Source: Candidatus Omnitrophota bacterium
GTDB lineage: Bacteria > Omnitrophota > Gorgyraeia > Duberdicusellales > 4484-171
Reading direction: 5' to 3'
NCBI GenBank assembly: GCA_024231025.1
Contig: JAAEQW010000297.1
Span: 14,851-78,850 of the forward strand
Length of the DNA stretch: 64,000 nt
The notes under the pieces were generated by a model. It worked only from the letters and a program-made list of their open reading frames with translations. It was not told the origin of the DNA and did not search any database. The position numbers and the translations under genes were made by a program. Below are positions 1-64,000 of the stretch, one piece after another (the first letter of the stretch is position 1; every line of letters begins with the position of its first letter).

Positions 1-1
1 G

Positions 2-571
2 GGTGCGGGAAAAATCTTATCGTTAGAATTTTCTTTATGGTTTAAGGATCAGTTACATAAATTTATTGATAAAGGCGGTCTGGTAATCGGTATTTGTAAT
101 GGATTCCAGGTAATGGTTAAAATGGGCATATTGCCTGATGTTGATTTTTCTCAAAAAGTAACATTAACCGAGAATGATTCCGCGCGTTTTGAAACACGTT
201 GGGTGTATTTGAAAGTTGAAAATACCAGTAGCGCATGGTTAAAGGGGTTGGCAAACATAATAGCCTTACCGATTGCTCATGGTGAGGGAAAATTCTATAC
301 AGATAAGGAAAATTTAGTTAGAATAGAATCTAACAACAGAGTGGCTTTTCGTTATGTTGATCGGTGTGGTTCGCCGGTAGGATATCCGCTGAATCCCAAC
401 GGGTCCTTAGGCGGTATTGCCGGTATTACCGATGCTAGTGGGCGAATTTTAGGGCTTATGCCGCATCCTGAACGGTTTGTTTTTAAGCATCAACATCCTT
501 TCTGGATGAGTGAAGATCATGTGCCTTTTGGATTGCAGATGTTTAAGAACGCAGTAAAATATTTTGAATGA
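2..571 (+). CDS. FGAM synthase glutamine amidotransferase domain (PurQ-type or C-terminal domain of large PurL), 5'-truncated by window edge
   Basis: Frame is open from nt 2. Translation contains the class-I GATase catalytic motif GICNGFQ, plus PIAHGEGKF and MPHPER, typical of FGAM synthase glutaminase. The next gene is purM. Confidence 0.7.
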   Translation, partial: GAGKILSLEFSLWFKDQLHKFIDKGGLVIGICNGFQVMVKMGILPDVDFSQKVTLTENDSARFETRWVYLKVENTSSAWLKGLANIIALPIAHGEGKFYTDKENLVRIESNNRVAFRYVDRCGSPVGYPLNPNGSLGGIAGITDASGRILGLMPHPERFVFKHQHPFWMSEDHVPFGLQMFKNAVKYFE

Positions 572-1560
572 ATATGAAACTTAACTACAAAAAATCCGGA
601 GTAAACATAAAAGCTGCGGATCAATTTGTTAAAAGCATAAAAGGTGCTATTGCAACTAGTGCGATTAGCAAAATTTCTGCTTTTGGTTCTTTGTTTGATC
701 TTAATTCGGTACTTAAAAAATATAAAAATCCAATTTTGGTTTCTTCAACTGATGGCGTAGGAACAAAACTAAAAATCGCACAATCATTAGATATTCACAA
801 TACTATCGGTATTGATTTAGTCGCAATGAACGTTAATGATATTATCTGCCTTGGGGCGAAACCGTTATTCTTTCTGGATTACATTGCCTGTGGTAAAGCT
901 AAGCCTAAAGTGCTGAAAAGCATTGTTTCCGGTATCACTAAAGGTTTAAAAGAGTCTGACTGTGTGCTTTTGGGTGGTGAAACCGCTGAGATGCCGGGGA
1001 TGTATAGTGCTGGCGAGTATGATTTGGCTGGTTTTTGTGTAGGGATCGCTGATCGATCTAAGTTGATAAATGGACAAAAAATAAAACAAGGAGATTGCGT
1101 AATTGGTTTGTCGTCGAGTGGCTTTCACTCTAACGGATATTCTTTGGTTCGAAAAGCTTTAGGTTCAAAAGGCATTAAAAAGCACGCAAAAGCTTTAATT
1201 GTGCCGACTAAGATTTATGTAAAAGGAATACTTGCTCTACTAGATAAAGTGAATGTCAAGGGCATTGCTCACATAACTGGTGGTGCTTTTTATAATAAAG
1301 CTACAAAAATTTTGCCTAATGGATTAGGTATGGTTATTAATAAAAAAACCTTCAATGTTCCAGAAATATTTAAAGTGGTGGCGGCATCTGCTAAGGTAAG
1401 CGAGCGAGAAATGTATACAGTTTTTAACATGGGTATCGGAATGGTTGTCGTTGTTAATGTAAAACAAGCTGAGACTGCGCTTGGAATTCTAAATAAATAC
1501 TACAAGGCGCAGGTCATTGGTGCGATTGATAAGAGTAAAAAAAGGATGGTCTTATATTAA
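568..1560 (+). CDS. purM: phosphoribosylformylglycinamidine cyclo-ligase (AIR synthase)
   Basis: 330 aa with the DGVGTKLKIA PurM N-domain motif. Purine operon context. Confidence 0.9.
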   Translation: MNMKLNYKKSGVNIKAADQFVKSIKGAIATSAISKISAFGSLFDLNSVLKKYKNPILVSSTDGVGTKLKIAQSLDIHNTIGIDLVAMNVNDIICLGAKPLFFLDYIACGKAKPKVLKSIVSGITKGLKESDCVLLGGETAEMPGMYSAGEYDLAGFCVGIADRSKLINGQKIKQGDCVIGLSSSGFHSNGYSLVRKALGSKGIKKHAKALIVPTKIYVKGILALLDKVNVKGIAHITGGAFYNKATKILPNGLGMVINKKTFNVPEIFKVVAASAKVSEREMYTVFNMGIGMVVVVNVKQAETALGILNKYYKAQVIGAIDKSKKRMVLY

Positions 1561-1691
1561 TCTTTTTAAATAATTGTGAATTGCGAATTATGGATTTTGA
1601 ATTTTCTTTTTTTGGAAAAAGCGTATTTTTCGGATTCAATTTGAAATTCAACATTCGTAATTCAAAATTGAGTTAAGGAGGATTTCACGGG

Positions 1692-2981
1692 ATGAAAGTC
1701 TTAGTCATAGGTTCAGGAGGCAGAGAGCATTGCTTGGTTTGGAAATTGGCGCAATCGGCGTCGGTTGACAAAATATACTGCGCGCCAGGTAACGGCGGCA
1801 CCGATTTGATCGCTGAAAATGTGGATATCTCTGTGATGGCCATTGATAAACTATTGGAATTTGCTCTGGAGAATAAAATAGATTTAACAGTGGTCGGGCC
1901 GGAGCTTCCATTAGTTAATGGTATTGTTGATCGTTTTCAGGAAAAAGGGCTAAAAGTATTTGGTCCTACTAAAGACCTTGCCCTTTTAGAAGGGAGTAAG
2001 GTTTTTGCTAAAGAGGCGATGCAAAGATTTAAAATTCCTACTGCGGATTTTGCAGTTTTTGATGATTCCGTAAAAGCTAAAGAATATATTGCCCAAAAGG
2101 GTATTCCAATTGTGATCAAGGCCGATGGTTTAGCTGCCGGTAAAGGAGTTATCGTTTGTAACACCGTTAACGAAGCTTTAGGCGCAGTTGATCTAATAAT
2201 GGAGGAGAAAATATTCGGCCGAGCCGGCAATAAAATTGTTGTTGAAGAATGCTTAGAAGGTGAAGAAGTGTCGCTACTGTTGTTTACTGATGGAGAGTCA
2301 ATTGTTCCGCTGGTCTCCTCGCAAGACCATAAGCGCGCTCTAGATGGCGATCAAGGTCCGAATACCGGAGGAATGGGGGCTTATGCACCGGCTCCAATGC
2401 TTAATGATGGATTTCTAAAAAGAATTAACGATCAGGTATGCCGTCCGCTTGTTGACGGATTAAATAAAGAAGGTACCCCTTATAAAGGTTTACTTTATGT
2501 GGGGCTAATGATGCAAGATGGTCAGCCAAAGGTTTTGGAATTTAATGTTCGTTTTGGTGATCCTGAAACCCAGGCGATTTTGCCTAAATTAAAAAGTGAT
2601 TTAGCTGATTTAATGCTTAAGACGATTGATGGAAAACTCACTAATGTTCATCTGGAGTGGGATGATCGCTACTGTGTTTGCGTGGTATTGGCTTGTGCTG
2701 GATATCCAGGAAATTCACAGAAGGGTGGGGTGATTGAAGGATTAGATGAATTCAAAGATTTAGAAGATGTATATCTTTTTCATGCGGCAACAAAGAAGCA
2801 AATCGAAGATGGCACCGAAAGTATAGTTAGCAATGGTGGGCGAGTGCTAAATCTTGTTGGCTTAGGGCAAACGGTGCATGGTGCTCAGAATAAAGTGTAT
2901 TCTGCAGTTAAGAATGTAAAATTTGAAGGCATGCAATACCGTCATGATATTGGTAATAAGGCATTGCAATTGCCAAAATAA
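1692..2981 (+). CDS. purD: phosphoribosylamine-glycine ligase
   Basis: 429 aa ATP-grasp protein. N-term MKVLVIGSGGREH and the GGMGAY motif are typical of PurD. SD GGAGG upstream. Confidence 0.9.
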   Translation: MKVLVIGSGGREHCLVWKLAQSASVDKIYCAPGNGGTDLIAENVDISVMAIDKLLEFALENKIDLTVVGPELPLVNGIVDRFQEKGLKVFGPTKDLALLEGSKVFAKEAMQRFKIPTADFAVFDDSVKAKEYIAQKGIPIVIKADGLAAGKGVIVCNTVNEALGAVDLIMEEKIFGRAGNKIVVEECLEGEEVSLLLFTDGESIVPLVSSQDHKRALDGDQGPNTGGMGAYAPAPMLNDGFLKRINDQVCRPLVDGLNKEGTPYKGLLYVGLMMQDGQPKVLEFNVRFGDPETQAILPKLKSDLADLMLKTIDGKLTNVHLEWDDRYCVCVVLACAGYPGNSQKGGVIEGLDEFKDLEDVYLFHAATKKQIEDGTESIVSNGGRVLNLVGLGQTVHGAQNKVYSAVKNVKFEGMQYRHDIGNKALQLPK

Positions 2982-2989
2982 ATATTACC

Positions 2990-3140
2990 GAAAAACTTAG
3001 AGCGCAAAGCGTAAAACCATAGCGAAAAATTAAAAATTGTTCGGAAAAGTTTTAAGTTTTAAATTATGGTTCCCCGTATTGGCGGGGTCCCGCAAACAAA
3101 ATATATTAGGGTGCGGGATTTCGCTTTTAGTTTTTAATTT
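2990..3140 (+). repeat. family-1 MITE-like element, copy A (purD-purE spacer)
   Basis: Terminal motifs gcgcaaagcgtaaaaccatagcgaaaaatt ... tttcgcttttagttttt. Internal GC hairpins ccccg..cgggg and tcccgca..tgcggga. Confidence 0.55.
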
Positions 3141-3162
3141 GTAGTTAATAAGGAGGAATGAC

Positions 3163-3618
3163 ATGGCAAAAAAGATTCACGTAATACTAGGAAGTAAAAG
3201 CGATAAAACAGCAATTCAACAGGGTATTGACCTTATGGATAAGTTTGGGGTTGAATATAAGCTTGACATTCTTTCTGCTCATCGTAATGCAGAAAAGCTA
3301 CGAGAGGTTTGTCAGGCAATGGAAAAAGATGGGATAGAGGTGGTTATTGCCTGTGCGGGAATGGCGGCAGCCCTACCGGGGTTTATTGCTGCTTTTGTTG
3401 ATATTCCGGTACTAGGCGTTGCTATGAAAGGCGGCATGATGGATGGATTAGATGCGCTTTTTTCTATGACAAGTATTCCTCGTGGCATAGGACTTGCTTC
3501 TACCGGAGTAGGCAAAAGTGCGTTTGTGAACGCGGTTATTTTTGCCTTATCAATACTTTCCTTAAAAGATAAAGAAAGTCGCACTCAGCTAAAAAGCATT
3601 AAGAAAGAGTTTGAATAA
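3163..3618 (+). CDS. purE: 5-(carboxyamino)imidazole ribonucleotide mutase
   Basis: 151 aa with VILGSKSD, SAHR, AGMAAALPG and PVLGV motifs of PurE. SD AAGGAGG upstream. Confidence 0.8.
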   Translation: MAKKIHVILGSKSDKTAIQQGIDLMDKFGVEYKLDILSAHRNAEKLREVCQAMEKDGIEVVIACAGMAAALPGFIAAFVDIPVLGVAMKGGMMDGLDALFSMTSIPRGIGLASTGVGKSAFVNAVIFALSILSLKDKESRTQLKSIKKEFE

Positions 3619-4682
3619 TGAAAAAGATTTCTTTGGATCCAAAAAATATTGATCATTCTTTAATTAAGGAAGCAGCTAAAGTTTTGACTTCCGGTGGAGT
3701 TGTTGCTTTGCCAACCGAAACCGTTTATGGTTTAGCTGGGCGTCCTGATAAACAGGCAACAGTAGATAAGCTTTATTCAATAAAAAAAAGGCCGAAAGAC
3801 AAGCCATTCAGTATTGCCGTAGATGATCCTGAGAAAGCAATTAGATTTTATTTAGCTACCTTGCCACCGTTTGGATACAGATTGTTAGAAGAATTTTGGC
3901 CGGGGCCGCTTACGGTAGTTTTCTATGACCGCAATGATAAAGCAATAGGCGTGCGTGTGCCTGATAGCCCGATAATTAGAGAAGTTCTGAAAGAAGCAAA
4001 TACACCGGTTTGTCTTCCTTCAGCAAATGTTAGCGGGGAAGGCGAAATTTTATCGGCTGATGGAGTTGAAGAAACTTTTGGTAATGAAGTTGATTTAATA
4101 GTTGATGGTGGGCCCTGCGAACATGGCCGTGCATCAACTGTGTTAGATTTAACTTTTTACCCATTTAAAATATTAAGGCATGGGGTTGCCTCAGAGAAAA
4201 GAATAATCGAGGTTTTTACCCGAAAAAGAATACTTTTTGTTTGCACTGGGAATACTTGCCGTTCACCGATGGCTCAATTTCTTATGCAGATTTACCTAGC
4301 CCAAATGAGCCCATATGCACAGAGCAGATACGAGGTTATTTCGCGGGGGATATCTGCATTTGGCGGATTAATGGCGGCATCCAACGTGATTGAAGTTATT
4401 AAAGAAAAAGAAAAAGTGGATGTTTTAAATTTTGTTTCTCAGAAATTAGACAGATACACTCTTTTATCTTCGGATCTTATTTTTACCATGGAAGACGATC
4501 AACTTAATTACGTTTTAAAATTTGAGCCAACCGTTGAGGGAAGGATTTTTAATTTGAAAAAGTTTTTGCCTGCTGAATTTGAAAATGATATTTCTGATCC
4601 CGTAGGCAAGGGTAAAGAGGTTTATGAGCAACTTTATGAAACTTTGAGTCAGGCGATTAAAGAGCTTATGAATTGGCTGTAA
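3618..4682 (+). CDS. fusion protein: L-threonylcarbamoyladenylate synthase (TsaC/YrdC domain) + low-molecular-weight phosphatase (YwlE-like arginine phosphatase)
   Basis: N-terminal ~195 aa carries VALPTETVYGLAG (YrdC/TsaC). C-terminal ~155 aa carries FVCTGNTCRSPMAQ (CX5R P-loop, almost identical to the B. subtilis YwlE P-loop) and a DPxG loop. Followed by rpiB and glyA, as in the ywlC-ywlE-ywlF-glyA neighbourhood. Confidence 0.75.
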   Translation: MKKISLDPKNIDHSLIKEAAKVLTSGGVVALPTETVYGLAGRPDKQATVDKLYSIKKRPKDKPFSIAVDDPEKAIRFYLATLPPFGYRLLEEFWPGPLTVVFYDRNDKAIGVRVPDSPIIREVLKEANTPVCLPSANVSGEGEILSADGVEETFGNEVDLIVDGGPCEHGRASTVLDLTFYPFKILRHGVASEKRIIEVFTRKRILFVCTGNTCRSPMAQFLMQIYLAQMSPYAQSRYEVISRGISAFGGLMAASNVIEVIKEKEKVDVLNFVSQKLDRYTLLSSDLIFTMEDDQLNYVLKFEPTVEGRIFNLKKFLPAEFENDISDPVGKGKEVYEQLYETLSQAIKELMNWL

Positions 4683-4868
4683 TAAGTTATAAGTTGTAAG
4701 TTGTAAGGATTAAGAAGTTAGCTAAAAACGAAAAACTAAAAGCGAAAAGCCATAATTTAAAACTTAAAATTTATTTCCGGAATAAATAATTATTTTACTT
4801 TTAAATTTTACGCTATGGTTTTACACTTTACGTTCTCAGTTTTTCGTTATGTTGTAATTTATGACTAA
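4683..4868 (+). repeat. family-1 MITE-like element, copy B (tsaC-rpiB spacer), preceded by agttataagttgtaag taagt repeats
   Basis: Inverted terminal repeats aacgaaaaact...ccataatttaaaac / gctatggttttac...cagtttttcgtt around the near-palindromic centre ttatttccggaataaataa. Confidence 0.7.
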
Positions 4869-4884
4869 AAAATGGAGTTGATTA

Positions 4885-5352
4885 ATGAAAATTTCAATTG
4901 CAAGTGATCATCGCGGGTTTAAATTAAAAGCTGTACTAACCGCTTTTTTAGAGTCTAAGGGTCATGTTGTTGTTGATTTTGGAACCCATAGCCCTGATGC
5001 TTGTGATTACCCTGATTATGTATATCCAGCTTGCTTGGCTGTGAAAAATAAAAAAGTAGAACGATCGATAATAATTTGTTATACCGGCATTGGTAGTTGC
5101 ATTGCGGCTAATAAAGTGAAAGGGGTGCGCGCGGCATTAGCTTATAGTCAGAAAAGTGCCACTCTTTCAAGACAGCATAACAATAGTAACGTTTTAGTTT
5201 TACCATCAAATTTATTAAAAAATGACTTAATAAAAAAGCTGATACTAACTTGGTTGAAAGCTGAATTCCAAGGCGGACGACACCATCAAAGAGTAAAAAA
5301 AATCAAAAAAATTGAGGAGAAAGAAAATGCTCAAAGACCTAAAGAAAATTGA
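4885..5352 (+). CDS. rpiB: ribose-5-phosphate isomerase B (RpiB/LacAB family)
   Basis: [15 protein letters not shown] start and [13 protein letters not shown] are typical of RpiB. Basic C-terminal tail overlaps the glyA start. Confidence 0.8.
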
Positions 5353-6574
5353 TCGTCAGATTTATAATAGCGTGCTTCGTGAGTTTGAGCGTCAACGTCA
5401 ACATATTGAATTAATCGCTAGTGAAAATTTTGCACCTTTAGCAGTTATGCAAGCCCAAGGAAGCGTGTTAACCAATAAATATGCCGAAGGGTATCCTGGT
5501 GCGCGTTGGTATGGTGGGTGTGAGTTTGTTGATCAAACTGAAGAGCTAGCAAGAGAAAGAGTAAAGGAGCTTTTTTCTGCTGAATATGCGAATGTTCAGC
5601 CTCATTCAGGTAGTCAGGCTAATATGGCGGTTATGATGGCAGTATTGAAGGCAGGGGATAGCATTTTAGCTATGGACTTGGCTTGCGGCGGTCATCTTTC
5701 TCATGGGCATCCACTAAATTTCAGCGGCAAATTTTATAATATTATTCCTTACGGAGTAGATAAAAACACTGAGTGTATTGATTATAATGAAATCGAAGCA
5801 AAAGCTTTAGAGTGCAAACCGCAAATGATAATTGCCGGTGGCAGTGCTTATCCGCGCATTATTGATTTTGAGAAATTCCGTCAAATAGCTGACAAAGTGG
5901 GTGCTTATCTTTTGGTTGATATGGCTCATTTTGCCGGTTTGGTTGCAGCTAAGATTTATCCTAACCCTTGCCAGTACGCAGAGTTTGTTACTTCAACTAC
6001 ACATAAAACTTTACGTGGTCCTCGAGGTGGTTTTATTCTAGCCAGAGAAGAATTTGCAAAAAAACTTAATACTGCAGTTTTTCCGGGTGTTCAGGGCGGT
6101 CCGCTAATGCATGTTATTGCCGCAAAGGCTGTTGCTTTTGGTCTTGCTTTAGGAGACGATTTCATAGAGTATCAAAAACAAGTTGTTAAAAATGCCGATC
6201 ACTTTGCTAAAGTTATGGAAAAGAAGGGGTATCGAATAGTCAGTGGTGGCACTGATAGCCATCTTTTTCTTCTAGATTTAAGTTCAAAAGACATAAGCGG
6301 TAAAGAAGCTTCTTTAGTTTTAGAAAATACTAATATTACTGTAAATAAAAATCTGATTCCTTTTGATCCTAAGCCACCAGCTGTGGCCAGCGGAATTAGA
6401 ATCGGCACTCCTGCAGTAACCACTCGTGCAATGAGAGAGCGGCAAATGGAAGAAATAGCCGATTTGATAGACCGTGTTCTGATTAACAGAAACGATCAGC
6501 AAGAATTAGAAAAAATTAAAAAAGAGGTAGTTGCTTTGACTGATCAGTTCCCTCTATACCCAGAATTAGATTAA
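5327..6574 (+). CDS. glyA: serine hydroxymethyltransferase
   Basis: Highly conserved SHMT sequence ([24 protein letters not shown]-Lys region [12 protein letters not shown]). Start chosen at the ATG after SD GAGGAG, not the upstream Met of the ORF track. Confidence 0.9.
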
Positions 6575-6575
6575 C

Positions 6576-7031
6576 ATGACAAAAAAAATTAAACGCCCTA
6601 ATTGGAACCAATACTTTATGAAAATGGCACACTTGGCAAGTGAGCGTTCAACTTGTTTGCGCCGAGCGGTTGGGGCGGTTTTAGTTAAGAATAAACAAAT
6701 TCTTGCCACCGGCTATAATGGAGCGCCTACGAATATTTCCCATTGCGAAGATGTTGGATGTCTGCGCCAAAAATTAAAAATTCCCTCTGGACAGCGCCAT
6801 GAGATTTGCCGAGGGCTGCACGCTGAGCAAAATGTAATTCTGCAAGCTGCGCGCCACGGAGTATCTTTATGTGATAGCGTCCTTTACATAACACATACTC
6901 CTTGCAGTATCTGCGCTAAAATGATTATCAATGCCGGAATCAAAGAAATTATCTGTGCCGGTACTTATCCCGATGAAAATGCCCAAACCTTCCTAAAAGA
7001 AGCCAAAATAAAACTAACCAGAATCAAATAA
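6576..7031 (+). CDS. dCMP deaminase (ComEB-like cytidine/deoxycytidylate deaminase)
   Basis: 151 aa with HAEQNVILQAA and PCSICAKMI zinc-binding motifs (H-A-E ... PC..C). Confidence 0.8.
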   Translation: MTKKIKRPNWNQYFMKMAHLASERSTCLRRAVGAVLVKNKQILATGYNGAPTNISHCEDVGCLRQKLKIPSGQRHEICRGLHAEQNVILQAARHGVSLCDSVLYITHTPCSICAKMIINAGIKEIICAGTYPDENAQTFLKEAKIKLTRIK

Positions 7032-7124
7032 TAAATCGAAAGATTTAATTCTATTGAAATCTTCACGTTAGGTGTGAAAAATACTATTGACCGTGAATCG
7101 TTTAGGCTTTAAACTGTAAGTAAG

Positions 7125-7586
7125 ATGAAGTGTCCGTTTTGTAACCATAATGAAGACAAGGTAGTTGATTCTCGTGAAACTTCTGAAGGCTTGGCCATAA
7201 GAAGAAGAAGAGAGTGCATTAATTGCGGTAAGCGTTTTACTACCTATGAATATGTTGAAAAAACACCATTAATGGTTGTTAAAAAGGATGGTCGACGTGA
7301 GCCTTTTAATCGCCAAAAAGTTCTTACCGGCCTGCTAAGTGCCTGTGAAAAACGGCCGATTAGCATGGAGCGTCTCGAGCGCCTTGTTACTGATGTTGAA
7401 GCTGATTTGCAGAAAAAATTTGACCAAGAAGTTGAATCTCGTTTTGTCGGTGAGGCGGTAGTTGAGAGGCTGGCTGAATTAGATGATGTTGCTTATGTTC
7501 GTTTTGCTTCTGTTTATCGCCAATTTAAAGATATCAATCAGTTTATGCGTGAGTTGCGTGAAATTTTGAGTAAACGAATCAAGTAG
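7125..7586 (+). CDS. nrdR: transcriptional repressor NrdR
   Basis: [18 protein letters not shown] zinc ribbon followed by an ATP-cone. 153 aa. Confidence 0.9.
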
Positions 7587-7630
7587 TCTCATAAACCGAA
7601 ATACTTGTCTATTTTCGGCGAAGTTTAATA

Positions 7631-7664
7631 ACACAGATTAATATAAAATCTGTGTATTTTTTTA
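7631..7664 (+). terminator. Rho-independent terminator after nrdR
   Basis: Stem acacagatt / aatctgtgt with an 8-nt loop, followed by the run tattttttt. Confidence 0.6.
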
Positions 7665-7741
7665 TACTTCGGCGATACTTAGTGTTTGTTTTATTAAAAC
7701 TCTGCCTTCTAAGATGAGAAGGCGATGGAAGGTTTTATTCA

Positions 7742-8146
7742 ATGGTAAAATTAGAAATTTCTCAGATTATTATTGACGAAGGTAAAAGTGAACAAGTTAT
7801 TGTGCTTAATGAGTGCGATGGCCCTCGACGTTTACCGATTGTTCTAGGAAGCGCTGAAGCTTATGCGATTAGAGCTCATTTAAGCGGAGTAATTACACGA
7901 CGGCCGCTTACGCATGATCTAATGTATTCTTTTTTGAACACTATGGAAATTGAGTTAGAAAAAGTGATTATTGATAAATTAGTTGATAACACTTTTCATG
8001 CAAAGATCTATTTAATAACAAAAGATGATACCCTTAAAGTGGTGGACGCTAGGCCTTCTGATGGCATTGCTTTAGCGGTAAGAACCTCTTCGCCGATTTT
8101 TGCCGAGGAAAGCATTTTTGATCAATTGTCGAAAAAAGCGCAATGA
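7742..8146 (+). CDS. bifunctional nuclease domain protein (DUF151/BFN)
   Basis: 134 aa with the RPLTHDL hallmark and overall BFN-like layout. 4-nt overlap with cca. Confidence 0.65.
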   Translation: MVKLEISQIIIDEGKSEQVIVLNECDGPRRLPIVLGSAEAYAIRAHLSGVITRRPLTHDLMYSFLNTMEIELEKVIIDKLVDNTFHAKIYLITKDDTLKVVDARPSDGIALAVRTSSPIFAEESIFDQLSKKAQ

Positions 8147-9573
8147 ACCTATCTACTAATCTCAAAAAAATTCCTTATCTTGAGCAGGTGTCTCTAATTG
8201 CTTCGCGTAGAAAAACTACCGTTTGGCTTGTCGGTGGTTTTTTAAGGGATATTTACCTAAAGAAAAAGAAGGATTATATTGATTTTGATTTTTGTGTGGA
8301 AAATAAAACCCGTAGCTTAGCTTGTGATTTTGCCAAAAAAATAGAGGCAAAATTTATTGTATTAGACAAACAGCAGCAAAGTTATCGTGTAGTGAAAAAA
8401 TTGGCTAATAAAATCTACACTTACGATTTTACTGCCCTTAGGGGGGTGGATTTTAAAGATGACCTTTCATTGCGTGATTTTTCAATTAACACACTGGCAA
8501 TTGATCTAACCTCTAAAAACAAAAGAATAATTGATTACTATGGCGGGCGCAATGATCTTAAAAGTGGTATTATTCGTATTGTTCAAAAAAGAGTTCTCCT
8601 AGATGACCCATTAAGGATACTGAGAGGATTTTCTTTTATGGCTAATTACCGATTCAGAATTGAAGCAAAAACCATTAAAGAGATCACCCGTTGTAAGAAA
8701 CATCTTAGTAAAATTTCCGGTGAAAGAGTAGGGTGCGAACTGATGAAAATTTTTGCTGCGGACAATTGTTTTGCGGCAATTAAAAAGGCTGATGCTCTTG
8801 GGGTGCTTGATGCACTTATTCCGGATATCAGTAAGTGCAGGGGGGTTATACAAGGGGGGTATCACCACTTGGATGTTTGGAAGCATTCCCTTGAAACTCT
8901 TCGTCAGTTTGAAATTTTGCAGCATAAAATTTTTAATGACCACAAAGATGTTGCCAAATACATCAGTGAGGATTTAGCTCAAGGCAGAAAAAGAAGCCAG
9001 ATTATAAAATTGGCATGTCTTTTGCATGATATTGGTAAGCCAGTAGCAAAAAAAAAGAAAGACAAAAAAACTATTTTCCACAAACATGAAAAAATTGGCC
9101 GTGATCTGATTACCAAGATAGCATATAATTTACGCCTCTCTTCTAAAGAAACAGAAACTTTAAAACGATTAATATTTTGGCACCTTCGCCCCGGGTATTT
9201 AGCTGATCAAATTACACCGTCAAAGAGGGCGGTGTATCGTTTTTTTCGTGATACAGACATTGACGGTGCAGCGGTAATTTTATTATCTCTGGCAGATTGG
9301 CGAGCAACGCGTGGACCATTGACTGATTACGCAAAAAGGCGCCGGCATGAAAAAATTATGATTGGATTAGTTGACTGGTATTTCGCTGATAAAAAGAAAA
9401 AGCCATTAGTTAGGATTATCGATGGTTATGGCTTAATGAAGAAATTCAATCTTTTACCCTCGCCGTTAATTGGTAAAATCCTAAAAAAAGTTGATGAAGA
9501 ATACGCTTTAGGTCATATTTCTTCAAAAACACAAGCCTACGCTATTGCTAGAAAACTCATTGGAAAACAGTAG
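8143..9573 (+). CDS. cca: CCA tRNA nucleotidyltransferase with C-terminal HD phosphohydrolase domain
   Basis: Head domain GGFLRD...IDFDF (DxD) and RDFTINTLA. HD domain HHLDVWKHS / LLHDIGKP. Confidence 0.8.
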   Translation: MNLSTNLKKIPYLEQVSLIASRRKTTVWLVGGFLRDIYLKKKKDYIDFDFCVENKTRSLACDFAKKIEAKFIVLDKQQQSYRVVKKLANKIYTYDFTALRGVDFKDDLSLRDFSINTLAIDLTSKNKRIIDYYGGRNDLKSGIIRIVQKRVLLDDPLRILRGFSFMANYRFRIEAKTIKEITRCKKHLSKISGERVGCELMKIFAADNCFAAIKKADALGVLDALIPDISKCRGVIQGGYHHLDVWKHSLETLRQFEILQHKIFNDHKDVAKYISEDLAQGRKRSQIIKLACLLHDIGKPVAKKKKDKKTIFHKHEKIGRDLITKIAYNLRLSSKETETLKRLIFWHLRPGYLADQITPSKRAVYRFFRDTDIDGAAVILLSLADWRATRGPLTDYAKRRRHEKIMIGLVDWYFADKKKKPLVRIIDGYGLMKKFNLLPSPLIGKILKKVDEEYALGHISSKTQAYAIARKLIGKQ

Positions 9574-9599
9574 CAAGGGGGGGGCAATGCATGTTATTT

Positions 9600-9648
9600 T
9601 ATACCTTTTAGGGTATAAAGTATGGTGTTTTATACCTTTTAAGGTATA
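9600..9648 (+). promoter_or_regulatory. two palindromic operators TATACC-N6-GGTATA (predicted HipB binding sites), with a third half-site at 9672-9677
   Basis: tataccttttagggtata (9600-9617) and tataccttttaaggtata (9631-9648) are near-identical inverted repeats immediately upstream of the HTH gene. Confidence 0.45.
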
Positions 9649-9664
9649 ATTTTTTCAAAAAAGA

Positions 9665-9693
9665 TTGAAATTATACCCTATATGTGATATATT
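9665..9693 (+). promoter_or_regulatory. sigma70-like promoter of the hipBST operon (TTGAAA-17-TATATT), with a TATACC half-site in the spacer
   Basis: -35 ttgaaa at 9665-9670 and -10 tatatt at 9688-9693. The ATG follows about 10 nt later, so the mRNA would be nearly leaderless. Confidence 0.35.
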
Positions 9694-9702
9694 TGTGTTG
9701 TT

Positions 9703-9930
9703 ATGAAGTCAATTAGCTTAAATTCACATGCATTAAATATTTCTTCTCAAATAAAAAAGTTGAGAAAAAGTAATAAGTTGACTCAAATTGAATTTGCTAA
9801 ACGCGCTGGAGTTGGTTTACGTTTCTTAAGAGAGCTCGAAAATGGTAAAATAACAGTTAGGATGGATAAACTTATGCAAGTCTTGGATTTTTTGGGATAT
9901 CATTTAGAATTAAAGAAGAACGAATACTGA
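9703..9930 (+). CDS. hipB: XRE-family HTH DNA-binding protein, HipB-like
   Basis: 75 aa with a KLRKSNKLTQIEFAKRAGVGLRFLRELENGK helix-turn-helix. First gene of a tight three-gene operon with HipA-fragment genes. Confidence 0.7.
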   Translation: MKSISLNSHALNISSQIKKLRKSNKLTQIEFAKRAGVGLRFLRELENGKITVRMDKLMQVLDFLGYHLELKKNEY

Positions 9931-9936
9931 TACATT

Positions 9937-10263
9937 ATGGATGCATTAAGAAAAGCTCGGGTATTTTATAGAAATGAATTGGCGGGCTATATTTCAGAAA
10001 TACAGAGTGGCTATGTTTTTCAATATGATTATGAATTTTTGAAAAAAAACATTTCAATTTCAGCATCTTTACCTTACAGAGAAGAGCCTTATCATTCAAA
10101 AGAATTATTTCCTTTTTTTAAAGGACTTCTTCCAGAAGGATGGTATTTAAGTATTGTAAGCGCTACGCAAAAGGTTGATAGCAAAGATTCCTTTGGTTTA
10201 TTATTGGCGAGTGCCAATAGTGATACGATCGGTGCAGTTACCGTGACAAAGGTGGAAGAATAA
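9937..10263 (+). CDS. hipS: HipS-like protein (stand-alone HipA N-terminal subdomain)
   Basis: 108 aa. FKGLLPEGW and SDTIGAVTV match the HipA N-subdomain motifs (FDNLLPEG, GRDCVGAV). Stop is 1 nt before the kinase gene. Confidence 0.7.
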   Translation: MDALRKARVFYRNELAGYISEIQSGYVFQYDYEFLKKNISISASLPYREEPYHSKELFPFFKGLLPEGWYLSIVSATQKVDSKDSFGLLLASANSDTIGAVTVTKVEE

Positions 10264-10264
10264 A

Positions 10265-11134
10265 ATGAACAAAAAGCTATTTAGAGAAATGTTTAATTCC
10301 TCTAAGTGCCCAATCATAAATTTTAGTTTGAGGGATATGTCGCAAAAGGCGCAAGAATTGGCAGGTAAGCTTTCTATTTCTGGTGTTCAACCTAAGTTAT
10401 CGGTCAAGTTGGATAAGAAAAGTAATGAATTAATCCCTGTGGCCCAAGGCGGAGAATATATTTTGAAACCACAAACCTTTACTTTTTTAAATATCCCAGA
10501 AAATGAACAATGCTGCATGGATATTGCCGAGAGTTTGGGTGTATCTATTCCGCTTCATTGCTTGATTCCCTTAAAGGATGATAGTCTTGCTTATGTGGTC
10601 AAGAGATTTGATAGGGAAAAAAGCATAAAAATCCATCAGGAAGACTTTACGCAAATTCTCGAAGAAACAGATAAGTATAGAGGGTCGGTAGAACAAATAG
10701 GTCGAAAAATAAAAGAAAAATCATCCGCACCAGGTTATGATGCGCAATTATTTTTTGAAATGGTTGTTCTTAATTTTATTCTTGGTAATGGTGATGCTCA
10801 CTTAAAAAATTATTCGCTTTTATATAGAGATAAAGATAATGTTCGCCTAACACCCGCTTATGATATTGTATGCTCAAAACTGGTTCTTCCCAATGAGGAA
10901 GATTCGGCTATCGCCATTAATGGCAAAAAAAATAGATTAAAGATAGAGGATTTTAATGAGTTGGCTGAATATTTAAGTGTTCCTTTAAAAGTTCGGTACG
11001 AAAAGTTTGAAAATAAATTTACTGCTATGAGAGAAATTATAAATTGTTCTAGTATTGCAAAGGAAAAACAGCAGCAATTTCTTGAAATAATAAGCGAAAG
11101 ATTATCCCGTTTAGGGTTATCAAATGATAACTAG
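10265..11134 (+). CDS. hipT: HipT-like Ser/Thr kinase (HipA C-terminal kinase core lacking the N-subdomain)
   Basis: 289 aa. Gly-rich loop LSISGVQPKLS has the SIS motif characteristic of HipT. Catalytic NGDAHLKNYS (HipA D..H.KN) and PAYDIV. No N-terminal HipA subdomain. Confidence 0.75.
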   Translation: MNKKLFREMFNSSKCPIINFSLRDMSQKAQELAGKLSISGVQPKLSVKLDKKSNELIPVAQGGEYILKPQTFTFLNIPENEQCCMDIAESLGVSIPLHCLIPLKDDSLAYVVKRFDREKSIKIHQEDFTQILEETDKYRGSVEQIGRKIKEKSSAPGYDAQLFFEMVVLNFILGNGDAHLKNYSLLYRDKDNVRLTPAYDIVCSKLVLPNEEDSAIAINGKKNRLKIEDFNELAEYLSVPLKVRYEKFENKFTAMREIINCSSIAKEKQQQFLEIISERLSRLGLSNDN

Positions 11135-11152
11135 GAGTAATCCTGTTATTTG

Positions 11153-11180
11153 TTGTCAATAACCTCATTTGTTATATAAT
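11153..11180 (+). promoter_or_regulatory. sigma70-like promoter (TTGTCA-16-TATAAT) for the Macro-Nudix gene
   Basis: ttgtca at 11153-11158 and tataat at 11175-11180. Confidence 0.35.
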
Positions 11181-11203
11181 GAGGGGTAAAAAATCGGAGT
11201 AAA

Positions 11204-12187
11204 ATGTTTAATTTTGGTAAATCGAAGGAAAAATTTTTTTCACCAATAAGACAGGCAAGTGTTGTAGTTAATGGTATTGAAGTCTCTGTTGTTCAGGGGG
11301 ACATTACTGAAATTGATACCCAAGTGATAGTTAATGAGGCAAATAATCGTCTTTACATGGAGGATGGTCTTGCTGCGATAATTAAAAATAAAGGCGGCGC
11401 AATAATTGAAGAATCAGCCAAAAAACAAGCCCCGATTAAAGTTGGAGATGTTATTCTAACTACTGCCGGAGCGTTAAAGGCCGACTATATTATTCATGCT
11501 GCAACGACTGGCCTCAGTGCGAAAATTACTGATTCGATTATCCGAAATGCGACTTATCGTTCGTTACTTGCTGCTCACAAAGAAAAGATTGAATCTATCG
11601 CATTTCCGGTTTTAGGGCGTGAGTCAGGTGACCTTTCTTATGAGGTGGTATCAAAGTTGATGGCCCAGGAGGCTTTTCGTTATATTAAGGCAGTGGCATC
11701 ACCCACCATAACAAAAATAGTGTTTGTCTCATATTCAGAAGATGTTTTTGATGTTTTTAAGCAGAATATATGTGATTATCTTGAACATTTAACTCATCCC
11801 GGGCCTTTTGTTGTTGTTGATGGGATAGTTGAATATCAAGGTGGGATAGTAATGATTAAGCGTAGCAATCCTCCGTTTGGCTATGCGCTTCCTGGCGGAT
11901 TTGTAGAGTACGGTGAAAGTGTTGAAAAAAGTGTTGCGCGGGAAGTAAAAGAGGAAACAAGTCTTAATTTTACGGATATTAAGCAATTCAAGGTTTACTC
12001 AGATAGCGAGCGCGATCCGCGCTTTCATACGGTATCGATTGTTTTTGTTGGTAAGGGTCAAGGCACCTTAAAGGCTGCTTCTGATGCTAAAGATGCTTTT
12101 GTGGTTAAACTAGATTCCTTTCCTGAGGGTATTGTTTTTGATCATACAAAGATAATTGAAGATTACCTTGCTTCTAAGAAAACTTGA
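11204..12187 (+). CDS. Macro domain - NUDIX hydrolase fusion protein (ADP-ribose processing)
   Basis: N-terminal half has Macro motifs (VNEANNRL...GGAI, GDVILTTAGALKADYIIHAATTG, SIAFPVLGRESGDLS). C-terminal half has the Nudix box GGFVEYGESVEKSVAREVKEETSL. Confidence 0.75.
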   Translation: MFNFGKSKEKFFSPIRQASVVVNGIEVSVVQGDITEIDTQVIVNEANNRLYMEDGLAAIIKNKGGAIIEESAKKQAPIKVGDVILTTAGALKADYIIHAATTGLSAKITDSIIRNATYRSLLAAHKEKIESIAFPVLGRESGDLSYEVVSKLMAQEAFRYIKAVASPTITKIVFVSYSEDVFDVFKQNICDYLEHLTHPGPFVVVDGIVEYQGGIVMIKRSNPPFGYALPGGFVEYGESVEKSVAREVKEETSLNFTDIKQFKVYSDSERDPRFHTVSIVFVGKGQGTLKAASDAKDAFVVKLDSFPEGIVFDHTKIIEDYLASKKT

Positions 12188-12193
12188 ATAAAA

Positions 12194-12345
12194 GCCAATA
12201 ACCAAGATGCAATAACCAAATAATAATCAATTACCAAATTTCAATAACCAAGTGGTTTGATTATTGTATCTTGATCATTGGGATTTGTTTGCCTGCCCGC
12301 CGGCAGGCGGGTGTCTTGTTTCTTGGAAATTGGTTATTGTAAACT
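12194..12345 (+). repeat. 'ataaccaa' intergenic repeat element, copy 1, with GC-rich hairpin cccgcc-ggca-ggcggg
   Basis: Shares the ccaataaccaaga...caagatgcaa...accaataat...ttggttattgtaa...gtatcttgat pattern with 60246-60375. Internal inverted repeats ataaccaag / cttgg..ttggttat. Confidence 0.6.
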
Positions 12346-12364
12346 GTTTAACGAGGAGATATAA

Positions 12365-14290
12365 ATGGGCGACAATATAGTATATAAAATTCTTCGCAAG
12401 CATCTTGTTTCGGGAGATTTAGTACCCGGTCAGGAAGTTGGGATAAAGATCGATCAGACATTAACTCAAGATGCTACAGGCACGATGGCTTATTTGCAGT
12501 TTGAAGCAATGGGCATTGATCGCGTGAAAACTGAACTCTCCGTAAGCTATGTTGATCATAATACTATTGGGCAGGGGTTTGAAAACGCCGACGATCATAA
12601 ATATTTGCAAAGTGTAGCTGCAAAATACGGTGTTTATTTTTCTCGAGCGGGCAATGGTATATGCCATCAGGTTCATCTGGAAAGATTTGCTAAGCCGGGG
12701 AAAACCTTACTCGGTAGTGATAGCCATACTCCTACTGGTGGAGGTATTGGAGCGATTGCTATTGGGGCAGGTGGTCTTGATGTTGCGTGCGCAATGGGAG
12801 GGGGTGCATTTTATCTGGTAGCACCTGAAGTAATTAAGGTCGAGTTAACTGGAAAGCTTCGTGATTGGGTATCGGCTAAAGATGTTATTCTGCATTTATT
12901 AGGTATTCTTTCTACAAAGGGTAACGTTAATAAAGTAATTGAATATAGCGGAGAAGGCCTAAAAACACTTTCTGTGCCTGGGCGGGCAACGATTACCAAT
13001 ATGGGTGCTGAAACAGGCGCTACTACAAGTATTTTTCCTTCTGATGAAGTAACTAAACAATTTTTGACTGCGCAAAATAGAGCGGATGATTTTTGTCCAC
13101 TTGTGGCTGATGAAGGTGCTAAGTATTGCAAGGTAATAAAGATTAATTTGTCAGAAGTTGTTGCGATGGCTGCTTTGCCTCATTCACCTGGCAATGTTGT
13201 TACGGTAAAAGAAATTGCCGGTAAAAAAGTAGATCAAGTTGCAATTGGAAGTTGTACCAACGGATCATTAAAAGATCTTACAATCGTTGGTGAAATATTG
13301 GCCGGTAAAACAATACATCAAGGGCTTTCAGTTATTGTTTCTCCTGGTTCGCGGCAGGTTTTTTCTATGATATCGGCCGATGATACTTTAAATAATATAA
13401 TTAATTCCGGTGCTAGGATAATGGAGCCGACTTGTGGATTTTGTATCGGTAGTGGGCAGTCACCATGCACTGATGGAATATCAGTGCGAACAAACAATCG
13501 CAATTTTTGTGGTCGTAGCGGTACTGAGTCAGGACAAATATATCTGGTATCTCCTCAAATTGCAGCATTAGCTGCGATTAACGGTGAATTTGTTGATCCA
13601 TTTTCTGCCCAAGAAAATTATCCTCAGGTTAGCAATGCTGAGCATTTTTACGTTGATGATCGCATGATTATTCCTCCTCCCAATGATCCTTGTGGTGTTG
13701 AGATTTTTCGCGGTCCAAATATCGGTCAGCCACCAACAAATATTGCCCTTGTCGATAGTTTATCTGGAGAAATCCTTGTAAAAGTTGGTGACAAGATTAC
13801 AACCGACCATATCATGCCTGCCGGGCCAAGATTAAAGTATCGCTCTAATATTGATAAGTATTCAGAGTTTGTGTTTGAGGGGGTTGATTCGCAATTTGCG
13901 GTTAATGCAAAAAAATTACGCGATCAAAAAAAATCTGTATTTATCTTAGCCGGGGAAAGTTATGGTCAAGGTTCAAGTAGGGAGCATGCGGCAATGTGCC
14001 CGATGTATTTGGGGGTAAGGGCCGTGATGGCAAAGTCATTTGAAAGAATCCATATAACCAATCTAATTAATTTCGGTATTTTACCGCTAACCTTTATTAA
14101 TGCCGGCGATTATGAATTGCTGCAAAAAGGATTACTTATTCAAATAAATAATATCATTGAATGTTTAAATAACAATAACAGCATTACTGTTTTAAGTGGC
14201 GACATTAAGATAGAAATGAATTGTACACTTTCCTTACGGCAAAGACAAATCGTCCAAGCCGGTGGGCTATTAAATTATACTCGACAGTGA
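12365..14290 (+). CDS. aconitase-family hydratase, fused large + swivel domains (Aquifex/archaeal-type putative aconitate hydratase)
   Basis: 641 aa. N-terminal DQTLTQDATG and Fe-S Cys region (SCTNGS, CGFCIG). C-terminal swivel motif GESYGQGSSREHAA. Confidence 0.75.
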   Translation: MGDNIVYKILRKHLVSGDLVPGQEVGIKIDQTLTQDATGTMAYLQFEAMGIDRVKTELSVSYVDHNTIGQGFENADDHKYLQSVAAKYGVYFSRAGNGICHQVHLERFAKPGKTLLGSDSHTPTGGGIGAIAIGAGGLDVACAMGGGAFYLVAPEVIKVELTGKLRDWVSAKDVILHLLGILSTKGNVNKVIEYSGEGLKTLSVPGRATITNMGAETGATTSIFPSDEVTKQFLTAQNRADDFCPLVADEGAKYCKVIKINLSEVVAMAALPHSPGNVVTVKEIAGKKVDQVAIGSCTNGSLKDLTIVGEILAGKTIHQGLSVIVSPGSRQVFSMISADDTLNNIINSGARIMEPTCGFCIGSGQSPCTDGISVRTNNRNFCGRSGTESGQIYLVSPQIAALAAINGEFVDPFSAQENYPQVSNAEHFYVDDRMIIPPPNDPCGVEIFRGPNIGQPPTNIALVDSLSGEILVKVGDKITTDHIMPAGPRLKYRSNIDKYSEFVFEGVDSQFAVNAKKLRDQKKSVFILAGESYGQGSSREHAAMCPMYLGVRAVMAKSFERIHITNLINFGILPLTFINAGDYELLQKGLLIQINNIIECLNNNNSITVLSGDIKIEMNCTLSLRQRQIVQAGGLLNYTRQ

Positions 14291-14316
14291 TTACTACTCA
14301 GCAGAATCCAGCACAA

Positions 14317-16356
14317 ATGCCGCTTCGTTTTCTTAAGGGGGTTGGGCCGAGACGTGAAGCTATCTTTAATCAGTTGGGTATTTATACTGTTTCAGACCTC
14401 CTAAGCTACTACCCTTTTCGTTATGAGGATCGGCGTAATTTCAAAAAAATTTCCGAGATAAAAAGTGACGAACACGTTTTGATAAAAGCAGTCATTAAGG
14501 CTAGGAATCTTAAAAATACACCATATTTTCGACGGCGGGTGAAAAGCATTTTTGAGATAGCGTTAGATGATGGCACGGGATTAGCTGATTGCGTGTGGTT
14601 TAATCAACATTATTTAGCTGATTCCATGAAAATTGGCGACACTATTATTATTTATGGTAAACCAATTCTTGGTGGTAGACGTGTGAAGTTTAACTCACCA
14701 GAACGTGAAATATCTTCTCAGCAGGATTCGTTAAACATTGGTAGGGTTGTTGGTGTATACAGATTACCAGCTGCCTTTAACCAAAGGTTTATAAGAAAAA
14801 TAATTCATGAATGTCTTGAAATCGTAGGGGGTAAACTTTCCGATTCTTTGCCATTTCATATTCGCAAGAAGCAGTGTTTTGAGAATGTTATCAAAAGCGT
14901 ATGGGGAATTCATTTTCCGATTGATCTCGAGGATGCCAAGCGCGCCAGAGAAAGGTTTATTTTTGAAGAATTGTTTTTTTCTCAAATTTTGGTTTATTTG
15001 CGTAAAGCGAAACATCGTCAACAAGAGAGCGTGAGCCTTCTAGCCAACGATAAGGTGATAGAAAAAATAAAAAGTAATCTCAATTTTACCCTTACAGACT
15101 CGCAACTTTTAGCGGTTGATACCATTAGCAAAGATCTATCTAAAAGCTATCCGATGCACCGGTTGCTCCAGGGGGATGTTGGCTGTGGCAAAACGGTTGT
15201 TGCTGCTTTTGCAATTGCATTAGCTGCTGATTGTGGCCATCAGGCTGCTTTTATGGTTCCGACTGAAGTTTTGACGTATCAGCATAAAGAAAGCCTCGAG
15301 AAGATATTTTCAGGTTTAAATTTTAGGATAGAGATTCTTACCTCGTCCTTATCGGCTCAGAAATCTAAAAAAATATATGAAGATCTAGAAGGTGGAAAAA
15401 TCGATATTATAATCGGAACGCATGCCCTTATCCAAGAGGAAGTAAAGTTTAAAAGTTTGGCGGTAGCAGTGATCGATGAACAGCATAAATTTGGCGTTAG
15501 TCAACGGGCGCTTCTTCCTAAAAAAGGGATACCTAGCCCACATTGCTTGGTTATGAGCGCAACGCCTATTCCGCGAAGTTTGGCGCTTTCGTTGTACGGC
15601 GATCTTGATTTATCAATTATACCTGAGTTGCCGAAAGTAAGGATACCAGCAGAAACTCTATGGGTTAAGGAAGATAAGCGTGAATTGATGTACGATCTTA
15701 TAAAAAAGAAATTAAAAGAAGGGCGTCAGGCATATATTGTTTATCCGGTGATCGAAGAGGGTAGCAGTCAGGATTTATTAGCTCTTGAAAAGATGCATGA
15801 AAATATTCAGAAAAAATTTATCGGTTTTAATGTGGGAACATTCCATGGTCGAATGAAGAATGATCAAAAAATAAAAGTTGTTCAGGATTTCAAGAGTGGA
15901 AAAACAAATATTTTGCTTGCGACAACAGTTATTGAGGTGGGTGTAAGCATTGATAATGCAGCGGTGATGGTAGTTGAAAATCCCGAACGTTTTGGTCTTG
16001 CTCAACTTCATCAGTTACGCGGCAGAATACGGCGCGCAACACATAAGCCTCATTTCATCTTAATAAGCAAAAAAGAGTTAACGGAAATTGCTGCCAAAAG
16101 GTTGAAGATTATTTCCTCTACTGATGATGGTTTTAAAATAGCCGAAGAAGATTTAAAGTTACGAGGTCCCGGCGATTTTTTTGGTCATTTGCAGCACGGT
16201 TTGCCTTTGTTGAAGATCGCCAATCCCTTGCGGGATTTAGAAATTTTAGGAGAGGCTCGTTTGTGCGCTCATCATGTGGTTGAGAGTGATCCAGCGCTAA
16301 ACTCATCTGTTCATCGTTCGATAAGAGAACATTTGGATTTTTGGTTTAAACAATGA
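14317..16356 (+). CDS. recG: ATP-dependent DNA helicase RecG
   Basis: MPLRFLKGVGPRREAIFNQLGIYTVSDLL N-terminus, wedge domain, helicase motifs (GDVGCGKT, DEQHKFG, SATPIPRS, QLRGRIRR). Start placed at the internal Met after the aconitase stop. Confidence 0.85.
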   Translation: MPLRFLKGVGPRREAIFNQLGIYTVSDLLSYYPFRYEDRRNFKKISEIKSDEHVLIKAVIKARNLKNTPYFRRRVKSIFEIALDDGTGLADCVWFNQHYLADSMKIGDTIIIYGKPILGGRRVKFNSPEREISSQQDSLNIGRVVGVYRLPAAFNQRFIRKIIHECLEIVGGKLSDSLPFHIRKKQCFENVIKSVWGIHFPIDLEDAKRARERFIFEELFFSQILVYLRKAKHRQQESVSLLANDKVIEKIKSNLNFTLTDSQLLAVDTISKDLSKSYPMHRLLQGDVGCGKTVVAAFAIALAADCGHQAAFMVPTEVLTYQHKESLEKIFSGLNFRIEILTSSLSAQKSKKIYEDLEGGKIDIIIGTHALIQEEVKFKSLAVAVIDEQHKFGVSQRALLPKKGIPSPHCLVMSATPIPRSLALSLYGDLDLSIIPELPKVRIPAETLWVKEDKRELMYDLIKKKLKEGRQAYIVYPVIEEGSSQDLLALEKMHENIQKKFIGFNVGTFHGRMKNDQKIKVVQDFKSGKTNILLATTVIEVGVSIDNAAVMVVENPERFGLAQLHQLRGRIRRATHKPHFILISKKELTEIAAKRLKIISSTDDGFKIAEEDLKLRGPGDFFGHLQHGLPLLKIANPLRDLEILGEARLCAHHVVESDPALNSSVHRSIREHLDFWFKQ

Positions 16357-16895
16357 GAGTTATAAAAGGAATACATAAGGGAAGAGTTATTTATTGTGCG
16401 GATTCAGTGCGTCCGGTTTCTTCGCGAGTGCGTGAATCATGCTTTGATATATTAGCGTATAGCCTAAAAGGGGCGAATGTATTAGATCTTTTTGCCGGAA
16501 GTGGAGCCTTGGGGATTGAGGCTCTTTCATCGGGGGCCAATAAGTGTATTTTCATTGATAGTAATCGAAAATCTATTAAAATTATAGAAAAGAATCTTGA
16601 AATTCTTGGCCTCTCTACAAACAGTGTATACCTAAAGGATTCCTTTGCTAGCATTGAGTTTTTGAGTAAAAGGCGTGACAAATTTGACCTTATTTTTTTA
16701 GATCCGCCATATCATGAAGGCAGCCTTAAGAAAGTCTTGCAAATGCTATCTGAATATGATATATTGAGCCCCTTCGGTTTATTAGTGGGGTTTTGTTTCG
16801 AAAAAGATGATTATTTGAAAAATAGTGAAAAGTTTGCTTTGATCCAAAAGAAAAAATACGGTCAAACCCTTCTTTTAATCTATAAAAAACAATGA
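16353..16895 (+). CDS. rsmD: 16S rRNA (guanine966-N2)-methyltransferase RsmD
   Basis: LDLFAGSGALGIEALSSGA and FLDPPY motifs. 180 aa. Conserved rsmD-coaD pairing. Confidence 0.8.
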   Translation: MRVIKGIHKGRVIYCADSVRPVSSRVRESCFDILAYSLKGANVLDLFAGSGALGIEALSSGANKCIFIDSNRKSIKIIEKNLEILGLSTNSVYLKDSFASIEFLSKRRDKFDLIFLDPPYHEGSLKKVLQMLSEYDILSPFGLLVGFCFEKDDYLKNSEKFALIQKKKYGQTLLLIYKKQ

Positions 16896-17395
16896 AAAAA
16901 GCTATTTGTCCGGGTACATTTGATCCCATAACTAATGGGCACATCGATATAATAGAGCGTGCGGCTTCTATTTTTGATAGTGTGATTGTTGCAGTAGTTA
17001 AAAACTCTTCCAAGAACACATTTTTCCCGTATTCTCAGCGCTTAAAGCTAGTTAAAGAGGCAACAAAAAACATTAAGGGGGTTAGCGTTGAGGGGTTTGA
17101 CGGCTTGGTCGTTGATTTTGCCTTTAAAAAGAATGTAAAGATTATCGTTAGGGGTTTGCGAATGATATCTGATTTCGAATATGAGTTTCAAATGGCTTTA
17201 ACCAATCGTAATCTGACTAAAACCGTTGAAACAATTTTTTTAATGCCTCATCCCCAATATTCATACATTTCATCGCGGTTGATCAAAGAGGCAGCTTTTT
17301 TAGGTGCGGATTTAAAGAATTTTTTACCAAAAGTAGTAACAAAAGCCCTCAAGAGTAAGTTTAATGCAGATAGAGATAGAAAAAATAAGAGATGA
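16892..17395 (+). CDS. coaD: phosphopantetheine adenylyltransferase
   Basis: AICPGTFDPITNGHIDII (T/HxGH). 167 aa. Confidence 0.9.
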   Translation: MKKAICPGTFDPITNGHIDIIERAASIFDSVIVAVVKNSSKNTFFPYSQRLKLVKEATKNIKGVSVEGFDGLVVDFAFKKNVKIIVRGLRMISDFEYEFQMALTNRNLTKTVETIFLMPHPQYSYISSRLIKEAAFLGADLKNFLPKVVTKALKSKFNADRDRKNKR

Positions 17396-17771
17396 GCCAA
17401 TAGCCATAGAGGGGGAGATATCGGCCTCTGAATTGGATATCGACACAAGCGATGCTAAACTTATTGGTAATCTTAAGGTGAATTGCTCTTTGCAGCGAAT
17501 AATAAGAGAGATACTTGCTGATTTTGAAATTAGTTTTAGCAGAGAAATTATGTGTTCGCGTTGTCTTAATAAATATATTGAAAATTCACAGGATAAATTT
17601 AGAATGGCGTACAATACAGCCGATTTTGCTGATTCTTTGAATGTTAACGATGATATAAGAGAAAGAATTTTACTTAACTTTCCAATGAAGCTTTTGTGCA
17701 AAACGGATTGTAAAGGGATTTGCCCTAATTGCGGGGTCGATCTTAATAGTGAACAATGTCAATGCAAATGA
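17364..17771 (+). CDS. yceD: YceD/DUF177 family protein (23S rRNA accumulation protein)
   Basis: 135 aa with C-terminal CxxC...CPNCG...C..C cysteine cluster. Immediately upstream of rpmF. Confidence 0.7.
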   Translation: MQIEIEKIRDEPIAIEGEISASELDIDTSDAKLIGNLKVNCSLQRIIREILADFEISFSREIMCSRCLNKYIENSQDKFRMAYNTADFADSLNVNDDIRERILLNFPMKLLCKTDCKGICPNCGVDLNSEQCQCK

Positions 17772-17830
17772 GTTATAAGTCGTAAAACTTACGACTTAAA
17801 ACTTAAAACTTACAACTTACGACTATAAAA
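17762..17830 (+). repeat. 'taagt' palindromic spacer between yceD and rpmF
   Basis: Perfect hairpin taagtcgtaa-aac-ttacgactta. The motif acttacgact + AAGGAGG recurs upstream of ftsQ at 49331-49352. Confidence 0.5.
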
Positions 17831-17840
17831 GGAGGATACT

Positions 17841-18041
17841 ATGGCACATCCAAAAAGAAGACAATCTAGCTCAAGGTCGGCAAAGAGACGAACCCATCAG
17901 AAACTAGCCGCCCCCGCTCTATCAAAATGCAGCCAATGCGCGCGTCTTAAGCCGGGGCACATGGTTTGTCCGTTTTGTGGATACTATGATGGTCGAGAAA
18001 TAATTAAAATAAAGATGAAAGAAAAAAAACCTAAAAAATAA
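17841..18041 (+). CDS. rpmF: 50S ribosomal protein L32
   Basis: MAHPKRRQSSSRSAKRRTH start plus CxxC...CxxC. SD AAGGAGG upstream. Confidence 0.9.
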   Translation: MAHPKRRQSSSRSAKRRTHQKLAAPALSKCSQCARLKPGHMVCPFCGYYDGREIIKIKMKEKKPKK

Positions 18042-19072
18042 TGGCGTATAGAATCGGGTTAGATATATCGGGTGGCGATCGCGCACCTGACGAAATTATT
18101 AAAGGTGCAATTCTTGCCAGGAAAGAATTAGGCTACGATGTTGTTCTGGTTGGAGTAAAGCAAGAGATACAAGACGCACTCACAAAACAGGGGGCAGCTT
18201 TATCAAATTTTGAAATTGTTCATGCTCCAGAGAAAATAGAGATGGCAGAATCACCTGCTGCGTCATGCCGCAAAAAAAAGAATTCCTCAATTGTTATCGG
18301 AGCAAAACTTCTTAAAGAGAAAAAGATTGACGCTTTTGTTTCATGCGGCAATACCGGAGCGGTTGTCTGTGCGTCAACGCTGGCTCTTCGTTTAATTGAA
18401 GGGGTAGAGCGGCCGGGGATTGGGTTGATGATGCCTAATCCTAGTGGAATATCTTTAGTGGTTGATGTTGGAGCCAATATCGATCCTAAACCAATTCATC
18501 TTTTCCAATATGGCATAATGGCCTCAGTTTATTATAATTTAGTTTTAGACAAAGAAAATCCTACAGTAGGACTTCTTAATATTGGAGAGGAAGCATCAAA
18601 AGGGAATGATTTTACAAAATCAGTGCACAAATCATTTACGGCATCAAGCCTGAACTTTACCGGTAATTTAGAAGCTAAAGATTTGTTTTCCGGTAAATGT
18701 GATTGCGTTGTTTGCGATGGTTTTGCGGGTAATATTGCACTTAAAGTTTCGGAGAGCTGTGCAACATTTGTTGCTAAATTTTTGCTTGAAACCATGAAAA
18801 GTGATTTTTTTGGAATAATCGGCCTTCTTTTAGCAAAACGTAGTTTAAAGAAATTTAAGAAGATGATCGACTATGCCGAATACGGAGGGGCACCGCTTTT
18901 GGGCGTTGATGGAGTAGTTATTATTGGTCATGGTCGTTCCAATGCGCGGGCAGTAAAGAACGCGATTAAAGTGGCCGGTGAAGAATTAAAAAGAGATCTG
19001 ATTGCAAAAATCAAAGTAAAGGTAAATGAAGTTTGCCAAAATCAAGATATTAAGCAAATATTAAACGTATGA
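18041..19072 (+). CDS. plsX: phosphate acyltransferase PlsX
   Basis: 343 aa, GLDISGGD..AP N-terminus typical of PlsX. Operon context. Confidence 0.85.
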   Translation: MAYRIGLDISGGDRAPDEIIKGAILARKELGYDVVLVGVKQEIQDALTKQGAALSNFEIVHAPEKIEMAESPAASCRKKKNSSIVIGAKLLKEKKIDAFVSCGNTGAVVCASTLALRLIEGVERPGIGLMMPNPSGISLVVDVGANIDPKPIHLFQYGIMASVYYNLVLDKENPTVGLLNIGEEASKGNDFTKSVHKSFTASSLNFTGNLEAKDLFSGKCDCVVCDGFAGNIALKVSESCATFVAKFLLETMKSDFFGIIGLLLAKRSLKKFKKMIDYAEYGGAPLLGVDGVVIIGHGRSNARAVKNAIKVAGEELKRDLIAKIKVKVNEVCQNQDIKQILNV

Positions 19073-19965
19073 ATGCGATAATTTTTCCAGGACAGGGCGC
19101 TCAGTATGTAGGTATGGGCAAGAGTCTGTATGATAATTTCAGCTCTGCACGCAGCATTTTTGATCGCGCTGATGAAGTTGCTGGTTTTGAGCTGTCTAAG
19201 AAGTGCTTTCAGGGCCCCGAAGAAGATTTAAAAGACACGTCTGTTCAGCAATTAGCAATCCTTGTGGTAAGTTTGGCTGCGTATGAGGTGTTCAAAGATA
19301 AAGGCAATGATGTTGGTTATTTGTCGGGATTAAGTTTAGGCGAGTATAGTTGTCTTTATGCTGCAGGAGTCTTGGGCGTTGATGATGTTGTTGCTTTAGT
19401 CAGAGAAAGGGCAAAGGCAATGGCTTATGCTGCCAGTATTAATCCGGCGACAATGTTTGCAGTGATGGGTATTGATCGGGCTCTTCTTAAGAAGAAGGCG
19501 AATGAGCTAAGTTTTTATATTGCAAATATCAATTCTCCTACTCAGACTGTTATCTCATTGAAGAAGGAAAGTAGTAGTCAAATTAAAGAGGCGTTAGAAT
19601 CGGCTGGAGCAAGAGTTATCGAGCTATCAGTAAGCGGAGGGTTTCATTCGCCGTTTATGCAGCCGGCCAAGGATCGCTTGGAAAAGGTTTTAGCGGGTCT
19701 AAATTTTAAGGATGCTTCGATTCCAATCGTTAGTAATGTAACGGCTTCTTCGCATACCAACAAAGACGAAATTAAAGCTAATTTAGCCGAGCAACTGGTG
19801 TCATCGGTGCTTTGGTGTGATTGTGCTAATTTTATAAGAGATAAGGGAGCAGAAAACTTCTTTGAAGTAGGTCCCTCAAAGGTTTTAAAAGGATTGATGC
19901 GGAAAATAGACTCTAAAGTTAAAGTTGTTAATGTTGAGAAAAAAGAAGATTTTGAACAATTATGA
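19069..19965 (+). CDS. fabD: malonyl-CoA:ACP transacylase
   Basis: IFPGQGAQYVGMG and GLSLGEYS (GxSxG) motifs. Confidence 0.9.
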   Translation: MNAIIFPGQGAQYVGMGKSLYDNFSSARSIFDRADEVAGFELSKKCFQGPEEDLKDTSVQQLAILVVSLAAYEVFKDKGNDVGYLSGLSLGEYSCLYAAGVLGVDDVVALVRERAKAMAYAASINPATMFAVMGIDRALLKKKANELSFYIANINSPTQTVISLKKESSSQIKEALESAGARVIELSVSGGFHSPFMQPAKDRLEKVLAGLNFKDASIPIVSNVTASSHTNKDEIKANLAEQLVSSVLWCDCANFIRDKGAENFFEVGPSKVLKGLMRKIDSKVKVVNVEKKEDFEQL

Positions 19966-20066
19966 ATTAGGAATTATAAATTTTGAATTGATTTGATGTG
20001 TCACAAAATTACAATTTCCTGTATCCTATTTAATTTAATAACAAAGCAATAAAGATCGGAGGATAA

Positions 20067-20801
20067 ATGCGTTTTCAAGATAAAGTAGTTTTAGTAACCG
20101 GTGGTGCCCAAGGAATTGGAAAGGAGATCGCGCTTGATTTTGCCAGAGGAGGAGCGAAATTAGTTCTTTTCGATGTTAATGAACAAGCCTTGAGCGACAC
20201 TGCAAAAGAAATTGGTGACTCCTTAAGAGTAATGAATTTAAAGGTTGATGTCACTAATCTCTCCGATGTAGAGAAAAACGTTAATAAAGTTATTGACAAT
20301 TGGGGAAGAGTTGATATATTAATTAACAATGCGGGGATCACCCGGGACAATTTGATTTTGCGGCTCTCTGAGAATGACTGGGATTCAGTGTTAAATGTAA
20401 ACTTGAAAGGCTCCTTTAATTGCGCCAAAACCCTTGCCAGGGTCATGGTTAAGCAACGTGCTGGTAAGATTGTCAATATTTCCTCGGTAATTGGGATTAT
20501 GGGTAATCCTGGCCAGGTGAATTATGGGGCATCAAAGGCTGGTCTTATTGGGATTACGAAATCGCTGGCTCGTGAGTTAGGTGGGCGCAATATTACAGTT
20601 AATGCGGTTGCTCCTGGTTATATTAGAACTGCAATGACTGATAAGATAAGCGATAAAGTTAAAGAAGAAATGTTTAAGAGGATTCCTCTTAGCAGGTTTG
20701 GTGAGCCGCTTGATGTAGCTAAAGCGGTTACTTTTTTGGCATCGGAAGACGCCGATTACATTACAGGCCAAGTGTTGGTTGTGGATGGCGGTTTAGTTTA
20801 G
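20067..20801 (+). CDS. fabG: 3-oxoacyl-ACP reductase
   Basis: SDR motifs TGGAQGIG, NNAG, YGASKAG. 244 aa. Confidence 0.9.
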   Translation: MRFQDKVVLVTGGAQGIGKEIALDFARGGAKLVLFDVNEQALSDTAKEIGDSLRVMNLKVDVTNLSDVEKNVNKVIDNWGRVDILINNAGITRDNLILRLSENDWDSVLNVNLKGSFNCAKTLARVMVKQRAGKIVNISSVIGIMGNPGQVNYGASKAGLIGITKSLARELGGRNITVNAVAPGYIRTAMTDKISDKVKEEMFKRIPLSRFGEPLDVAKAVTFLASEDADYITGQVLVVDGGLV

Positions 20802-20825
20802 CTGACCTTATATAAGGAGGTAAAA

Positions 20826-21062
20826 ATGAGCGTTGAAGAGAAAGTAAAGGATATTATTGCAGAGCAGTTAGGTGTAAAAAAAGAAGAAATTAAATTGGAT
20901 AGCTCTTTCACGGATGATTTAGGTGCGGATTCTCTAGACACAGTGGAAGTAGTTATGGCTTTAGAAGAGGAATTTAGTATTGAAATTCCTGATGAAGATG
21001 CAGAAAAAATTGCAACAGTGGGGCAGGCAGTTAAATATATAGACGACAAGCGCAGCGCGTAA
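20826..21062 (+). CDS. acpP: acyl carrier protein
   Basis: 78 aa with [10 protein letters not shown] phosphopantetheine attachment site. Confidence 0.95.
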
Positions 21063-21078
21063 AGGAAAGTTTTCTTAG

Positions 21079-22314
21079 ATGAAGCGTGTAGTTGTAACTG
21101 GATGTGGGGTGGTATCCCCAGTCGGTATAGGAAAAACTTCCTTTTGGGATTCTTTGGTTTGTGGCAAGAGCGGTGTTGGTCCACTTACTGCTTTTGACGT
21201 TTCTGCTTTCGATTCTCAAATTGCCGGAGAAGTTTTAGATTTTATTCCTCCATCTTTTCTTTCCTCAAAAGATCTTAGAAGGGCTCCTCGTTTTGTCCAG
21301 CTCGTTTTAAAAGCGGCTGAAGAGGCACTAGAGGACAGTGGTATAAAAGATCACTTGGATGATCCCTATCGAATTGGTACGATTATTGGTTCCGGCATTG
21401 GAAGCTTAGGAACAGTAGAAGAGGAACATCTTGTTTTTTTAAATAAAGGACCCAAAAGGATTTCTCCTTTTCTTATTCCGATGCTTATTACTAATGAAGC
21501 TGCCGGATGGGTTGCAATTCGCTTCGGCCTAAAAGGGATTAATTTTTGTCCGGTTACAGCGTGTGCCAGTGGTGCTCACGCTATTGGAGAAGCTTTTGAG
21601 GCGATAAAGCTAGGTAAAGCTGATGCGATTGTTTGTGGAGGATCGGAATCAAGCCTTACTCCTTTGGGAGTTGGAGGCTTTTGCGCTCTTAAGGCTCTTT
21701 GCAAAAGGAATGATGAACCGACTCGTGCCAGTCGTCCATTTGATAAGGAGCGTTCAGGCTTTGTTATGGCAGAAGGTGCGGGGGTTGTTGTATTGGAGGA
21801 ATACGAACATGCTAAAGCGCGCGGTGCCCATATTTATGTCGAGATGGGTGGGTATGGTGCAACTTGTGATGCCTATCACATTACGGCTCCTGATCCGGAG
21901 GGTCAAGCTGCAAGCCGAGCTATACAATTTGCCATGGAAGATGCCGGCGTTGAACCGCAAGCCGGAGTATATGTTAATGCGCATGGAACAAGTACTTTTC
22001 TTAATGATAAAATGGAGACCAACGCAATCAAGAATGCTTTCGGTAAGTATGCTTATGACATAAATGTCAGTTCCACAAAGTCAATGACCGGTCATACTTT
22101 AGGTGCAGCAGGTGCAATAGAATATATTGTTTGCTGTCTTGCAGTGAAGAATAAGATTATCCCGCCTACAATTAATTATGAGAACCCTGATCCCGAATGT
22201 GATTTAAACTATACTCCTAATAAAGCGATAGAAGCAGATTTAAAGATTGCTCTTTCCAATTCTTTAGGGTTCGGCGGGCATAATGCCACACTTTTGATTA
22301 AAGAATTCAAATAA
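21079..22314 (+). CDS. fabF: 3-oxoacyl-ACP synthase II
   Basis: 411 aa KAS II. Active-site TACASG and the HGTST / GHTLGAAG motifs. Confidence 0.9.
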   Translation: MKRVVVTGCGVVSPVGIGKTSFWDSLVCGKSGVGPLTAFDVSAFDSQIAGEVLDFIPPSFLSSKDLRRAPRFVQLVLKAAEEALEDSGIKDHLDDPYRIGTIIGSGIGSLGTVEEEHLVFLNKGPKRISPFLIPMLITNEAAGWVAIRFGLKGINFCPVTACASGAHAIGEAFEAIKLGKADAIVCGGSESSLTPLGVGGFCALKALCKRNDEPTRASRPFDKERSGFVMAEGAGVVVLEEYEHAKARGAHIYVEMGGYGATCDAYHITAPDPEGQAASRAIQFAMEDAGVEPQAGVYVNAHGTSTFLNDKMETNAIKNAFGKYAYDINVSSTKSMTGHTLGAAGAIEYIVCCLAVKNKIIPPTINYENPDPECDLNYTPNKAIEADLKIALSNSLGFGGHNATLLIKEFK

Positions 22315-22411
22315 GTTCTAAGTTTTAAGTAGTAAGTCATAAGTCCGAATACTAAAGAGGATAGAAATCTGACTTAAAACTAACAACTTAGAACTTAAAA
22401 CTATAAAAAAA
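22315..22411 (+). repeat. long imperfect palindromic 'taagt' spacer between fabF and leuC
   Basis: Left arm taagttctaagttttaagt is the reverse complement of the right arm acttagaacttaaaact. Confidence 0.5.
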
Positions 22412-23686
22412 ATGGGTTTTACATTAGCTGAAAAAATTTTAATTAATCATACTTCTTCTAAAAAATTAGAAGATTTTATTTATCCTAAGGTTGATTTCTG
22501 TTTTGGTAATGATATTACTGCCCCTTTGGCGATTAAGGAATTTATCAAAGCAGGTTTTAAATCTGTAGCTTATCCTGATAGAGTTGGTTTTATTTGCGAT
22601 CATTTTACTCCAGCAAGGGATGCAACCGCAGCTAATAATGTTGTGATGCTGCGCGAATTTGCCAAACGTTTTAAAATTAAGAACTTTTACGACATTCAGC
22701 ATTGTGGTATTGAGCATGCGTTTACTATTGAACAAGGATTGATTCGTCCCGGACATATTGTTATTGGAGCGGACTCTCATACCTGTACCGGTGGTGCGGT
22801 TGGTGCTTTTGCCACTGGTGTTGGTTCAACTGATTTAGCTGCTGCAATTAAAAATGGTCATTGTTGGTTTAAGGTTCCACCGACGATTAAATTTGTTTAT
22901 AAGGGCAAAAAAAATAAGTGGATATCCGGCAAAGACTTAATTCTTCATACAATTGGAAAGATTGGTGTTGATGGTGCGCTTTATAAGGTTATGGAATTTT
23001 CCGGTCCAGTTATACGAAAAATAAGCATGGATGATCGTCTCGCGATGAGTAACATGGCGATTGAAGCGGGGGGTAAGGCTGGGTTAATTGAACCCGATGA
23101 AACAACTTTTGCTTATTTAAAACAAATTCAAGGTAAAAACTTTAAATTTAATAAATCAATGCTTAAGTTAAAAGGTGATAAAGACGCAAAATATGATGAT
23201 GTAATTGAAATTGATGTAGCGAAGATTGAGCCCACGGTATCTTGTCCGCATTTGCCAAGTAACGCTAAAGCGGTTAGTTCGCTTAGAAAAGTAAAATTGG
23301 ATCAGGTTGTAATTGGATCTTGCACAAATGGACGTATAACAGATCTAAGGATTGCTGCTAAGATTCTAAAAAAGAGAAAAGTAAAGGATGGCACGCGGAC
23401 AATTATTTTTCCCGCAACGCCCACCGTCTATCTTCAGGCTGAAAAGGAAGGATTACTTAAAATTTTTGTTCAATCAGGGTGTGTTGTTTCACCACCAACT
23501 TGTGGGCCGTGTTTGGGCGGCCATTCTGGAATTCTTGGTAAGGGTGAAGTTGCTTTGGCGACTACAAATAGAAATTTTGTTGGACGTATGGGTAGTCCGG
23601 ATAGTTTTGTTTATTTGAGTTCTCCGGCGGTTGCTGCGGCAAGTGCGTTAAAGGGGAGGATTACTCATCCTGAGGAAGTAGCATGA
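22412..23686 (+). CDS. leuC: 3-isopropylmalate/homoaconitate dehydratase large subunit (archaeal-type short LeuC)
   Basis: 424 aa aconitase catalytic domain with GADSHT and SCTNGR. Confidence 0.8.
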   Translation: MGFTLAEKILINHTSSKKLEDFIYPKVDFCFGNDITAPLAIKEFIKAGFKSVAYPDRVGFICDHFTPARDATAANNVVMLREFAKRFKIKNFYDIQHCGIEHAFTIEQGLIRPGHIVIGADSHTCTGGAVGAFATGVGSTDLAAAIKNGHCWFKVPPTIKFVYKGKKNKWISGKDLILHTIGKIGVDGALYKVMEFSGPVIRKISMDDRLAMSNMAIEAGGKAGLIEPDETTFAYLKQIQGKNFKFNKSMLKLKGDKDAKYDDVIEIDVAKIEPTVSCPHLPSNAKAVSSLRKVKLDQVVIGSCTNGRITDLRIAAKILKKRKVKDGTRTIIFPATPTVYLQAEKEGLLKIFVQSGCVVSPPTCGPCLGGHSGILGKGEVALATTNRNFVGRMGSPDSFVYLSSPAVAAASALKGRITHPEEVA

Positions 23687-24180
23687 AAATTAACGGAAAA
23701 GCGCATAAATTTGGCAACCACATCAATACTGATGATATAATTGCCGCGAAATATCTTGATTCTCAAGACGATAGTTTTTTGGGGTCAAAATGCATGGAAA
23801 ATATTGATGCTGGTTTTATTGGACGAGTAAGAAGCGGTGATATAATGATTGCCGGTGACAACTTTGGTTGTGGTTCGAGCAGGGAGCATGCACCGGTAAG
23901 TATTATGGGTTGTGGGATAGCTTTAGTTATTGCAAAGAGTTTTGCCCGTATTTTTTACAGAAATAGTATTAATCGTGGACTACCGATTTTAGTTTGCGCT
24001 AAGGTTGATCAAATTAAAAATGGGGATTCTTTAGATATTGATTTAGAAGAAGGCACAATAAAAAATTTAACTACAGGTAAAATTTTTAAGTCGGAAAAAT
24101 TTCCCGAATTTATGCAGGAAATAATCGAGGCAAAGGGGTTAATTAGTTGGATTAAAAAAAAGAGCAGGAGAAAAAGATGA
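23683..24180 (+). CDS. leuD: 3-isopropylmalate dehydratase small subunit
   Basis: 165 aa swivel domain with [14 protein letters not shown]. Confidence 0.8.
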
Positions 24181-25232
24181 ATACTTATAAAATCGCAGTA
24201 ATTGGTGGAGACGGAACCGGTCCTGAAGTGGCAGCTGAGGGTATAAAAGTCTTAAAGGCGGCAGAAAGCAAGTTTGGTTTTAAATGTGAGCTTGTTGATT
24301 ACGATATCGGTGGAGACCGTTATCTAAAAACTGGTGAGATCTTGCCTGATTCAATTGTCGAGGAGCTAAAAACTTTTGATTCAATCTATCTTGGCGCGAT
24401 TGGGCATCCTGATGTTAAGCCTGGTGTTCTAGAAAAGGGAATACTGTTGCGTCTTCGTTTTGAGCTTGATCAGTATGTTAACCTTCGTCCGGTAATTTTA
24501 TTTGATAAGAGGTTTTGTCCGCTTAAAGATAAAACCGAAAAAGATATTGATTATGTTGTTGTTCGTGAAAATACAGAAGGGCTTTATTGCGGAGCAGGAG
24601 GATTTACTAAAAAGGACACCGAAAATGAGGTTGCTATACAAGAGAGCATAAATACTTATAAAGGTGTCCAGCGGTGTGTTCATTTTGCTTTTCAACAAGC
24701 AAGAAAAAGAAACAAGCAAAAAACAGTCACTCTTTGCGGAAAAACGAATGTTTTAACTTTTGCTTTTGATCTTTGGGAGAGAACTTTCCACAAAGTTGCT
24801 AAAAATTATCCGGATATAAAAACGGATTATGCTCATGTTGATGCAACTTGCATGTGGATGGTGAAAAATCCCGAGTGGTTTGATGTGATTGTTACCGATA
24901 ATATGTTTGGCGATATTATTACTGATTTAGGTGCGATTACTCAAGGTGGTATGGGGATTGCAGCCGGAGGAAACATTAATCCTGATGGCGTATCGATGTT
25001 TGAGCCGATTGGAGGTAGTGCGCCTAAGTATACCGGTAAAAATGTTATTAATCCAATGGCAGCGATTTGTGCATTGTCAATGATGGTTGATATCCTTGGC
25101 GAGGAAAAAGCTGCCAAGGCAATTGAGGCGTCAGTTAGAAAAGTTGTTGGGGAAAAACTGGATACTCTTTCTGCGGGTAAGATGGGGTATTCTACTACCC
25201 AAGTTGGTGATCTGGTTGTAGAGAATCTTTAA
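24177..25232 (+). CDS. leuB: 3-isopropylmalate dehydrogenase (isocitrate/isopropylmalate DH family)
   Basis: 351 aa, GIGPEV-like N-terminus (GGDGTGPEV), NMFGDIITD motif. Confidence 0.75.
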
Positions 25233-25681
25233 TGAAAAAGAGTCCACTGTTCGTTAAAAGCTTTGTAGAATCTTTCAAGCAGGCAAATCTTCATGCCAAA
25301 GCTTTTTTTTCGATGGGTTTTATCTTCTTAATTATGATATTGATAAGAGGGTATAACATTCAGCGCATTGGCACTGCAAGTTGGTATGGCGGGGGAGAAA
25401 AATTAAACAAACATACTGCATCCGGAGAGGTGTTTGATCCGGGCCTACTTACTTGCGCAAGTTGGGATTATCCGTTTGGGACTTTTCTTAAAGTAACGAA
25501 TTTATATAACAACAAAGAAGTTATCGTAAGAGTTAACGATCGAGGACCAGCTAAGTATTTGCATCGGTTAGTTGATCTTAGTAGGCGATCTTTTAGTGTG
25601 ATCGCTCCATTGCGAAAAGGACTTATAAAAGTAAAAATAGACGTTTATAACAAAGAGGAAGGTAAGGATGAAAAAAGTTAA
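25232..25681 (+). CDS. rlpA: septal ring lytic transglycosylase RlpA-like protein (DPBB domain)
   Basis: N-terminal TM segment, then GTASWYGGGEKLNKHTASGEVFDP...VRVNDRGP double-psi beta-barrel. Confidence 0.75.
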   Translation: MKKSPLFVKSFVESFKQANLHAKAFFSMGFIFLIMILIRGYNIQRIGTASWYGGGEKLNKHTASGEVFDPGLLTCASWDYPFGTFLKVTNLYNNKEVIVRVNDRGPAKYLHRLVDLSRRSFSVIAPLRKGLIKVKIDVYNKEEGKDEKS

Positions 25682-26684
25682 TTTAGCAGTTGTTGGAGTT
25701 GGTGCGGTAGGCGTTGAAATAATGCGAATATTAAAGCAAAGAGATTTTCCAATCAATAGTCTAAAAGTTTTTGCCAGAAGCGCGCGTCAAATAGACATTG
25801 ATGGTAACAAATACAATGTTGAAGCTATCGCTGATGAAAATTTTTCTAATGTAGACATTGCTCTTTTTGCCGGAACTGAAGGAGAAAAGGGGGCAGCAAC
25901 TCTGTATGCTGATAAATTTGTTAAAAAAGGTGCGGTTGTTGTTGATAACGGTGCTGATTTCCGCATGAAAGATGATGTGCCTTTAGTTGTACCTGAAGTT
26001 AACTGTGATGCTATTGCATCAAATAAGGGAATAATTGCCAATCCTAATTGCACAACGATTCAGGCGCTAGTTGCTTTAGGCGGAATATATAAAAAGTTTG
26101 GAATGGAGAAAATCGTACTCACCAGTTTTCAGGCTACTTCTGGTGCTGGTAAAAGCGCGACTGTCGGCCTTTGGGAAGAGACAAAAGAACTAATAGCGAA
26201 AAATGATAATGTTTCTTTCGACAATATCAGCAAAAAGGTTAATAAACCAATAGGGTTTGAGTCTCAGATTGCGTTTAATGCGATTCCTAAAATTGGTGGT
26301 TATGGTGATGATAATTACACCAGTGAAGAGTGGAAAGTCGTTAATGAAACTCATAAAATTTTTGCTGATAATAAAATAAAGATCACTGCTACTTGCGTGA
26401 GGATCCCGGTGTTTACGTCACATTCAGAGGCAATCTACTTTAGGACTAAAGAAGACACCGGTCTTAGCGGAATCGAAGAAGCCCTAAAGGGCTCTAAAGG
26501 AGTTGTTTACACACCGGATAGTTTCGCATTACCGCTTGATGTTGAGGGCAAAGACGATGTTTACGTCAGTAGGGTGCGTCGTGATCGGTATGAAAAAAAT
26601 TCTTTTTGGCTGTGGTGCGTTGCTGATAATCTAAGAAAAGGTGCCGCCTTAAACGCAATTCAAATCGCTGAAAACCTGCTTTAA
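25668..26684 (+). CDS. asd: aspartate-semialdehyde dehydrogenase
   Basis: VAVVGVGAVG N-terminus, active-site NPNCTT, SGAG. Confidence 0.9.
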   Translation: MKKVNLAVVGVGAVGVEIMRILKQRDFPINSLKVFARSARQIDIDGNKYNVEAIADENFSNVDIALFAGTEGEKGAATLYADKFVKKGAVVVDNGADFRMKDDVPLVVPEVNCDAIASNKGIIANPNCTTIQALVALGGIYKKFGMEKIVLTSFQATSGAGKSATVGLWEETKELIAKNDNVSFDNISKKVNKPIGFESQIAFNAIPKIGGYGDDNYTSEEWKVVNETHKIFADNKIKITATCVRIPVFTSHSEAIYFRTKEDTGLSGIEEALKGSKGVVYTPDSFALPLDVEGKDDVYVSRVRRDRYEKNSFWLWCVADNLRKGAALNAIQIAENLL

Positions 26685-27430
26685 TGAAGAAAAATATTTT
26701 CTTGGAAGTAGAATATTTGGGTACTAATTATTTTGGTTTTCAAGTTCAAAATAAACTATCCAAAGAGATTACCATTCAGGAAGTATTGGAGCGTGCCCTA
26801 AAAAAACTTTTCAAAGAAGAAATCAGAATAATATATACCTCACGTACCGATCGGGGTGTGCACGCTAAATGTCAGGGTGTTAATTTTACTACACATGCAC
26901 ATATTCCTATAGCAAATATTAAAAAAGCGCTAAATTCTCTTTTACCGGTTGATATTCGAGTAAAGAAAATTAAAGATAAGCCTTATGATTTTCACTCACG
27001 ATTTTGCGTGATATCTAAGGTTTATCGCTATTGCATTCTTAATAAAAAAGAAGAGTCAGTGTTTTCTGCTCCATTTTCCTGGAATGTTAAAGAACGTTTA
27101 GCTGTTGATCTCATGAAGGAAGCAGCTAAAAAAATAGTTGGTAAGAGAGATTTTTCCGTATTTGCTAAAGAAGCCAAGTCATATAAAGATTGTACAAGAA
27201 CCATAAAAAGCATTAACATAAAAAAACGAGGTAGCGTTATCACGATAGATATTGAAGCCGACGGATTCTTGAGGAATATGGCTCGCAATGTGGTTTCTTT
27301 TTTGGTAGAAGTCACTCTTAATCGTGTAAAAATATCTGACATTTCTGCGATCATTAGCGGAAAAAAGAAATACTCCAATAAACCTGCTCCGGCGCAAGGG
27401 CTTTGTTTGGTTAAAGTTAATTATCGGTAG
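26684..27430 (+). CDS. truA: tRNA pseudouridine(38-40) synthase
   Basis: EVEYLGTNYFGFQ, RTDRGVHA catalytic Asp region. Confidence 0.85.
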   Translation: MKKNIFLEVEYLGTNYFGFQVQNKLSKEITIQEVLERALKKLFKEEIRIIYTSRTDRGVHAKCQGVNFTTHAHIPIANIKKALNSLLPVDIRVKKIKDKPYDFHSRFCVISKVYRYCILNKKEESVFSAPFSWNVKERLAVDLMKEAAKKIVGKRDFSVFAKEAKSYKDCTRTIKSINIKKRGSVITIDIEADGFLRNMARNVVSFLVEVTLNRVKISDISAIISGKKKYSNKPAPAQGLCLVKVNYR

Positions 27431-27473
27431 TGGGTATTAGATTTTTCCGATAAGCTATGATATAATAAAAGTC

Positions 27474-27956
27474 ATGAAAAAGTTATTGATTTTATTGTCG
27501 ATTTGTATTGTTTTTGCTTGTGTAGGGTGCCATAGCGTGCGTCAGAAATTTGTTCGAAAAAGCAAATACAAAAAAGAAATTCCGGTTTATGTGGATTTCA
27601 AGGAATACCCTAAGGCGCCTCCTAGAGCGGTTTATAATGACTATTGCTTATTTGTTAGAGGTTGGTTGCAGGATTTATCAAGAGCTCTCGGGGACGGCAA
27701 AAGCCGTAAGCGCCAGCGTAGGGCAGTCAATGAAGTAATTATGAATTTAGAGCAGATTATTGAATTTTATAATGATGAAGGCAAGGCAAAGATCAGCCCT
27801 CTTCGCGAGGAATTATTGGTAATTCGTGATGACATAGAAAAATACCCAATTTTAAACGACCTAAAGCGCAATTTCCTCATTACTAAGGTCGAGCGTATTC
27901 GCCATAAATTTGAAACTCGTTTCAAATATAGTGATGCCAAAGAGTGGCTAAAATAA
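27474..27956 (+). CDS. hypothetical lipoprotein
   Basis: Signal peptide ending in a lipobox-like VFACVGC. No recognisable domain. Confidence 0.5.
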   Translation: MKKLLILLSICIVFACVGCHSVRQKFVRKSKYKKEIPVYVDFKEYPKAPPRAVYNDYCLFVRGWLQDLSRALGDGKSRKRQRRAVNEVIMNLEQIIEFYNDEGKAKISPLREELLVIRDDIEKYPILNDLKRNFLITKVERIRHKFETRFKYSDAKEWLK

Positions 27957-28591
27957 ATAAACTAAAGAATTTTGTGGATAATTTAGAATTAAAAATATTT
28001 ACAGTAGGTGATCTGTTTACTAATTGTTATCTTGTTTTTGACCGTCAAACCAAGAAAGCATTTATAATTGATGCACCCCAGCCTATAGCTTCCGTAAAGG
28101 AATTTATAAAGAATCAAAACTTAGAAGTTGATTTTATTATTTTGACTCATGGTCATTTTGATCACATTTTAGGTCTTGATTGCCTTGATGAACCATTCTA
28201 CATTCATGACCAGGATAAAAAATTTCTTACTGATCCCGGCTTGAACGCTTCGAGATTTTGCATCAAAGACAGCACGATTGATAAGGAGCCTTTACTTTTG
28301 AAAGAAGGCGATTGTGTGGCTTTTGGCCAGCATCAAATTAAGGTGATACATACCCCCGGGCATACTCCGGGATCGGTGTCTTTTAAGCTGGGGAAGTGGC
28401 TATTTAGCGGAGACACATTATTTCGAGAATCAATTGGTCGCACTGATATACCGCTGGCTTGCGGTAAACAGATATTAAAATCAATCAAAGAGAAATTGTT
28501 GACCCTAGATGATGAATTGATCGTCTACCCAGGGCATGGTTCTTCAACGGTATTAGGAGAAGAGAGGCGGACCAATCCCTTTTTGGTATAG
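27944..28591 (+). CDS. MBL-fold metallo-hydrolase (glyoxalase II-like)
   Basis: ILTHGHFDH and HTPGHTPGS motifs. Confidence 0.8.
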   Translation: MAKINKLKNFVDNLELKIFTVGDLFTNCYLVFDRQTKKAFIIDAPQPIASVKEFIKNQNLEVDFIILTHGHFDHILGLDCLDEPFYIHDQDKKFLTDPGLNASRFCIKDSTIDKEPLLLKEGDCVAFGQHQIKVIHTPGHTPGSVSFKLGKWLFSGDTLFRESIGRTDIPLACGKQILKSIKEKLLTLDDELIVYPGHGSSTVLGEERRTNPFLV

Positions 28592-28611
28592 CCTATAAGA
28601 CTTATTAATAT

Positions 28612-28745
28612 TGAGCGAAAAGCTGAGAGCGAAAAATGAAAAACCAAAACGTAAAATTAAAAAGTAAAAGAATTATTTATTCTGGAAATAAATTTTAAGT
28701 TTTAAATTATGGTTTTTCGCTTTTAGTTTTTCGTTTTTAGCTGAT
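28612..28745 (+). repeat. MITE-like inverted-repeat element, family 1, copy C (inverse orientation relative to copy B)
   Basis: 28699-28741 is the reverse complement of 4721-4763 with 1 mismatch in 43 nt. The left half matches the reverse complement of the right half of copy B. Confidence 0.7.
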
Positions 28746-28751
28746 TTAATT

Positions 28752-29639
28752 ATGGAAGCTTATCTCGAAGCATTTATTGATTATTTAAAGGTAGAAAAAG
28801 GGTTGTCTAAAAATTCAATTCTTGCTTACAATCAAGATTTGAAAAAATATGCTGATCATCTAAACGATAAAAATATAGTTAAGCCTGCTAAAATAGTACA
28901 AAAAGATGTAACTGATTTTTTATTTCTTCTTAGAAAGAATATTTCTCCAACCAGTATATCGCGAATATTATCAACAATTAAAAGTTTTCATAAATTCTTA
29001 TTACGCGAAAAAATAACAAATTCTGATCCAACGAATCTTATCCAGGCACCAAAGGTAGAAAAAAAGATACCATCTTTTTTGACTTTTAACGAGGTGAGCA
29101 AAACACTTAAGGCTTTAAATCTAAAAAATCTACGTGGATTACGTGATCGGGCAATTTTAGAGCTTATGTATGCAGCAGGGTTAAGGGTATCAGAGGCGTC
29201 GTCGCTTAGGATTTCTGATTTAAACTTTGAAGTAGGCTTTATTAAGTGTCGAGGAAAGGGGTCAAAGGAGAGGATTGTTCCCTTAGGCGGTGTGGCATCG
29301 CATTTTTTACAGCGATACATTAATGAAGCGCGTCCTAAATTATTAAAACAGAAGGCTTCGATTTATTTATTTTTAGCACAGGGCGGTCGGCGGCTGGGCA
29401 GGCAAAGCATTTGGAAGATGATCAAGAAGGTTGTTAAAAAGTGTGGTATTCGTAAAAAGGTTAGCCCACATACCTTGAGGCATTCTTTTGCTACGCACCT
29501 TTTAGAAAGAGGAGCCGATCTGCGCAGCGTTCAGGAGATGCTGGGGCATTCTAGTATAACTACTACTCAGATTTACACCCACATTAATCAAACAAGGCTG
29601 AAAGAGATACATATGAAATTTCATCCTCGAGCAAAATAA
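28752..29639 (+). CDS. xerD: tyrosine recombinase XerC/XerD
   Basis: 295 aa. Catalytic R..HTLRHSFATHLL..G.DL..VQEMLGH...TTQIYTH (R-H-R-Y). Confidence 0.8.
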   Translation: MEAYLEAFIDYLKVEKGLSKNSILAYNQDLKKYADHLNDKNIVKPAKIVQKDVTDFLFLLRKNISPTSISRILSTIKSFHKFLLREKITNSDPTNLIQAPKVEKKIPSFLTFNEVSKTLKALNLKNLRGLRDRAILELMYAAGLRVSEASSLRISDLNFEVGFIKCRGKGSKERIVPLGGVASHFLQRYINEARPKLLKQKASIYLFLAQGGRRLGRQSIWKMIKKVVKKCGIRKKVSPHTLRHSFATHLLERGADLRSVQEMLGHSSITTTQIYTHINQTRLKEIHMKFHPRAK

Positions 29640-29643
29640 AATT

Positions 29644-30909
29644 ATGGAAAAAAGAATCAAAAAACTTTCTTTGAATTTTAGAAAACTTTTAAAAGAGGCT
29701 TCTGCTCAGTCTGCATCATTGGGCTATGAGCTTTATTTAGTGGGGGGTGTGGTTCGTGATCTTTTACTAAAAAAATCTGTTTTTGATTTGGATCTTGTTG
29801 TCGAAGGCGATGCTATAGAGTTAGTTCGTCATTTAAAGCGTGATTATAATAAGCATCATACTTTTGGTACAGCGACTGTTTATTTTGATGAACATAAAAT
29901 TGATTTTGCAACTGCCCGACTTGAAAGTTACTCTCATCCGGGAGCTTTGCCGAGAGTGAAACCGGCGCCCTTAGCGGATGATCTTAAGCGCCGTGACTTT
30001 ACAATAAATGCTATGGCAATTAGCCTTAATAAGGGCAGTTACGGCCAGCTAATCGATCTCTATAGTGGGTTATCTGATTTGAAGAAGGGGGTAGTTAGAT
30101 TCTTGCATAACAATAGCTTTACAGATGATCCAACTAGAATATTGCGAGCAATAAGATTTGAACAACGTTTTAAATTTAGAATAGAAAAGAATACTTTAAA
30201 TCACATGGAAGCAGCGATATCAAATGGTGCGATACTTTCTGTTAATCCGCATCGCTTGCGTGATGAGTTAATTCTTCTTTTGAAAGAGCCCAAGCCATAT
30301 CGTTACATAAAACGAGTTAATAAGCTAGTTGGGTTTTCATTCTTGTCGCCTAAGAGTAGAAAAGCGTTAATTGTCGATTATGAACTGATTAGGCGTGTTC
30401 AAACAGCGCTATCTTTTTATAAAAAGAAATTCAGAAAGCATAGGAAAATAGATGATTGGGTGGTCTATCTAGCTGCGATTATTCTGTCAAAATCGGCTGG
30501 TAAAATAGAAGAGTTTATTCATTGTTTTGGTTTAAGAAAAAGTGAGAGATTGAGAATTCTTTCGATAAAGAAAAATATCTCTAAAATAAAACTACTCAAC
30601 AGGCAACTTAAACCGGCAAGTTTATATCGGATAATGGAGCCGTTAAGCTTTGAGAGTTTGATATTTTTTTACGCGTATTATCCCCAAAAAATGATACGAA
30701 AGAACATCATCTATTTTATGGATAAGCTTGCGACTGTGACACTGAAGATTAGAGGTAAGGACCTAATAAAGCTCGGTATCGCACCGTCGCGCCTATACAG
30801 TGAGGTCATGGGTAAAACTTTAAATGCTAAAATAGATAAATCGCTTAAGAGCAAGCGTGATGAGATCAGCGAAGCGCGTAAGATAATCCGTAGGTTAAAA
30901 ACTAAATAA
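29644..30909 (+). CDS. nucleotidyltransferase of the tRNA-NT/poly(A) polymerase family, no HD domain (CC-adding enzyme or PcnB-like)
   Basis: GGVVRDLLL...FDLDLVV head domain, RDFTINAMA. 421 aa with no HD motif. Second paralog in the window besides cca. Confidence 0.65.
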   Translation: MEKRIKKLSLNFRKLLKEASAQSASLGYELYLVGGVVRDLLLKKSVFDLDLVVEGDAIELVRHLKRDYNKHHTFGTATVYFDEHKIDFATARLESYSHPGALPRVKPAPLADDLKRRDFTINAMAISLNKGSYGQLIDLYSGLSDLKKGVVRFLHNNSFTDDPTRILRAIRFEQRFKFRIEKNTLNHMEAAISNGAILSVNPHRLRDELILLLKEPKPYRYIKRVNKLVGFSFLSPKSRKALIVDYELIRRVQTALSFYKKKFRKHRKIDDWVVYLAAIILSKSAGKIEEFIHCFGLRKSERLRILSIKKNISKIKLLNRQLKPASLYRIMEPLSFESLIFFYAYYPQKMIRKNIIYFMDKLATVTLKIRGKDLIKLGIAPSRLYSEVMGKTLNAKIDKSLKSKRDEISEARKIIRRLKTK

Positions 30910-30912
30910 GAG

Positions 30913-30941
30913 TTGAAAAGTAAAGGCTAATGAGTTATAAT
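30913..30941 (+). promoter_or_regulatory. consensus sigma70 promoter (TTGAAA-17-TATAAT) upstream of rbfA
   Basis: ttgaaa at 30913-30918 and tataat at 30936-30941. Confidence 0.45.
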
Positions 30942-30971
30942 CTCACTTCTAAAAGCTAAAAGAGGAGTCCT

Positions 30972-31331
30972 ATGTCATTGCGAATGGAAAAAGTTAATAA
31001 AGAGATTGGTCGCAAAGTGATGGAGATCATCCAGGCTGAAGTGGATGACCCGGCCATTGGTTTTTTATCGATTACAAAAGTAAATACTAGCAAGGATTTG
31101 CGGGAAAGTAAGGTATATTTCAGTATTTTAGACGAAAACCAGGTTGAACACGCCCAAGAAGTTTTAAACAAGATGAGCAAGTTTATTCGTGGGAATCTTG
31201 GCAAAAAAATGAGATTAAAGATTCTTCCTAGTTTAACATTTATACCAGATGATTCTATACGGTATAGTGTTCATATTTACGAAAAAATAGAAGAAGCCAA
31301 AGAAAGTGAAGGAGGCGATACCAATGTTTAA
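30972..31331 (+). CDS. rbfA: ribosome-binding factor A
   Basis: RVNKEIGRKVMEIIQ...ITKVNTSKDLRESKVYFS, typical RbfA. Confidence 0.85.
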   Translation: MSLRMEKVNKEIGRKVMEIIQAEVDDPAIGFLSITKVNTSKDLRESKVYFSILDENQVEHAQEVLNKMSKFIRGNLGKKMRLKILPSLTFIPDDSIRYSVHIYEKIEEAKESEGGDTNV

Positions 31332-32280
31332 GAAAATAATTGAACGCATCTCTGAGAGTAAAAGTTTTATTATTACCGCGCATATGAACTTAGAAGGTGA
31401 TGCGCTGGGTTCAGAGCTGGCGATGTATGCTATTCTAAGAAAAATGGGTAAAAAGGTAGTTGTGTTTAACAATGATCCCACGCCACATATTTATAGTTTT
31501 CTTCCAAATGTAAAGGTTATTAAAAATGATATCGGCAATCAAAGTTTTGATACAGCCATTGTTCTAGATTGCTCTGATCCCTATCGCACAGGCAAGGTGA
31601 AGGATTATTTAGGAAGAGCAAAGCACATTATTAATATTGACCATCATATTAGTAATACCCAGTTTGGTGATTTAAACTGGGTTGAGCCAACGCAAAGCTC
31701 TACTTGTCAGATGCTTTATAAATTTTGCGAGAAGTTAAAAATTATGGATAAAAAGATTGCGCTTTGTCTTTATACTGGAATTTTTACCGATACCGGTAAA
31801 TTCACTTACAGTAATACCAATAAAGACACTCATCGGATTGTTTCTAATCTAATGAAATTTAATATTAGTCCGAACACTGTTTTTGAAAAGATTAATAGCC
31901 TATGCATGCCGCATGACTTAGAGTTTATTGGTAAACTCATCGCGTCTTTAAAATTTGATCAAAACAGAAAAATTTGCTGGATATCAATTGAAAAATGGAT
32001 AGAAAGTGAATATGACCTTACTGAAGTGGTTTTTTCCATAATGCGCTTGCTTAAAGATGTTGAGGTGCTTCTTTTATTTAAGCGATTAGACGGTAACAAA
32101 GTCAGAATTAATTTTCGCTCACGTTCGTTTGTCGATGTAAATAGAGTTGCTAAATTTTTTGGTGGTGGTGGCCATAAACGAGCAAGTGGAACTACCGTGA
32201 ATGGCAGTTTGGAAAATGTTGAAAAAAAAGTTGTTTCTTTCATAAAAAAATACACAAATGGTTCAAAAAAGAAACGATAA
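31324..32280 (+). CDS. nrnA: DHH-family phosphoesterase NrnA (oligoribonuclease/pAp phosphatase)
   Basis: DHH motifs (ITAHMNLEGDALGS, NIDHHISN) and DHHA1 GGGH. Start taken at the Met after SD GGAGG. Confidence 0.75.
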   Translation: MFKKIIERISESKSFIITAHMNLEGDALGSELAMYAILRKMGKKVVVFNNDPTPHIYSFLPNVKVIKNDIGNQSFDTAIVLDCSDPYRTGKVKDYLGRAKHIINIDHHISNTQFGDLNWVEPTQSSTCQMLYKFCEKLKIMDKKIALCLYTGIFTDTGKFTYSNTNKDTHRIVSNLMKFNISPNTVFEKINSLCMPHDLEFIGKLIASLKFDQNRKICWISIEKWIESEYDLTEVVFSIMRLLKDVEVLLLFKRLDGNKVRINFRSRSFVDVNRVAKFFGGGGHKRASGTTVNGSLENVEKKVVSFIKKYTNGSKKKR

Positions 32281-32941
32281 AGAAGGCATATTGCTAGTTG
32301 ATAAACCAAGCGGGATGACGTCGCATGATGTTGTGGATGTTGTGCGCCGACGTCTTGATATGCAAAAGGTTGGTCATGCTGGCACTCTTGATCCTTTAGC
32401 CGAAGGGCTTTTGGTTATGTTGGTTGGTAAGGCCACAAAGCTGTTTTCGAAGTTTGTGAATTTTGATAAAGAGTATATCGGCGTATTAAAGCTAGGTGAG
32501 GTAACGTCTACCGGGGATTCTCAAGGAGAAGTTCTCACGTGCGCTGACTATAGCGATATCGATATGGAAAAATTAAAAAAAGCGTTCTTGCAATTTGAAG
32601 GTGAGACTGATCAGATTCCGCCAATGGTGAGTGCCTTGCGAATTAAAGGCAAGCGCTTATACAGTTTAGCTAGAAAAGGCATAACTGTTGAGCGCAAGCC
32701 ACGAAGGATTAAGATATCACCGTTAGAAATACAGGAAGTTAATTTTCCGTTTGTTCAATTTTATGCTCATTGTTCAAAAGGAACTTACATAAGAAAGCTT
32801 GCTGAAGATATTGGAGAAGTTTTAGGCTGTGGTGCGCATATTGTAAAAATAATGCGTTTGAGTATCGGCCCATTTAAGTTAGAAGATGCAATCAAGATGG
32901 ACAATATAAGCGAGGCATCTTTGCGGCCTTATTGCCTTTAA
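32258..32941 (+). CDS. truB: tRNA pseudouridine(55) synthase
   Basis: GILLVDKPSGMTSHDVV and GHAGTLDPLAEGLL. Confidence 0.9.
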   Translation: MVQKRNDKEGILLVDKPSGMTSHDVVDVVRRRLDMQKVGHAGTLDPLAEGLLVMLVGKATKLFSKFVNFDKEYIGVLKLGEVTSTGDSQGEVLTCADYSDIDMEKLKKAFLQFEGETDQIPPMVSALRIKGKRLYSLARKGITVERKPRRIKISPLEIQEVNFPFVQFYAHCSKGTYIRKLAEDIGEVLGCGAHIVKIMRLSIGPFKLEDAIKMDNISEASLRPYCL

Positions 32942-32947
32942 GTTGCC

Positions 32948-33859
32948 ATGAGAGTTTTCTACGGCAAATTTCCATCTAAGCGAATAGAATGCGTTGCAAC
33001 AATTGGTGTTTTTGACGGACTTCACTTAGGGCATCGCTACATTATCGATAAAGTTAAAGACTATGCGAAGAAAGAAAAAATTCCCTCACTGGTTATCACT
33101 TTTGACGTCCCTCCGCGTTTAATTTTAAACAAACAGTTTTCCGGATGCATAAGTACACTAGAAGACAAAATAGAAACATTTAGGTCATTAGGTGTGAGCT
33201 ATCTCTGGGTTTTAAAAACTCGCAACTCTCTATTGAGATTGTCTGGAGAAGATTTTTTGAATTTTGTTTTTAGGCATCTTGCGGTTAAAAAAATAATTGT
33301 TGGTAGTGATTTTCGTTTTGGTCGGCGAGGGCGCTATAATGCAGAAACGCTAAATAAATTTGGGAAAAAGTTTGGTTTTAAAGTTTCGTCGATTAAAAAA
33401 AGAAAATTGGATAAAGAGATCATAAGTAGTTCTTTGTTGCGGGAGCTGATAAAAAAAGGAAATATAAAAGATACCAATAAATTTCTGGGAAGAAATTATT
33501 CGTTCAAGGGCGAAGTTATTAAAGGTGTTGGAAAGGGCAAAAAGCTCGGATTTCCTACCGCAAACATCTCAACGATTAACCGTGCTGTTGTGCCGAAGGG
33601 GGTGTATGCCGCTTCGGTTAAAGTGGGGACGAAAACTTATTTAGCTGCAGTTAATATCGGAACCAAACCAACAATTACTCGTTCAAAAAAAGTTATTATC
33701 GAAACTCACATAATAAATTTCTCAAAGGACATTATTGGTAAAGAAATTGAGATCAGTCTTTTGAAGAGAATAAGAGACGAAAAAAAATTTTCCTCCTTGG
33801 AAAAATTAAAGCAAGCCATTGCTGCCGATGTTAGTCATGTCATAGACCAAAGACAATAG
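32948..33859 (+). CDS. ribF: bifunctional riboflavin kinase / FMN adenylyltransferase
   Basis: IGVFDGLHLGHRYII in the FAD synthetase domain, plus a C-terminal riboflavin kinase domain. Confidence 0.85.
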   Translation: MRVFYGKFPSKRIECVATIGVFDGLHLGHRYIIDKVKDYAKKEKIPSLVITFDVPPRLILNKQFSGCISTLEDKIETFRSLGVSYLWVLKTRNSLLRLSGEDFLNFVFRHLAVKKIIVGSDFRFGRRGRYNAETLNKFGKKFGFKVSSIKKRKLDKEIISSSLLRELIKKGNIKDTNKFLGRNYSFKGEVIKGVGKGKKLGFPTANISTINRAVVPKGVYAASVKVGTKTYLAAVNIGTKPTITRSKKVIIETHIINFSKDIIGKEIEISLLKRIRDEKKFSSLEKLKQAIAADVSHVIDQRQ

Positions 33860-33886
33860 ACCATAGACAATAGACCGTTGGTCTAG
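33841..33886 (+). repeat. tandem heptad array (C/A)A(T/A)AGAC x5, reverse complement of GTCTATG, spanning the ribF stop
   Basis: catagac caaagac aatagac catagac aatagac, then ggtctag. Confidence 0.6.
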
Positions 33887-34080
33887 TTATAAGTTGTAAG
33901 TATTAAGTATTAAGTCCGGAAATCCGGAAAAAAACTTCTCCGCACCGAATTATTTTATTTAACGGAGTCCCGTAAAACGGAAAATCCTTAATTCTTACGT
34001 GGTTTTAAATTCTACGTTATGGTTTTGCGTTTTGCGCTTTTAGTTTTGCGCTACAGAGTCGACCATAGACCATTCATAAT
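33886..34080 (+). repeat. composite intergenic repeat D: 'agttataagttgtaag' taagt repeats, tccgga direct repeats, family-1 terminal repeat, flanked by catagac motifs
   Basis: agttataagttgtaagtattaagtattaagt. The block ggttttgcgttttgcgcttttagttttgcgc resembles the family-1 terminal repeat. gaccatagacc at 34061-34071. Confidence 0.5.
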
Positions 34081-34167
34081 TCTTAATTCCTTTTAACTAT
34101 ATTTAGTATTTTTTTTATTTTGCATCCGCAATTTGTTGTGTTTATCTTTCTAATTTGTGAAACACTC

Positions 34168-34196
34168 TTGACAAAAGATATGCATAGAGTTATATT
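34168..34196 (+). promoter_or_regulatory. sigma70-like promoter of the dcw cluster (TTGACA-17-TATATT)
   Basis: ttgaca at 34168-34173 and tatatt at 34191-34196. Confidence 0.4.
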
Positions 34197-34203
34197 TGTA
34201 CTG

Positions 34204-34232
34204 TGGAGTAAAAGGGAGTAAAGTGGAATGTG
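34204..34232 (+). promoter_or_regulatory. predicted MraZ operator: direct repeats GTGGA / AGGGA / GTGGA at ~10-bp spacing overlapping the mraZ start
   Basis: gtgga (34204), aggga (34213), gtgga (34223). MraZ is known to bind TGGGN-type direct repeats in its own promoter. Confidence 0.35.
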
Positions 34233-34659
34233 GTATGGAGAGTACAATCACACGCTAGATGAGAAGGATAGATTTATCCTTCCGGCGAAGTTTCGTGAAA
34301 AGATAAAATCTTTTAAAAGGAAGAAGTTTTATGTTACTCGCGGTCTGGAAGGTTGTCTTTTTATGTTTCATCAGGATGTTTGGCGCACGTTAGAAGAAAA
34401 ATTAAAAACACTATCTTTTACAAAGCAACAATCGCGTTCATTTAATCGATTGTATTTTAGTGGTGCATGTGAAATTACCGTTGACTCTCAAGGGCGAGTA
34501 GCAATTCCAGAGTATTTAAAAACATATGCCGATATGTATCGCGATGTCGTTATTATCGGTGTGGCTGATAGAATCGAAGTCTGGAGCAAAAAACGCTGGA
34601 GTACATTTTTTACTGAAAATTCCAAAAAATTTGAAGATGTAGCTGAAGATCTTTTTTAA
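34228..34659 (+). CDS. mraZ: transcriptional regulator MraZ
   Basis: 143 aa, two MraZ/SpoVT-AbrB repeats (LDEKDRFILPAKFRE, VDSQGRVAIPEYL). Confidence 0.85.
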   Translation: MWYGEYNHTLDEKDRFILPAKFREKIKSFKRKKFYVTRGLEGCLFMFHQDVWRTLEEKLKTLSFTKQQSRSFNRLYFSGACEITVDSQGRVAIPEYLKTYADMYRDVVIIGVADRIEVWSKKRWSTFFTENSKKFEDVAEDLF

Positions 34660-34892
34660 TTGTTAATAAGACATTTTGCTGGGGGGGCGGTGTCACGCTA
34701 TAAAAACAAGGAGGTGTTATGAACAGTGTTCTTAGGATTAAAAATTACAAAAAAATAAAAGCTAAGAAAGACAAAAAGCAACTCATTGGTTCTTCATTTG
34801 CTTCATTGTCTGGTTTTCGTATTTGCAGTATTTATGGTAGGAAATCAACTTCTGTTTTGGCAAAAGCAGCAAGATAAATGCTTTAGCGAAAT

Positions 34893-35789
34893 ATGGAGGA
34901 GGTAAAGCACTATCCGGTTATGTACAGAGAAGTTCTGGACTTATTAGAAATAAAGAACAAAAAGCTAGTTGTTGACTGCACAGTTGGGACAGGCGCTCAT
35001 GCTTACAAGATGCTGGAGGTAATGGATAAAGATGGTGCACTTATCGGCATCGATAAGGATGAAGAGTCTTTAGCAGTCGCTAAACAGCGGCTAATTCCTT
35101 TTGAAGGTAGATTTACTCTTATAAAAAGTGATTTTTTTGATTTAGATACGGCGTTGGAGAACCTAAACGTTACCGAAGTGGATGCATTTTTGTTTGATTT
35201 AGGGATATCGACGTACCAACTAAGCAATCCTGAGCGTGGTTTTAGTTTTTTAAAGGACGGCCCATTAGATATGCGGATGAATCGTGATACTTTTATGTCA
35301 GCTCAGGATTTGGTAACTAATCTAAGTGAATTCGAGTTAAGTAGTATATTCAAGAAGTTTGGTGAAGAACGTTACTCAAAACGGTTGGCGCGCTCAATTA
35401 TTACAGCTAGAGGCAAAGGCCCGATCTCAACAACTGCTCAGCTATCTGAGATAATTTTTAACGCGGTCCCTTATAAGGCCAGGCATCAACGCATTCACCC
35501 AGCAACAAGAGCGTTTCAGGCGTTACGCATTGCGGTCAATAAAGAGTTAGATGTATTGGAGTCGGCGATACGAAAGGCCGCCTCATTCCTTAAGCAGGAC
35601 GGAAGGATCGGTGTTATTTCCTTCCATTCATTAGAAGATCGTATCGCAAAGCATACGATTAGGAGCCTTTATTCTGATGGGGTTTTAAAGATAATTACAA
35701 AAAAGCCATTATTGCCAAGCGATGAAGAGATTTCCAAAAACAAAGCTTCACGTTCGGCAAAAATGCGAGTAGCGGTAAAAGTTGCTTAG
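34893..35789 (+). CDS. rsmH: 16S rRNA (cytosine1402-N4)-methyltransferase
   Basis: HYPVMYREVLDLL, DCTVGTGAHA, FDLGISTYQL. Confidence 0.9.
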   Translation: MEEVKHYPVMYREVLDLLEIKNKKLVVDCTVGTGAHAYKMLEVMDKDGALIGIDKDEESLAVAKQRLIPFEGRFTLIKSDFFDLDTALENLNVTEVDAFLFDLGISTYQLSNPERGFSFLKDGPLDMRMNRDTFMSAQDLVTNLSEFELSSIFKKFGEERYSKRLARSIITARGKGPISTTAQLSEIIFNAVPYKARHQRIHPATRAFQALRIAVNKELDVLESAIRKAASFLKQDGRIGVISFHSLEDRIAKHTIRSLYSDGVLKIITKKPLLPSDEEISKNKASRSAKMRVAVKVA

Positions 35790-36231
35790 AATGAAAGAAA
35801 CTATACTTAATTTTTATGACAAATTTCTTGATCTCAAGGGAAGTATTCTCGGAGGTCTGTTGCCTCTGAGTTTTACTAAAACTTTGATTTTAGTAGGTGT
35901 TGTTTTTATATCTACTTTCGCGTATCTTCATCAGAAAGTGACAGTTTTTGTTGAGGCATATCAGCTAACCAAAAATTACCACACTTATAACGATTTAGTT
36001 GATGAGCGAGACTATCTTCTGTATAATGTTTCCAAAGAGGTTTCTTTGCCCAAAATTAATCAATGGGCAAAGAGCAATGACTTTTTTTTCGTGGGAGAAG
36101 AAAAGGTATTAGCGATGGATTTGAGAGAGCAAAGAATACCCACGCTTGGCAGCAAGCTAGCCTCGGTTTTTAGTGGTTTCATGAAGCTTCCAACAGGGGG
36201 AGCGACTGTTTTAGCGAGCGACGAGCAGTAA
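35782..36231 (+). CDS. ftsL: cell division protein FtsL-like (single-pass membrane protein)
   Basis: 149 aa with one TM helix, located between rsmH and ftsI. No strong sequence signature. Confidence 0.45.
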   Translation: MLRMKETILNFYDKFLDLKGSILGGLLPLSFTKTLILVGVVFISTFAYLHQKVTVFVEAYQLTKNYHTYNDLVDERDYLLYNVSKEVSLPKINQWAKSNDFFFVGEEKVLAMDLREQRIPTLGSKLASVFSGFMKLPTGGATVLASDEQ

Positions 36232-36282
36232 ATTGTTAAACTCTTTCCTAATTGTCTGAAATAAAATGAGTTACTTAGTATT

Positions 36283-37968
36283 GTGAAGAAAGAAGATAAA
36301 GCAAGATTACGTTATGTCCATGTTATTTTTTTGTTTTTCTTTTTTGCTTTGTTTCTGCGAATAGTTTACTTGCAGGTTTTTCGAAAAGATTTCTTACGCA
36401 ACTTATCAGAAAATCAATATTATCGGCTTATTCCTCTTGAGGGAAAACGGGGTAAAATTTTAGACCGCAGAGGAAGAACTCTGGCAACTAGCCTTAATTG
36501 TTATTCTATTTTTGCTGATCCGCATCTGCTTAAGTCATCAAGTGAAACCGCCCGATTGTTATCTGCTGAATTGGGGATTGATACCGACGTTCTTGTTAAA
36601 AAGTTTGCCAAAAAGGGACGGTTTGTTTGGCTTAAACGCAAGGTTGACCTCAAGGTGAAAAATCGAGTAAAAGCGTTAAATCTAAGGGGCATAGGGTTCT
36701 TAAAAGAGAAAAAAAGATTTTATCCGCAGGAGGAACTTGCTGCGGCAGTTCTTGGAATAGTTGATACCGACAATAATGGATTAGAAGGGTTAGAGCTGCA
36801 GTATAACACGTATCTTCGCGGTAAAGAAGGTTGGGCTAGGTTGCTACACGATTCTGCATCAAGAGAAGTTATATTGAGTCCGCATATAATAAGTCCTCAA
36901 AGCGGAGGAGATTTGGCATTAACGATCGATGCTCAAATACAGTATTGGTGTGAAACGTACCTTAAAGAAACAATTATTGATTTCAGAGCTGAGGCTGGCA
37001 GCGTAATCGTTGTCGATGCATCTAATGGTGATGTTCTTGCTCTTTCAAATTATCCGACTTTTAACCCTAACCAGCGCGAAACTATTACTAAAGATAATTT
37101 ACGCAATCGAGCAGTTTCTGATGTTTTTGAGCCTGGTTCGGTGTTTAAGATAGTTACGCTATTGGCAGCTATCGATAGAGAATCTTTTAAGGATGATGAT
37201 GTTATATTTTGTGAAAATGGAGAAATGAAGATTCCGGGATCTACGCTGCACGATTGGAAACCGTATGGTGATCTTACGTTTAGAGAGGTTTTCAAAAAAT
37301 CGAGCAATATTGGTATTGGTAAAATTGCCAATAGAGTCGGTATGGATGACTTGTATGATTACATTGAGAAGCTTGGTTTTGGGAAAAAAACCGGCATTGA
37401 TTTTCCTGGTGAGGTTAAGGGGTTGCTAAAACCTCTTAGTAGGTGGTCTAAAACGTCGGCTTATATTATCCCGATCGGTCAGGAAATAGGTACTAATCTA
37501 GTTCAACTGTCTAGAGCTTTTGCGGTAATTGCTAATGGAGGATACCTTATCCGACCGCGCATAACACAAAACATAAGTTTTTTGGCTTCAAACAAGAAAA
37601 TTTTGATAGATCGCATTAGAGTAGTGCCGGCTTCAGTAGCAGAACATGCTAGAAGTGTTTTAATTGAGGTTGTAGAAGATGGCACTGGTAAGCGTGCGAA
37701 AATAAACAATGTTACCATTGGAGGCAAGACCGGTACCGCTCAGAAATATGATCCCGAAATAGGCAGATATTCACATAACAAGTATCGGGCATCATTCGTG
37801 GGATTTATAATGCTAGACTCACCGCTGGTCATGGCGGTTACTATCGATGAGCCAAAGAAGCATCATTTTGGAGGGGTTATTGCTGCGCCTCTTTTTCGTA
37901 AAATAGCTGAGAAGACCGTTAAGTATCTGTCAGGAGAAAAAACTTTAATTTATGAAGATCAACTCTAA
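36283..37968 (+). CDS. ftsI: peptidoglycan D,D-transpeptidase FtsI (class B PBP)
   Basis: N-terminal TM and dimerisation domain. Transpeptidase motifs SVFK, SSN, KTGT. GTG start. Confidence 0.85.
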   Translation: MKKEDKARLRYVHVIFLFFFFALFLRIVYLQVFRKDFLRNLSENQYYRLIPLEGKRGKILDRRGRTLATSLNCYSIFADPHLLKSSSETARLLSAELGIDTDVLVKKFAKKGRFVWLKRKVDLKVKNRVKALNLRGIGFLKEKKRFYPQEELAAAVLGIVDTDNNGLEGLELQYNTYLRGKEGWARLLHDSASREVILSPHIISPQSGGDLALTIDAQIQYWCETYLKETIIDFRAEAGSVIVVDASNGDVLALSNYPTFNPNQRETITKDNLRNRAVSDVFEPGSVFKIVTLLAAIDRESFKDDDVIFCENGEMKIPGSTLHDWKPYGDLTFREVFKKSSNIGIGKIANRVGMDDLYDYIEKLGFGKKTGIDFPGEVKGLLKPLSRWSKTSAYIIPIGQEIGTNLVQLSRAFAVIANGGYLIRPRITQNISFLASNKKILIDRIRVVPASVAEHARSVLIEVVEDGTGKRAKINNVTIGGKTGTAQKYDPEIGRYSHNKYRASFVGFIMLDSPLVMAVTIDEPKKHHFGGVIAAPLFRKIAEKTVKYLSGEKTLIYEDQL

Positions 37969-39373
37969 AATATTAAAAGAACTAAAGAAGCGAAAAATAA
38001 CAGCAATAGCTCATGATTCGCGTAGCGTAGAGTCCGGCAGCGTGTTTTTTGTTTTGGAGGGTAAAAATTTCGATATTTTCTCTTGCTTACCTTCAATAGA
38101 GAAAAAAGTTGCACTTTTCATAGTCCAGAAAAAAAATAAAACAAAATTCAATAGTTTAATAAGAAAAAAACCGGTTATTTTTGTTAATGATATTGAAAAA
38201 ATTTATCGTCAATCAGTAGACTGGTTTTATAACTTTAAATCGTCTGATTTTAAGTTTGTTGGTGTTACTGGCACAAACGGAAAAACCACAATTACTACGT
38301 TAGTCTATTATTTTTTAAAGTCGATAAAAATTAGATCTTCACTTATTGGCACTGTGAATTATTTGATTGGAAGTAAGAAGGTAAAAGCAGAGCACACAAC
38401 TCCTGATTATCTAGCTTTACGTAAACTTTTTAAAATTGCCAATAGTGAAAAGGTGAAATTTATAATCATGGAGGTTTCTTCGCATGCGATTGATCAAAAC
38501 CGTGTTGCGGGCATTGATTTTTCTGTTTGCGCCTTTACGAATTTAACGAGAGACCATCTTGATTATCACAAAACAATGAAGAGTTATTTTTTTGCTAAGA
38601 AAAAATTATTTTTTTCAAATAAAAAAGCTAAAGCCATCATTAATAATGATGATTCCTATGGGCGAGTGCTGCTTTCGCAATTAAATGAGCCAATATCCTA
38701 TGGCTTAAAAAGTGGAGTTGATTTTAAAGCTGAAAATATTTCTTTATCCAAAGAGAATAGTCAATTTGACTTGGTGTGCAAAAGCGGTCGGATCTCGGTT
38801 TTAACGTCACTGTTGGGCAGGCATAATATTTGCAATATTCTTGCTGCTGGTGCAATAGTGTCTTCGCTTGGTTTTTCTTTGAAGAGTTTCGTTAGATTTA
38901 TTCATTCTTTTCGCTTGGTAAATGGACGAATGGAGGCCGTCGCGGCGGATATTTTTCTAGATTATGCCCATACTCCCGACGCTTTAAAGCGAGTCTTACT
39001 TTCTTTAAGAGAGATTGGCTATAAAAAAATAATCTGTTGTTTCGGTTGTGGCGGTAATCGCGATAAGGGAAAACGTGCGAGAATGGGGAAAATCGCAGAT
39101 AAGTATGCTGATTTTACGATAATTACGTCTGATAACCCTCGCAATGAAAATTCATTAAAAATCATTTCGGATATTGAGCGGGGATTTACCGGAAAGAATT
39201 ATATGATCGTTAGTGATCGAAAAGCTGCTATTGCAAAGGCGATAAAGGTAAAAGCAAGATATAGTCAGGCTTGTCTTCTTGTCGCTGGGAAAGGGCATGA
39301 AAAGTATCAAATAATTGGAGAAAAGAAAATATTGTTTAGTGATAAAAAAGTTATAAAAAAATATGGTAATTAA
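37952..39373 (+). CDS. murE: UDP-N-acetylmuramoyl-L-alanyl-D-glutamate--2,6-diaminopimelate ligase
   Basis: Mur ligase GVTGTNGKTT, with DNPR in the C-terminal domain. Confidence 0.85.
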   Translation: MKINSKILKELKKRKITAIAHDSRSVESGSVFFVLEGKNFDIFSCLPSIEKKVALFIVQKKNKTKFNSLIRKKPVIFVNDIEKIYRQSVDWFYNFKSSDFKFVGVTGTNGKTTITTLVYYFLKSIKIRSSLIGTVNYLIGSKKVKAEHTTPDYLALRKLFKIANSEKVKFIIMEVSSHAIDQNRVAGIDFSVCAFTNLTRDHLDYHKTMKSYFFAKKKLFFSNKKAKAIINNDDSYGRVLLSQLNEPISYGLKSGVDFKAENISLSKENSQFDLVCKSGRISVLTSLLGRHNICNILAAGAIVSSLGFSLKSFVRFIHSFRLVNGRMEAVAADIFLDYAHTPDALKRVLLSLREIGYKKIICCFGCGGNRDKGKRARMGKIADKYADFTIITSDNPRNENSLKIISDIERGFTGKNYMIVSDRKAAIAKAIKVKARYSQACLLVAGKGHEKYQIIGEKKILFSDKKVIKKYGN

Positions 39374-40709
39374 TAATCTAAAGGCGATCAAGAATGCGGT
39401 TAGTCCAACGCATGTGTCGAATGCTGAGCTTTTTGAGGCGGTGAAGGGGTTTTCTATTGATTCACGTTCTATTCGTAAGGGAGAGGCATTTATTGCCGTT
39501 TGCGGTGTTCATTGCGATGGTCATAAGTACATAAAACAGGCGATTGATAAAGGTGCTTCTTTAATTATCGGTCAAGAGCACCTTAAGCTATCTAAAGTGC
39601 CGTATTTAAAGGTTAACGATAGCTACCAAGCGCTTTCTAGTATTGTTCGTTTTATTAGAAATAAGGCAAAACCTTATGTTTTTGCAATTACGGGGTCTGT
39701 TGGTAAAACAACAACTAAGGAGATGCTTGCATTTTTACTGGAAGATAAATACAAAGTTTTGAAAAATTACCAAACTGAAAATAATATTTTGGGCGTAGCT
39801 AAAACTATGTTTTCTCTTGGCGATCATGAAATAATTGCTTTGGAGCTTGGGACTAATTCTCCTGGTGAAATAGAGGATTTAACATCTGCGATTTGTCCTG
39901 ATGTGGGAATTATTACTTTTATTAAGCCGGTTCATTTAGAAAAACTACGCACCCTCAAAGGCGTTTTTAATGAAAAAATATCACTTTTTTCTTCTAATCC
40001 TCGAATGAAAGCAGTGTTAAATTACGATGACATTTATTTACGCAAAGCAAACATCAAGAGACAAGTTTATTATTTTGGCAAAAATAAAAAAAGTGATACT
40101 TACGCGCGATTAAAATCTAGCAATTATCAATCGTCAACTTTTATTGTGCAGGATAAATTTAGATTAATTTTAAAAACGCCATTTTCTAGTTTCATCTATA
40201 ATGCGTTAGCGGCAATTCAAGCTGCGCGAATTCTAAAGCTGCCTTTAAAGGGACTCATAGAAAAACTCAATAACTTTAATGCTTTTGGTGATTTAAGAAT
40301 GCGCATTAAGGAAATGCCTAAGTATATTCTATTAAACGATACGTATAATGCGAATCCTTATTCTCTTGGAGAAGCTTTTAAGATGGTTAAAAAATTACCT
40401 GGGCAAAAAATTGCTGTGCTTGGTGACATGTTTGAGTTAGGAGAAAAGGCTTGTTTCTATCATAAAAGTCTTGCTAAAGGGGTTATTAAAGCAGGTTTCG
40501 ATTATTGTTTGCTTATGGGTGAACTAACTTTGCATTTAAAAAGAGAGCTTAAAAGTTTGGGCTATCGAAGTGTTTACCATTTTTCTTCCCATAAGGATGT
40601 GGTTAATTTTATAAAGTCAAAAAGTAAAAAAACAAAATATACAGTTTTCCTAAAAGGCTCACGCTTAATGAAGCTTGAGAAAGTATTTAATTTATTGAGT
40701 AAAACGTAG
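39363..40709 (+). CDS. murF: UDP-N-acetylmuramoyl-tripeptide--D-alanyl-D-alanine ligase
   Basis: Mur ligase ITGSVGKTTTKE. dcw position. Confidence 0.85.
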   Translation: MVINNLKAIKNAVSPTHVSNAELFEAVKGFSIDSRSIRKGEAFIAVCGVHCDGHKYIKQAIDKGASLIIGQEHLKLSKVPYLKVNDSYQALSSIVRFIRNKAKPYVFAITGSVGKTTTKEMLAFLLEDKYKVLKNYQTENNILGVAKTMFSLGDHEIIALELGTNSPGEIEDLTSAICPDVGIITFIKPVHLEKLRTLKGVFNEKISLFSSNPRMKAVLNYDDIYLRKANIKRQVYYFGKNKKSDTYARLKSSNYQSSTFIVQDKFRLILKTPFSSFIYNALAAIQAARILKLPLKGLIEKLNNFNAFGDLRMRIKEMPKYILLNDTYNANPYSLGEAFKMVKKLPGQKIAVLGDMFELGEKACFYHKSLAKGVIKAGFDYCLLMGELTLHLKRELKSLGYRSVYHFSSHKDVVNFIKSKSKKTKYTVFLKGSRLMKLEKVFNLLSKT

Positions 40710-40784
40710 AAGTGGGGCTTGTATTTGTTCGCTATAGTAATGGCAATTATTGTAGTTTGATATATAATATAGGTAATATTATTT

Positions 40785-40855
40785 GCGACGGAAATGAATT
40801 TTGAGTTTTACGCTATAGCTTTACGTTTTTCGTTTTACATTTTTAGTTAATTTAA
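40785..40855 (+). repeat. family-1 repeat, half element E
   Basis: ttttacgctatagctttacgtttttcgttttacatttttag matches the terminal repeat of copies B and C. Confidence 0.5.
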
Positions 40856-40869
40856 AACCTATTTAAATT

Positions 40870-41952
40870 ATGGTTTATCATTTTTTATACCCATTAGCGA
40901 AATATTTTTTTCCATTTAATCTAGCCAGATATATTATTTTTAGAGGTGGCTGTGCGTTTATAACTTCTTTTTTGGTTGTTATGGTAATGTGGAAATTTAC
41001 CCTAAGGCGACTGAAACGATTGAAGATTGTTGAGAAAATTGATATGTATGGAAATGTACACTTGGAATCTCTTCACCAGAACAAAAGAGGTACTCCAACC
41101 ATGGGCGGCGTATTAATTATTTTTTCTGTGGTTTTTTCGGCACTGATCTGGTCAAGGCTTGATAATGGGTTTGTTTGGCTTAGCGTAATGGTGATGACTG
41201 CTTTAGGCGCTTTGGGGTTGGTTGATGATCTTCTAAAAGTTAAAAAAGGTAAAGGACTTTCTCGAAAGCAGAAATTATTTTTTCAAATTTTGATTGGTGC
41301 AGTGCTCGGTGCTCTGATAGTAGCAAGTAAGAATTTATCGACAACATGGGATTTTCCTTTTTTCAAGAAAGTAATTATAGATTTAGGGATTTTTTATATT
41401 TTTTGGGCAGTACTTATTATTGTTGCAACTTCTAATGCCGTGAATTTCACCGATGGCCTAGATGGCTTGGCGATAGGAACCCTAATTATTAATTTCTTGA
41501 TTTTTGCCGTATTGAGTTATATAACCGGGCATTTAAAATTTTCGTCGTACCTCTTTATTCCCTATATTCCTGGAGCAGGTGAATTAAGCGTATTATGCCT
41601 TGCTTTAGTTGGTGCAGGATTAGGCTTTCTTTGGTTTAATGCTTATCCGGCTGAAGTATTTATGGGTGACGTGGGCGCACTTTCATTAGGTGGTGTGGTT
41701 GGGGCACTTGCCTTGTTTACAAAAAAAGAATTTCTTCTTTTAGTTTGTGGCGGGTTATTTGTGATAGAGGCGATGAGTGTTATTTTGCAGATACTATCAG
41801 TAAAATTAAGAGGAAAGAAATTGTTTAGGGCAGCACCGTTGCATCATCATTTTCAGCTATTGGGGTGGAAAGAGCCAAAAATTATAGTTCGTTTCTGGAT
41901 AGTTGCCTTTCTTTGCGCGGTTGTTTCATTCCTTACGCTCAAGCTAAGATAG
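40870..41952 (+). CDS. mraY: phospho-N-acetylmuramoyl-pentapeptide transferase
   Basis: 10-TM protein with NAVNFTDGLDGLA and MGDVGALSLGG motifs. Confidence 0.9.
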   Translation: MVYHFLYPLAKYFFPFNLARYIIFRGGCAFITSFLVVMVMWKFTLRRLKRLKIVEKIDMYGNVHLESLHQNKRGTPTMGGVLIIFSVVFSALIWSRLDNGFVWLSVMVMTALGALGLVDDLLKVKKGKGLSRKQKLFFQILIGAVLGALIVASKNLSTTWDFPFFKKVIIDLGIFYIFWAVLIIVATSNAVNFTDGLDGLAIGTLIINFLIFAVLSYITGHLKFSSYLFIPYIPGAGELSVLCLALVGAGLGFLWFNAYPAEVFMGDVGALSLGGVVGALALFTKKEFLLLVCGGLFVIEAMSVILQILSVKLRGKKLFRAAPLHHHFQLLGWKEPKIIVRFWIVAFLCAVVSFLTLKLR

Positions 41953-41960
41953 GAAAAATA

Positions 41961-43208
41961 ATGAACATCGATGGCGTAAATACTGTTTGTGTGGTGGGAT
42001 GGGCAAAAAGCGGAATTGCTTTATGCGACCTGCTTCTCTCTTTAAAAAAAAAGATTAAAGTCACTGATTCTCGAGTGCGTTCTTCATTCGACACTAAACT
42101 GATAAATGCATATATTAATAAGGGTGTTGAGTTTGAGTTTGGTGCGCACAGCGAAAAATTTATAAAAGATAGTCAATTAGGAATATTGAGCCCCGGAGTT
42201 GACGTTAAAACGTCAGAGGCGGCAAAGTGTTTTTGCAATTTAGGTACACCTTTTGTTGGCGAAATAGAATTTGCTTCTTGGCTGACGAGGGCGAAGTTTA
42301 TTGCTATAACTGGTACTAACGGCAAAACTACCACTTCTTTTCTTACCCACAAAGTGCTTAAAACAAAAAGAAAAAGAGTTTTTCTTGGCGGTAATATTGG
42401 TGTTGCCCTCTCTTCTTTTGTTATGGATACAAAAAAAGGTGACTTAATTGTGCTGGAGATAAGCTCATTTCAACTCGAAACAATAATTGAATTTAAGCCT
42501 TTTGTTGCAGTTTTTCTTAATATTGAGCCGGATCATTTGGACCGTTACTGTGGTTTTGAAGATTATTTTAAAGCCAAAATGAATATTTTCAAAAATCAGG
42601 GGAAAGAGGATTGGGCAGTGCTAAACAAAAAATCTGACCTAAAAGGAATAGTCGAAAAGTGCACGTCTTCGAAGATTCTTACTTTTAGCGATGAATTTGA
42701 AAATGAGAATTTTTCTTGTGTTTATCGTATTGCTAGTATTTTTGGATTGAGCAAAACTGATTGCGTAAAAGTTTTTTCAGATTTTGCTGGTTTACCCCAT
42801 CGTTTGCAAACCGTTGGTAAGTTAGCCGGAGTTACATTTATTAACGATTCAAAGGCTACGAATCCGTCTTCGACTGCTTGGGCGTTAAAAAATACTAAGG
42901 GAAAGGTTATTCTTATTTCCGGAGGTAAGGATAAGGGTGTTGACTATAAAGAAATTTTACCATTCGCAAAAAAGATTAAAAAAGTTAATCTTTTTGGTGA
43001 AGCAGCGAATAAAATTAAAGAAGCTCTCAAAGCAGAATTAGAAATTGGGCAATTCCCTTCGCTTAAAAGTGTTATTGAGGCGTCTTTTAAAGAGGCAAAA
43101 AAAGGGGATACGGTTCTTTTCTCGCCGATGTGCTCTAGTTTTGATATGTTTTCAAGTTATATTGAGCGGGGCGAGAAGTTTAGTGAATTAGTTAAGGAAT
43201 TAAAATAA
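41961..43208 (+). CDS. murD: UDP-N-acetylmuramoylalanine--D-glutamate ligase
   Basis: ITGTNGKTTT. Start placed at the internal ATG after mraY with SD-like aggaaaaa. Confidence 0.85.
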   Translation: MNIDGVNTVCVVGWAKSGIALCDLLLSLKKKIKVTDSRVRSSFDTKLINAYINKGVEFEFGAHSEKFIKDSQLGILSPGVDVKTSEAAKCFCNLGTPFVGEIEFASWLTRAKFIAITGTNGKTTTSFLTHKVLKTKRKRVFLGGNIGVALSSFVMDTKKGDLIVLEISSFQLETIIEFKPFVAVFLNIEPDHLDRYCGFEDYFKAKMNIFKNQGKEDWAVLNKKSDLKGIVEKCTSSKILTFSDEFENENFSCVYRIASIFGLSKTDCVKVFSDFAGLPHRLQTVGKLAGVTFINDSKATNPSSTAWALKNTKGKVILISGGKDKGVDYKEILPFAKKIKKVNLFGEAANKIKEALKAELEIGQFPSLKSVIEASFKEAKKGDTVLFSPMCSSFDMFSSYIERGEKFSELVKELK

Positions 43209-44311
43209 TGGAAATAAACGCAGCTAAAGAGCGTCGTTTTATCTTTTTTGCTATCCTTTCATTAACCCTTTTTGGGTTACTTATGGTGTATGAATCATCT
43301 AGCATTTATGCCTTTAAAACAACTGGTGATTCTTTGTATTTTTTAAAGCGGCAGTTTGTTTTTTTTCTTATGGCTTTGGTCTCTTTTTTCTTAACTCTTT
43401 TCGCGGATTTAGAATTTTTGCGCAAACATAATAAAGAGTTATTGATTTTTACTTTTTTGTTGCTGATTGCTGTTTTGATTGTTGGACGCAAAACAGGAGG
43501 GGCGCGGCGTTGGTTTAATTTATTTTATTTTAATTTTCAGCCTTCGGAAATGTTAAAAATAAGCTTTCTTCTGTATTGTGCCGATTATTTTAGACGTAAG
43601 GGAAGTTTTATTAAGAATTTTTTCGGTGGGGTTCTTCCTTTAGGGGTTATCTTGGGGTCGATGTGTTTTTTGCTTGTTCTACAGCCAGATTTGGGGTCGG
43701 CAGTTTTTTGGATGATTTGGACTCTTTTTTTCCTTTTTCTCTGCAGGGCAAAACAAAAACATATCATATGGATAGTTATTGTTGGACTCATTTTGATCTT
43801 TTTTCTAGTTAAGTTTTATCCGTATCGTTTTCGACGCATTACTGCGTATCTAAATCCTTTTGCTGACCCAAAAGGTGCGGGGTTTCAGCTGATTCAGTCT
43901 CAAATTGCTTATGGCGAGGGTGGGCTTTTTGGTGTAGGTTTAGGCGAGGGGCGACAGAAATTATTCTTTCTTCCAGCAGCACATACTGACTTTATATTTT
44001 CAATTATTGCTGAGGAATTTGGATTATTTACAATAACATTAATTTTTTGTTTTTTATTTACTATTTTTCATAGAATGCTCAATGTTGTTAAAATAACTGC
44101 GAATATGTTTAAAAAAAATATTTTATTAGGTATTGTTTTAATATTTTTTCTTGAAATTGTAATCAATATTGGTGTTAGTTGCGGGCTATTGCCAACTAAG
44201 GGGCTGTCTTTTCCATTTGTCAGCTATGGCGGAAGTAATATGATCGCACACTACATACTTTTAGGATTATTTTTCAATGCTTCTCGCCAAAGACAGGAAA
44301 AAATTTCATGA
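43208..44311 (+). CDS. ftsW: peptidoglycan glycosyltransferase FtsW (SEDS family)
   Basis: Polytopic membrane protein with FQPSE, PAAHTDFIFS and SYGGS SEDS motifs. Confidence 0.85.
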   Translation: MEINAAKERRFIFFAILSLTLFGLLMVYESSSIYAFKTTGDSLYFLKRQFVFFLMALVSFFLTLFADLEFLRKHNKELLIFTFLLLIAVLIVGRKTGGARRWFNLFYFNFQPSEMLKISFLLYCADYFRRKGSFIKNFFGGVLPLGVILGSMCFLLVLQPDLGSAVFWMIWTLFFLFLCRAKQKHIIWIVIVGLILIFFLVKFYPYRFRRITAYLNPFADPKGAGFQLIQSQIAYGEGGLFGVGLGEGRQKLFFLPAAHTDFIFSIIAEEFGLFTITLIFCFLFTIFHRMLNVVKITANMFKKNILLGIVLIFFLEIVINIGVSCGLLPTKGLSFPFVSYGGSNMIAHYILLGLFFNASRQRQEKIS

Positions 44312-45333
44312 AGGTGTTATTAGCTTGCGAAAGAAGTGGTGGGCATGTATTTCCGGCGCTTGGTCTTGCCGATAAAATCAAAGAAAGCTCCCCCAAAGAT
44401 CAAATCTATTTTTTTATTACCTCAAAATCTCTTCAAAAATACGTACGAGATGATAAATATCTTGTCTTTGGTAGATGTTTCAATAAAAGAAGAGTTATTA
44501 TTGAGGGTTTTTGGCGTTTTTTTGAAAGCATTTACCTTCTTATTAAAATTAACCCCGATAAGGTTGTTGGATTCGGTGGCAGAGACAGTTTTTTTCTGTT
44601 ATTTTTTGCGGCACTAACGCGAAAGAATACAGCGATTTATGAGCTTAACAGTAGTTTTGGCAGGGCCAATAAGGTACTTTCTTTGTTTGTTGGTAAGGTT
44701 TTTTCTGCTTTTGATTCACTTAGAGCCAGGAATGTGGAAGTGGTTGGTTTGGTGCTTAGAAAAAATTTAATCAAAATTGATCGCAAGACCGCCCTTGGAG
44801 ACCTTAACTTAAAAGATAAGCCTATAATTTTGTGTTTCGGTGGTAGTCAGGGGGCAGGTTTCATAAATAGAATTTTCATGAAATTAGTAAAAGAGATCAG
44901 TCTTGATTGTCAGATTATTCATTTAACTGGCAAAAGAGATTACTTGGAAATAAAAGAGTTTTATAATACAATAAAAAACAGCAGTGTTGTGATGGATTTT
45001 TGTCCTACCATGGAAAGGCTTTATAGCGTCGCAGATATAGTTATTTCGCGTGCGGGGGCATCAACCCTAGCGGAAATAGCGCATTATGCTATCGCGCCAA
45101 TTTTAATTGGACATCCTACCGGTAGCGGGCATCAGGATCAAAATGCCCTTTATTTCAAAGAAAAGAATGCTGCTTTTGTTTTTAAAGAAAAGGATTTTTT
45201 ATTTAGTAATTTTAAGGCGGCGGTAGAGAGGCTTCTTAACGATGAAGCTTTACGGAAAAGAATGAGCGACAATTTGAAAAGTGTATCTTTAGGGGTTAGT
45301 TTTGAGCAGTTTTGTAAAAATAGTAATTTTTAG
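44308..45333 (+). CDS. murG: UDP-GlcNAc:undecaprenyl-PP-MurNAc-pentapeptide GlcNAc transferase
   Basis: GT28 protein: N-terminal GGHVFPAL, C-terminal RAGASTLAE. Confidence 0.8.
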   Translation: MKVLLACERSGGHVFPALGLADKIKESSPKDQIYFFITSKSLQKYVRDDKYLVFGRCFNKRRVIIEGFWRFFESIYLLIKINPDKVVGFGGRDSFFLLFFAALTRKNTAIYELNSSFGRANKVLSLFVGKVFSAFDSLRARNVEVVGLVLRKNLIKIDRKTALGDLNLKDKPIILCFGGSQGAGFINRIFMKLVKEISLDCQIIHLTGKRDYLEIKEFYNTIKNSSVVMDFCPTMERLYSVADIVISRAGASTLAEIAHYAIAPILIGHPTGSGHQDQNALYFKEKNAAFVFKEKDFLFSNFKAAVERLLNDEALRKRMSDNLKSVSLGVSFEQFCKNSNF

Positions 45334-46096
45334 CATACTTCTGTTTCCTAATTTAGCTTTTGGTAATGAGAGTGACTTTCGCAAGTCGCGTTGCGAACAT
45401 TTTATTATTCAGTACCATAAGGATGTAGATGCAAGCTATGTGCGCAAGGTTAGAGACAAAAGTGAGAGATTGTATCGTAATATAACCCAAGAGTTTAATT
45501 TAATACGTGATAAACTTTGGACTTGGGATAACCGAGCAAAAATTTTTGTAGCTAAGGATAAAGACGATTATATTAGCGACTACAGTTGCCCTGCCTGGTC
45601 GGGCGCGTGCGTGGATTATGTAAATAAAATAATTTATACCTATCCTGATCAGAAGAGGTTTGATTCAATTTTGGCGCATGAGCTGACGCATATAATTTTT
45701 CGCGAATATGTGGGTAATGCGCAATTAGAACTTTGGCTTGATGAGGCTATTGCGGTTTACGTTGAGAACAAGTACGGCCAAGATGTGAATTCTTATCTTT
45801 TGTCGCATGTGAAAAAGGCTCTTATTAGGGATCAGCACATAAAATTTAATGATTTAAGAAAAATAACCGCTCTCACGCTTGATACGAGTTCCCAAGATCG
45901 AGTCAGTTTATTTTATGCTCAGTCATTTTCAGTAGTTCATTTTTTAATAAAACGATATGGGCGAGATCGCTTTGCGTATTTTTTATTTTTTTTAAAGAAT
46001 GGCAAAAACTTTGAATCTGCGCTTTCTCGCGGGTTTGCTTCGCTTTCTAGCGCAGATGATTTAGAAAAGAAGTGGAAAAAATTTTATTTAGAGTAA
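45302..46096 (+). CDS. secreted HExxH zinc metallopeptidase (peptidase MA-like) inserted in the dcw cluster
   Basis: Signal peptide MSSFVKIVIFSILLFPNLAFG. HELTHIIF ... WLDEAIAVYVE resembles the gluzincin HExxH plus downstream Glu ligand. Confidence 0.6.
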   Translation: MSSFVKIVIFSILLFPNLAFGNESDFRKSRCEHFIIQYHKDVDASYVRKVRDKSERLYRNITQEFNLIRDKLWTWDNRAKIFVAKDKDDYISDYSCPAWSGACVDYVNKIIYTYPDQKRFDSILAHELTHIIFREYVGNAQLELWLDEAIAVYVENKYGQDVNSYLLSHVKKALIRDQHIKFNDLRKITALTLDTSSQDRVSLFYAQSFSVVHFLIKRYGRDRFAYFLFFLKNGKNFESALSRGFASLSSADDLEKKWKKFYLE

Positions 46097-46102
46097 TTTT
46101 AT

Positions 46103-47500
46103 ATGAATTTTGAGGGTGAAAATATTCTTTGTGGTAAAGTGAAAAATATACACTTCGTTGGTATTGGCGGAATCGGTATGAGTGGGTTGGCGTTTTTGTT
46201 AAAGGATCAAGGGGTTAAAGTCCGTGGTTCAGATTCAAAAAGTGGCTGCAACGTTGATAATCTTAGGGCCGAGGGCGTTGAGGTTATTATTGGTCACAAA
46301 GCGAGTAATATCGATACTGATACAGATTTGGTTGCTTATTCTTCGGCGATTAGAATGGATAATCCAGAGATAGTAGAGGCGAAGAAGCAAGGAATTAAAA
46401 TTATTAAAAGGGGTACTCTTTTGGGGTGTATTTGTCAAGATAAGAAGACCATTGCTGTATCTGGCAGCCATGGAAAGACAACCACCACGTCTTTTCTCGC
46501 CTATCTTTTGACTGCATTAGGTTATGACCCAGCTTTGTTTATTGGGGGATTACCCTTAAACCATTCACGTAATGCGCGTTGGGGAAAGGATTATTTTGTT
46601 ATTGAGACTGACGAAAGTGACGGTAGTTTTTTAAATCACCATCCTTGGGTATCGATAATTACAAATGTTGACAATGAGCACATAGAGCACTATAAGAGCT
46701 GGGATAATTTAAAGCAAAGTTTTTTGAAATTTGCCCGTCAGACCACGGGTAAGGTTTTTGGGTGCGGCGACGATCAGACTGTCCGTGAGATTTTGGACCA
46801 AGTAGAAGGTATTAAATATGGTTTTGGTCCGGATAATGACATTAGATGTGAAAACGTTAGTTTTGATGGAACAGGAAGTAGTTTTGATCTTTTAGTCGGT
46901 AATAAGCGGATACCGTCGATAAAAACTCCACTTTTTGGTGAGCACAACGTTCTAAATACTTTAGCGGTTTTAGCGGTATCCTCTTATTTGGGAGATGATC
47001 TAGAGAGCATCGCAAAAGTTATGAAAGATTTTAAAGGAACTAAAAGACGTTTTCAAGTTCAGCAAACTTTAGGTGGTATAACCTTTGTTGATGATTACGC
47101 TCATCATCCAACAGAGATAAAAGCGGTACTTAAGGCCAGCTGCAAGCTTAAGCCAGAGCGCATGATTGTTGTTTTTCAACCGCATCGTTTCTCTCGAGTA
47201 AAAGCTCTTTATGATGAATTTTGTCACTGTTTTTGTAAAGTTGATCGGCTTATTGTGACTGACATCTATGGAGCCAGTGAAGATAGTAATCGAGGGGTTG
47301 AAGTTAAAGAGTTCTGCTCTGATATCGCCAAGAATACCTGTGCAGATGTTCAATATATTCCTAAAGAATTTTTAGCAAAAGAAGTTCCTTTGCTTTTAAA
47401 GAGTGGCGATTTATGCTTATCTTTGGGGGCTGGGGACATTAATTCACTCATTGCCGAAGTGGCCAGAGAAGTCAAAGAAAAAATTTATGGTTCTAAGTAA
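46103..47500 (+). CDS. murC: UDP-N-acetylmuramate--L-alanine ligase
   Basis: HFVGIGGIGMSGLA and GSHGKTTTTS. Confidence 0.9.
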   Translation: MNFEGENILCGKVKNIHFVGIGGIGMSGLAFLLKDQGVKVRGSDSKSGCNVDNLRAEGVEVIIGHKASNIDTDTDLVAYSSAIRMDNPEIVEAKKQGIKIIKRGTLLGCICQDKKTIAVSGSHGKTTTTSFLAYLLTALGYDPALFIGGLPLNHSRNARWGKDYFVIETDESDGSFLNHHPWVSIITNVDNEHIEHYKSWDNLKQSFLKFARQTTGKVFGCGDDQTVREILDQVEGIKYGFGPDNDIRCENVSFDGTGSSFDLLVGNKRIPSIKTPLFGEHNVLNTLAVLAVSSYLGDDLESIAKVMKDFKGTKRRFQVQQTLGGITFVDDYAHHPTEIKAVLKASCKLKPERMIVVFQPHRFSRVKALYDEFCHCFCKVDRLIVTDIYGASEDSNRGVEVKEFCSDIAKNTCADVQYIPKEFLAKEVPLLLKSGDLCLSLGAGDINSLIAEVAREVKEKIYGSK

Positions 47501-48308
47501 TTATACGACAATTAAAATTGGCGGTAAGGTTGATAGATTTTTTTTGGTTGATTCCCAAAAAGCCTTAGATAATGCTTTAGATAAGTGTTGTGGTGATTTT
47601 TATCTCTTAGGTGGTGGATCAAATATTTTAGCCGTTGATTCATCGATCAGCAAAGCGGTGATTAAGTTAACAGGGGAATTTGATTATATAAAAATTGATG
47701 GAAATACTATTGAAGTTGGGGCGGGATCAATGCTGTCGGCGGTGCTTAATAGTTGTATTCGCGGTAATTTATCCGGTTTAGAGAATTTATCAGGTATCCC
47801 GGCAACAATTGGTGGACTTATTGCTACTAACGCATCTGCTTTTGGTAAAGACATATCCGTTCACTTGAAAGAGGTTGAATTGATTGATACTGATGGCAAA
47901 AAATGTCGGATCGGTAAAGATGGGTTAAGCTTTAGTTATCGCCAATCTTCTTTGCAAGGAAGTATTATCTTGCGCGCTTGGTTTGTTTTGTCTTTTGAGA
48001 ATGGAATAGGAAAAAGAGTAGAAGATTTTTTAAAAAAACGTTATCAAAAACAGGATTTTAATTCACCTAGCTGTGGATGCATTTTTAAGAATCCTGATGA
48101 TAGGTGTGCCGGCGAACTTATTGATTCCTGTTCATTAAAAGGGTTCTCTGAAAATGATGCGCAAGTGTCATTTAGGCACGCTAATTTTATTATTAATTTA
48201 GGCCACGCTACCTATAATGATGTAGATCGCTTAATCTGTGAGATTAAAAATATTATTAAAGAAAAGTGCGGTGTCGTATTGCAGGAAGAAATAGAAAGAT
48301 GGATCTAA
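47487..48308 (+). CDS. murB: UDP-N-acetylenolpyruvoylglucosamine reductase
   Basis: TIKIGGKVDRFF, GGGSNIL FAD-binding motifs. Start taken at the internal Met overlapping the murC stop. Confidence 0.8.
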   Translation: MVLSNYTTIKIGGKVDRFFLVDSQKALDNALDKCCGDFYLLGGGSNILAVDSSISKAVIKLTGEFDYIKIDGNTIEVGAGSMLSAVLNSCIRGNLSGLENLSGIPATIGGLIATNASAFGKDISVHLKEVELIDTDGKKCRIGKDGLSFSYRQSSLQGSIILRAWFVLSFENGIGKRVEDFLKKRYQKQDFNSPSCGCIFKNPDDRCAGELIDSCSLKGFSENDAQVSFRHANFIINLGHATYNDVDRLICEIKNIIKEKCGVVLQEEIERWI

Positions 48309-49204
48309 CTAAAATTAAAGTCGGTGTTTTAGGTGGGGGTATTTCTAAGGAACGAGAAATCTCTCTTGATTCAGCTAACCAGGCAATGTTATCACTAAAA
48401 AGAAGCAACATTGATGCGGTTTTAATTGATATTAAAAGTTGCGATGAAAGGGGAGTCCGTGCTTTGTTAAAAGAATCCGAAATAGATTTGGCGTTTATTG
48501 CATTGCATGGTGAATTTGGTGAGGATGGTGGAGTGCAGATTATTTTGGAGCAGATGAATATTGCCTATACTGGTTCGCCACCAGCAGCTAGCAGGTTGGC
48601 GATGGATAAGGTTGCTGCCAAAAATATTTTTTTAAAAAACAAAATACCGACGCCGTTGTTTACGGTGCACACTAACTGTCAAGGCTATTTAAATGATGTG
48701 GAATTTCCAGTTGTAGTAAAGCCATGCTCTTTGGGGTCAAGCTTAGGGATTTCAATCGCAAACGATGCAGATTCCTTGAAATGCGGTCTAATAGAGGCTT
48801 TAAAGATGCAAAATAAGGTAATAGTTGAATCGTATATACAAGGTAGAGAGTTAACTGTGGGGATTTTAGAAGATTCGCCGTTAGGTGTAGTTGAAATTAT
48901 ACCTAAGGGTGGTTTTTATGATTTTACTAATAAATACATTGATGAAAAAACTGAATTTATTGCTCCGGCGAAATTAGACGAAGAGACGAAACAAAAAATA
49001 AAAAGCATAGCTTTAAATGCACATGTAGCTTTAGGGTGTGGAAATTTTTCTCGTGTGGATATTCGCCTGAGTCATGATAAAATACCATATGTGTTAGAGG
49101 TTAATTCGATTCCAGGTTTAACAGCGCACAGTTTATTGCCGCTTTCTGCAAAATGCTGCAATATTGACTTTGATCAGCTAATTATTAAAATGACACAGAT
49201 ATAA
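48299..49204 (+). CDS. ddl: D-alanine--D-alanine ligase
   Basis: KVGVLGGG...E...S, ATP-grasp, EVNSIPGLT. Confidence 0.85.
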   Translation: MDLTKIKVGVLGGGISKEREISLDSANQAMLSLKRSNIDAVLIDIKSCDERGVRALLKESEIDLAFIALHGEFGEDGGVQIILEQMNIAYTGSPPAASRLAMDKVAAKNIFLKNKIPTPLFTVHTNCQGYLNDVEFPVVVKPCSLGSSLGISIANDADSLKCGLIEALKMQNKVIVESYIQGRELTVGILEDSPLGVVEIIPKGGFYDFTNKYIDEKTEFIAPAKLDEETKQKIKSIALNAHVALGCGNFSRVDIRLSHDKIPYVLEVNSIPGLTAHSLLPLSAKCCNIDFDQLIIKMTQI

Positions 49205-49360
49205 AAATAACGAGATGGTATGAAAAGTAATCAAACGTTATGAGTAATTATTGTCTATTTAACTTAATACTTTCCCGCACTTTATTGATATATTTGGCGG
49301 GATCCCGTCACATGACGGGAACGACGTATGACTTACGACTGAATAAAGGAGGTTTAAGCC

Positions 49361-50170
49361 GTGGTTAGAAAAAAAAATAAGAAGAAAAAAAATACGCGTA
49401 ATAAAAAATCCAAAATTGACTTTAATCCCAAAATCTTTATTGCTATTTTTTTAATATTTTTAGGAATAGGCGCTACTTTTTATTTGGGAAAAATCATTTA
49501 TGAATCGAAAGTTTTTACGGTTAAGAAAATTGACTCAAACGTAAAACTCGATGATGACTTGATTGCTTCAGTTAAGGGGCGTTCGCTGTTTACCGTCAAC
49601 ACGAGCTATCTTTATAAGCGCATTTCTAGTAATAATGTTGAATATAAGGACGTTTCTATTGTGAAAAAATTTCCAGATACATTACGAATCGAAATTGTTA
49701 AACGAGTTCCATTCGCGCAGATAAAGGCTGAGAAGTTTTTTTTGATTGATCGTGATGGTGTTATTCTTAATAGCGGTCAACGCACTGCTTTCGATAGCCT
49801 AATAGCGATAGAGCTAGCTGCTCGGTCTAATCCATTGCATCGCGGTGCTCACATCAAAGAGAAACAATTAGATATTGCCTTTGTTTTAATGGATGAATTA
49901 GTTAAAAATAGATTTTTTAAAAAAAATCCAGTTACACTAATAAATATAACATCTAAACAGGCATTGTACTTTAACGTTGAAGCATTAGCTTCTAACAGTC
50001 AAGAAGAGGAATTTAGCGTAAAAGTGAAAGTGATAGTAGGCGAAGATGATTTTGCGCATAAATTGCATGTTTTTGAAAGTTTAATAAATAATAAGATAAA
50101 AGCCGATCTTCATTTAGTTAAATATATTGATTTAAGATACAAAAAGGCTTATATCGGATACAAAAGGTAG
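49361..50170 (+). CDS. ftsQ: cell division protein FtsQ/DivIB (POTRA)
   Basis: Basic N-terminus, one TM, POTRA-like region. GTG start with SD AAGGAGG 8 nt upstream. Located between ddl and ftsA. Confidence 0.6.
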   Translation: MVRKKNKKKKNTRNKKSKIDFNPKIFIAIFLIFLGIGATFYLGKIIYESKVFTVKKIDSNVKLDDDLIASVKGRSLFTVNTSYLYKRISSNNVEYKDVSIVKKFPDTLRIEIVKRVPFAQIKAEKFFLIDRDGVILNSGQRTAFDSLIAIELAARSNPLHRGAHIKEKQLDIAFVLMDELVKNRFFKKNPVTLINITSKQALYFNVEALASNSQEEEFSVKVKVIVGEDDFAHKLHVFESLINNKIKADLHLVKYIDLRYKKAYIGYKR

Positions 50171-50178
50171 TTAATTTT

Positions 50179-51375
50179 GTGGTGACCAAGCAAAAGAGTG
50201 TAAGGGGGTCTAATAGAGTGAAGGGGATTTGTGGTATAGATATTAATACTGATCGAATTTTTATATCTTTTGCTGCTGAGAAAAAATCTTCTCCTGTTTT
50301 TCGAGGAGAGATCGAAGTCGCAATACCGTTGAAAGAGCCAAATATTTTAGAATTTTTGAAAGAGCATGTCCAGGAGATCGTGCAACAAATAAGAGATAAC
50401 GAGAAAACTTACGGACTCAAAGTTGAAAAAGTATATCTTAAACTGCCATGGGGCATGGAAACTGTTAAAACTTATGAGGAAACAATTTCCCTGAAGGCGC
50501 GAAAAAAAATTGCCCCTAAAGACATATCTTTTGCTAAAAAAGCTTTAGAGACTGCAGCGTTAGATTGGGATGATTTTTGTGTGCATCATTTTCCGGTAAC
50601 TTATGGCATTGAAGGCAAAGTAGTAAACCATTTGCCGATAGGGTTGTGGACAAGGAAGATAAGGCTGAAATCTAATTTAGTTGTTATCAAGGACAAATTA
50701 CGTCGGGAAACTAAAGATATGTTTGATAATTTAGAAATGGGTTTTGAAGGTTTTGTGGCACCAGCAGTGAGTGCTTTTTCGGGATCGTTTATTGATATCG
50801 ACAACAGTGGCAAGCAGGCTGTGGTATCAGTAGGGTATGATCAATCGCACTTGGTTATTGTAACCGAGGGGGTAATTACGATAGTTAAAAGTTTTGATTT
50901 TGGTTTAAAGGGAGCCATTTCGATTTTGGCAGATAAATTTTCTTTACCATTTTCTTTGGCTCAGAAAATATTTGATCGATATGTATTTTTGCAAGAGCGG
51001 CCCATCGCAGCTGCAGAATCGTTTAATAAGGAAGTGAGCGTTAAAAGTGGTGATTCATATATTAATTTAAGTATAAATAGTTTAAATACGACACTAATCC
51101 AATATATCGAAAATAACCTACAAAGCATTTTAGGGTGCTTAGATTCATCGGGTGTCACGGTATCCTTTTTAGGGCGTTTAAACGCGAAAGAAGGATTTCG
51201 AAATATTCTTGAAAAGTTTGTTTCTTTTAATATTGCACCTTTACCTTATGCAGTTAATCTTTCTTCTTCTTTTGGATGTCTTCGTTATGGGGCGTTATCT
51301 TTTCTTGAAAAGGATCGTCGACGAAAAAGAACACTAATGGAGCGTTTAATGAAGGTGTATAAGGAATATTTTTAA
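50179..51375 (+). CDS. ftsA: cell division protein FtsA (divergent actin-like ATPase)
   Basis: GICGIDINTDRIF N-terminal actin fold. Position after ftsQ. Divergent; start codon uncertain (GTG). Confidence 0.6.
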   Translation: MVTKQKSVRGSNRVKGICGIDINTDRIFISFAAEKKSSPVFRGEIEVAIPLKEPNILEFLKEHVQEIVQQIRDNEKTYGLKVEKVYLKLPWGMETVKTYEETISLKARKKIAPKDISFAKKALETAALDWDDFCVHHFPVTYGIEGKVVNHLPIGLWTRKIRLKSNLVVIKDKLRRETKDMFDNLEMGFEGFVAPAVSAFSGSFIDIDNSGKQAVVSVGYDQSHLVIVTEGVITIVKSFDFGLKGAISILADKFSLPFSLAQKIFDRYVFLQERPIAAAESFNKEVSVKSGDSYINLSINSLNTTLIQYIENNLQSILGCLDSSGVTVSFLGRLNAKEGFRNILEKFVSFNIAPLPYAVNLSSSFGCLRYGALSFLEKDRRRKRTLMERLMKVYKEYF

Positions 51376-51411
51376 ATAGTGAGGATTAGATCCTAAGGTA
51401 AGTTTAGAAAT

Positions 51412-53355
51412 ATGGAAAAAGACCAAATCTTAGAAGATCTTTTTAAAAGTTTTAGGGTTGCGATTAACAATGCGACCCTTTATTTTGATCAACACCCAAT
51501 TTTTTTGCATGCAGTGTGCGATCTTAAAGAAAAGATTGATAAGATTTTTTTAATCTTTGATCCACTGGTTATTGGCATTACGCCTAAATCGTTGCTGGTC
51601 AACGACACAGTTTTAGAGAATAGCAAGGTTTACCATGAGCTTGCCGGCACACTCCATCGACGTAAAATCAAACGCATAACAATTGAGAAAGATGTATCTG
51701 TCCACGAAATTGCATTGCTTCTTTCAAAGCTTGGCTTATCTGCAAAAGACGCAATTAAAAGTGGTGGATTTAATGCAATCGAAATTCCTCATATTATCGT
51801 TGAGAACTTGGATTACATGCAATTTTTAAAAGAAGGCGGTAAACAGCAAAAAGATATATGGTCGGTTTTGCTTGCAAAGGCAGTAAAGGATAATAATAAA
51901 AGTGAAATTAGCGAGTTTGTTGATAATTTTGATGTTATTGCTAATAAGTTTCAAGCTGTAGATTTTATTGAAAATGATGAAATAAGAAGCAATTTGCATA
52001 CCTTTTTAGAGCATTTACATACTAATGATCATGATCAATTCAAAAAGTGCACAAAAGAGGTGATAAAGCTTATTTTAAGTGACAAAAATATTCCGAAAGA
52101 TATAAATTTAGATAATATAAAAAGTTTTTTTGATAAGTTTGAAACAGGTGAGCTGTCGAATACTTTGTGGGAGCAAGTAGTTACAGATGAGAAATTTGAT
52201 TTCTTAACTTTTAATTTATTTTCTCAGCTTGTTAATCAAGAAAAGCATAATGAAATTGCTCTTTCTTTGGCCAGTAAGATTACAAAGGGTGATCTTTTGA
52301 AAAACAATCCGCAAGCAGTTTCGCGTATACGGAAATTGTTCTCTTCTGACATCGATTCTGATGTGTCAAAAGTTTACAGGAAAACATTATCATCTATTTT
52401 GCAAGACACTCTTATCGAAGGAGAGCGCTCTATCGATCGCAAGCAAGTTAATTGCAATTATCGATATATTTTGCTTAATTTGTTTATTTTGGAGAGGAGG
52501 CTGACCTGGTTGAAGTTGATATCAGAAAGAATTCTAAGTGAATGGAATAGGGCAATGGAAGAAAATGATGCAGAGTACTTGCAACTTTTTATAGAGGCAT
52601 TAGACAAAAAGAAACGTCTTGATCCGAGTCTTGAGTCAGCGTTCGTTGATACTGAACGAGAAATATTTGGATTAGTCGAAGAAAAAGTTCTAAAGGGTGA
52701 AGTAACCAGTTGTTTTGAAGTTTTTTATAATACATCATCCAAAAGTTTTATTGGAATAACGCCTTATACCGCAGCGATTTTTAAAGACAGAAAGATTAAT
52801 CGCTCGATAATGCAGCTATACTTCAAATTTTTTGGATATCAAGTTGATCATTTTAAGAGAGAGATGAACCGCAATCGGCATGATTTAGAGTTTATCCGAG
52901 AAATTATTGATAGCGTCAAAACTATTGATTCTCCTTTTAGCCTTGAAGTACTGAAGTTTATTTTTAATTTTTCTAATATTCTTTTGAAAGTTGATGCAAT
53001 CAAAGCAATGCGAGAGCTAGCAGCTTACTCATTGTATGATGGAGATTTACTACTTTCTTTAATTAAAAAAAGGAACATTTTCTTGAAAAGGGAAGCACTG
53101 GCTGTTATTGCTACGGATGAGGCGTTAACTTCTCAGGCGGTGAAAGAGCTTTTTAATCAATCTAATTTTTTTGGATTTCGTAATAATATATTTTTGGAAA
53201 ACATAAGAATGGCTGAGGATGTTAAATTTTTTGGTGCAAGAGAATGTTTAATTTCCTTAAGCAGAGATAAGTCATTTTGGCGCAAAGAGGTTGCCAAGGG
53301 GGCAAAACAACTTTTAGAAGATTGGGATAGAGGCAAAAAAAATGAGCGTAACTGA
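51412..53355 (+). CDS. hypothetical protein; N-terminal domain paralogous to the N-domain of the downstream HD-GYP protein, no HD domain
   Basis: 647 aa. The N-terminal ~100 aa (ATLYFDQHPIFL..., LVIGITP..., SVHEIALLLSKL) aligns with residues 1-100 of the 53342 protein. No HD or GYP motifs found. Confidence 0.6.
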   Translation: MEKDQILEDLFKSFRVAINNATLYFDQHPIFLHAVCDLKEKIDKIFLIFDPLVIGITPKSLLVNDTVLENSKVYHELAGTLHRRKIKRITIEKDVSVHEIALLLSKLGLSAKDAIKSGGFNAIEIPHIIVENLDYMQFLKEGGKQQKDIWSVLLAKAVKDNNKSEISEFVDNFDVIANKFQAVDFIENDEIRSNLHTFLEHLHTNDHDQFKKCTKEVIKLILSDKNIPKDINLDNIKSFFDKFETGELSNTLWEQVVTDEKFDFLTFNLFSQLVNQEKHNEIALSLASKITKGDLLKNNPQAVSRIRKLFSSDIDSDVSKVYRKTLSSILQDTLIEGERSIDRKQVNCNYRYILLNLFILERRLTWLKLISERILSEWNRAMEENDAEYLQLFIEALDKKKRLDPSLESAFVDTEREIFGLVEEKVLKGEVTSCFEVFYNTSSKSFIGITPYTAAIFKDRKINRSIMQLYFKFFGYQVDHFKREMNRNRHDLEFIREIIDSVKTIDSPFSLEVLKFIFNFSNILLKVDAIKAMRELAAYSLYDGDLLLSLIKKRNIFLKREALAVIATDEALTSQAVKELFNQSNFFGFRNNIFLENIRMAEDVKFFGARECLISLSRDKSFWRKEVAKGAKQLLEDWDRGKKNERN

Positions 53356-54682
53356 TAAAATCAAAGTTTTTTTTAGAGATCTGATGTCGTCGTTGCAAAG
53401 CGCTCAAATTTATACTACTTGTCACCCAAAATTCAATGAGTCGTTAGATAAAACGTATAGCCAGCTTAAAGACATCCTTAGTTCTAGAGAGCACTTTACT
53501 ATTGGTATTGTTGGAGATGAGATTGCTTTCGAGTCGGAAATATTTTTTGATTTAAGCAATAATATGAGACAAGTTGTTAGTTATTTAAAAGAAAAAGGTG
53601 TTGAAAAACTGTCGTTTTGTCGTGGAGTTAAAAGGGACGAGTTAATCAAATTTCTAGAATTTTTAATGATATCGAAGGGAGATTTTAATACAGAAACAGA
53701 AGAGTATTTTTTAACTATGGGAATTCGTAATATTTCTGCAGGTAAGCTTAGCGCCGAGGCAGGTGAACCGATCAGTAGCGTAAAAAGTGCGATAAACTAT
53801 CTTAAACGTTACGAAGGATCGATGGACAAAATTGCTGACTCGTTAACGAAAATGCTTGATAGTGGCACAATTGATTCCTTAGAATTGGGCTTTACTGTCA
53901 CCAATGTGATGGAAAATTTAATTGGTAGATATCATGAATTTTTTAAACTAACTACAGTTAAGCAATATGATTTAGGAACATTTCGACATATTCTGAATGT
54001 TTCTGTTTTGTCGATGCATTTTGCCGTTAAATTGGGATTTGTTCATAAGGACTGTCTTGATATAGGGATTGCGGCCCTCTTTCATGATATCGGCAAGCTT
54101 TATGTGTCGCGCAAGATAATACAAAAATCGGATAAATTGGCTGAAGAAGAGTTTGATAAGATGCGTAGCCACACTCTTTTGGGGGCTGAGATTCTTTTGA
54201 AGAATGTGGATAGTTTGGGAACGTTACCGGTAATCGTTGCCTTTGAACACCATTTGCGATATAACTTAAAGGGCTATCCGAAAGTACCTTTCGCTAAAGC
54301 GCCGCACGTAGCTTCGTTGCTTATTTCTGTGTGTGATGTGTATGATGCGCTTATACAAAGAAGAAGCTATAAAAGAAGTTATCCGCCAGAAATGATCTAT
54401 AACCTTATGATGCGGGAAAGAGGAAATCTCTTTGATCCAAAGTTATTGGATATGTTTTTTAACATAATGGGAGTTTGGCCAATCGGAACAATCGTTGAGC
54501 TAAGTGATGCAACAGTTGCCATTGTTCGGGAAATTAACGAATCAGATAAGTTTTCTCCCAAGGTGGAAGTCGTTCATCCTTCGAAATCTGGAATTATGGA
54601 CCTAGGGAAGATGAAAAATATTAACATCGAAAAATCGCTGAATCCCTTTGCGGAAGGTAAGCAATTTGTTGACTTAGTTTAG
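53342..54682 (+). CDS. HD-GYP domain phosphodiesterase with N-terminal domain of unknown function (DUF3391-like)
   Basis: HD domain LFHDIGKLYV. HHLRYNLKGYPK contains the GYP signature. 14-nt overlap with the upstream paralog. Confidence 0.75.
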   Translation: MSVTDKIKVFFRDLMSSLQSAQIYTTCHPKFNESLDKTYSQLKDILSSREHFTIGIVGDEIAFESEIFFDLSNNMRQVVSYLKEKGVEKLSFCRGVKRDELIKFLEFLMISKGDFNTETEEYFLTMGIRNISAGKLSAEAGEPISSVKSAINYLKRYEGSMDKIADSLTKMLDSGTIDSLELGFTVTNVMENLIGRYHEFFKLTTVKQYDLGTFRHILNVSVLSMHFAVKLGFVHKDCLDIGIAALFHDIGKLYVSRKIIQKSDKLAEEEFDKMRSHTLLGAEILLKNVDSLGTLPVIVAFEHHLRYNLKGYPKVPFAKAPHVASLLISVCDVYDALIQRRSYKRSYPPEMIYNLMMRERGNLFDPKLLDMFFNIMGVWPIGTIVELSDATVAIVREINESDKFSPKVEVVHPSKSGIMDLGKMKNINIEKSLNPFAEGKQFVDLV

Positions 54683-54787
54683 GATATACGGATAAAATAT
54701 ATTTACCCTAGCGAATAATTGAGATATAATAAGTATTGTTAATCGCCGGTAGGATTTTGTTCATTAATCATTAAACGATGGAAGGTT

Positions 54788-55147
54788 ATGAAGAAAAAAG
54801 TTCTTGTAGTTGATGATGAAAAAGAGATTGTTGATTTTCTTGAAAAATTTCTAAGAAGGTTAGATATAACTGTAATGAAGGCAGTCAGCGGAGGAGAAGC
54901 TGTAGAGCTTTGCAAAAAAGATTCGCCTGATTGTGTTTTTCTGGATATTCAAATGCCGGATAAGGATGGATTAACCGTTCTTCAGGAGATAATTGATTTA
55001 AATGCGGCCCTAAAGGTAATTATGATTACGGGCAAGGAAAAGCTAGAATTTCAAGAAAAAGCAAAAAAGATCGGGGCAATAGACTACATAACAAAACCTT
55101 TGGATTTGAGTGACCTTAACGAAAAAGTTAAAGCGTATCTTTCTTGA
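54788..55147 (+). CDS. single-domain response regulator (CheY-like receiver)
   Basis: VLVVDDE...FLDIQMPDKDGL...IMITGK: acidic pocket, phospho-acceptor Asp, T/K positions. Confidence 0.8.
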   Translation: MKKKVLVVDDEKEIVDFLEKFLRRLDITVMKAVSGGEAVELCKKDSPDCVFLDIQMPDKDGLTVLQEIIDLNAALKVIMITGKEKLEFQEKAKKIGAIDYITKPLDLSDLNEKVKAYLS

Positions 55148-55233
55148 TGTATGAAAAATTATAAAGAACGTCGGGGAAGTTCATGGGAAGGATCTTGATG
55201 GTTGCTAAATGCGACTAGATTTTCTTAAGCGTT

Positions 55234-56400
55234 ATGAGAGCTAATCACAGAAAAGACTTAGAAAATATTGCTCGGCAAATGATCCTTGTTCATAATGCTG
55301 ATGCGCTTATTGAGTTGGTTCTGCGTACAATTGTTAGTAATTTAAGAGTTACACATGCTGGAATTCTTATTTACGACAAAACCAGAGAAGAATATGTTGT
55401 AAAAATCTCCAAAGGACGTCATGGTTTTAAAATTCCTTCCGGTTTCGTTAAAGTTACTAAAAAAAATCCGCTGATAGAATACTTCACTAATAAAAAGAGA
55501 AATTTTCCTAAAGATTTTATTCTTTTCACTAAGATTGACGAATATATTCGTAATTCAAAAAAAAGCCGGGCAACAAGAGCTTTTCTTCAAGATTTGAAGG
55601 TTAATTTAAGTTTTCATCAAGCGCGAGTTTGCGTGCCTGGGTTTTTTGGTAAAGACTTAATTGGGATTCTCTTTCTTGGGGATAAAGTCAGCAAAAAGAG
55701 GTTTTCAGAAGGGGAGCTGGGGTTTTTGTCAGTTCTTGCCTCGGATGTTGTTATGGCCTTAAAAAATGCTTGGCTGGTTGAAGATATAAGCACTCAGCTA
55801 GCGAATAATAAGCGTTTATTCTTGCAAATGGTAGCAACTTTAGCGTCTAGCATTGAAGCTAAGGATAAATATACGATGGGCCATACTGAACGGGTTATGG
55901 AATATTCTCTCGATATTGCTAATAAGATGAAGAATGAGAAAAATATTGTTGACTGGGGTAAATTTTTGGAAAATTTAAAGATATCAGCGCTCTTACATGA
56001 CATTGGTAAGATTGGGATACCAGAGAGCATTTTAAATAAACCCGATTCCTTAACCGACGAAGAACGAAAAGTTATTCGCCAACACCCTTTAATCGGGGTT
56101 AATATTTTAAAAAATGTTGATGAACTTGACGAAGCCCTTTTAGGAGTAAAATTCCATCATGAACGATACGATGGCAAGGGATATCCTTCCGGGTTGAGTG
56201 GTGAGGACATCCCTTTTATCGCTTCTGTGATCTCTCTTGCTGATGCTTTTGATGCGATGACTACCGATAGGCCGTATCGTAAGGCATTGTCATTAAGGGA
56301 GGCAGTTGCTGAAATTAAACGCAATAAGGGGAAGCAATTTGCCCCTGACGTCGTAGATGCTTTTTTAAAAGCTTATATTTCCAGAGATATCGAAAAATGA
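55234..56400 (+). CDS. GAF domain - HD-GYP phosphodiesterase
   Basis: N-terminal GAF-like region. HD-GYP: HTERVMEYS, LLHDIGKIGIP, HHERYDGKGYPSGL. Confidence 0.8.
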   Translation: MRANHRKDLENIARQMILVHNADALIELVLRTIVSNLRVTHAGILIYDKTREEYVVKISKGRHGFKIPSGFVKVTKKNPLIEYFTNKKRNFPKDFILFTKIDEYIRNSKKSRATRAFLQDLKVNLSFHQARVCVPGFFGKDLIGILFLGDKVSKKRFSEGELGFLSVLASDVVMALKNAWLVEDISTQLANNKRLFLQMVATLASSIEAKDKYTMGHTERVMEYSLDIANKMKNEKNIVDWGKFLENLKISALLHDIGKIGIPESILNKPDSLTDEERKVIRQHPLIGVNILKNVDELDEALLGVKFHHERYDGKGYPSGLSGEDIPFIASVISLADAFDAMTTDRPYRKALSLREAVAEIKRNKGKQFAPDVVDAFLKAYISRDIEK

Positions 56401-57512
56401 AAAAAGTAAATATTTTTTATATTTCAGACTTTGGCGGCCATAGTATAGCTGCAAAAAACTTGAAAGAAGCTTTTTATCATCGAGATTCGCAGGTGCGGGT
56501 TTTGAGCCTTAATGGTTTTGGCCATTTTTATCCTCGCAGCGAAAAAGTGGTAGATTTTATATATACGATTATAATCAAACACTTTCCTTTTATTTGGGGT
56601 ACTACTTATGATCGCAAGGGAGTGATAAAGCATTTAACACCTATTCAGCGTTGGATAAATAAATTATCTTTTCGTAAGCTATCACGTCTTGTAAGGGACT
56701 TTAATCCAGATTGTCTTGTAGCGACTCAGGCTTTTCCATGCGGTATGCTGGCCGATTTTAAAAAGAAGCTAGGGCTTAAAACACCACTGGTGGCAGTAGT
56801 TACTGATTATCACCCTCATCGTTTTTGGATTCATCCTTTTGTTGATAAATATGTTGTGGCATGCTCTCAAGCCAAAGAGGCGTTAATCCAGGAAGGTGTA
56901 GACGCAGATAAAGTAAAAATTCTGGGTATTCCTATTTCGGTTAGGTTTTTAACGTCATTCCCTAAAGATGAAGTAGCTAGAGAGATTGGCTTTCGTAATG
57001 ATTTGCCATCAGTATTGCTTATGGGTGGTGCCTTAGGTATGGGTGCGATTAAGGAAGTCGCTCAACAGCTGGATGAATTAAATTTGGACTTTCAGATGAT
57101 TGTGGTTTGTGGGCGCAACGAAAGATTGCACGATTGGTTTGATGAAAATATAGATAAATTCAAAAAACCTATACATTATTTCGGTTATATTGATTTTGTA
57201 AATAAAATTATGGATTTTTCCGACATAATTGTTACTAAAGGTGGAGGAATAACAATATCGGAGGCTTTAGCCAAAGGTATGGCAATAATTATTGATAATC
57301 CAATTCCCGGGCAAGAAGAGCGCAACGTTAACTATCTATTTAAAAAGAATGCCATCATCGAAGCTGATAATTCGAAAGGGGTAGTTGGTGCAGTAGAGGC
57401 TCTCTTGCAGGATAAGAAAAAAATATATGCACTTAAAGAAAAAGCTAAAGAGAATTCTATGATTGATTCGTCTTTGCGAATAGTCGATTTAATACTTGGG
57501 GAGATTGGTTAG
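56397..57512 (+). CDS. MGDG-synthase/UgtP-like diacylglycerol glycosyltransferase (GT28)
   Basis: N-terminal KKVNIFYISDFGGHSIAAKNL resembles the MGDG_synth/UgtP N-domain. C-terminal GT-B domain (VTKGGGITISEAL). Confidence 0.65.
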   Translation: MKKVNIFYISDFGGHSIAAKNLKEAFYHRDSQVRVLSLNGFGHFYPRSEKVVDFIYTIIIKHFPFIWGTTYDRKGVIKHLTPIQRWINKLSFRKLSRLVRDFNPDCLVATQAFPCGMLADFKKKLGLKTPLVAVVTDYHPHRFWIHPFVDKYVVACSQAKEALIQEGVDADKVKILGIPISVRFLTSFPKDEVAREIGFRNDLPSVLLMGGALGMGAIKEVAQQLDELNLDFQMIVVCGRNERLHDWFDENIDKFKKPIHYFGYIDFVNKIMDFSDIIVTKGGGITISEALAKGMAIIIDNPIPGQEERNVNYLFKKNAIIEADNSKGVVGAVEALLQDKKKIYALKEKAKENSMIDSSLRIVDLILGEIG

Positions 57513-57536
57513 TTTTAAATTTTGAGTTTGTATTTT

Positions 57537-58388
57537 ATGTATTATATTTTTCTTGTTGTAAAAGTCTTAGCCCTTCTTCTTCCACGCAGTATAGGATACT
57601 TCATAGCAAAGAATCTTGCACTACTCCAATACTATTTATGCAAAAATGATAGAGAGAATGTTTTGTATAATCTTGAACCGATTATCGAAGATAAAACAAA
57701 AATTAAAAAAGTTGCGAAAAAAGTTTTTATAAATTTTGCATACTATCTTGTTGATTTTTTTAGGTGTTCTAAGTTTAATAGTGATTTTATAAAAAAATAT
57801 GTAAAAGTTAGTGGTTTAGAAAATGTGGATCAATCTTTAAGAAGTGATGACGGAGTAGTTCTTTTAACGGCGCATCTTGGTAATTATGAGCTTGCAGGGA
57901 CGATAACTTCTCTTCTGGGGTATAATTTTAGCGCTGTTGCCCTGCCGCATAAAGATAAGCGAACAAATAATCTTTTTAACCACCAGCGTCAGGTAGCTGG
58001 AATAAAAGTTATTCCTACTGGAGCTGGGGTAAAGAAGTGCTTTTCAGCTCTTAAGGGTAATGGTGTATTGGGCCTTTTAGGAGATCGTGATTTTTCCGGT
58101 AAAGGGTTAAAGACAAAGATGTTTTCTCGATATGCGTATTTGCCTAGAGGGTTTGCTTTTTTTGCTTTGAAAGTTGGTGTTAATGTGGTGCCGTGTTTTA
58201 TGATTCGAAAACGTAAATACCATTATCATTTTTATTTTGAGAAGCCAATTATCGCTCAACGTAGCGGAGCGATGAGCCAGGAAACTATTGTTGAAGATTA
58301 CACCAAAGTCTTAGAGCGATATATACAGAAATATCCGGATCAGTGGTATCTGTTTATCAAGTATTGGATAGAAAATGATAAGTCGTAA
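57537..58388 (+). CDS. LpxL/HtrB-family lysophospholipid acyltransferase (lipid A or glycolipid acyltransferase)
   Basis: N-terminal TM. LTAHLGNYELAG corresponds to the LpxL HxxxxE/D catalytic motif. The ORF track starts at a TTG; the first ATG was used. Confidence 0.7.
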   Translation: MYYIFLVVKVLALLLPRSIGYFIAKNLALLQYYLCKNDRENVLYNLEPIIEDKTKIKKVAKKVFINFAYYLVDFFRCSKFNSDFIKKYVKVSGLENVDQSLRSDDGVVLLTAHLGNYELAGTITSLLGYNFSAVALPHKDKRTNNLFNHQRQVAGIKVIPTGAGVKKCFSALKGNGVLGLLGDRDFSGKGLKTKMFSRYAYLPRGFAFFALKVGVNVVPCFMIRKRKYHYHFYFEKPIIAQRSGAMSQETIVEDYTKVLERYIQKYPDQWYLFIKYWIENDKS

Positions 58389-58426
58389 AGTATATTTTTT
58401 AGAGACAAGAGACTTCAGGCAATCGA

Positions 58427-58450
58427 TCAAGATTTTTATTAAAAATCTTG
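58427..58450 (+). terminator. perfect 10-bp hairpin caagattttt-atta-aaaaatcttg (weak terminator or RNA element)
   Basis: Perfect inverted repeat, but AT-rich and lacking a clear U-tract on the + strand. Confidence 0.3.
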
Positions 58451-58455
58451 AAAAA

Positions 58456-58490
58456 GTCTATGGTCTATGGTCTATAGTCTGTAGTCTGTT
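58456..58490 (+). repeat. five tandem heptads GTCTATG GTCTATG GTCTATA GTCTGTA GTCTGTT abutting the GT2 start codon
   Basis: Direct reading of the sequence. Same heptad as the reverse-complement array at 33841-33886. Confidence 0.65.
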
Positions 58491-59153
58491 ATGAAAGTTT
58501 GGATTATAATTCCTGCCTACAATGAAGCTGATTCTCTAGGTGTATTACTTAATAGTTTAAATAAAAAAGGTTTTAGCGTCTTAGTTGTTGATGATGGGTC
58601 ATTCGATAAGACTTATCAAACTGCAAAAAAATATGCAACGGTTGTGCTTCGTAATAAAAGAAATTTTGGAAAAGGATTGTCAATAAAAACTGCAGTAGAA
58701 TATCTTTTAAAAAATGAAAAATTTGATTATATAATTACCATGGATGCTGATGGCCAGCATTCACCGGATGATGTTGATAATTTTATTGCTCAGGCATCTA
58801 AAGGAGAGGCGTGCGTTGTTGGCAACCGTATGGATAATCCGATTGGTATGCCTGGCTTAAGAATTACTACCAACAAGGTGATGTCAAAAATTGTTTCTAG
58901 GATTGCTCGTCAAAGTATTCCTGATACCCAGTGTGGGTTTCGTCTTATTAAAAGAGAAATTTTAGAAGCTATAAAACTTCGAACGCGTAAGTTTGAGATA
59001 GAATCAGAAATTTTAATCAAGGCATCTCGTGCGGGTTACCCAATTAAGAGCATTCCAATTAAGAGTATATATTTTAAAAATCAACATAGTAAAATTAATC
59101 CATTCACCGATACAATTAGGTTTTTTGGATTTATATCTCGCTTAAAAAAATAA
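58491..59153 (+). CDS. family 2 glycosyltransferase (Dpm1/ArnC/GtrB-like polyprenyl-phosphate sugar transferase)
   Basis: IIPAYNE, VVDDGS, MDADGQH (DxD) motifs. No SD upstream. Confidence 0.75.
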   Translation: MKVWIIIPAYNEADSLGVLLNSLNKKGFSVLVVDDGSFDKTYQTAKKYATVVLRNKRNFGKGLSIKTAVEYLLKNEKFDYIITMDADGQHSPDDVDNFIAQASKGEACVVGNRMDNPIGMPGLRITTNKVMSKIVSRIARQSIPDTQCGFRLIKREILEAIKLRTRKFEIESEILIKASRAGYPIKSIPIKSIYFKNQHSKINPFTDTIRFFGFISRLKK

Positions 59154-59162
59154 AAGGTATTT

Positions 59163-59804
59163 ATGGATTTGGACAAGATGAAAAACAACATGGTTTATAA
59201 GCAGATTTTTAAGCGAGGAATTGATGATCAAAGAATATTAGATGCCTTTACAGACGTTAATCGACACTTGTTTGTGCCAAAGGGTGATTGGGAGGTTGCT
59301 TATGAGGATTATCCAATTACAATTGGCGATGGTCAGACCATTTCTCAGCCATTTATGGTGGCGTTTATGATAAAGACATTAGAAGTTGAGCCAGGTATGA
59401 AAATTCTTGAAATCGGAACTGGAAGCGGGTATCAATCTGCGATTCTTGCAACTCTCGGTGCGGATGTTTATACGGTTGAAATTGTTCATTCTTTGGCGAA
59501 GAAAGCTCTGGAGACATTAAATTCTTTAGGTTATAGAGTACACAGCAAGGTTGGAGATGGTGGTTTAGGTTGGCTTCAGCATGCCCCATTTGACAGAATA
59601 ATTGTTTCGGCTGGTACTCCTCAGATAACGGATTATTGGAAACAGCAACTTAAAGTTGGCGGGATGATGGTGGTTCCTGTTGGTGGATTTTTGCATCAAT
59701 ATTTAGTTGTTTTATCGAAGGAGTCAGAATACGATTTTAAAGAAAAAGAACTTTGCCAATGCGTATTTGTACCACTAAGAGGAGAGCATGGACATCAGGA
59801 GTAA
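59163..59804 (+). CDS. pcm: protein-L-isoaspartate O-methyltransferase
   Basis: ILEIGTGSGYQSAILA SAM motif, TISQPFMVA. Confidence 0.85.
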   Translation: MDLDKMKNNMVYKQIFKRGIDDQRILDAFTDVNRHLFVPKGDWEVAYEDYPITIGDGQTISQPFMVAFMIKTLEVEPGMKILEIGTGSGYQSAILATLGADVYTVEIVHSLAKKALETLNSLGYRVHSKVGDGGLGWLQHAPFDRIIVSAGTPQITDYWKQQLKVGGMMVVPVGGFLHQYLVVLSKESEYDFKEKELCQCVFVPLRGEHGHQE

Positions 59805-60246
59805 ATGGTTAATTCTTTTGATTGCTGCCTCACCATTGGTGGAGTTGCGTGGTGCTATTCCTATCGGAATTGCTAAAGGTTTTAATGTTTGGCAGGTGTT
59901 TGGCTTGGCTTTGCTTGGCAATACACTACCAATATTACCATTATTGTTTTTTTTGAAATGGGCCCAAAAGAAGCTTGAAGCCGTAAAAGGTATTGGAAAA
60001 ATATTACGTTGGTGGTTTGATCGAGTAGAGCGTAAGTCAAAAGTTGTTGAAAAATATGGGTTTTGGGGGCTTGTGCTGTTTGTTTCAATACCATTGCCGG
60101 GTACGGGGGTGTGGTCGGGAAGTGTGGCGGCAACTTTACTTGAATTTAAAACCGCCAAAGCATTTTTTGCGATATTTATTGGAATGGCTATTGCCGCTTG
60201 CTTGGTTACTCTTGCAAGTTTAGGAGTGTTTTCTTTTATTGTATAA
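59788..60246 (+). CDS. small membrane protein (COG2426 / putative small multidrug export family)
   Basis: 152 aa, 4 TM, PLVELRGAIPIG motif. Confidence 0.5.
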   Translation: MDIRSKWLILLIAASPLVELRGAIPIGIAKGFNVWQVFGLALLGNTLPILPLLFFLKWAQKKLEAVKGIGKILRWWFDRVERKSKVVEKYGFWGLVLFVSIPLPGTGVWSGSVAATLLEFKTAKAFFAIFIGMAIAACLVTLASLGVFSFIV

Positions 60247-60375
60247 TAACCAATAACCAAGAAACAAGATGCAAATAATGACCAATAATCAATATTCAAT
60301 AATTAAACAATTTGTTGATTGGAATTTGGTGATTGGTTATTTTTTGGTTATTGTAACTTGTATCTTGATTATTTT
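60246..60375 (+). repeat. 'ataaccaa' intergenic repeat element, copy 2
   Basis: ccaataaccaagaaacaagatgcaaataatgaccaataatcaat...ttggttattgtaacttgtatcttgatt, homologous to 12194-12345. Confidence 0.6.
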
Positions 60376-60393
60376 TGGAAGGATAAATTAAGC

Positions 60394-60912
60394 ATGGTTC
60401 ACTTTTACATAGGCGATGGTAAGGGCAAAACTACTGCTAGTTTGGGGCTTGCCATTAGGGCGCATGGATGTGGCAAAAGGGTATATGTGGCCCAATTTCT
60501 AAAAGATAGTAGTTTTGTTTGCGGTGAAGCTAACGCCTTGAAAAGTTTGGGGGTTAAAATCGATCGGTTTGATGGGCAAAAGCACCCAATGTTTAGCAAG
60601 AATATCAAAGAAGATCACGAAAAAACCGAGCGCTCAATCGATGAAAGCTTAGATAAAATAGATAAAATTATTGCCGGCGGTGATTTTGATCTTATAATTC
60701 TTGATGAAATTCTAAATGCTTTAGCCGTAGGATTTATTAGTGTTAAAAGATTGGGAAGTTTTATCGACAATTCAAATGGTATAGAATTAATTTTTACCGG
60801 ATGCGATGCTCCCGCGGAATTAATAAAAAAAGCTGATTATGTTTCTTTCGTAACAAAAATAAAACACCCTTTCGATTTAAATGTTGCTGCCAGAAAAGGT
60901 GTGGAATTCTGA
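60394..60912 (+). CDS. cobO: cob(I)yrinic acid a,c-diamide adenosyltransferase (CobA/CobO/BtuR)
   Basis: VHFYIGDGKGKTTASLGLAIRA P-loop typical of BtuR/CobO. Internal ATG with SD GGAAGG was chosen over the ORF-track start. Confidence 0.8.
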   Translation: MVHFYIGDGKGKTTASLGLAIRAHGCGKRVYVAQFLKDSSFVCGEANALKSLGVKIDRFDGQKHPMFSKNIKEDHEKTERSIDESLDKIDKIIAGGDFDLIILDEILNALAVGFISVKRLGSFIDNSNGIELIFTGCDAPAELIKKADYVSFVTKIKHPFDLNVAARKGVEF

Positions 60913-60989
60913 TCGCGATGACAACGAAAATAATTTGACAATGCAGAGCCGTAGATCTACAATAAATCAGTTCTTTAAATATTAAATAT

Positions 60990-61140
60990 TTTTTCGATGC
61001 TACAGTAGCTTAATAGGGAATCCTGTGATCCGCCTTTGGTGGAAAGTCAGGAGCTCTCCCGGAGCTGTAACCTTTTTCTGCAATGCAGAAAACCTTTGGT
61101 AATTTCGTGCCACTGTCTTATTGAGATGGGAAGGCGATCA
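60990..61140 (+). promoter_or_regulatory. cobalamin (B12) riboswitch aptamer
   Basis: aatagggaatcctgtga, ctcccggagctgtaacc, B12-box gtgccactg, and gggaaggc are conserved cobalamin-riboswitch elements in the canonical order. Followed by btuB. Confidence 0.6.
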
Positions 61141-61280
61141 AGGGGATAAAGGAAGCCAGAATACCTGTCGAAAAATTGGTTTCTGCGCCAATAATAGTTT
61201 ATTGATGCAGTCCCGTTCTAGCGGGAAGACTATCGAGGAATGAAGTCTAAACTTTTGTGGGACCAAGTAAGTAAGGGTGC

Positions 61281-61318
61281 ATCCCGCGTTGAGTGAAAGC
61301 TCGACGCGGGATTTTTTA
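61281..61318 (+). terminator. Rho-independent terminator of the riboswitch expression platform
   Basis: atcccgcgttgag-tgaaag-ctcgacgcgggat followed by tttttt. A second strong hairpin tcccgaac-gaag-ttcggga lies at 61329-61348. Confidence 0.55.
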
Positions 61319-61450
61319 ATGAGACTTTCCCGAACGAAGTTCGGGACTAGTCGAATGAATCCTGAGCGAGCGAAAGCGCAGCGTAGGGTTTTTTGTTATC
61401 ACTTATGTTTATTCCTCCATAAGAATAACAGCAAGAATAGGAGGTTTGAT

Positions 61451-63508
61451 ATGTTACGAAAAGTTTTCGGAATCTGTTTTTGGTTTGTAGTTTTGGGTCT
61501 GCTTGCCCTGAGCGGAGTCGAAGGGTTGTCTGCTGAGGCTTTCGCTGCAGATGGGGTAAGTCTAGGTGAAATAGTGGTTACTCCATTAAGAAGTGAGAGT
61601 TCAATTGGAAAAACCGCCGCTTCTATAGAAATTATAGATCGACAAGCAATCGAAGAGTCACAGGAAAGTACAATTGCCGGATTGTTGCGCAACAGCGCAG
61701 GTGTGGTTGTTCGTGACTATTATGGTACTGGCACAAGAGTTGCAGTAGATTTGCGAGGTTTTGGTGAGTTTGCCTCTCAAAATACATTAGTTTTAATTGA
61801 TGGACGCAGGATTAATGAGATTGACCTAACGGGTGTTGATTGGGCTCAGATTCCTCTTGAAAGGGTTCAGCGGATTGAGGTTTTGCGTGGATCAGGTAGT
61901 GTTGCCTATGGTGATAATGCCACAGGGGGTGTTGTTAATATTATCACAAAAAAAGGTAAGCAAAATTTATCAGGTAAAATTGCTGTATCCGGAGGATCCT
62001 GCAATATGCATAAAACAAATATTTCTGTTTCGATGATGGAGAGTAATTTAGGGTACAGTTTAGACTCAGCATATGTTACTACTGATGGTTATCGTGATAA
62101 TAGTGATTATCGGGCTTTTGATTTTGGCGGTGATGTTAATTACAATTTAGCTGATACAACAAAAATAGATTTATCAATGCATTACCATGAGGCAGATCTG
62201 GGTCTTAGTGGAGCAATAAGGGAAAGCCAGTTTGCTGCTAATACAAGACGGGATAGCCTGTTTAATGATGATAAGATTGGTGAGAAAAACTGGTATGCTA
62301 ATCTTGACCTTTCTAATGATTTCGATGGTGCAGGCGTATTGCACTTGAGTGCATCGTTTCGCAGGCGCAGAGTAACTAATAATTTGTTAAGTAGTCTTAC
62401 TTACGATGGCAGAAGAATTGACACTTTAAGTATGCGACCTAAGTACACTTTGGATAGTGAATTTTTCGGAAAAAACAACAGCATCGTTGTTGGTGCAGAT
62501 TACTATAAATCAGATACGATAATTGATGCTTATTCTCATGCAGGGTGGCCAACTTTTTATTCGGGTGCAAAGACCAGAGAAACTGATATTGACAAGGAGT
62601 CTGTAGGTTATTACGTTATTGACAAAATTGATCTTTTTGAAGATCTATTAGTTACTGTGGGTTATCGTTGGGAAAAAGCAAAGTATGAGTTTGATTCTGC
62701 TCCAAAAACGGGTATTTGGACAGCCGACCCCTTTTTTAATGCAACTGTAGTTAATCAGGATGCTGCAACGCTTAATCGAGCTGTGAATGCGGGGATAGTT
62801 TATAATGTTGGCGATATCTGTCGGCTATCGTTTAATTATGAAAAGGGTTTTAGGACTCCAGCTACCGATGAGTATTATAGTGTTTGGTCGACACCGCCAG
62901 TTAATATAAGTCTTAAGACACAGAAAAATTATACTTATCAGTTAGGGGTAAACTTTAATTCTTGGGAAAGTGCGTCAGTGTCTTTTAGCTGGTTCTTTAT
63001 GAACTTAAAGAACGAACTCTACTACAATCCGGCCACCTTTTCTAATGAGAACTACTCAAAAACCAGAAGGACCGCAGCGGAGCTTTCTCTTTTGTGGGAT
63101 CTTAATGATAGGCTATCTACCAATTTTAGTTATACGCACACACAGGCACGCTTTAAAGATGGTACCTACAATGGCAATCAAGTACCTTTAGTACCAACGC
63201 ATAAGATATCTCTTGGAATTAATTCTGACATTACTGATCAAATTATGCTATCGGCTACAACTAACTTTGTTGGAGAAAGGTATTTTATTAATGATCAGGC
63301 GCATAGTTATCCCCGGCTTGACAGTTACGTTACTGTTGATGCAAAGCTTTCCTATCAATTAGATAAGATGAATATCTTTTTTGGAGCAAATAATCTGTTT
63401 AATGAGCAATATTGTGAGTATGGAGCGATTTCTACTGTTTATGGTGAGCGAGGATATTACCCTAGTCCCGAACGTAATTTTAACGCCGGGATAAGTTTGG
63501 AGTTTTAA
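61451..63508 (+). CDS. btuB: TonB-dependent outer-membrane receptor, BtuB-like cobalamin transporter
   Basis: Signal peptide, TonB box GEIVVT, plug and beta-barrel, C-terminal ...GISLEF. Start at the ATG after SD AGGAGG; the upstream ORF extension covers the riboswitch terminator. Confidence 0.8.
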   Translation: MLRKVFGICFWFVVLGLLALSGVEGLSAEAFAADGVSLGEIVVTPLRSESSIGKTAASIEIIDRQAIEESQESTIAGLLRNSAGVVVRDYYGTGTRVAVDLRGFGEFASQNTLVLIDGRRINEIDLTGVDWAQIPLERVQRIEVLRGSGSVAYGDNATGGVVNIITKKGKQNLSGKIAVSGGSCNMHKTNISVSMMESNLGYSLDSAYVTTDGYRDNSDYRAFDFGGDVNYNLADTTKIDLSMHYHEADLGLSGAIRESQFAANTRRDSLFNDDKIGEKNWYANLDLSNDFDGAGVLHLSASFRRRRVTNNLLSSLTYDGRRIDTLSMRPKYTLDSEFFGKNNSIVVGADYYKSDTIIDAYSHAGWPTFYSGAKTRETDIDKESVGYYVIDKIDLFEDLLVTVGYRWEKAKYEFDSAPKTGIWTADPFFNATVVNQDAATLNRAVNAGIVYNVGDICRLSFNYEKGFRTPATDEYYSVWSTPPVNISLKTQKNYTYQLGVNFNSWESASVSFSWFFMNLKNELYYNPATFSNENYSKTRRTAAELSLLWDLNDRLSTNFSYTHTQARFKDGTYNGNQVPLVPTHKISLGINSDITDQIMLSATTNFVGERYFINDQAHSYPRLDSYVTVDAKLSYQLDKMNIFFGANNLFNEQYCEYGAISTVYGERGYYPSPERNFNAGISLEF

Positions 63509-63513
63509 GTTTG

Positions 63514-64000
63514 ATGAAAAAAATACTATTATTTTTAATTGCGTTGGGTCTTGCAATGGGAGTTTCAGCCAAGAAAATTGTATCGCTCGGTCCGTTCATC
63601 ACTGAAAGTATTTATGATTTAGGCGCAGAGGAGCAGCTGATTGCCAATACCATCTATTGCAATCGCCCAGATCAAGCCAAGGATAAAGATAAAATAGGAA
63701 CAATGCTTGCGATCAATATTGAAAAAATTGTCTCACTTTCCCCAAGTGTTATTATTGCAACTTCTCTAACTCCAAATACTACAATTACCAGATTAAAAAA
63801 CCTTGGTTTTTCAGTTGTGCAGCTTCCCGAGGCAAAAAGTTTTAACGAATTATGTCAGCAATTCATTCAAGTTGGTGGAATTGTCGGTAAAAAGAGAGAA
63901 GCTGTAAGGATCATTGAAAAAGTGCAAAAACAAGTTGGTCAATTAAAAAAACAAATAACAAATAAGAGTCCTTTGGTTTTCGTTCAAATTGGCATTCGGC
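63514..64000 (+). CDS. btuF: periplasmic cobalamin/siderophore-type ABC substrate-binding protein (BtuF-like), 3'-truncated by window end
   Basis: Signal peptide, KIVSLGPFITESIYDLGAEEQLIA (Peripla_BP_2 type). Confidence 0.65.
   Translation, partial: MKKILLFLIALGLAMGVSAKKIVSLGPFITESIYDLGAEEQLIANTIYCNRPDQAKDKDKIGTMLAINIEKIVSLSPSVIIATSLTPNTTITRLKNLGFSVVQLPEAKSFNELCQQFIQVGGIVGKKREAVRIIEKVQKQVGQLKKQITNKSPLVFVQIGIR

Follow-up and report, generated by a model that had tools for sequence, protein, structure and literature searches.

Within a stretch of 64,000 nucleotides from the genome of an Omnitrophota bacterium (the 64-kb window), the spacers of several operons contain related, A- and T-rich inverted repeats. 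An earlier note on this DNA described them as MITE-like elements that colonise these spacers, and the locus raises the question of whether they are copies of a single dispersed element and, if so, of what kind. The repeat, referred to here as Family-1, is a real, discrete, non-coding foldback of ~130 nt that resides in operon spacers. It is best read as ERIC- or MITE-like in its behaviour, and not as a classical MITE. Furthermore, we give a probability of roughly 55% to the reading that Family-1 is a selfish, non-autonomous dispersed element that was acquired horizontally (probably from Atribacterota), is transcribed along with its operon as an AU-rich hairpin, and changes over time through slippage of seven-nucleotide units, or heptads.

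Copies of the repeat within the window

Family-1 occupies five spacers of the Omnitrophota window, three with full-length copies and two with solo T-rich arms. A full copy is an imperfect foldback of ~130 nt, comprising an A-rich L arm, a short AT-rich loop, and a T-rich R arm. The copies are as follows.

4718-4848, + strand: copy A, full element (alignment, profile hits, TRF)
4720-4769: L arm of copy A, with the A-rich heptads AGCTAAA AACGAAA AACTAAA AGCGAAA AGCCATA ATTTAAA ACTTAAA
4770-4796: loop of copy A, with the core TTCCGGAA
4797-4848: R arm of copy A, with T-rich heptads
28613-28745, - strand (opposite to A): copy B, full element (profile hits, alignment to A)
28616-28665, 28666-28692 and 28693-28743: R-type arm, loop and L-type arm of copy B
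2985-3148, - strand (oriented as B): copy C, full element (alignment to A and B, profile hits)
2989-3039: R-type arm of copy C, followed by a short loop
3050-3071 and 3119-3148: L-type arm of copy C, in two pieces
34002-34053, + strand: copy D, solo R-type arm, T-rich on the sense strand, in the ribF/mraZ spacer
40795-40848, + strand: copy E, solo R-type arm, more degenerate, in the murF/mraY spacer

All five spacers had been singled out in the earlier note, and related elements are present at or near the positions it gave, far above the level expected by chance. A 19-mer (TTTTACGCTATGGTTTTAC) allowed up to three mismatches matches exactly these five spacers, where shuffled sequences give an expectation of 0.07, and a 20-mer (CCATAATTTAAAACTTAAAA) is found exactly in three of the five (0.09 expected). 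The flanking genes identified using Pfam (purD/purE, Sua5-LMWPTP/rpiB, MBL/xerD-like, ribF/mraZ, and murF/mraY) agree with the identities proposed previously. The elements had been presented as at least five related ones; the five are related, but only A, B, and C have two arms, whereas D and E are solo R-type arms. A 43-nt block at 4721-4763 does match the reverse complement of 28699-28741 with a single mismatch, as had been reported, and the similarity extends much further: copy A and the reverse complement of copy B are identical at 119 of 132 positions (90%), with the non-periodic loop included. The central AT palindrome of the earlier description corresponds to the core of the loop, which is partly, but not fully, palindromic. 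As a description of copies A to E, a discrete, dispersed, non-coding inverted-repeat element that lies within operons in both orientations has held up well.

The copies fit closely between their neighbouring genes. Copy A lies between the stop of Sua5-LMWPTP (4682) and the start of rpiB (4885), and copy B between the stop of the MBL-fold gene (28591) and the start of the xerD-like gene (28752); the G + C content of these two spacers is 23-24%. Copy C, which shares its ends with A and B in the alignment, has a 16-nt deletion in the loop and an L arm interrupted by a nested insert, and fills the spacer between the purD stop (2981) and the purE RBS (3150). Copy D is embedded in a composite of further heptad arrays and GC hairpins, while copy E ends 22 nt upstream of the mraY start codon, with no SD visible.

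Construction of the arms from heptads

The arms had been characterized as rich in cgaaaa/ttttcg. The inverted repeats are real, but what they consist of is 7-nt units (AGCGAAA and AACTAAA, for example) in degenerate tandem arrays, with 6-8 units in each arm. TRF reports periods of 7 or 14, and every arm has a period of 7 with 72-84% matches and 3-6 copies. Self-identity is raised at a lag of seven nucleotides and at no other lag, and in non-coding DNA only. The units of an arm differ from one another and follow a set order, and the 50-nt sequence of the arm is conserved as a whole. The L and R arms are mutually complementary and end in a terminal inverted repeat, AGCKAAAA...TTTTCGCT; they are related to one another, yet are distinct, conserved sequences (for example, CCATAATTYAAAACTYAAAAC versus TATGGYTTTRCRTTTTGCGC). 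The 7-nt periodicity, the distinct arms, and the occurrence of the repeat in another phylum had all been overlooked in the earlier reading.

Other small repeats share the same spacers or lie elsewhere in the window.

3072-3118, + strand: 47-nt insert nested in the L arm of copy C (absent from A and B in the alignment; predicted helices)
4684-4716, + strand: array of different-type heptads (AAGTTAT AAGTTGT AAGTTGT AAGGATT AAGAAGT) abutting copy A (TRF period 7, 94% matches)
33938-33983, 49273-49320, 61211-61346 and 63466-63491: further TCCCGY..RCGGGA sites (regex census)

The 47-nt insert consists of two GC-rich hairpins, CCCCG..CGGGG and TCCCGCA..TGCGGGA, and is a member of another small dispersed family, TCCCGY..RCGGGA. 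The array beside copy A has no counterpart next to B or C and is not part of Family-1. Its interpretation as an in-register continuation of copy A was rejected as not significant, with four of seven phases looking alike in A-rich heptads. This array illustrates that several heptad families can stand side by side in spacers, and at least four other heptad-hairpin families are found in the window; the AACCAAT-family hairpin at 12187-12345 has central GC-rich hairpins followed by T-rich heptads. The existence of multiple heptad-hairpin families may point to a shared process of formation, or to a host factor, for which a single MITE family does not account.

Occurrence in other lineages

The earlier note had left room for a similarity confined to these few spacers. 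Further copies do exist, in ~45 loci fetched from other genomes and metagenomes. Extended homologous copies are present in five species genomes labelled as Atribacterota by NCBI and in many sediment contigs, with densities in Atribacterota-type contigs of up to 6 arms per 7-14 kb. For the loci with the closest foreign copies (L065/L068, L004, L012, L041, and L020), exact cluster matches led to marine sediment metagenome entries or to no entry, and the description as Atribacterota-type is based on NCBI titles and on the identification of L029 as Atribacteria. A profile was made from the R arms of the fetched non-window contigs only (mostly Atribacterota-type), which were never used for ascertainment. 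Applied to the window, it recovers exactly the five sites, with E values from 4e-11 to 1e-7, and no other site below E 0.01; the other heptad arrays of the window give no match. Copy D scores E 5e-11 with this profile (1.8e-7 with an earlier model that left copy D out) and copy E 4.5e-8. The asymmetry between L and R arms is kept between Omnitrophota and the Atribacterota-type contigs. A search of the literature gave no description of such repeats in Omnitrophota or Atribacterota, and scans of IMG/VR for a viral carrier of inter-phylum transfer gave chance matches or nothing.

Location between genes and comparison with empty sites

Among 47 non-redundant copies outside the window, none lies within an ORF. 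Both neighbouring genes were called for 34 copies, and 31 of these are located between co-directional genes and one between convergent genes. Orientation relative to transcription is mixed, with 4 full copies in the same direction versus 8 in the opposite direction, and 8 versus 8 for L halves. The nearest relatives keep the gene order purQ-purM-purD-purE-tsaC-rpiB-glyA, with 60-76% amino acid identity. In these genomes the purD/purE and tsaC/rpiB junctions are merely 8-11 nt long and the lag-7 arrays are wholly absent. The difference bears out the view that an element was added to the spacers, although at this distance (~60-76% identity) the comparison does not fix the age of the insertions or their base-exact limits. 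As with MITEs, there are many dispersed copies (five sites in the window and 47 elsewhere) and occupied sites that correspond to empty, 8-11-nt junctions.

Evidence for and against mobility

The limits of the element, from alignment of A, B, and C with copies of other lineages, place it between the flanks ...AGTT and ATGT in copy A, ...AATC and CAAT in copy B, and ...TATT and AATA in copy C. These flanks share no direct repeat, and there is no flush target-site duplication (TSD) at any of the three. A 3-nt TNA duplication (TTA/TCA/TAA) was considered and rejected, as it arises only with shifted boundaries. All 64 main ORFs of the window were scanned and no transposase was found, in keeping with the earlier note; the sole recombinase is the XerD-like protein, and no Y1 transposase of the RAYT type is encoded in the 64 kb. 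Furthermore, neither the window nor the ~600 kb of loci fetched contains an IS with Family-1 termini, and no L...R pair at a spacing of 0.7-3 kb, as in a parent IS, is found in any fetched locus. Strict MITE status is thus not upheld, and since neither a TSD nor a parent IS was found, nor a transposase encoded in the window, transposition is a process that we infer. The absence of a TSD speaks against a classical DDE transposase; the remaining candidates are a hairpin-specific (IS200/RAYT-like) enzyme, or recombination or template switching among heptad arrays.

The close match of copies A and B had been taken to imply recent mobility or gene conversion. As to recent mobility, near-identical Atribacterota-type contigs do not point in this direction: a flank-pair BLAST at 59 sites detected no presence/absence polymorphism of whole copies, only small indels. 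For example, the orthologous copies in L065 and L068 differ only by indels of 7 and 28 nt, and indels of 7, 8, or 16-17 nt distinguish other near-identical pairs. Any mobility is therefore slow or episodic.

Comparison with known repeats

The ERIC/IRU elements of Enterobacteriaceae and the Correia/NEMIS elements of Neisseria are imperfect palindromes of ~100-150 bp with no ORF, which are found in transcribed intergenic DNA in both orientations and form hairpins in mRNA. Family-1 resembles them in size, imperfect palindromy, lack of an ORF, and intergenic dispersal both ways, and probably in co-transcription. It differs in having no sequence relationship to them, and in being AT-rich with heptad-periodic arms whose length changes in 7-nt steps. 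Correia elements have IS-like terminal inverted repeats and make TA duplications, whereas Family-1 has no TSD at A, B, or C. The lack of a flush TSD at these three copies also separates it from classical IS-derived MITEs, as does an inverted repeat that amounts to essentially the entire element; the small size, the termini, the non-coding character, the many dispersed copies, and the empty sites in relatives are shared. The foldback (FB) elements of eukaryotes have long inverted arms of degenerate short sub-repeats, variable arm length, and little or no central domain. In Family-1, likewise, the number of degenerate tandem sub-repeats sets the length of the arms. However, FB elements are on the kilobase scale, make TSDs, and are tied to known transposases, unlike a bacterial element of 130 nt that makes none.

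Arrays of seven-nucleotide units have been recognized in other bacteria. The STRR sequences of cyanobacteria are multicopy, intergenic arrays of such units. In Geobacter metallireducens, multicopy heptanucleotide elements form intergenic tandem arrays, sometimes in inverted pairs, and their function is not known (PMC2700814). A further report notes an excess of heptamers (PMC4692102). The STRR and Geobacter repeats, with 4-6 seven-nucleotide units, resemble Family-1 in being intergenic and multicopy, and sometimes arranged as inverted pairs. They reiterate one unit nearly exactly, whereas in the Family-1 arm different heptads follow one another in order; the resulting 50-nt sequence is conserved, has a specific partner arm, and has been copied whole across loci and lineages. 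Another comparison is with the RAYT-mobilised REP/REPIN sequences, which are strictly extragenic, high-copy inverted hairpin pairs that make no TSDs and can nest (PMC3116915, PMC3337134, PMC3733652). Family-1 is also an extragenic inverted pair or hairpin without a TSD, and shows nesting. REPs, however, are GC-rich palindromes of 20-40 nt with a GTAG or CGTC head, while the arms of Family-1 are AT-rich, ~50 nt long, and have neither a GC-rich palindrome nor a GTAG head. The GTAG...CTAC hairpins seen in Atribacterota-type loci are separate elements nested in Family-1 loops.

Predicted hairpins in transcripts and alternative explanations

Full copies fold better than shuffled sequences, with z from -2.6 to -6.3. 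Copy A gives -23.7 kcal/mol on the + strand (z -2.6) and -29.8 on the - strand (z -3.4), the sense-strand RNA of copy B gives a hairpin of -39.3 kcal/mol (z -6.3), and copy C gives -45.3 kcal/mol (z -3.1). The solo arms show no such folding by themselves (z -0.4 for D and +0.8 for E). Of 20 heptad hairpins, 12 are more stable as sense-strand than as antisense RNA, and by larger margins, up to -19.6 kcal/mol (ViennaRNA without shuffles; Wilcoxon p ~0.04, computed by hand). This bias is consistent with transcription through the hairpins, and it could reflect a function at the RNA level rather than mere tolerance. RNAalifold gave no consensus structure of fixed register, with only 9 out-of-register pairs and -0.19 kcal/mol, which we attribute to arms that pair in shifting heptad registers; covariation was accordingly dropped as evidence.

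On the reading that Family-1 is a selfish, horizontally acquired element, it would have entered the Omnitrophota lineage, probably from Atribacterota, where it is dense, and then have taken up positions between co-directional genes whose spacers once measured only 8-11 nt. Co-transcribed with the operon, it would form a long AU-rich hairpin in the mRNA, and the base of this hairpin may draw the upstream stop and the downstream start near each other. Insertions are probably tolerated because closure of the hairpin juxtaposes stop and start. Subsequent change would be mainly by gain or loss of whole heptads through slippage, and the loss of one arm would leave solo arms. The discreteness of the repeat, the structure of its copies, homology across lineages, empty sites, strictly intergenic placement in both directions, and indels of heptad units support this directly; horizontal origin, co-transcription, and tolerance via hairpin closure are what we infer beyond them.

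A benefit to the host is also conceivable, though rather unlikely, with the AU-rich stem acting in polycistronic mRNA as a determinant of processing or stability. It could serve as an RNase III site, as a barrier to 3'-exonucleases, or in tuning translational coupling, and roles in mRNA processing and stability have been demonstrated for ERIC, Correia, and REP elements in other bacteria. The folding of full copies, the sense-strand bias, the almost exact filling of the stop-to-start gap, and the retention of copies at orthologous sites in related strains all fit such a role. However, orientation relative to transcription is mixed, with copy A standing in its less well folding sense orientation, and the same junctions work at 8-11 nt in relatives. 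Solo arms do not fold, a consensus of fixed register is lacking, and transcription-associated C-to-T mutation could itself produce the sense bias.

Recognition at the level of DNA is improbable. In this case the 7-bp periodic arms would be cooperative platforms for a putative heptad-reading protein, in the manner of the pSM19035 omega repressor, a ribbon-helix-helix protein whose targets are arrays of 7-bp heptads, arranged directly or inverted. The strict 7-nt periodicity, restricted to non-coding DNA, and the recurrence of the same architecture in several different heptad families are in accord with this. There is also a precedent in the Geobacter metallireducens arrays, where 4-5 tandem heptanucleotides in inverted pairs have been proposed as sites for a global regulator (PMC2700814). 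Many unrelated heptads, however, would require many proteins or one that reads shape, the genes on either side have unrelated functions, no candidate for the binding protein was found, and the arrays are entirely absent in the nearest relatives.

The earlier note also suggested terminators, attenuators, or small-RNA genes. Intrinsic, possibly bidirectional, terminators or attenuators, with a hairpin between an upstream A-rich and a downstream U-rich tract, seem very improbable. Whichever the orientation, the transcript would run from an A-rich arm on the 5' side to a U-rich arm on the 3' side, and in both copy C and the hairpin at 12187-12345 the central GC-rich hairpins are followed by T-rich heptads. 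The stems of A and B, however, are purely AU-rich, unlike the GC-rich stem of an intrinsic terminator, and a simple terminator scan of window positions 1-20000, and so of copies A and C only, called neither. The host operons, among them the pur genes and the dcw cluster, need read-through, and the single copy in a convergent setting (1/34) is an exception. A search of Rfam gave no match at gathering thresholds; at E values up to 5 the copies were covered only by plant miRNA-precursor hairpins, far below threshold, and the sub-threshold rows snR50, mir-129, and CRISPR-DR66 lie off the copies or just at the edges of copy B. Together with the mixed orientation, the Rfam result and the terminator scan of A and C give no support to a small-RNA gene or terminator.

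The independent growth of a heptad array by slippage in each spacer, as a convergence of A/T-rich low-complexity sequence with neither mobility nor transfer, would account for heptad-unit indels dominating the change between orthologous copies and for the arrays of other heptad types in many spacers, but it is extremely improbable, being largely refuted by the 90% identity of A and B over 132 nt (non-periodic loop included) and by a non-window R-arm profile that ignores the window's other heptad arrays, and distinct, non-trivial L and R arms are conserved across Omnitrophota and Atribacterota-type contigs.

Wider significance

For a selfish element of this kind, a broader setting can be proposed tentatively, and we consider it possible rather than probable. 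Heptad foldbacks may be an undescribed prokaryotic class of non-coding hairpins with ordered 7-nt arrays, which spread within genomes and between phyla without TSDs. Spread of the class from Atribacterota to Omnitrophota, and perhaps to others, might involve a candidate enzyme that recognises hairpins or heptads, or template switching between heptad arrays. If so, the many heptad families in operon spacers of these uncultivated lineages would be products of the same machinery.

Several features make these repeats of general relevance. A non-coding element of 130 nt, with its L/R asymmetry intact, is common to two deeply separated, uncultivated phyla that cohabit anoxic sediments, and Family-1 may be a compact marker for DNA traffic between phyla. 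Junctions that are usually 8-11 nt can take hairpins of 130-200 nt, even in essential operons for purine biosynthesis and the cell wall. The strict 7-nt build recurs in several unrelated repeat families of the same genomes and recalls the heptamer arrays, likewise unexplained, that are known from cyanobacteria and Geobacter; cultured Atribacter is a tractable host and could make this old question testable. Repeats of this type also have practical consequences, since they lengthen intergenic DNA and can break MAG assemblies. In one locus (L009) a run of N begins within a Family-1 copy, and at ORF 60319 of the window such repeats can mislead the calling of the start codon.

Family-1 and the spacers that carry it

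The window has a GC content of 37%, and all its substantial genes lie on the + strand. One repeat, Family-1 (a ~130-nt non-coding foldback element), is common to the five operon spacers named in an earlier note, as matches are far above expectation: a 19-mer from its right (R) arm (≤3 mismatches) finds exactly those five, with 0.07 expected, and a 20-mer from its left (L) arm matches three of them exactly, with 0.09 expected. Pfam bore out the flanking genes that the note had assigned to all five junctions.

Host spacers and flanking genes
purD/purE: GARS (purD), then AIR carboxylase (purE)
tsaC/rpiB: Sua5-LMW phosphatase fusion, then RpiB
MBL/xerD: MBL-fold protein, then XerD-like recombinase
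ribF/mraZ: RibF, then MraZ
murF/mraY: MurF, then MraY

Family-1 in the window
4718-4848, + orientation: copy A, full element (alignment of copies)
28613-28745, - orientation: copy B, full element (alignment of copies)
2985-3148, - orientation: copy C, full element (alignment of copies)
34002-34053: copy D, solo R arm matching the family profile
40795-40848: copy E, solo R arm matching the family profile

The 43-nt block with one mismatch reported previously is correct. It belongs to a longer match: over 132 nt, 4715-4846 is identical at 119 positions to 28616-28747 read as its reverse complement. In full copies, an A-rich L arm and a T-rich R arm of 50 nt each flank an AT-rich loop of 10-27 nt; relative to A and B, copy C lacks 16 nt of the loop and carries 47 inserted nt at 3072-3118. 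When RNA folding was checked copy by copy, as the note had proposed, the full copies formed long, imperfectly paired hairpins, more stable than those of shuffled sequences (z -2.6 to -6.3), and the solo arms at 34002-34053 and 40795-40848 did not fold alone. A recognisable Shine-Dalgarno is retained at purE (AAGGAGG) and rpiB (GGAG), and is missing after the T-rich arm upstream of the xerD-like (28740-28752) and mraY (40848-40870) start codons.

The Sua5-phosphatase of the window is 100% identical to one 'Candidatus Omnitrophica bacterium' MAG protein (NCBI; 93.5-kb contig), and its remaining matches (≤62% identity) are from Omnitrophota too. The order purQ-purM-purD-purE-tsaC-rpiB-glyA-deaminase is kept, at 60-76% amino-acid identity, in the nearest fetchable, distant relatives (L082-L085; 47% GC). 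Their spacers are short (purM/purD 10 nt in L082, purD/purE 8-11 nt, tsaC/rpiB 8 nt) and hold no lag-7 arrays at all, so the 131-, 181-, and 202-nt window spacers are additions in the window's lineage and not conserved regulatory regions.

A seven-nucleotide construction

The 'cgaaaa/ttttcg' texture described earlier is a 7-nt periodicity (AGCTAAA AACGAAA AACTAAA AGCGAAA AGCCATA ATTTAAA ACTTAAA), and TRF reports period 7 or 14 in every Family-1 arm. Self-identity measured over 42-nt windows is raised at lag 7 alone, and in non-coding DNA only (mean 0.366 vs 0.28-0.30 at other lags); identity of ≥0.66 is reached in 2.2% of non-coding windows and in none of the coding ones. At least four further heptad types (GAATTGC, AAGTTGT, AGACCAT, AACCAAT) form hairpins in other window spacers.

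Other heptad-array hairpins in the window
1563-1690
19950-19989
17772-17832
22312-22411
33884-33916
33842-33876, 34058-34075 and 58455-58487
12187-12345 and 60239-60380

The AGACCAT array begins within the 3' end of ribF and is seemingly interrupted by a composite insert (33877-34057). At 60319-60380, the R arm of the AACCAAT-family hairpin overlaps the assigned TTG start of ORF 60319-60912; the Pfam match of this ORF starts at residue 25, so its translation probably begins 3' of the repeat.

Distribution and origin

Scanning one genome per species and JGI metagenomes with the 20-mer gave ~45 loci that match far outside the seed itself (as much as 129 nt at 77.5%); none resembles window genes at the nucleotide level. 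Five are Atribacterota species genomes by NCBI title (Caldatribacteriota MAG251, Sediminicultor tertius, Sediminicultor sextus, Atribacteria 4572_76, and an Atribacterota MAG), and the contig L029 is Atribacteria according to names in its protein clusters; a few bear other database labels (Spirochaetes, Clostridia, 'bacterium'), which are labels only. To escape the seed's bias on the L arm, a profile was built solely from R arms of non-window loci, which had played no part in ascertainment. Applied to the 64-kb window, it picked out all five Family-1 sites (eight arm matches, E 4e-11 to 1e-7) and nothing else before the next-best match at E 0.018; none of the other heptad arrays was matched. 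Non-ascertained L arms in non-window contigs are only 1-2 bases off the 20-mer, and the distinction of L arms (..GCGAAAAACCATAATTYAAAACTYAAAAC) from R arms (..TTTTRAATTTTGAGYTATGGYTTTRCRTTTTGCGCTTTTCGTTTTTCGCT) holds across lineages. What links the lineages is a defined, homologous element and not low-complexity convergence.

The non-window contigs are dense in Family-1 (as many as six arms per 7-14 kb), and the 20-mer has no match in other Omnitrophota species genomes (one per species). From this we infer that Atribacterota are the probable reservoir and that the window's lineage acquired the element horizontally. The same 20-mer also occurs in heptad-periodic A-rich/T-rich hairpins of contigs labelled as other phyla (L008/L062, Elusimicrobia-labelled; L020; L046/L074), for example AAGTGTA AAGTGTA AAGTTTA ... 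ACTTATA ACTTTTA upstream of an RBS, and heptad hairpins may not be limited to Atribacterota and Omnitrophota. In contig L009, an N-run (masked or scaffold gap, ~1895 onward) starts within a Family-1 copy, which suggests that such repeats may fragment or mislead assembly from short reads.

All 47 non-redundant copies examined are outside ORFs; both neighbouring genes were called for 34, and 31 of these are flanked by co-directional genes. Near-identical orthologous copies at L065 and L068 differ by one 7-nt and one 28-nt indel within the arrays and nothing else; other such pairs differ by 7, 8 or 16-17 nt, and no pair compared showed presence vs absence of a whole copy. Copies are therefore vertically inherited over strain-level time, with arm lengths shifting mostly by heptad-sized steps.

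GC-rich hairpins in and beside Family-1

Two GC-rich hairpins make up a pair within the insertion of copy C. They belong to another small dispersed family, TCCCGY..RCGGGA, present in five other places in the window, mostly as tandem pairs; its size resembles REP but it lacks the GTAG head.

TCCCGY..RCGGGA hairpins outside copy C
33938-33983
49273-49320
61211-61226
61282-61346
63466-63491

In Atribacterota-type loci, Family-1 loops frequently hold GTAG...CTAC GC-rich hairpins of REP/REPIN type. These hairpins, GTAGGGGTCGGATTTATCCGACCC...GGGCTTGATAAATCAAGCCCCTAC in the loop beside the L arm, share the GTAG/CTAC head and inverted pairing of REP/REPINs (contigs L029, L006, L010, L026, L045, L054, L063, L075, and L077). 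A GTAG...CTAC block in L029 (10070-10255) is missing from the orthologous site in L060 (~770-800), which parallels the nested insert of copy C.

Class, mechanism, and competing explanations

The description of Family-1 as MITE-like holds for its distribution. It fails one defining test of a classical MITE: no flush target-site duplication was found at A, B or C. No kb-scale L...R pair that could be a parent IS occurs in the fetched loci, and, as previously stated, the window has no transposase (0/64 ORFs). The sole recombinase among these ORFs is the XerD-like gene adjoining copy B, and a viral carrier was not found. The closest architecture is that of eukaryotic foldback elements, with degenerate arms of short tandem sub-repeats, length variation by sub-repeat number and almost no middle, of which Family-1 is a miniature; the closest genomic niche is that of ERIC and Correia elements.

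We favour, at a probability of roughly 0.55, a selfish non-autonomous foldback element, horizontally acquired, tolerated through its hairpin, and remodelled by slippage and arm loss. The transcribed hairpin would close and keep the upstream stop and downstream start adjacent, so that insertion could be tolerated; slippage and arm loss would follow. Of 20 heptad hairpins, 12 are predicted to be more stable as sense-strand RNA, with margins larger than in the opposite cases (Wilcoxon p ~0.04, hand-computed). The bias agrees with the elements being transcribed. It is also compatible with the main rival, co-option as mRNA processing or stability elements, which we consider possible though considerably less probable.

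A strand-specific RNA gene or riboswitch-like leader, including the small RNA gene suggested earlier, is disfavoured by mixed orientation relative to transcription (full copies 4 same, 8 opposite; L halves 8 and 8) and by the lack of any matching Rfam family. Omega-repressor heptads offer a precedent for DNA-level platforms of a heptad-binding protein. Geobacter provides another (PMC2700814), and we regard this role as unlikely for Family-1. Slightly less likely still are the terminators or attenuators that the note had proposed: a terminator scan of window positions 1-20000 called neither copy A nor C. Independent slippage at each array is very improbable, contradicted by the 132-nt A/B similarity and the five-site profile match.

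Full-text literature searches turned up no account of repeats like these from either Omnitrophota or Atribacterota. Cyanobacteria carry heptamer arrays without known function. Such arrays are also on record in Geobacter (PMC2700814). We rate Family-1 as belonging with known dispersed palindromic intergenic repeats; of specialist interest are the ordered-heptad construction common to several families and the distribution of a purely non-coding element across phyla.

Other genes in the window

Three consecutive ORFs (269, 398, and 647 aa; 49361-53355) directly follow ddl, where a dcw cluster would carry ftsQ-ftsA-ftsZ; a Pfam search (E up to 1e-6) left all three without a match. Division proteins that have diverged strongly, or replacements for them, are possible identities. 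A hipBA-like toxin-antitoxin module lies at ~9700-11134, with HipA in two ORFs (N-terminal domain 9937-10263, C-terminal domain 10265-11134) and an unannotated small HTH-like ORF ahead of them in a 363-nt 'spacer'. A cobalamin riboswitch (60978-61186; Rfam RF00174, 90.5 bits) lies 3' of a corrinoid adenosyltransferase (60319-60912) and 5' of a TonB-dependent receptor (61277-63508).

Follow-up and report, generated by a model that had tools for sequence, protein, structure and literature searches.

Split Hip kinases and their targets

In Escherichia coli K-12, the kinase HipA – whose target is GltX – is encoded in the hipBA operon behind an XRE-type HipB. In HipBST systems, by contrast, the kinase is divided between two proteins, and it is the small HipS, rather than HipB, that would serve as the antitoxin of the kinase HipT, judging by the systems characterised so far. 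Experimental knowledge of these systems comes from a few Gammaproteobacteria only, and the systems disagree on both target and autoregulation. Enteropathogenic E. coli O127:H6 (PDB 7ab3–7ab5) shows the common split-HipA architecture and a double-serine S-I-S motif in the Gly-rich loop; the roles of individual residues in its HipT and HipS have been described, as has the S-ψ-S motif of the largest HipT group (PMC10627512). Its target is tryptophanyl-tRNA synthetase (TrpS), to which rescue assays also point in H. influenzae and T. auensis (PMC6581861). The toxicity of the Legionella pneumophila kinase (HipT_Lp, from Lpg2368–2370; PDB 7vkb, 8ezr and 8ezt), however, is rescued by neither TrpS nor GltX, and the L. 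pneumophila and E. coli O127 systems differ both in their target and in the role of autophosphorylation (bioRxiv 10.1101/2022.11.26.518041).

Here we describe a locus of this kind in an Omnitrophota metagenome-assembled genome, analysed within a window of 64 kb (the whole stretch of DNA under study). We consider it highly probable, from sequence and comparative evidence, that the locus is both an intact three-gene HipBST toxin–antitoxin module of type II – comprising a repressor, a small antitoxin and a kinase toxin – and a self-contained, horizontally mobile cassette of 1.55 kb. HipBST is a system type already known, and in principle the locus is an ordinary member of it. New here, beyond the tripartite operon recognised in the initial annotation, are the phased operator-like palindromes, the recurrence of the cassette, the comparison with a syntenic relative, the dN/dS values and the low GC content.

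An intact hipB–hipS–hipT operon

Three open reading frames, encoding 75, 108 and 289 residues, follow one another in the same direction with gaps of 6 nt and 1 nt, exactly where the initial annotation had placed them (Table 1). The profile searches it had named as a check returned the expected HTH_3, Couple_hipA and HipA_C domains. Solved HipB, HipS and HipT chains match as well, the catalytic and regulatory residues can be mapped, and no related locus that could hold the triad lacks it; together with the profiles, this bears out the HipBST architecture proposed there. The order hipB–hipS–hipT is kept in all 64 related loci long enough to include hipB and in all 73 long enough to include hipS. 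The same gene order is found in L. pneumophila, and there, too, HipB is minimal (a 76-residue chain in 8ezt, against about 75 here). In E. coli O127, on the other hand, there is a 16-nt overlap between hipB and hipS, whereas no genes overlap in the Omnitrophota locus, and the proteins are longer – 335 residues for HipT and 107 for HipB – so that an N-terminal extension is missing here (PMC6581861). No intrinsic terminator was detected downstream of hipT.

Table 1. Features of the hipBST locus (positions in the window)
Feature	Position	Strand	Basis
Probable mobile hipBST cassette (operators, promoter, three genes)	9586..11134	+	Nucleotide similarity limits and GC
O1, putative HipB operator palindrome, TATACCTTTTAGGGTATA	9600..9617	none	Perfect TATACC-N6-GGTATA
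O2, operator-like palindrome, TATACCTTTTAAGGTATA, 31 nt from O1	9631..9648	none	Equivalent site at about −73 conserved
Sigma-70-like promoter: TTGAAA, 17 nt, TGnTATATT (extended −10)	9665..9693	+	10/12 matches, TG present
O3, degenerate operator, TATACCCTATATGTGATA	9672..9689	none	Two mismatches to palindrome
hipB: 75-aa XRE-family HTH protein, putative operon repressor	9703..9930	+	HTH_3 E=7.5e-12
hipS: 108-aa HipA N-subdomain-1 homologue, putative antitoxin	9937..10263	+	Couple_hipA (PF13657) E=4e-23
AGGTGG, Shine-Dalgarno sequence of hipT	10250–10255	+	Sequence
hipT: 289-aa HipA_C kinase core, putative toxin	10265..11134	+	HipA_C (PF07804) E=3.9e-45

HipA_C is the sole Pfam domain of HipT, N-subdomain 1 of HipA (about 100 residues) being absent. 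Accordingly divided are the matches to E. coli K-12 HipA, which is related to both HipS (E ~7e-3) and HipT (E ~4e-7) and aligns with the latter only from HipA residue 165–193 onward. The closest solved kinase is HipT_Lp (8ezr_B, E=1e-45, 34.5% identity), colinear over residues 18–284 and thus including the C-terminal helices, while the alignment with E. coli O127 HipT (7ab3_C, E=1.5e-21, 30.5% identity over residues 16–203 of the 289) stops at residue 203. The other two Legionella proteins also match, with an overall range of 34–42% identity between systems whose hosts are an Omnitrophota bacterium and a gammaproteobacterium.

All the functional residues mapped in the kinase are in place. The Gly-rich loop reads S37-I38-S39-G40 (SISGVQPK, 37–44), the catalytic D177 lies in GNGDAHLKN and the Mg-binding D200 in PAYD; S37-I38-S39, D177 and D200 align with S57-I58-S59, D210 and D233 of O127 HipT. 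Both motifs quoted for the kinase in the initial annotation, LSISGVQPK and GNGDAHLKN, are thereby found, as are FKGLLPEGW and IGAV in the 108-residue protein, and the kinase aspartate on which it had made its assignment depend is present on alignment. The SIS loop and the two aspartates are invariant in 37 homologues retrieved by protein search. We also collected 80 metagenome loci, several of them near-duplicates, in which the count of SIS loops is biased because the retrieval patterns include SISG[VI]QPKL. S37 and S39 would fit the autophosphorylatable serines of the Gly-rich loop; the loop differs in this respect from that of HipT_Lp, which reads S-V-Q and carries a single phosphoserine, S54. 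AlphaFold2 gave no usable model of HipT (pLDDT 37, pTM 0.22), the alignment of 37 sequences (71–84% identity) being too shallow.

HipS matches three solved chains – H. influenzae HI_0666 (7czo_A, 7e-16), E. coli O127 HipS (7ab3_B, 7e-13) and L. pneumophila HipS (7vkb_B, 3e-12). Its P66-E67-G68-W69 motif, present as PEGW in 73 of 77 related HipS proteins, supplies the loop-wedging glutamate and tryptophan, E67 and W69 aligning with E63 and W65 of the O127 protein. HipB scores 75.9 bits against the TIGR03070 couple_hipB model, above the cut-off of 71.65, and its best solved match is L. pneumophila HipB (8ezt_A, E=4.4e-7, 42% identity).

Purifying selection acts on all three genes, with dN/dS values (0.09–0.12 for hipB, 0.07–0.16 for hipS and 0.10–0.15 for hipT) that are approximate because dS is near saturation (0.7–1.9). 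The clade to which they belong is abundant: its relatives in databases exceed 3,700 at E<=1e-10, and its metagenome matches exceed 400. Its hosts are uncultivated Omnitrophota and their neighbours.

Putative phased operators over a conserved promoter

The first base past the stop codon of the upstream cca gene, 9574, opens a leader of 129 nt (9574–9702) that carries the putative regulatory sites. Perfect copies of TATACC-N6-GGTATA occur only twice in the 64 kb, both times in this leader, and matches with two mismatches or fewer number 6 against 1.5 expected. Sites equivalent to O1 and O2 are conserved across related loci, at about −104 and −73 from the hipB ATG, respectively; O3 overlaps the promoter spacer and the −10 region, and the same sequence recurs at −31 in many loci. 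Likewise, the promoter block TTGAAATTATACCC...TGTGATATAyT, at −38, is conserved in four related loci (L001–L004, the first being the syntenic relative discussed below) and in many others. Overall, the phased array and the promoter are retained in 59 of 61 upstream regions. A mere 9 nt separate the end of the −10 element from the hipB ATG, which makes a transcript with little or no leader probable; its start is predicted near 9700–9702.

The HTH domain, the couple_hipB assignment and the conserved palindromes over a promoter-like site together make HipB a putative promoter binder. Multiple 18-bp palindromic operators are also a feature of K-12 hipBA, although the motif there is TATCC-N8-GGATA. 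In L. pneumophila, HipB binds its own promoter in EMSA; the publications consulted give no definition of the operator sequence in that system.

A cassette that probably moves between chromosomal contexts

The flanks of the operon are as first described – a cca-type nucleotidyltransferase (PolyA_pol and HD domains) upstream and, downstream, a Macro-NUDIX fusion followed by an aconitase-family gene – and so is the AT-rich genome (37.1% GC), which looks diderm in that the window contains a lipid A acyltransferase and a TonB-dependent receptor. Within it, the cassette stands out through its GC content of 0.323, the lowest in the window and at the 0.5th percentile of stretches of equal size.

Nucleotide comparison with loci that have unrelated flanks shows similarity starting at 9586–9600 and ending at about 11113–11130, that is, limited to the cassette. 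In the syntenic relative L001, cca directly adjoins the Macro-NUDIX gene, and the hipBST cassette lies elsewhere, in inverted orientation; identity to L001 is 78–84% for HipB, HipS and HipT, compared with 55–60% for Cca, Macro-NUDIX and RecG. Neighbours vary widely among related loci, with 25 distinct ones upstream in 28 loci and 29 downstream in 32. It is this combination – the arrangement in L001, the confinement of DNA homology to the cassette, the varied neighbours, the higher identity and the low GC content – that argues for mobility.

The initial annotation had regarded the operon as the only clear accessory island. This is roughly right, in that the other reading frames of at least 120 residues are housekeeping or unannotatable and the cassette is the GC minimum, but a BFN nuclease gene (7742–8146) and the aconitase-family gene (12365–14290) are also missing from the equivalent stretch of L001. 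A scan of genome contigs for empty sites, using the Macro-NUDIX neighbour, returned distant, non-syntenic matches only. No transposase or integrase adjoins the cassette or lies within it, and the sole tyrosine recombinase of the window (28752–29639) is XerC/D-like and 17 kb away. The window contains no tRNA genes and its only Rfam match, a cobalamin riboswitch, is far from hipBST, which leaves the cassette with no integration site of the tRNA type. Just upstream of the cassette, a G8 tract at 9577–9584 is a possible target-site feature. In plasmid records, relatives occur at no more than 40% identity.

A proposed mechanism

From the homologous systems of E. coli O127 and L. pneumophila (30–42% identity), the following steps may be envisaged. 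HipB dimers would bind the three phased TATACC-N6-GGTATA operators and, since the promoter-proximal one lies between the −35 and −10 elements, would thereby repress the probably leaderless hipBST transcript. HipS would dock on HipT in the position that N-subdomain 1 occupies in full-length HipA, with E67 and W69 set against the Gly-rich loop, keeping it inactive and blocking the use of ATP. Upon loss of HipS, HipT – through its catalytic D177 and Mg-binding D200 – could phosphorylate an essential protein, most likely an aminoacyl-tRNA synthetase, and arrest growth, while autophosphorylation of S37 and S39 may tune its activity. The details of these steps are tentative, because E. coli O127 and L. 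pneumophila differ in target and in the part played by autophosphorylation.

Which target, and which role?

The initial annotation had named TrpS as the HipT substrate in this architecture, while calling the target in the present lineage untested. The assignment is correct for E. coli O127 and, by rescue assay, for H. influenzae and T. auensis but does not transfer to the Omnitrophota kinase, which is 30–35% identical to both characterised HipTs and closer to that of Legionella, for which TrpS and GltX both fail as rescuers. That the locus is nonetheless a strict functional orthologue of the O127 system, with a HipT that specifically phosphorylates TrpS, is possible but doubtful. In its favour are the O127-type S-I-S double-serine motif (PMC10627512) and the fact that HipS is nearest to HI_0666 of H. 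influenzae, whose HipT is rescued by TrpS (PMC6581861); against it, the kinase matches HipT_Lp over its full length and the E. coli protein only in part, HipT_Lp shows no rescue by TrpS or GltX, and at this level of identity to either HipT substrate specificity is unreadable from sequence. TrpS is thus one candidate target, with no claim to be the default. Equally tentative is the idea that the Omnitrophota-centred clade forms a third functional lineage, marked by its distance of about 30–35% identity from both HipTs, an E. coli-type double-serine loop joined to a Legionella-type C-terminal region, an autonomous 1.55-kb cassette, two to five operators phased at about 31 bp, a leaderless hipB and a kinase directed at neither TrpS nor GltX.

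It also seems unlikely that the main role of the cassette is anti-phage abortive infection, as opposed to persistence or addiction, with a phage cue freeing HipT to shut down translation. A compact cassette that spreads horizontally among many chromosomal contexts would suit such a role, phage defence has been proposed for other Hip kinase families by Gerdes et al. (PMC8262856), and in PADLOC two of the proteins weakly match PDC-M03A/B, a candidate defence system (HipT, E=8.5e-9; HipS, E=1.8e-5). These matches, however, are partial, covering HipT residues 81–212 and HipS residues 17–62 instead of the full length; no defence genes flank the cassette within the window, and a search of viral contigs and phage genomes for relatives of the cassette found none.

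Decay is a generic fate of chromosomal toxin–antitoxin loci, yet nothing specific to this one suggests a decayed or domesticated remnant whose kinase, no longer toxic, persists as a neutral or regulatory relic. With three full-length reading frames, conserved operators and promoter, intact and invariant catalytic and regulatory residues and per-gene dN/dS of 0.07–0.16, this very improbable reading was rejected, chiefly on residue conservation and dN/dS. Least credible of all is the idea that HipT is exported and serves as an effector in host or prey cells, as proposed for Legionella Lpg2370: this closest solved homologue is a reported Dot/Icm substrate (PMC9325769) and a Legionella plasmid homologue is annotated as 'lpg2370 family Dot/Icm T4SS effector', but identity to Lpg2370 is a mere 34.5%, neither a secretion system nor a signal was seen around hipBST, and a conserved operon that pairs the kinase with its own antitoxin and repressor suits a toxin–antitoxin role inside the cell.

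Outlook

The Omnitrophota locus leaves the current picture of Hip kinases unchanged. Still, as it combines an abundant clade, an unusually clear operator–promoter layout and direct comparative evidence of movement as a unit, an intact and mobile hipBST module of this kind would make a convenient third reference system, useful for asking what sets the target choice of HipT and how a three-gene toxin–antitoxin cassette relocates without a recombinase of its own.

Assignment to the HipBST family

The three-gene hipB–hipS–hipT triad proposed by the initial annotation is real and was interpreted correctly: it is borne out by the ORFs, by profile matches and by matches to solved structures, and all the motifs it quoted were found in the translated ORFs. 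The three ORFs are co-directional, separated by 6 nt (hipB–hipS) and 1 nt (hipS–hipT), with significant HipA-family profile matches for both hipS and hipT (table below).

Features of the hipBST cassette and neighbouring variable genes (window positions)
Feature	Position	Strand	Description
Bifunctional-nuclease gene	7742–8146	+	BFN_dom E=3e-34; between nrdR and cca
cca-type nucleotidyltransferase	8143–9573	+	PolyA_pol + PolyA_pol_RNAbd + HD; one flank of hipBST
Palindrome O1	9600–9617		TATACCTTTTAGGGTATA, perfect copy
Palindrome O2	9631–9648		TATACCTTTTAAGGTATA, perfect copy
Promoter-like site	9665–9693	+	TTGAAA-17 nt-TATATT with TG extension; encloses O3
Palindrome O3	9672–9689		TATACCCTATATGTGATA, degenerate copy
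hipB	9703–9930	+	75 aa; HTH_3 E=7.5e-12
hipS	9937–10263	+	108 aa; Couple_hipA/TIGR03071 E ~1e-23
hipT	10265–11134	+	289 aa; HipA_C E=3.9e-45
Macro-NUDIX fusion gene	11204–12187	+	Other flank of hipBST
Aconitase-family gene	12365–14290	+	641 aa; after Macro-NUDIX

Among solved structures, HipT matches Legionella pneumophila HipT (HipT_Lp; 8ezr_B/7vkb_A, E=1e-45, residues 18–284; 34.5% BLASTP identity) and E. coli O127 HipT (7ab3_C, E=1.5e-21, residues 16–203; 30.5%), and full-length HipA aligns with it only from HipA residue 165–193 on. HipS matches HI_0666 (7czo, 7e-16; 34%), O127 HipS (7ab3_B, 7e-13; 32%), HipS_Lp (3e-12) and, weakly, the first 105–113 residues of HipA. HipB, whose best solved match is HipB_Lp (8ezt, E=4.4e-7; 42%), scores 75.9 bits against TIGR03070 ('couple_hipB'), above the curated cut-off of 71.65. 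An AlphaFold2 model of HipT was unusable (pLDDT 37). The locus thus adds a new, uncharacterised system to the known HipBST kind, and GenBank carries it under a generic annotation. The identical HipT is listed at NCBI, on a 93.5-kb contig, under the title 'MAG: HipA domain-containing protein [Candidatus Omnitrophica bacterium]'.

Residues were mapped by counting along alignments, the chain numbering of 7ab3_C being the residue numbering; its loop reads A57-I58-S59, in agreement with the S57A construct (PMC10627512). HipT S37-I38-S39 aligns with O127 S57-I58-S59, of which S57 and S59 are the two autophosphorylation serines, while D177 (in GNGDAHLKN) and D200 (in PAYD) align with the catalytic D210 and with D233 (PMC10627512). 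S37-I38-S39, D177 and D200 are invariant in all 37 homologues from a protein search. HipS P66-E67-G68-W69 aligns with O127 HipS P62-E63-G64-W65, where W65 wedges beside the Gly-rich loop and is essential for antitoxin function (PMC10627512). The HipT_Lp loop, in contrast, is S-V-Q with a single phosphoserine, S54 (PMC9325769), so that the window HipT, though Legionella-like in its sequence as a whole, has a loop of the E. coli type.

Putative operators and promoter

The 129-nt leader upstream of hipB has putative regulatory sites absent from the initial annotation. O1 and O2 are the only perfect copies of the palindrome in the 64 kb; copies with up to two mismatches number six against 1.53 expected (six was reached in 0 of 100 shuffles), and half of them sit in this leader. 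Across 61 upstream regions (the window and 60 loci, some of them near-duplicates), 59 carry at least one palindrome and 49 at least two, at phased and conserved positions about −31, −73, −104, −135 and −176 from the hipB ATG, and a promoter block TTGAAATTATACCC...TGTGATATAyT is seen repeatedly at −38. Such a pattern is the signature expected of operators for the HTH protein. E. coli hipBA has four TATCC-N8-GGATA operators with the same 18-bp span, and HipB_Lp binds its own promoter in EMSA. As the −10 element ends 9 nt upstream of the hipB ATG and no Shine–Dalgarno sequence was found upstream of hipB, the transcript is probably leaderless or close to it; upstream of hipT, AGGTGG stands in the Shine–Dalgarno position (10250–10255).

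Distribution and selection

HipT has 3,782 relatives at E≤1e-10, the best 120 being 71–84% identical and, where named, mostly from Omnitrophota and Aureabacteria MAGs. A metagenome scan confirmed at least 405 relatives among its first 600 pattern matches; in 80 loci fetched from among the matches listed, hipS was present in 73/73 and hipB in 64/64 with enough upstream sequence, in unchanged order. No relatives were found on viral contigs or phage genomes, and plasmid records held only those of at most 40% identity. NG86 dN/dS against three loci was 0.09–0.12 (hipB), 0.07–0.16 (hipS) and 0.10–0.15 (hipT), at near-saturated dS of 0.7–1.9; selection maintains each of the three at the protein level.

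Mobility of the cassette

Direct evidence of relocation comes from L001, a related locus (HipT 84% identical) syntenic with the window over rpiB-SHMT-dCMP deaminase-nrdR-cca-MacroNUDIX ... recG-rsmD-coaD-yceD-plsX at 43–78% protein identity. There, cca lies immediately beside Macro-NUDIX, so the junction filled by the cassette in the window is empty, and hipBST stands across Macro-NUDIX in reversed orientation. HipB, HipS and HipT are 78–84% identical between the two, versus 55–60% for cca, Macro-NUDIX and RecG. Where the flanks are unrelated, other loci resemble the window at the DNA level from 9586–9600 to ~11113–11130, which delimits a mobile unit of operators, promoter and three genes, without a recombinase. 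The upstream neighbours of 28 loci fall into 25 clusters and the downstream neighbours of 32 loci into 29. Cassette GC (0.323; window mean 0.371) is lower than in all but 0.5% of stretches of its size. A genome-contig scan with the Macro-NUDIX neighbour as query was unproductive.

In both loci hipBST abuts Macro-NUDIX (6847–7860, − strand, in L001), but the side and the orientation differ between them; the shared neighbour could be fortuitous, or due to a local hotspot of insertion or an inversion of the region. Its Macro domain weakly matches PADLOC DarG (E=1.6e-7). A G8 homopolymer (9577–9584) between the cca stop codon (9571–9573) and the left homology edge (~9586) might be a junction scar or target-site feature. 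In L002, another hipBST-carrying Omnitrophota contig, the cassette-adjacent ribonucleotide reductase large subunit (1021–4596) is interrupted by an intein that carries a LAGLIDADG endonuclease domain.

Rest of the window

The description of hipBST as the only clear accessory island is fair insofar as the remaining ORFs of at least 120 aa, apart from a few without family match, are housekeeping, among them purine biosynthesis, fatty-acid synthesis, aconitase/isopropylmalate-type enzymes, tRNA modification, a Xer-like recombinase, the dcw cell-wall cluster, lipid A and glycosyltransferases, and a TonB-dependent receptor. However, the syntenic 12.8-kb stretch of L001 lacks both the BFN nuclease and the 641-aa aconitase-family genes, so these too vary against the backbone common to the two loci.

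At the end of the dcw cluster, a divergent FtsQ (269 aa, 49361–50170; POTRA_1 5e-6, FtsQ_DivIB_C 1e-4) precedes a 398-aa ORF in the ftsA position (50179–51375, +) with marginal FtsA similarity (SHS2_FTSA E=0.012; PDB FtsA 7q6f E=0.45). Directly after these and ddl, in the usual place of ftsZ, a 647-aa ORF (51412–53355, +) matches nothing in Pfam (best E=0.028) or, at E≤1, among PDB sequences; two HD_5 (HD-GYP-type) proteins follow (53342–54682 and 55234–56400). The window also holds two PolyA_pol-head nucleotidyltransferase paralogues, the cca-like one (476 aa, with RNA-binding and HD domains) and a head-only one (421 aa, 29644–30909, +) adjoining the Xer-like tyrosine recombinase (28752–29639). 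A cobalamin riboswitch (RF00174, 60978–61186, +, 90.5 bits) is flanked by genes for a CobA/CobO/BtuR-family corrinoid adenosyltransferase (60319–60912) and the TonB-dependent receptor (61277–63508), the latter likely a B12-regulated uptake gene.

Proposed mechanism and target

By analogy with characterised systems, HipB would repress hipBST at the phased operators and HipS would bind HipT, locking its Gly-rich loop via E67 and W69, while free HipT would phosphorylate an essential protein and so arrest growth. Characterised Hip kinases target aminoacyl-tRNA synthetases, GltX in the case of HipA. O127 HipT targets TrpS, as do, judged by rescue, the H. influenzae and T. auensis HipTs (PMC6581861). 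HipT_Lp toxicity, however, is rescued by neither TrpS nor GltX and, unlike in the E. coli case, does not need S54 autophosphorylation; PheS is an unproven phosphoproteomic candidate (bioRxiv 10.1101/2022.11.26.518041). The window HipT is roughly equidistant from the O127 and Legionella HipTs, somewhat closer to the latter, so that homology fixes neither its target nor the role of S37/S39. What this analysis adds is the operator–promoter architecture, the cassette boundaries, direct evidence of relocation and this caution about the target.

Follow-up and report, generated by a model that had tools for sequence, protein, structure and literature searches.

The HD-GYP protein encoded just after the division genes in the window (the 64,000-nt stretch of Candidatus Omnitrophota DNA analysed here) belongs to a conserved two-gene pair, and this protein and the product of the preceding gene probably constitute an obligate two-subunit cyclic-dinucleotide phosphodiesterase module, in which an enzyme and a scaffold or regulator dock via paralogous N-terminal domains. 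Four open reading frames of 647, 446, 119 and 388 aa, all on the plus strand, were confirmed where the sequence-only reading had placed them, and only the first two form the conserved unit. The stop of the gene for the 647-aa protein (X647; 51412..53355) and the start of the HD-GYP gene (446 aa; 53342..54682) overlap by 14 nt (53342..53355), as read directly in the sequence. In all 35 informative metagenome loci (those in which 1.7 kb or more of sequence precedes the N-domain HD-GYP gene), which span a GC content of 43-72%, a gene for an N-domain/HEAT protein lies directly upstream. Among the window and loci L001-L037, the two genes are adjacent on the same strand in 30 of 30 pairs and overlap by 1-19 nt in 26 of them. 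The pair co-occurs without exception in the loci examined, which cover several bacterial lineages, and persists where the genomic context changes, including in all distant relatives. Judged from homology, the module appears to be ancient, because homology reaches far in both genes across this range of GC content: the upstream partners in distant loci are related to X647 over 506 columns (E = 6e-8), and their HD-GYP neighbors match the 446-aa family at E = 1e-67.

Residues 1-137 of X647 (51412..51822, plus strand) and residues 1-140 of the HD-GYP protein (53342..53761, plus strand; 56% mean identity among 120 homologs) form the shared N-domain. Pairwise BLASTP similarity between the two proteins was not significant (E = 0.47), with the alignment in register (residues 11-83 versus 11-77). 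Profile-profile comparison by hhalign established the paralogy that had been proposed from the sequence, both with small alignments (8 versus 7 sequences; probability 96.4%, E = 1.4e-9) and with large ones (69 members of about 640 aa for the X647 family versus 120 sequences; probability 97.6%, E = 4.2e-12, residues 1-137 versus 1-140). The same relationship was recovered independently among the distant pairs (probability 95.3%, E = 2e-8), and in cross-family searches over about 30 loci the HMM of each family matched the N-terminus of the other with E values of 1e-7 to 1e-14. Y24 and H28 are invariant and F31, G55, E99, L100 and F103 near-invariant in both families, and the N-terminal motifs originally picked out by eye fall exactly on these columns. 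The domain of X647 is predicted with an alpha/beta fold (pLDDT 93, pTM 0.87), and it matched no Pfam family, no PDB sequence and, in Foldseek searches with the domain model, no PDB fold; residues 1-205 of the 446-aa protein likewise gave nothing in the Pfam search. The N-domain common to the enzyme and its partner is a previously undescribed domain; since no structure related to it is known, any function assigned to it is by inference.

Following the N-domain and a helical linker, the 446-aa protein carries an HD-GYP domain at residues 206-375 (53957..54466, plus strand; HD_5 57 bits at residues 207-368 against a cut-off of 27.2, HD 48 bits) and ends in a conserved domain of about 70 aa (residues 376-446; 54467..54679, plus strand), which has 60% mean identity among 120 homologs and no Pfam match. 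On this architecture, the protein is most likely an HD-GYP phosphodiesterase. More than 120 full-length homologs share 50-57% identity, and all of those with an organism name come from Omnitrophica/Omnitrophota. In the Omnitrophota family the enzyme keeps its metal-binding and GYP residues, and the orthologs share H216, H248, D249, K252, H277, H303, H304, G311, Y312, P313, D332 and D335 without exception; the protein also matches the active phosphodiesterase PmGH (PDB 4mcw) over about 190 residues at E = 4.9e-34; the two observations together support catalytic competence. However, the substrate and activity are uncertain, because the family varies at the position that corresponds to the third-metal glutamate of PmGH and has HHL in place of HHE in the motif. 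In PmGH this glutamate binds the third iron. The partner enzyme in L041 has a degenerate HD-GYP domain (FHDLA, ESHL, AYP), and the pair therefore does not depend on hydrolysis in all lineages. A link of the pair to c-di-GMP turnover is suggested by a PAS-GGDEF gene directly upstream of it in the same locus and by a GGDEF-AAA_16-N-domain-HEAT fusion protein adjoining it in L048.

X647 itself gave no Pfam family and reached no HEAT threshold in the Pfam search, which agrees with the original view that only the second protein of the two carries HD-GYP. The further suggestion that X647 is a catalytically dead HD-GYP paralog was rejected, because its homology to the HD-GYP protein ends at about residue 140 and is followed by an alpha-solenoid. 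This region (residues 138-647; 51823..53352, plus strand), once described as lacking any recognizable domain, does have a recognizable fold: in the AlphaFold2 model of the whole protein (pLDDT 84) everything after the N-domain is helical, Foldseek returned only HEAT/ARM solenoids (importin, SF3B1 and CAND1-type) with weak scores, and the homologous distant partners carry Pfam HEAT_2 above threshold (1e-12 to 1e-30, 46-106 bits). X647 is therefore best described as a non-enzymatic partner composed of the shared N-domain and a HEAT-like alpha-solenoid.

These features suggest a model in which the overlapping genes would allow X647 and the HD-GYP protein to be co-translated in a fixed proportion, and the two proteins would associate through their homologous N-domains into a heterodimer that stands in place of, or beside, the homodimer that HD-GYP enzymes commonly form. 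As a scaffold or regulatory subunit, the HEAT solenoid may then either bring the enzyme to a cellular target or control when it is active, and the degradation of c-di-GMP, or of a related cyclic dinucleotide, would thereby be local or conditional. It is unlikely that the N-domains are instead separate copies of a sensor domain for a small molecule or metal, with X647 and its HD-GYP partner answering the same signal side by side rather than as a complex. In the predicted model the invariant residues, which are polar or aromatic (Y24, H28, E99), are placed around the turn between helices 1 and 2 and on helix 4, as would be expected for a binding site, and, as sensor modules do, the N-domain also occurs attached behind GGDEF-AAA_16 in a fusion protein. 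GAF and dCache sensor domains also appear among the weak Foldseek matches of the N-domain, but these are not significant (E of roughly 1 and above, TM no higher than 0.27); moreover, strict adjacency and translational overlap are more typical of subunits of one complex, and a HEAT solenoid by itself carries no output activity.

The two-subunit module proposed here occupies, in the window, the end of a full dcw cluster that runs from mraZ to ddl and closes with an ftsQ-like gene (49361..50170, plus strand; POTRA_1 5e-6 and FtsQ_DivIB_C 1.4e-4, both above the Pfam cut-offs) and a divergent ftsA-like gene (50179..51375, plus strand). The latter matches TIGR01174 at 8.4e-9, but with 35 bits against a cut-off of 175.85; its family profile matches the PDB FtsA structure 7q6d at 1.2e-5, and ftsQ precedes it in all relatives examined. 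The pair follows where ftsZ is normally found, as had been noted, and no ftsZ was found after ftsA or elsewhere in the 64,000-nt window, within 10 kb of ftsA in 37 ftsA loci (the window, L001-L004, L006, L007 and L010-L040), or in the other loci checked. On the downstream side lie an MGDG-synthase-like GT28 gene and a lipid A acyltransferase-like gene (56397..58388, plus strand). The synteny with ftsA extends to relatives: of 28 Omnitrophota species with this FtsA type, 22 have the pair immediately behind ftsA. When closely related pairs were sampled from the HD-GYP side, only 1 of 7 was so placed; the description of the genes as lying immediately after the division genes thus holds for one Omnitrophota clade and fails elsewhere, and the position after ftsA is clade-specific. 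Because the module is inserted in this clade between ftsA and envelope-lipid genes, it is probably co-expressed with the late division and envelope genes.

A role of the pair in division is possible. In its strongest form, which is improbable, the pair would be part of the division machinery of FtsZ-less Omnitrophota: FtsA would recruit the HEAT solenoid as a scaffold that has taken over the gene position and perhaps some of the organizing role of FtsZ, and the HD-GYP enzyme would lower c-di-GMP locally, thereby licensing septal envelope synthesis. The frequency of the pair behind ftsA, the missing ftsZ and the envelope glycosyl- and acyltransferases downstream are consistent with such a role, as is the reported absence of FtsZ from four of five Omnitrophica genomes, three of which retain FtsA (Pende et al., 2021). 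However, another paper reports that dcw genes are highly conserved in Omnitrophota, so that FtsZ may not be missing throughout the phylum. The pair also lies in unrelated contexts, far from dcw genes, in ten loci (L005, L008, L009, L041, L042, L044, L045, L047, L048 and L049), as it does in all of the distant, higher-GC relatives, and the slot between ftsA and the lipid genes exists in four states, namely empty (four species), with the pair, with the pair and a CheY cassette, and with the CheY cassette alone (two species). In the empty state the MGDG-synthase-like and LpxL genes are directly 3′ of ftsA (L013, L026, L030 and L032).

These four states and the many other contexts of the pair also favor the suggestion, which has a little under an even chance of being correct, that the arrangement is incidental, the gap between ftsA and the lipid genes being a permissive insertion site at the end of an operon that has received several signaling cassettes functionally unrelated to their neighbors. 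The 105 nt that precede cheY contain promoter-like sites, in agreement with this, whereas the retention of the insertion across 22 species whose FtsA is only 32-45% identical to that of the window does not, and the ftsA-X647 spacing of -4 to 36 nt in most pair-bearing loci suggests co-transcription. An incidental position would concern only the link to division and is compatible with the two-subunit explanation of the pair.

The remaining two genes encode a stand-alone CheY-like receiver of 119 aa (54788..55147, plus strand; PF00072, Response_reg, 102 bits), whose translation contains D9, D10, D53, T81 and K103, and a protein of 388 aa (55234..56400, plus strand) with a GAF-like region (20.7 bits, just below the cut-off of 22.4) and a canonical HD-GYP domain (HD_5 127 bits; motif HHERYDGKGYP). 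The initial grouping of all four genes into one module is not sustained, because this cassette is optional: of the 22 species loci that carry the pair, only 5 also have it, and 2 further loci have it but lack the pair, the GAF-HD-GYP gene traveling with the CheY gene whether the pair is present or absent. It is a second signaling cassette, independently inserted in the slot after ftsA.

Among known systems, PmGH, the c-di-GMP phosphodiesterase of Persephonella marina, shares the HD, H, HH, D and GYP positions with the 446-aa family. It differs in its motif (HHE..DG.GYP versus HHL..(N/D)L.GYP), in its unrelated N-terminal region (4mcw is absent from the Foldseek matches of the N-domain model) and in having no described HEAT partner. 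RpfG and the PA4781-type REC-HD-GYP proteins likewise place an HD-GYP output under an N-terminal regulatory domain, and the receiver adjoining the second HD-GYP protein of the window recalls them; however, this receiver is a separate 119-aa protein within an optional cassette, and in the core enzyme the conserved regulatory element is not phosphorylation but the newly found N-domain plus a separate HEAT subunit. In DUF3391-HD-GYP proteins (PF11871), an uncharacterized domain of about 130 aa similarly lies directly N-terminal to HD-GYP. DUF3391, put forward earlier as a candidate for the N-domain, matched neither the window protein nor seven orthologs even at E values up to 10, and the sub-threshold matches in two distant relatives (17 bits against a cut-off of 27.8) are confined to profile positions 93-135, a stretch equivalent to the linker helix rather than the N-domain. 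E. coli YfiN and Sinorhizobium RgsP also tie c-di-GMP-metabolizing proteins to the division or envelope-growth machinery (PMC4992967; PMC6107284), but these are membrane GGDEF or GGDEF-EAL proteins localized experimentally to division or growth sites, whereas the pair is linked to division by gene position alone, in one clade. Finally, X647 resembles bacterial HEAT_2 and PBS-lyase-type HEAT proteins in its predicted alpha-solenoid and in the HEAT_2 scores of its distant family members, and its family is distinguished from them by the additional N-domain and the obligate linkage to an HD-GYP gene.

An HD-GYP enzyme whose ligand set is intact and a protein with a predicted HEAT-type solenoid, the two having paralogous N-terminal domains (N-domains), are encoded by an obligate, widely distributed and usually overlapping gene pair. 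In the window, the pair is found where a complete dcw cluster, on the + strand, reaches its 3′ end; the gene order of the cluster is mraZ, rsmH, a small ORF, ftsI, murE, murF, mraY, murD, ftsW, murG, a Peptidase_MA_2 gene, murC, murB, ddl, an ftsQ-like gene and an ftsA-like gene. The last of these (398 aa; 50179-51375, + strand) is followed on the same strand by the gene for the HEAT-type protein of 647 aa, X647, as the first ORF after ftsA (51412-53355), and by that for the HD-GYP protein of 446 aa (53342-54682), which overlaps the X647 gene by 14 nt, as read from the sequence. A 119-aa receiver (54788-55147; Response_reg in Pfam) and a 388-aa GAF-HD-GYP protein (55234-56400; HD_5 and a sub-threshold GAF in Pfam) are encoded next on the + strand. 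After these signalling cassettes stand the genes for a GT28/MGDG-synthase-like glycosyltransferase (56397-57512, +), a member of the same superfamily as MurG, and for a lipid A acyltransferase-like protein.

Some further features of the window are recorded here. The Peptidase_MA_2 gene (M1-like metallopeptidase; 45302-46096) is inserted between murG and murC, as it also is in three relatives (L003, L004 and L007). Nearly all long ORFs of the window (1-64000) lie on the + strand and every 2-kb bin shows positive GC skew (0.12-0.28), which indicates that the window is co-oriented along its full length with one replication arm. A hairpin with a 9-bp stem followed by a T-run (51454-51479) lies within the X647 gene, 42 nt into the coding sequence, where it covers the conserved NNATLYF codons; it is probably due to chance.

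The N-terminal similarity of the 647-aa and 446-aa proteins, on which the sequence-only reading was built, proved to be real, and the motifs quoted for it correspond to conserved columns of the N-domain. Pairwise BLASTP between the two proteins was not significant (E=0.47), though the alignment was in register. When small profiles were prepared by collecting 7 X647 orthologs, fetching their loci and taking the HD-GYP gene after each, profile-profile comparison of the two N-termini gave a probability of 96.4% (E=1.4e-9). With 69 X647-type and 120 HD-GYP-type sequences, hhalign raised this to 97.6% (E=4.2e-12), with the homology confined to residues 1-137 and 1-140, respectively, and the HMM of each family matched the N-terminus of the other in about 30 loci (E 1e-7 to 1e-14). 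Y24 and H28 are invariant in a combined alignment of 38 N-domains, and F31, G55, E99, L100 and F103 are nearly so. The same paralogy is independently present within the set of distant pairs (probability 95.3%, E=2e-8).

Modelled alone from the 38 sequences, the N-domain is predicted with a pLDDT of 93 and a pTM of 0.87, and its elements follow the order helix, helix, three short strands, helix, strand, two helices, strand. Foldseek comparison of this model with the PDB gave no significant match (best E about 1, TM at most 0.27, scattered over GAF, dCache, PCNA and HORMA structures), profile searches against PDB sequences gave nothing meaningful, and no Pfam family was matched. DUF3391 (PF11871), for which an HMM check had been suggested, matched neither the window protein nor its 7 orthologs; two distant relatives showed a partial, sub-threshold match limited to the linker helix. 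As judged by these profile and model searches, the N-domain is an uncharacterised domain, contained in neither Pfam nor the PDB. A search for homologs by word index, with the first 210 aa of the HD-GYP protein as query, gave none, and an exhaustive HMM search of 1.84 billion representatives revealed a large family: 4,645 proteins match at E<=1e-3 and 952 match at E<=1e-10, the 4,645 being representatives at 50% identity. The best 150 matches are an approximately equal mix of proteins of about 640 aa (X647-type) and about 445 aa (HD-GYP-type), plus fragments, and the representatives sampled that bear an organism name are all from Omnitrophota, save one cluster having Aminicenantes-labelled members.

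A protein identical to X647 (100%), annotated as hypothetical, is encoded in a Candidatus Omnitrophica metagenome-assembled genome; X647 matches no Pfam family. AlphaFold2 (8-sequence alignment, pLDDT 84) predicts an alpha/beta N-domain at residues 1-132 and then helical repeats over about 500 residues, for which Foldseek against the PDB returned generic HEAT/ARM solenoids alone (SF3B1, importin-beta, CAND1 and beta-catenin; TM about 0.2). Among the 8 close members of the family, Pfam HEAT_2 gave no better than E=0.2, in one of them. The upstream partners in distant, higher-GC metagenome loci carry HEAT_2 repeats well over threshold (1e-12 to 1e-30), and the alignment between them and the X647 family spans 506 columns (probability 94.7%, E=6e-8); X647 is therefore read as the N-domain and a diverged HEAT solenoid. 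The sequence-only reading had suggested a catalytically dead paralog; that X647 is a dead HD-GYP must be given up, because no trace of an HD domain is present: no match to the 8 members was obtained with HD and HD_5 profiles at E up to 10, the HD-GYP family is homologous only as far as about residue 140, and the remainder is predicted to be an alpha-solenoid. A degenerate HD-GYP is rejected as well.

The assignment of a catalytic-type HD-GYP domain to the second protein alone agrees with the profile matches. Residues 207-368 of the 446-aa protein match PF13487 (HD_5; 57.2 bits against a threshold of 27.2) and PF01966 (HD; 47.9 against 22), an HD-superfamily domain is matched in all 7 orthologs, and residues 1-205 have no Pfam match. 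H216, H248, D249, K252, H277, H303, H304, G311, Y312, P313, D332 and D335 are invariant in the orthologs, so that the metal-ligand set H...HD...H...HH...D and the GYP motif are present. More than 120 full-length homologs were found at 50-57% identity, and all those with an organism name are from Omnitrophica/Omnitrophota; mean identity among the homologs is 56% in the N-domain, 67% in the catalytic domain and 60% in a C-terminal domain of about 70 aa. This last domain (54467-54679), with the pattern GVWP.G..V.LSD..VA.V...N..D.F.P.VE..., is conserved at that level across 120 homologs and has no Pfam match.

Loci centred on the enzyme were sampled by scanning metagenomes with the HD-GYP alignment. 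Wherever an N-domain HD-GYP gene had at least 1.7 kb of upstream sequence (35 loci), an N-domain partner gene was found directly upstream on the same strand, and 26 of 30 pairs (window and loci L001-L037) overlap by 1-19 nt. The arrangement extends to distant relatives (24-29% identity, GC 43-72%), in which a gene for an N-domain/HEAT protein of about 540-640 aa directly precedes one for an N-domain HD-GYP protein of about 490 aa; this level of identity and range of GC suggest that they are probably from other phyla. Because the enzyme is always encoded with a HEAT partner carrying a paralogous N-domain, the arrangement points to a two-subunit enzyme. X647 and the HD-GYP protein would most likely be subunits of one complex joined via their N-domains, and the solenoid would serve as a scaffold or regulator that directs or gates hydrolysis of c-di-GMP or a related cyclic dinucleotide. 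Paralogous N-domains might also belong to two separate proteins that sense one ligand in parallel, which is the main alternative for the pair and, beside so constant a pairing, an unlikely one. In nine high-GC loci (66-72%), the pair is followed by a gene for a membrane protein of about 695 aa (692-947 aa) with GAF and MCP-signal domains (L056, 9851-11938, and equivalents in L058, L067, L070, L076, L078, L082, L087 and L089).

The two-subunit reading receives a connection to c-di-GMP from two further loci. In L041 (4849-9320), from a lineage with one Aminicenantes-labelled member, a PAS-GGDEF gene directly precedes the pair, and the HD-GYP partner is degenerate (FHDLA, ESHL, AYP) and has no precomputed Pfam match, which suggests that this version is receptor-like rather than catalytic. 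In L048 (9358-12915, - strand), a gene convergent to a canonical X647/HD-GYP pair encodes a 1,185-aa protein with GGDEF, AAA_16, N-domain (residues 663-786) and HEAT repeats, which can be aligned with the partner family across 497 columns at a probability of 96.5% and, by its predicted domains, is a third architecture of the N-domain/HEAT module. The GGDEF neighbour and the GGDEF fusion indicate that the module associates with both kinds of c-di-GMP enzyme.

The 398-aa protein encoded upstream of X647 scores 35 bits against TIGR01174 (cut-off 175.85), its family profile matches PDB FtsA at 1.2e-5, and its gene stands after ftsQ in every relative examined; it is read as a divergent FtsA. A scan with the FtsA-like alignment, limited to one genome per GTDB species, gave 31 loci, of which 28 extend beyond ftsA on its downstream side; the record titles are for the most part Candidatus Omnitrophota, and three of the records are complete chromosomes. 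The slot between ftsA and the envelope-lipid genes has four occupancy states: the pair in 17 of the 28 (ftsA-X647-HD-GYP-MGDG-LpxL, with contigs ending within X647 in two and within the HD-GYP gene in one), the pair followed by the CheY and GAF-HD-GYP genes and MGDG in 5, these two genes and MGDG without the pair in 2, and nothing in 4 (ftsA-MGDG-LpxL). The pair is thus syntenic with ftsA in 22 of 28 species, which goes against the refutation named in the sequence-only reading, a lack of ftsA synteny in all relatives. Of the four-gene module it had described, the pair is constant, and the CheY cassette, found with the pair in 5 loci and without it in 2, is separable. The receiver of this cassette matches PF00072 (102.2 bits against 30.2), with D9, D10, D53, T81 and K103 present in the translation, and the N-terminal half of the 388-aa protein falls below threshold for PF01590 (GAF; 20.7 against 22.4) and GAF_2 (17.5 against 28.6). 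Eleven records with the Omnitrophota-type ddl-ftsQ-ftsA block, mostly then the pair, are titled 'Methanosarcinales archaeon' (L015) or 'uncultured Planctomycetia' (L010, L014, L017, L023, L024, L030, L034, L036, L037 and L040), and are probably mis-binned or mislabelled contigs.

Since the GT28/MGDG gene directly follows ftsA where the slot is empty, envelope-lipid genes come immediately after the dcw cluster in this clade. In the clade of the window, the module has its place at the end of the dcw operon, where joint expression with ftsA and these genes is probable. Promoter and terminator scans were uninformative, promoter-like sites being fewer than in shuffled sequence. The pair also occurs outside the dcw cluster. 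Close relatives (43-52% identity; L042, L044, L045, L047, L048 and L049) have it with no ftsA upstream, L106 alone among the close relatives in the enzyme-centred sample shows the ftsA context, and L005, L008, L009 and L041 also carry the pair elsewhere. That the space after ftsA is simply a permissive insertion slot is the main alternative for the location, to which we give close to an even chance, if slightly less; it is compatible with the two-subunit model and does not contradict that reading of the pair.

The pair had been described as occupying the usual place of ftsZ, and no ftsZ was found there. The search included 10 kb on either side of ftsA, contig permitting, in the 37 loci carrying the gene; neither an FtsZ-like ORF (phmmer, E up to 1e-3, with an E. 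coli FtsZ query) nor a relaxed tubulin signature GGGTGTG was detected in the window or in 41 loci (733 kb in total). The literature disagrees on FtsZ/dcw conservation in Omnitrophota: Omnitrophica are described as lacking FtsZ by Pende et al. (2021), whose supplementary table marks it absent from 4 of the 5 genomes, FtsA being retained in 3 of these 4, and a 2025 paper reports dcw genes as highly conserved in Omnitrophota. From the ftsA flanks and Pende et al. (2021), FtsZ is likely to be absent genome-wide in this clade. In this clade the dcw cluster has a divergent ftsA as its last gene and, instead of a nearby ftsZ, the pair, which bears on FtsZ-less division of PVC-group bacteria. In those Omnitrophota that would have FtsA and no FtsZ, the pair after ftsA could conceivably be part of an FtsZ-independent divisome, in which FtsA would recruit the solenoid scaffold and the phosphodiesterase would clear c-di-GMP locally, triggering septal envelope synthesis. 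Gene position is the sole link of the pair to division, and this role is considered improbable because most other lineages have the pair at other places and, within the clade, it is missing from this site in some members.

HD-GYP, REC and HEAT are known families. Among c-di-GMP phosphodiesterases, the HD-GYP class is, to our knowledge, the one understood least, and its N-terminal regulatory domains are for the most part uncharacterised. Full-text literature searches gave no description of an HD-GYP/HEAT pair or of HD-GYP enzymes in Omnitrophota. An anti-phage defence system was considered and rejected, PADLOC giving weak Cas3-HD and REC-level matches only. More cautiously, and apart from any role in division, the N-domain could represent a new and widespread domain for heterodimerisation or sensing, and the pair an unrecognised two-subunit class of HD-GYP enzyme; the hypothesis of a two-subunit enzyme is concrete and testable in E. 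coli. The closest solved structure to the 446-aa protein is PmGH (4mcw), an active c-di-GMP phosphodiesterase (E=4.9e-34). The motif of the 446-aa protein is HHL..NLKGYP, whereas that of canonical HD-GYP domains is HHE..DG.GYP. In PmGH, the glutamate that we take to bind the third iron precedes the first histidine by four residues; it aligns with a variable position in the 446-aa family, and the family may therefore have a two-metal site.
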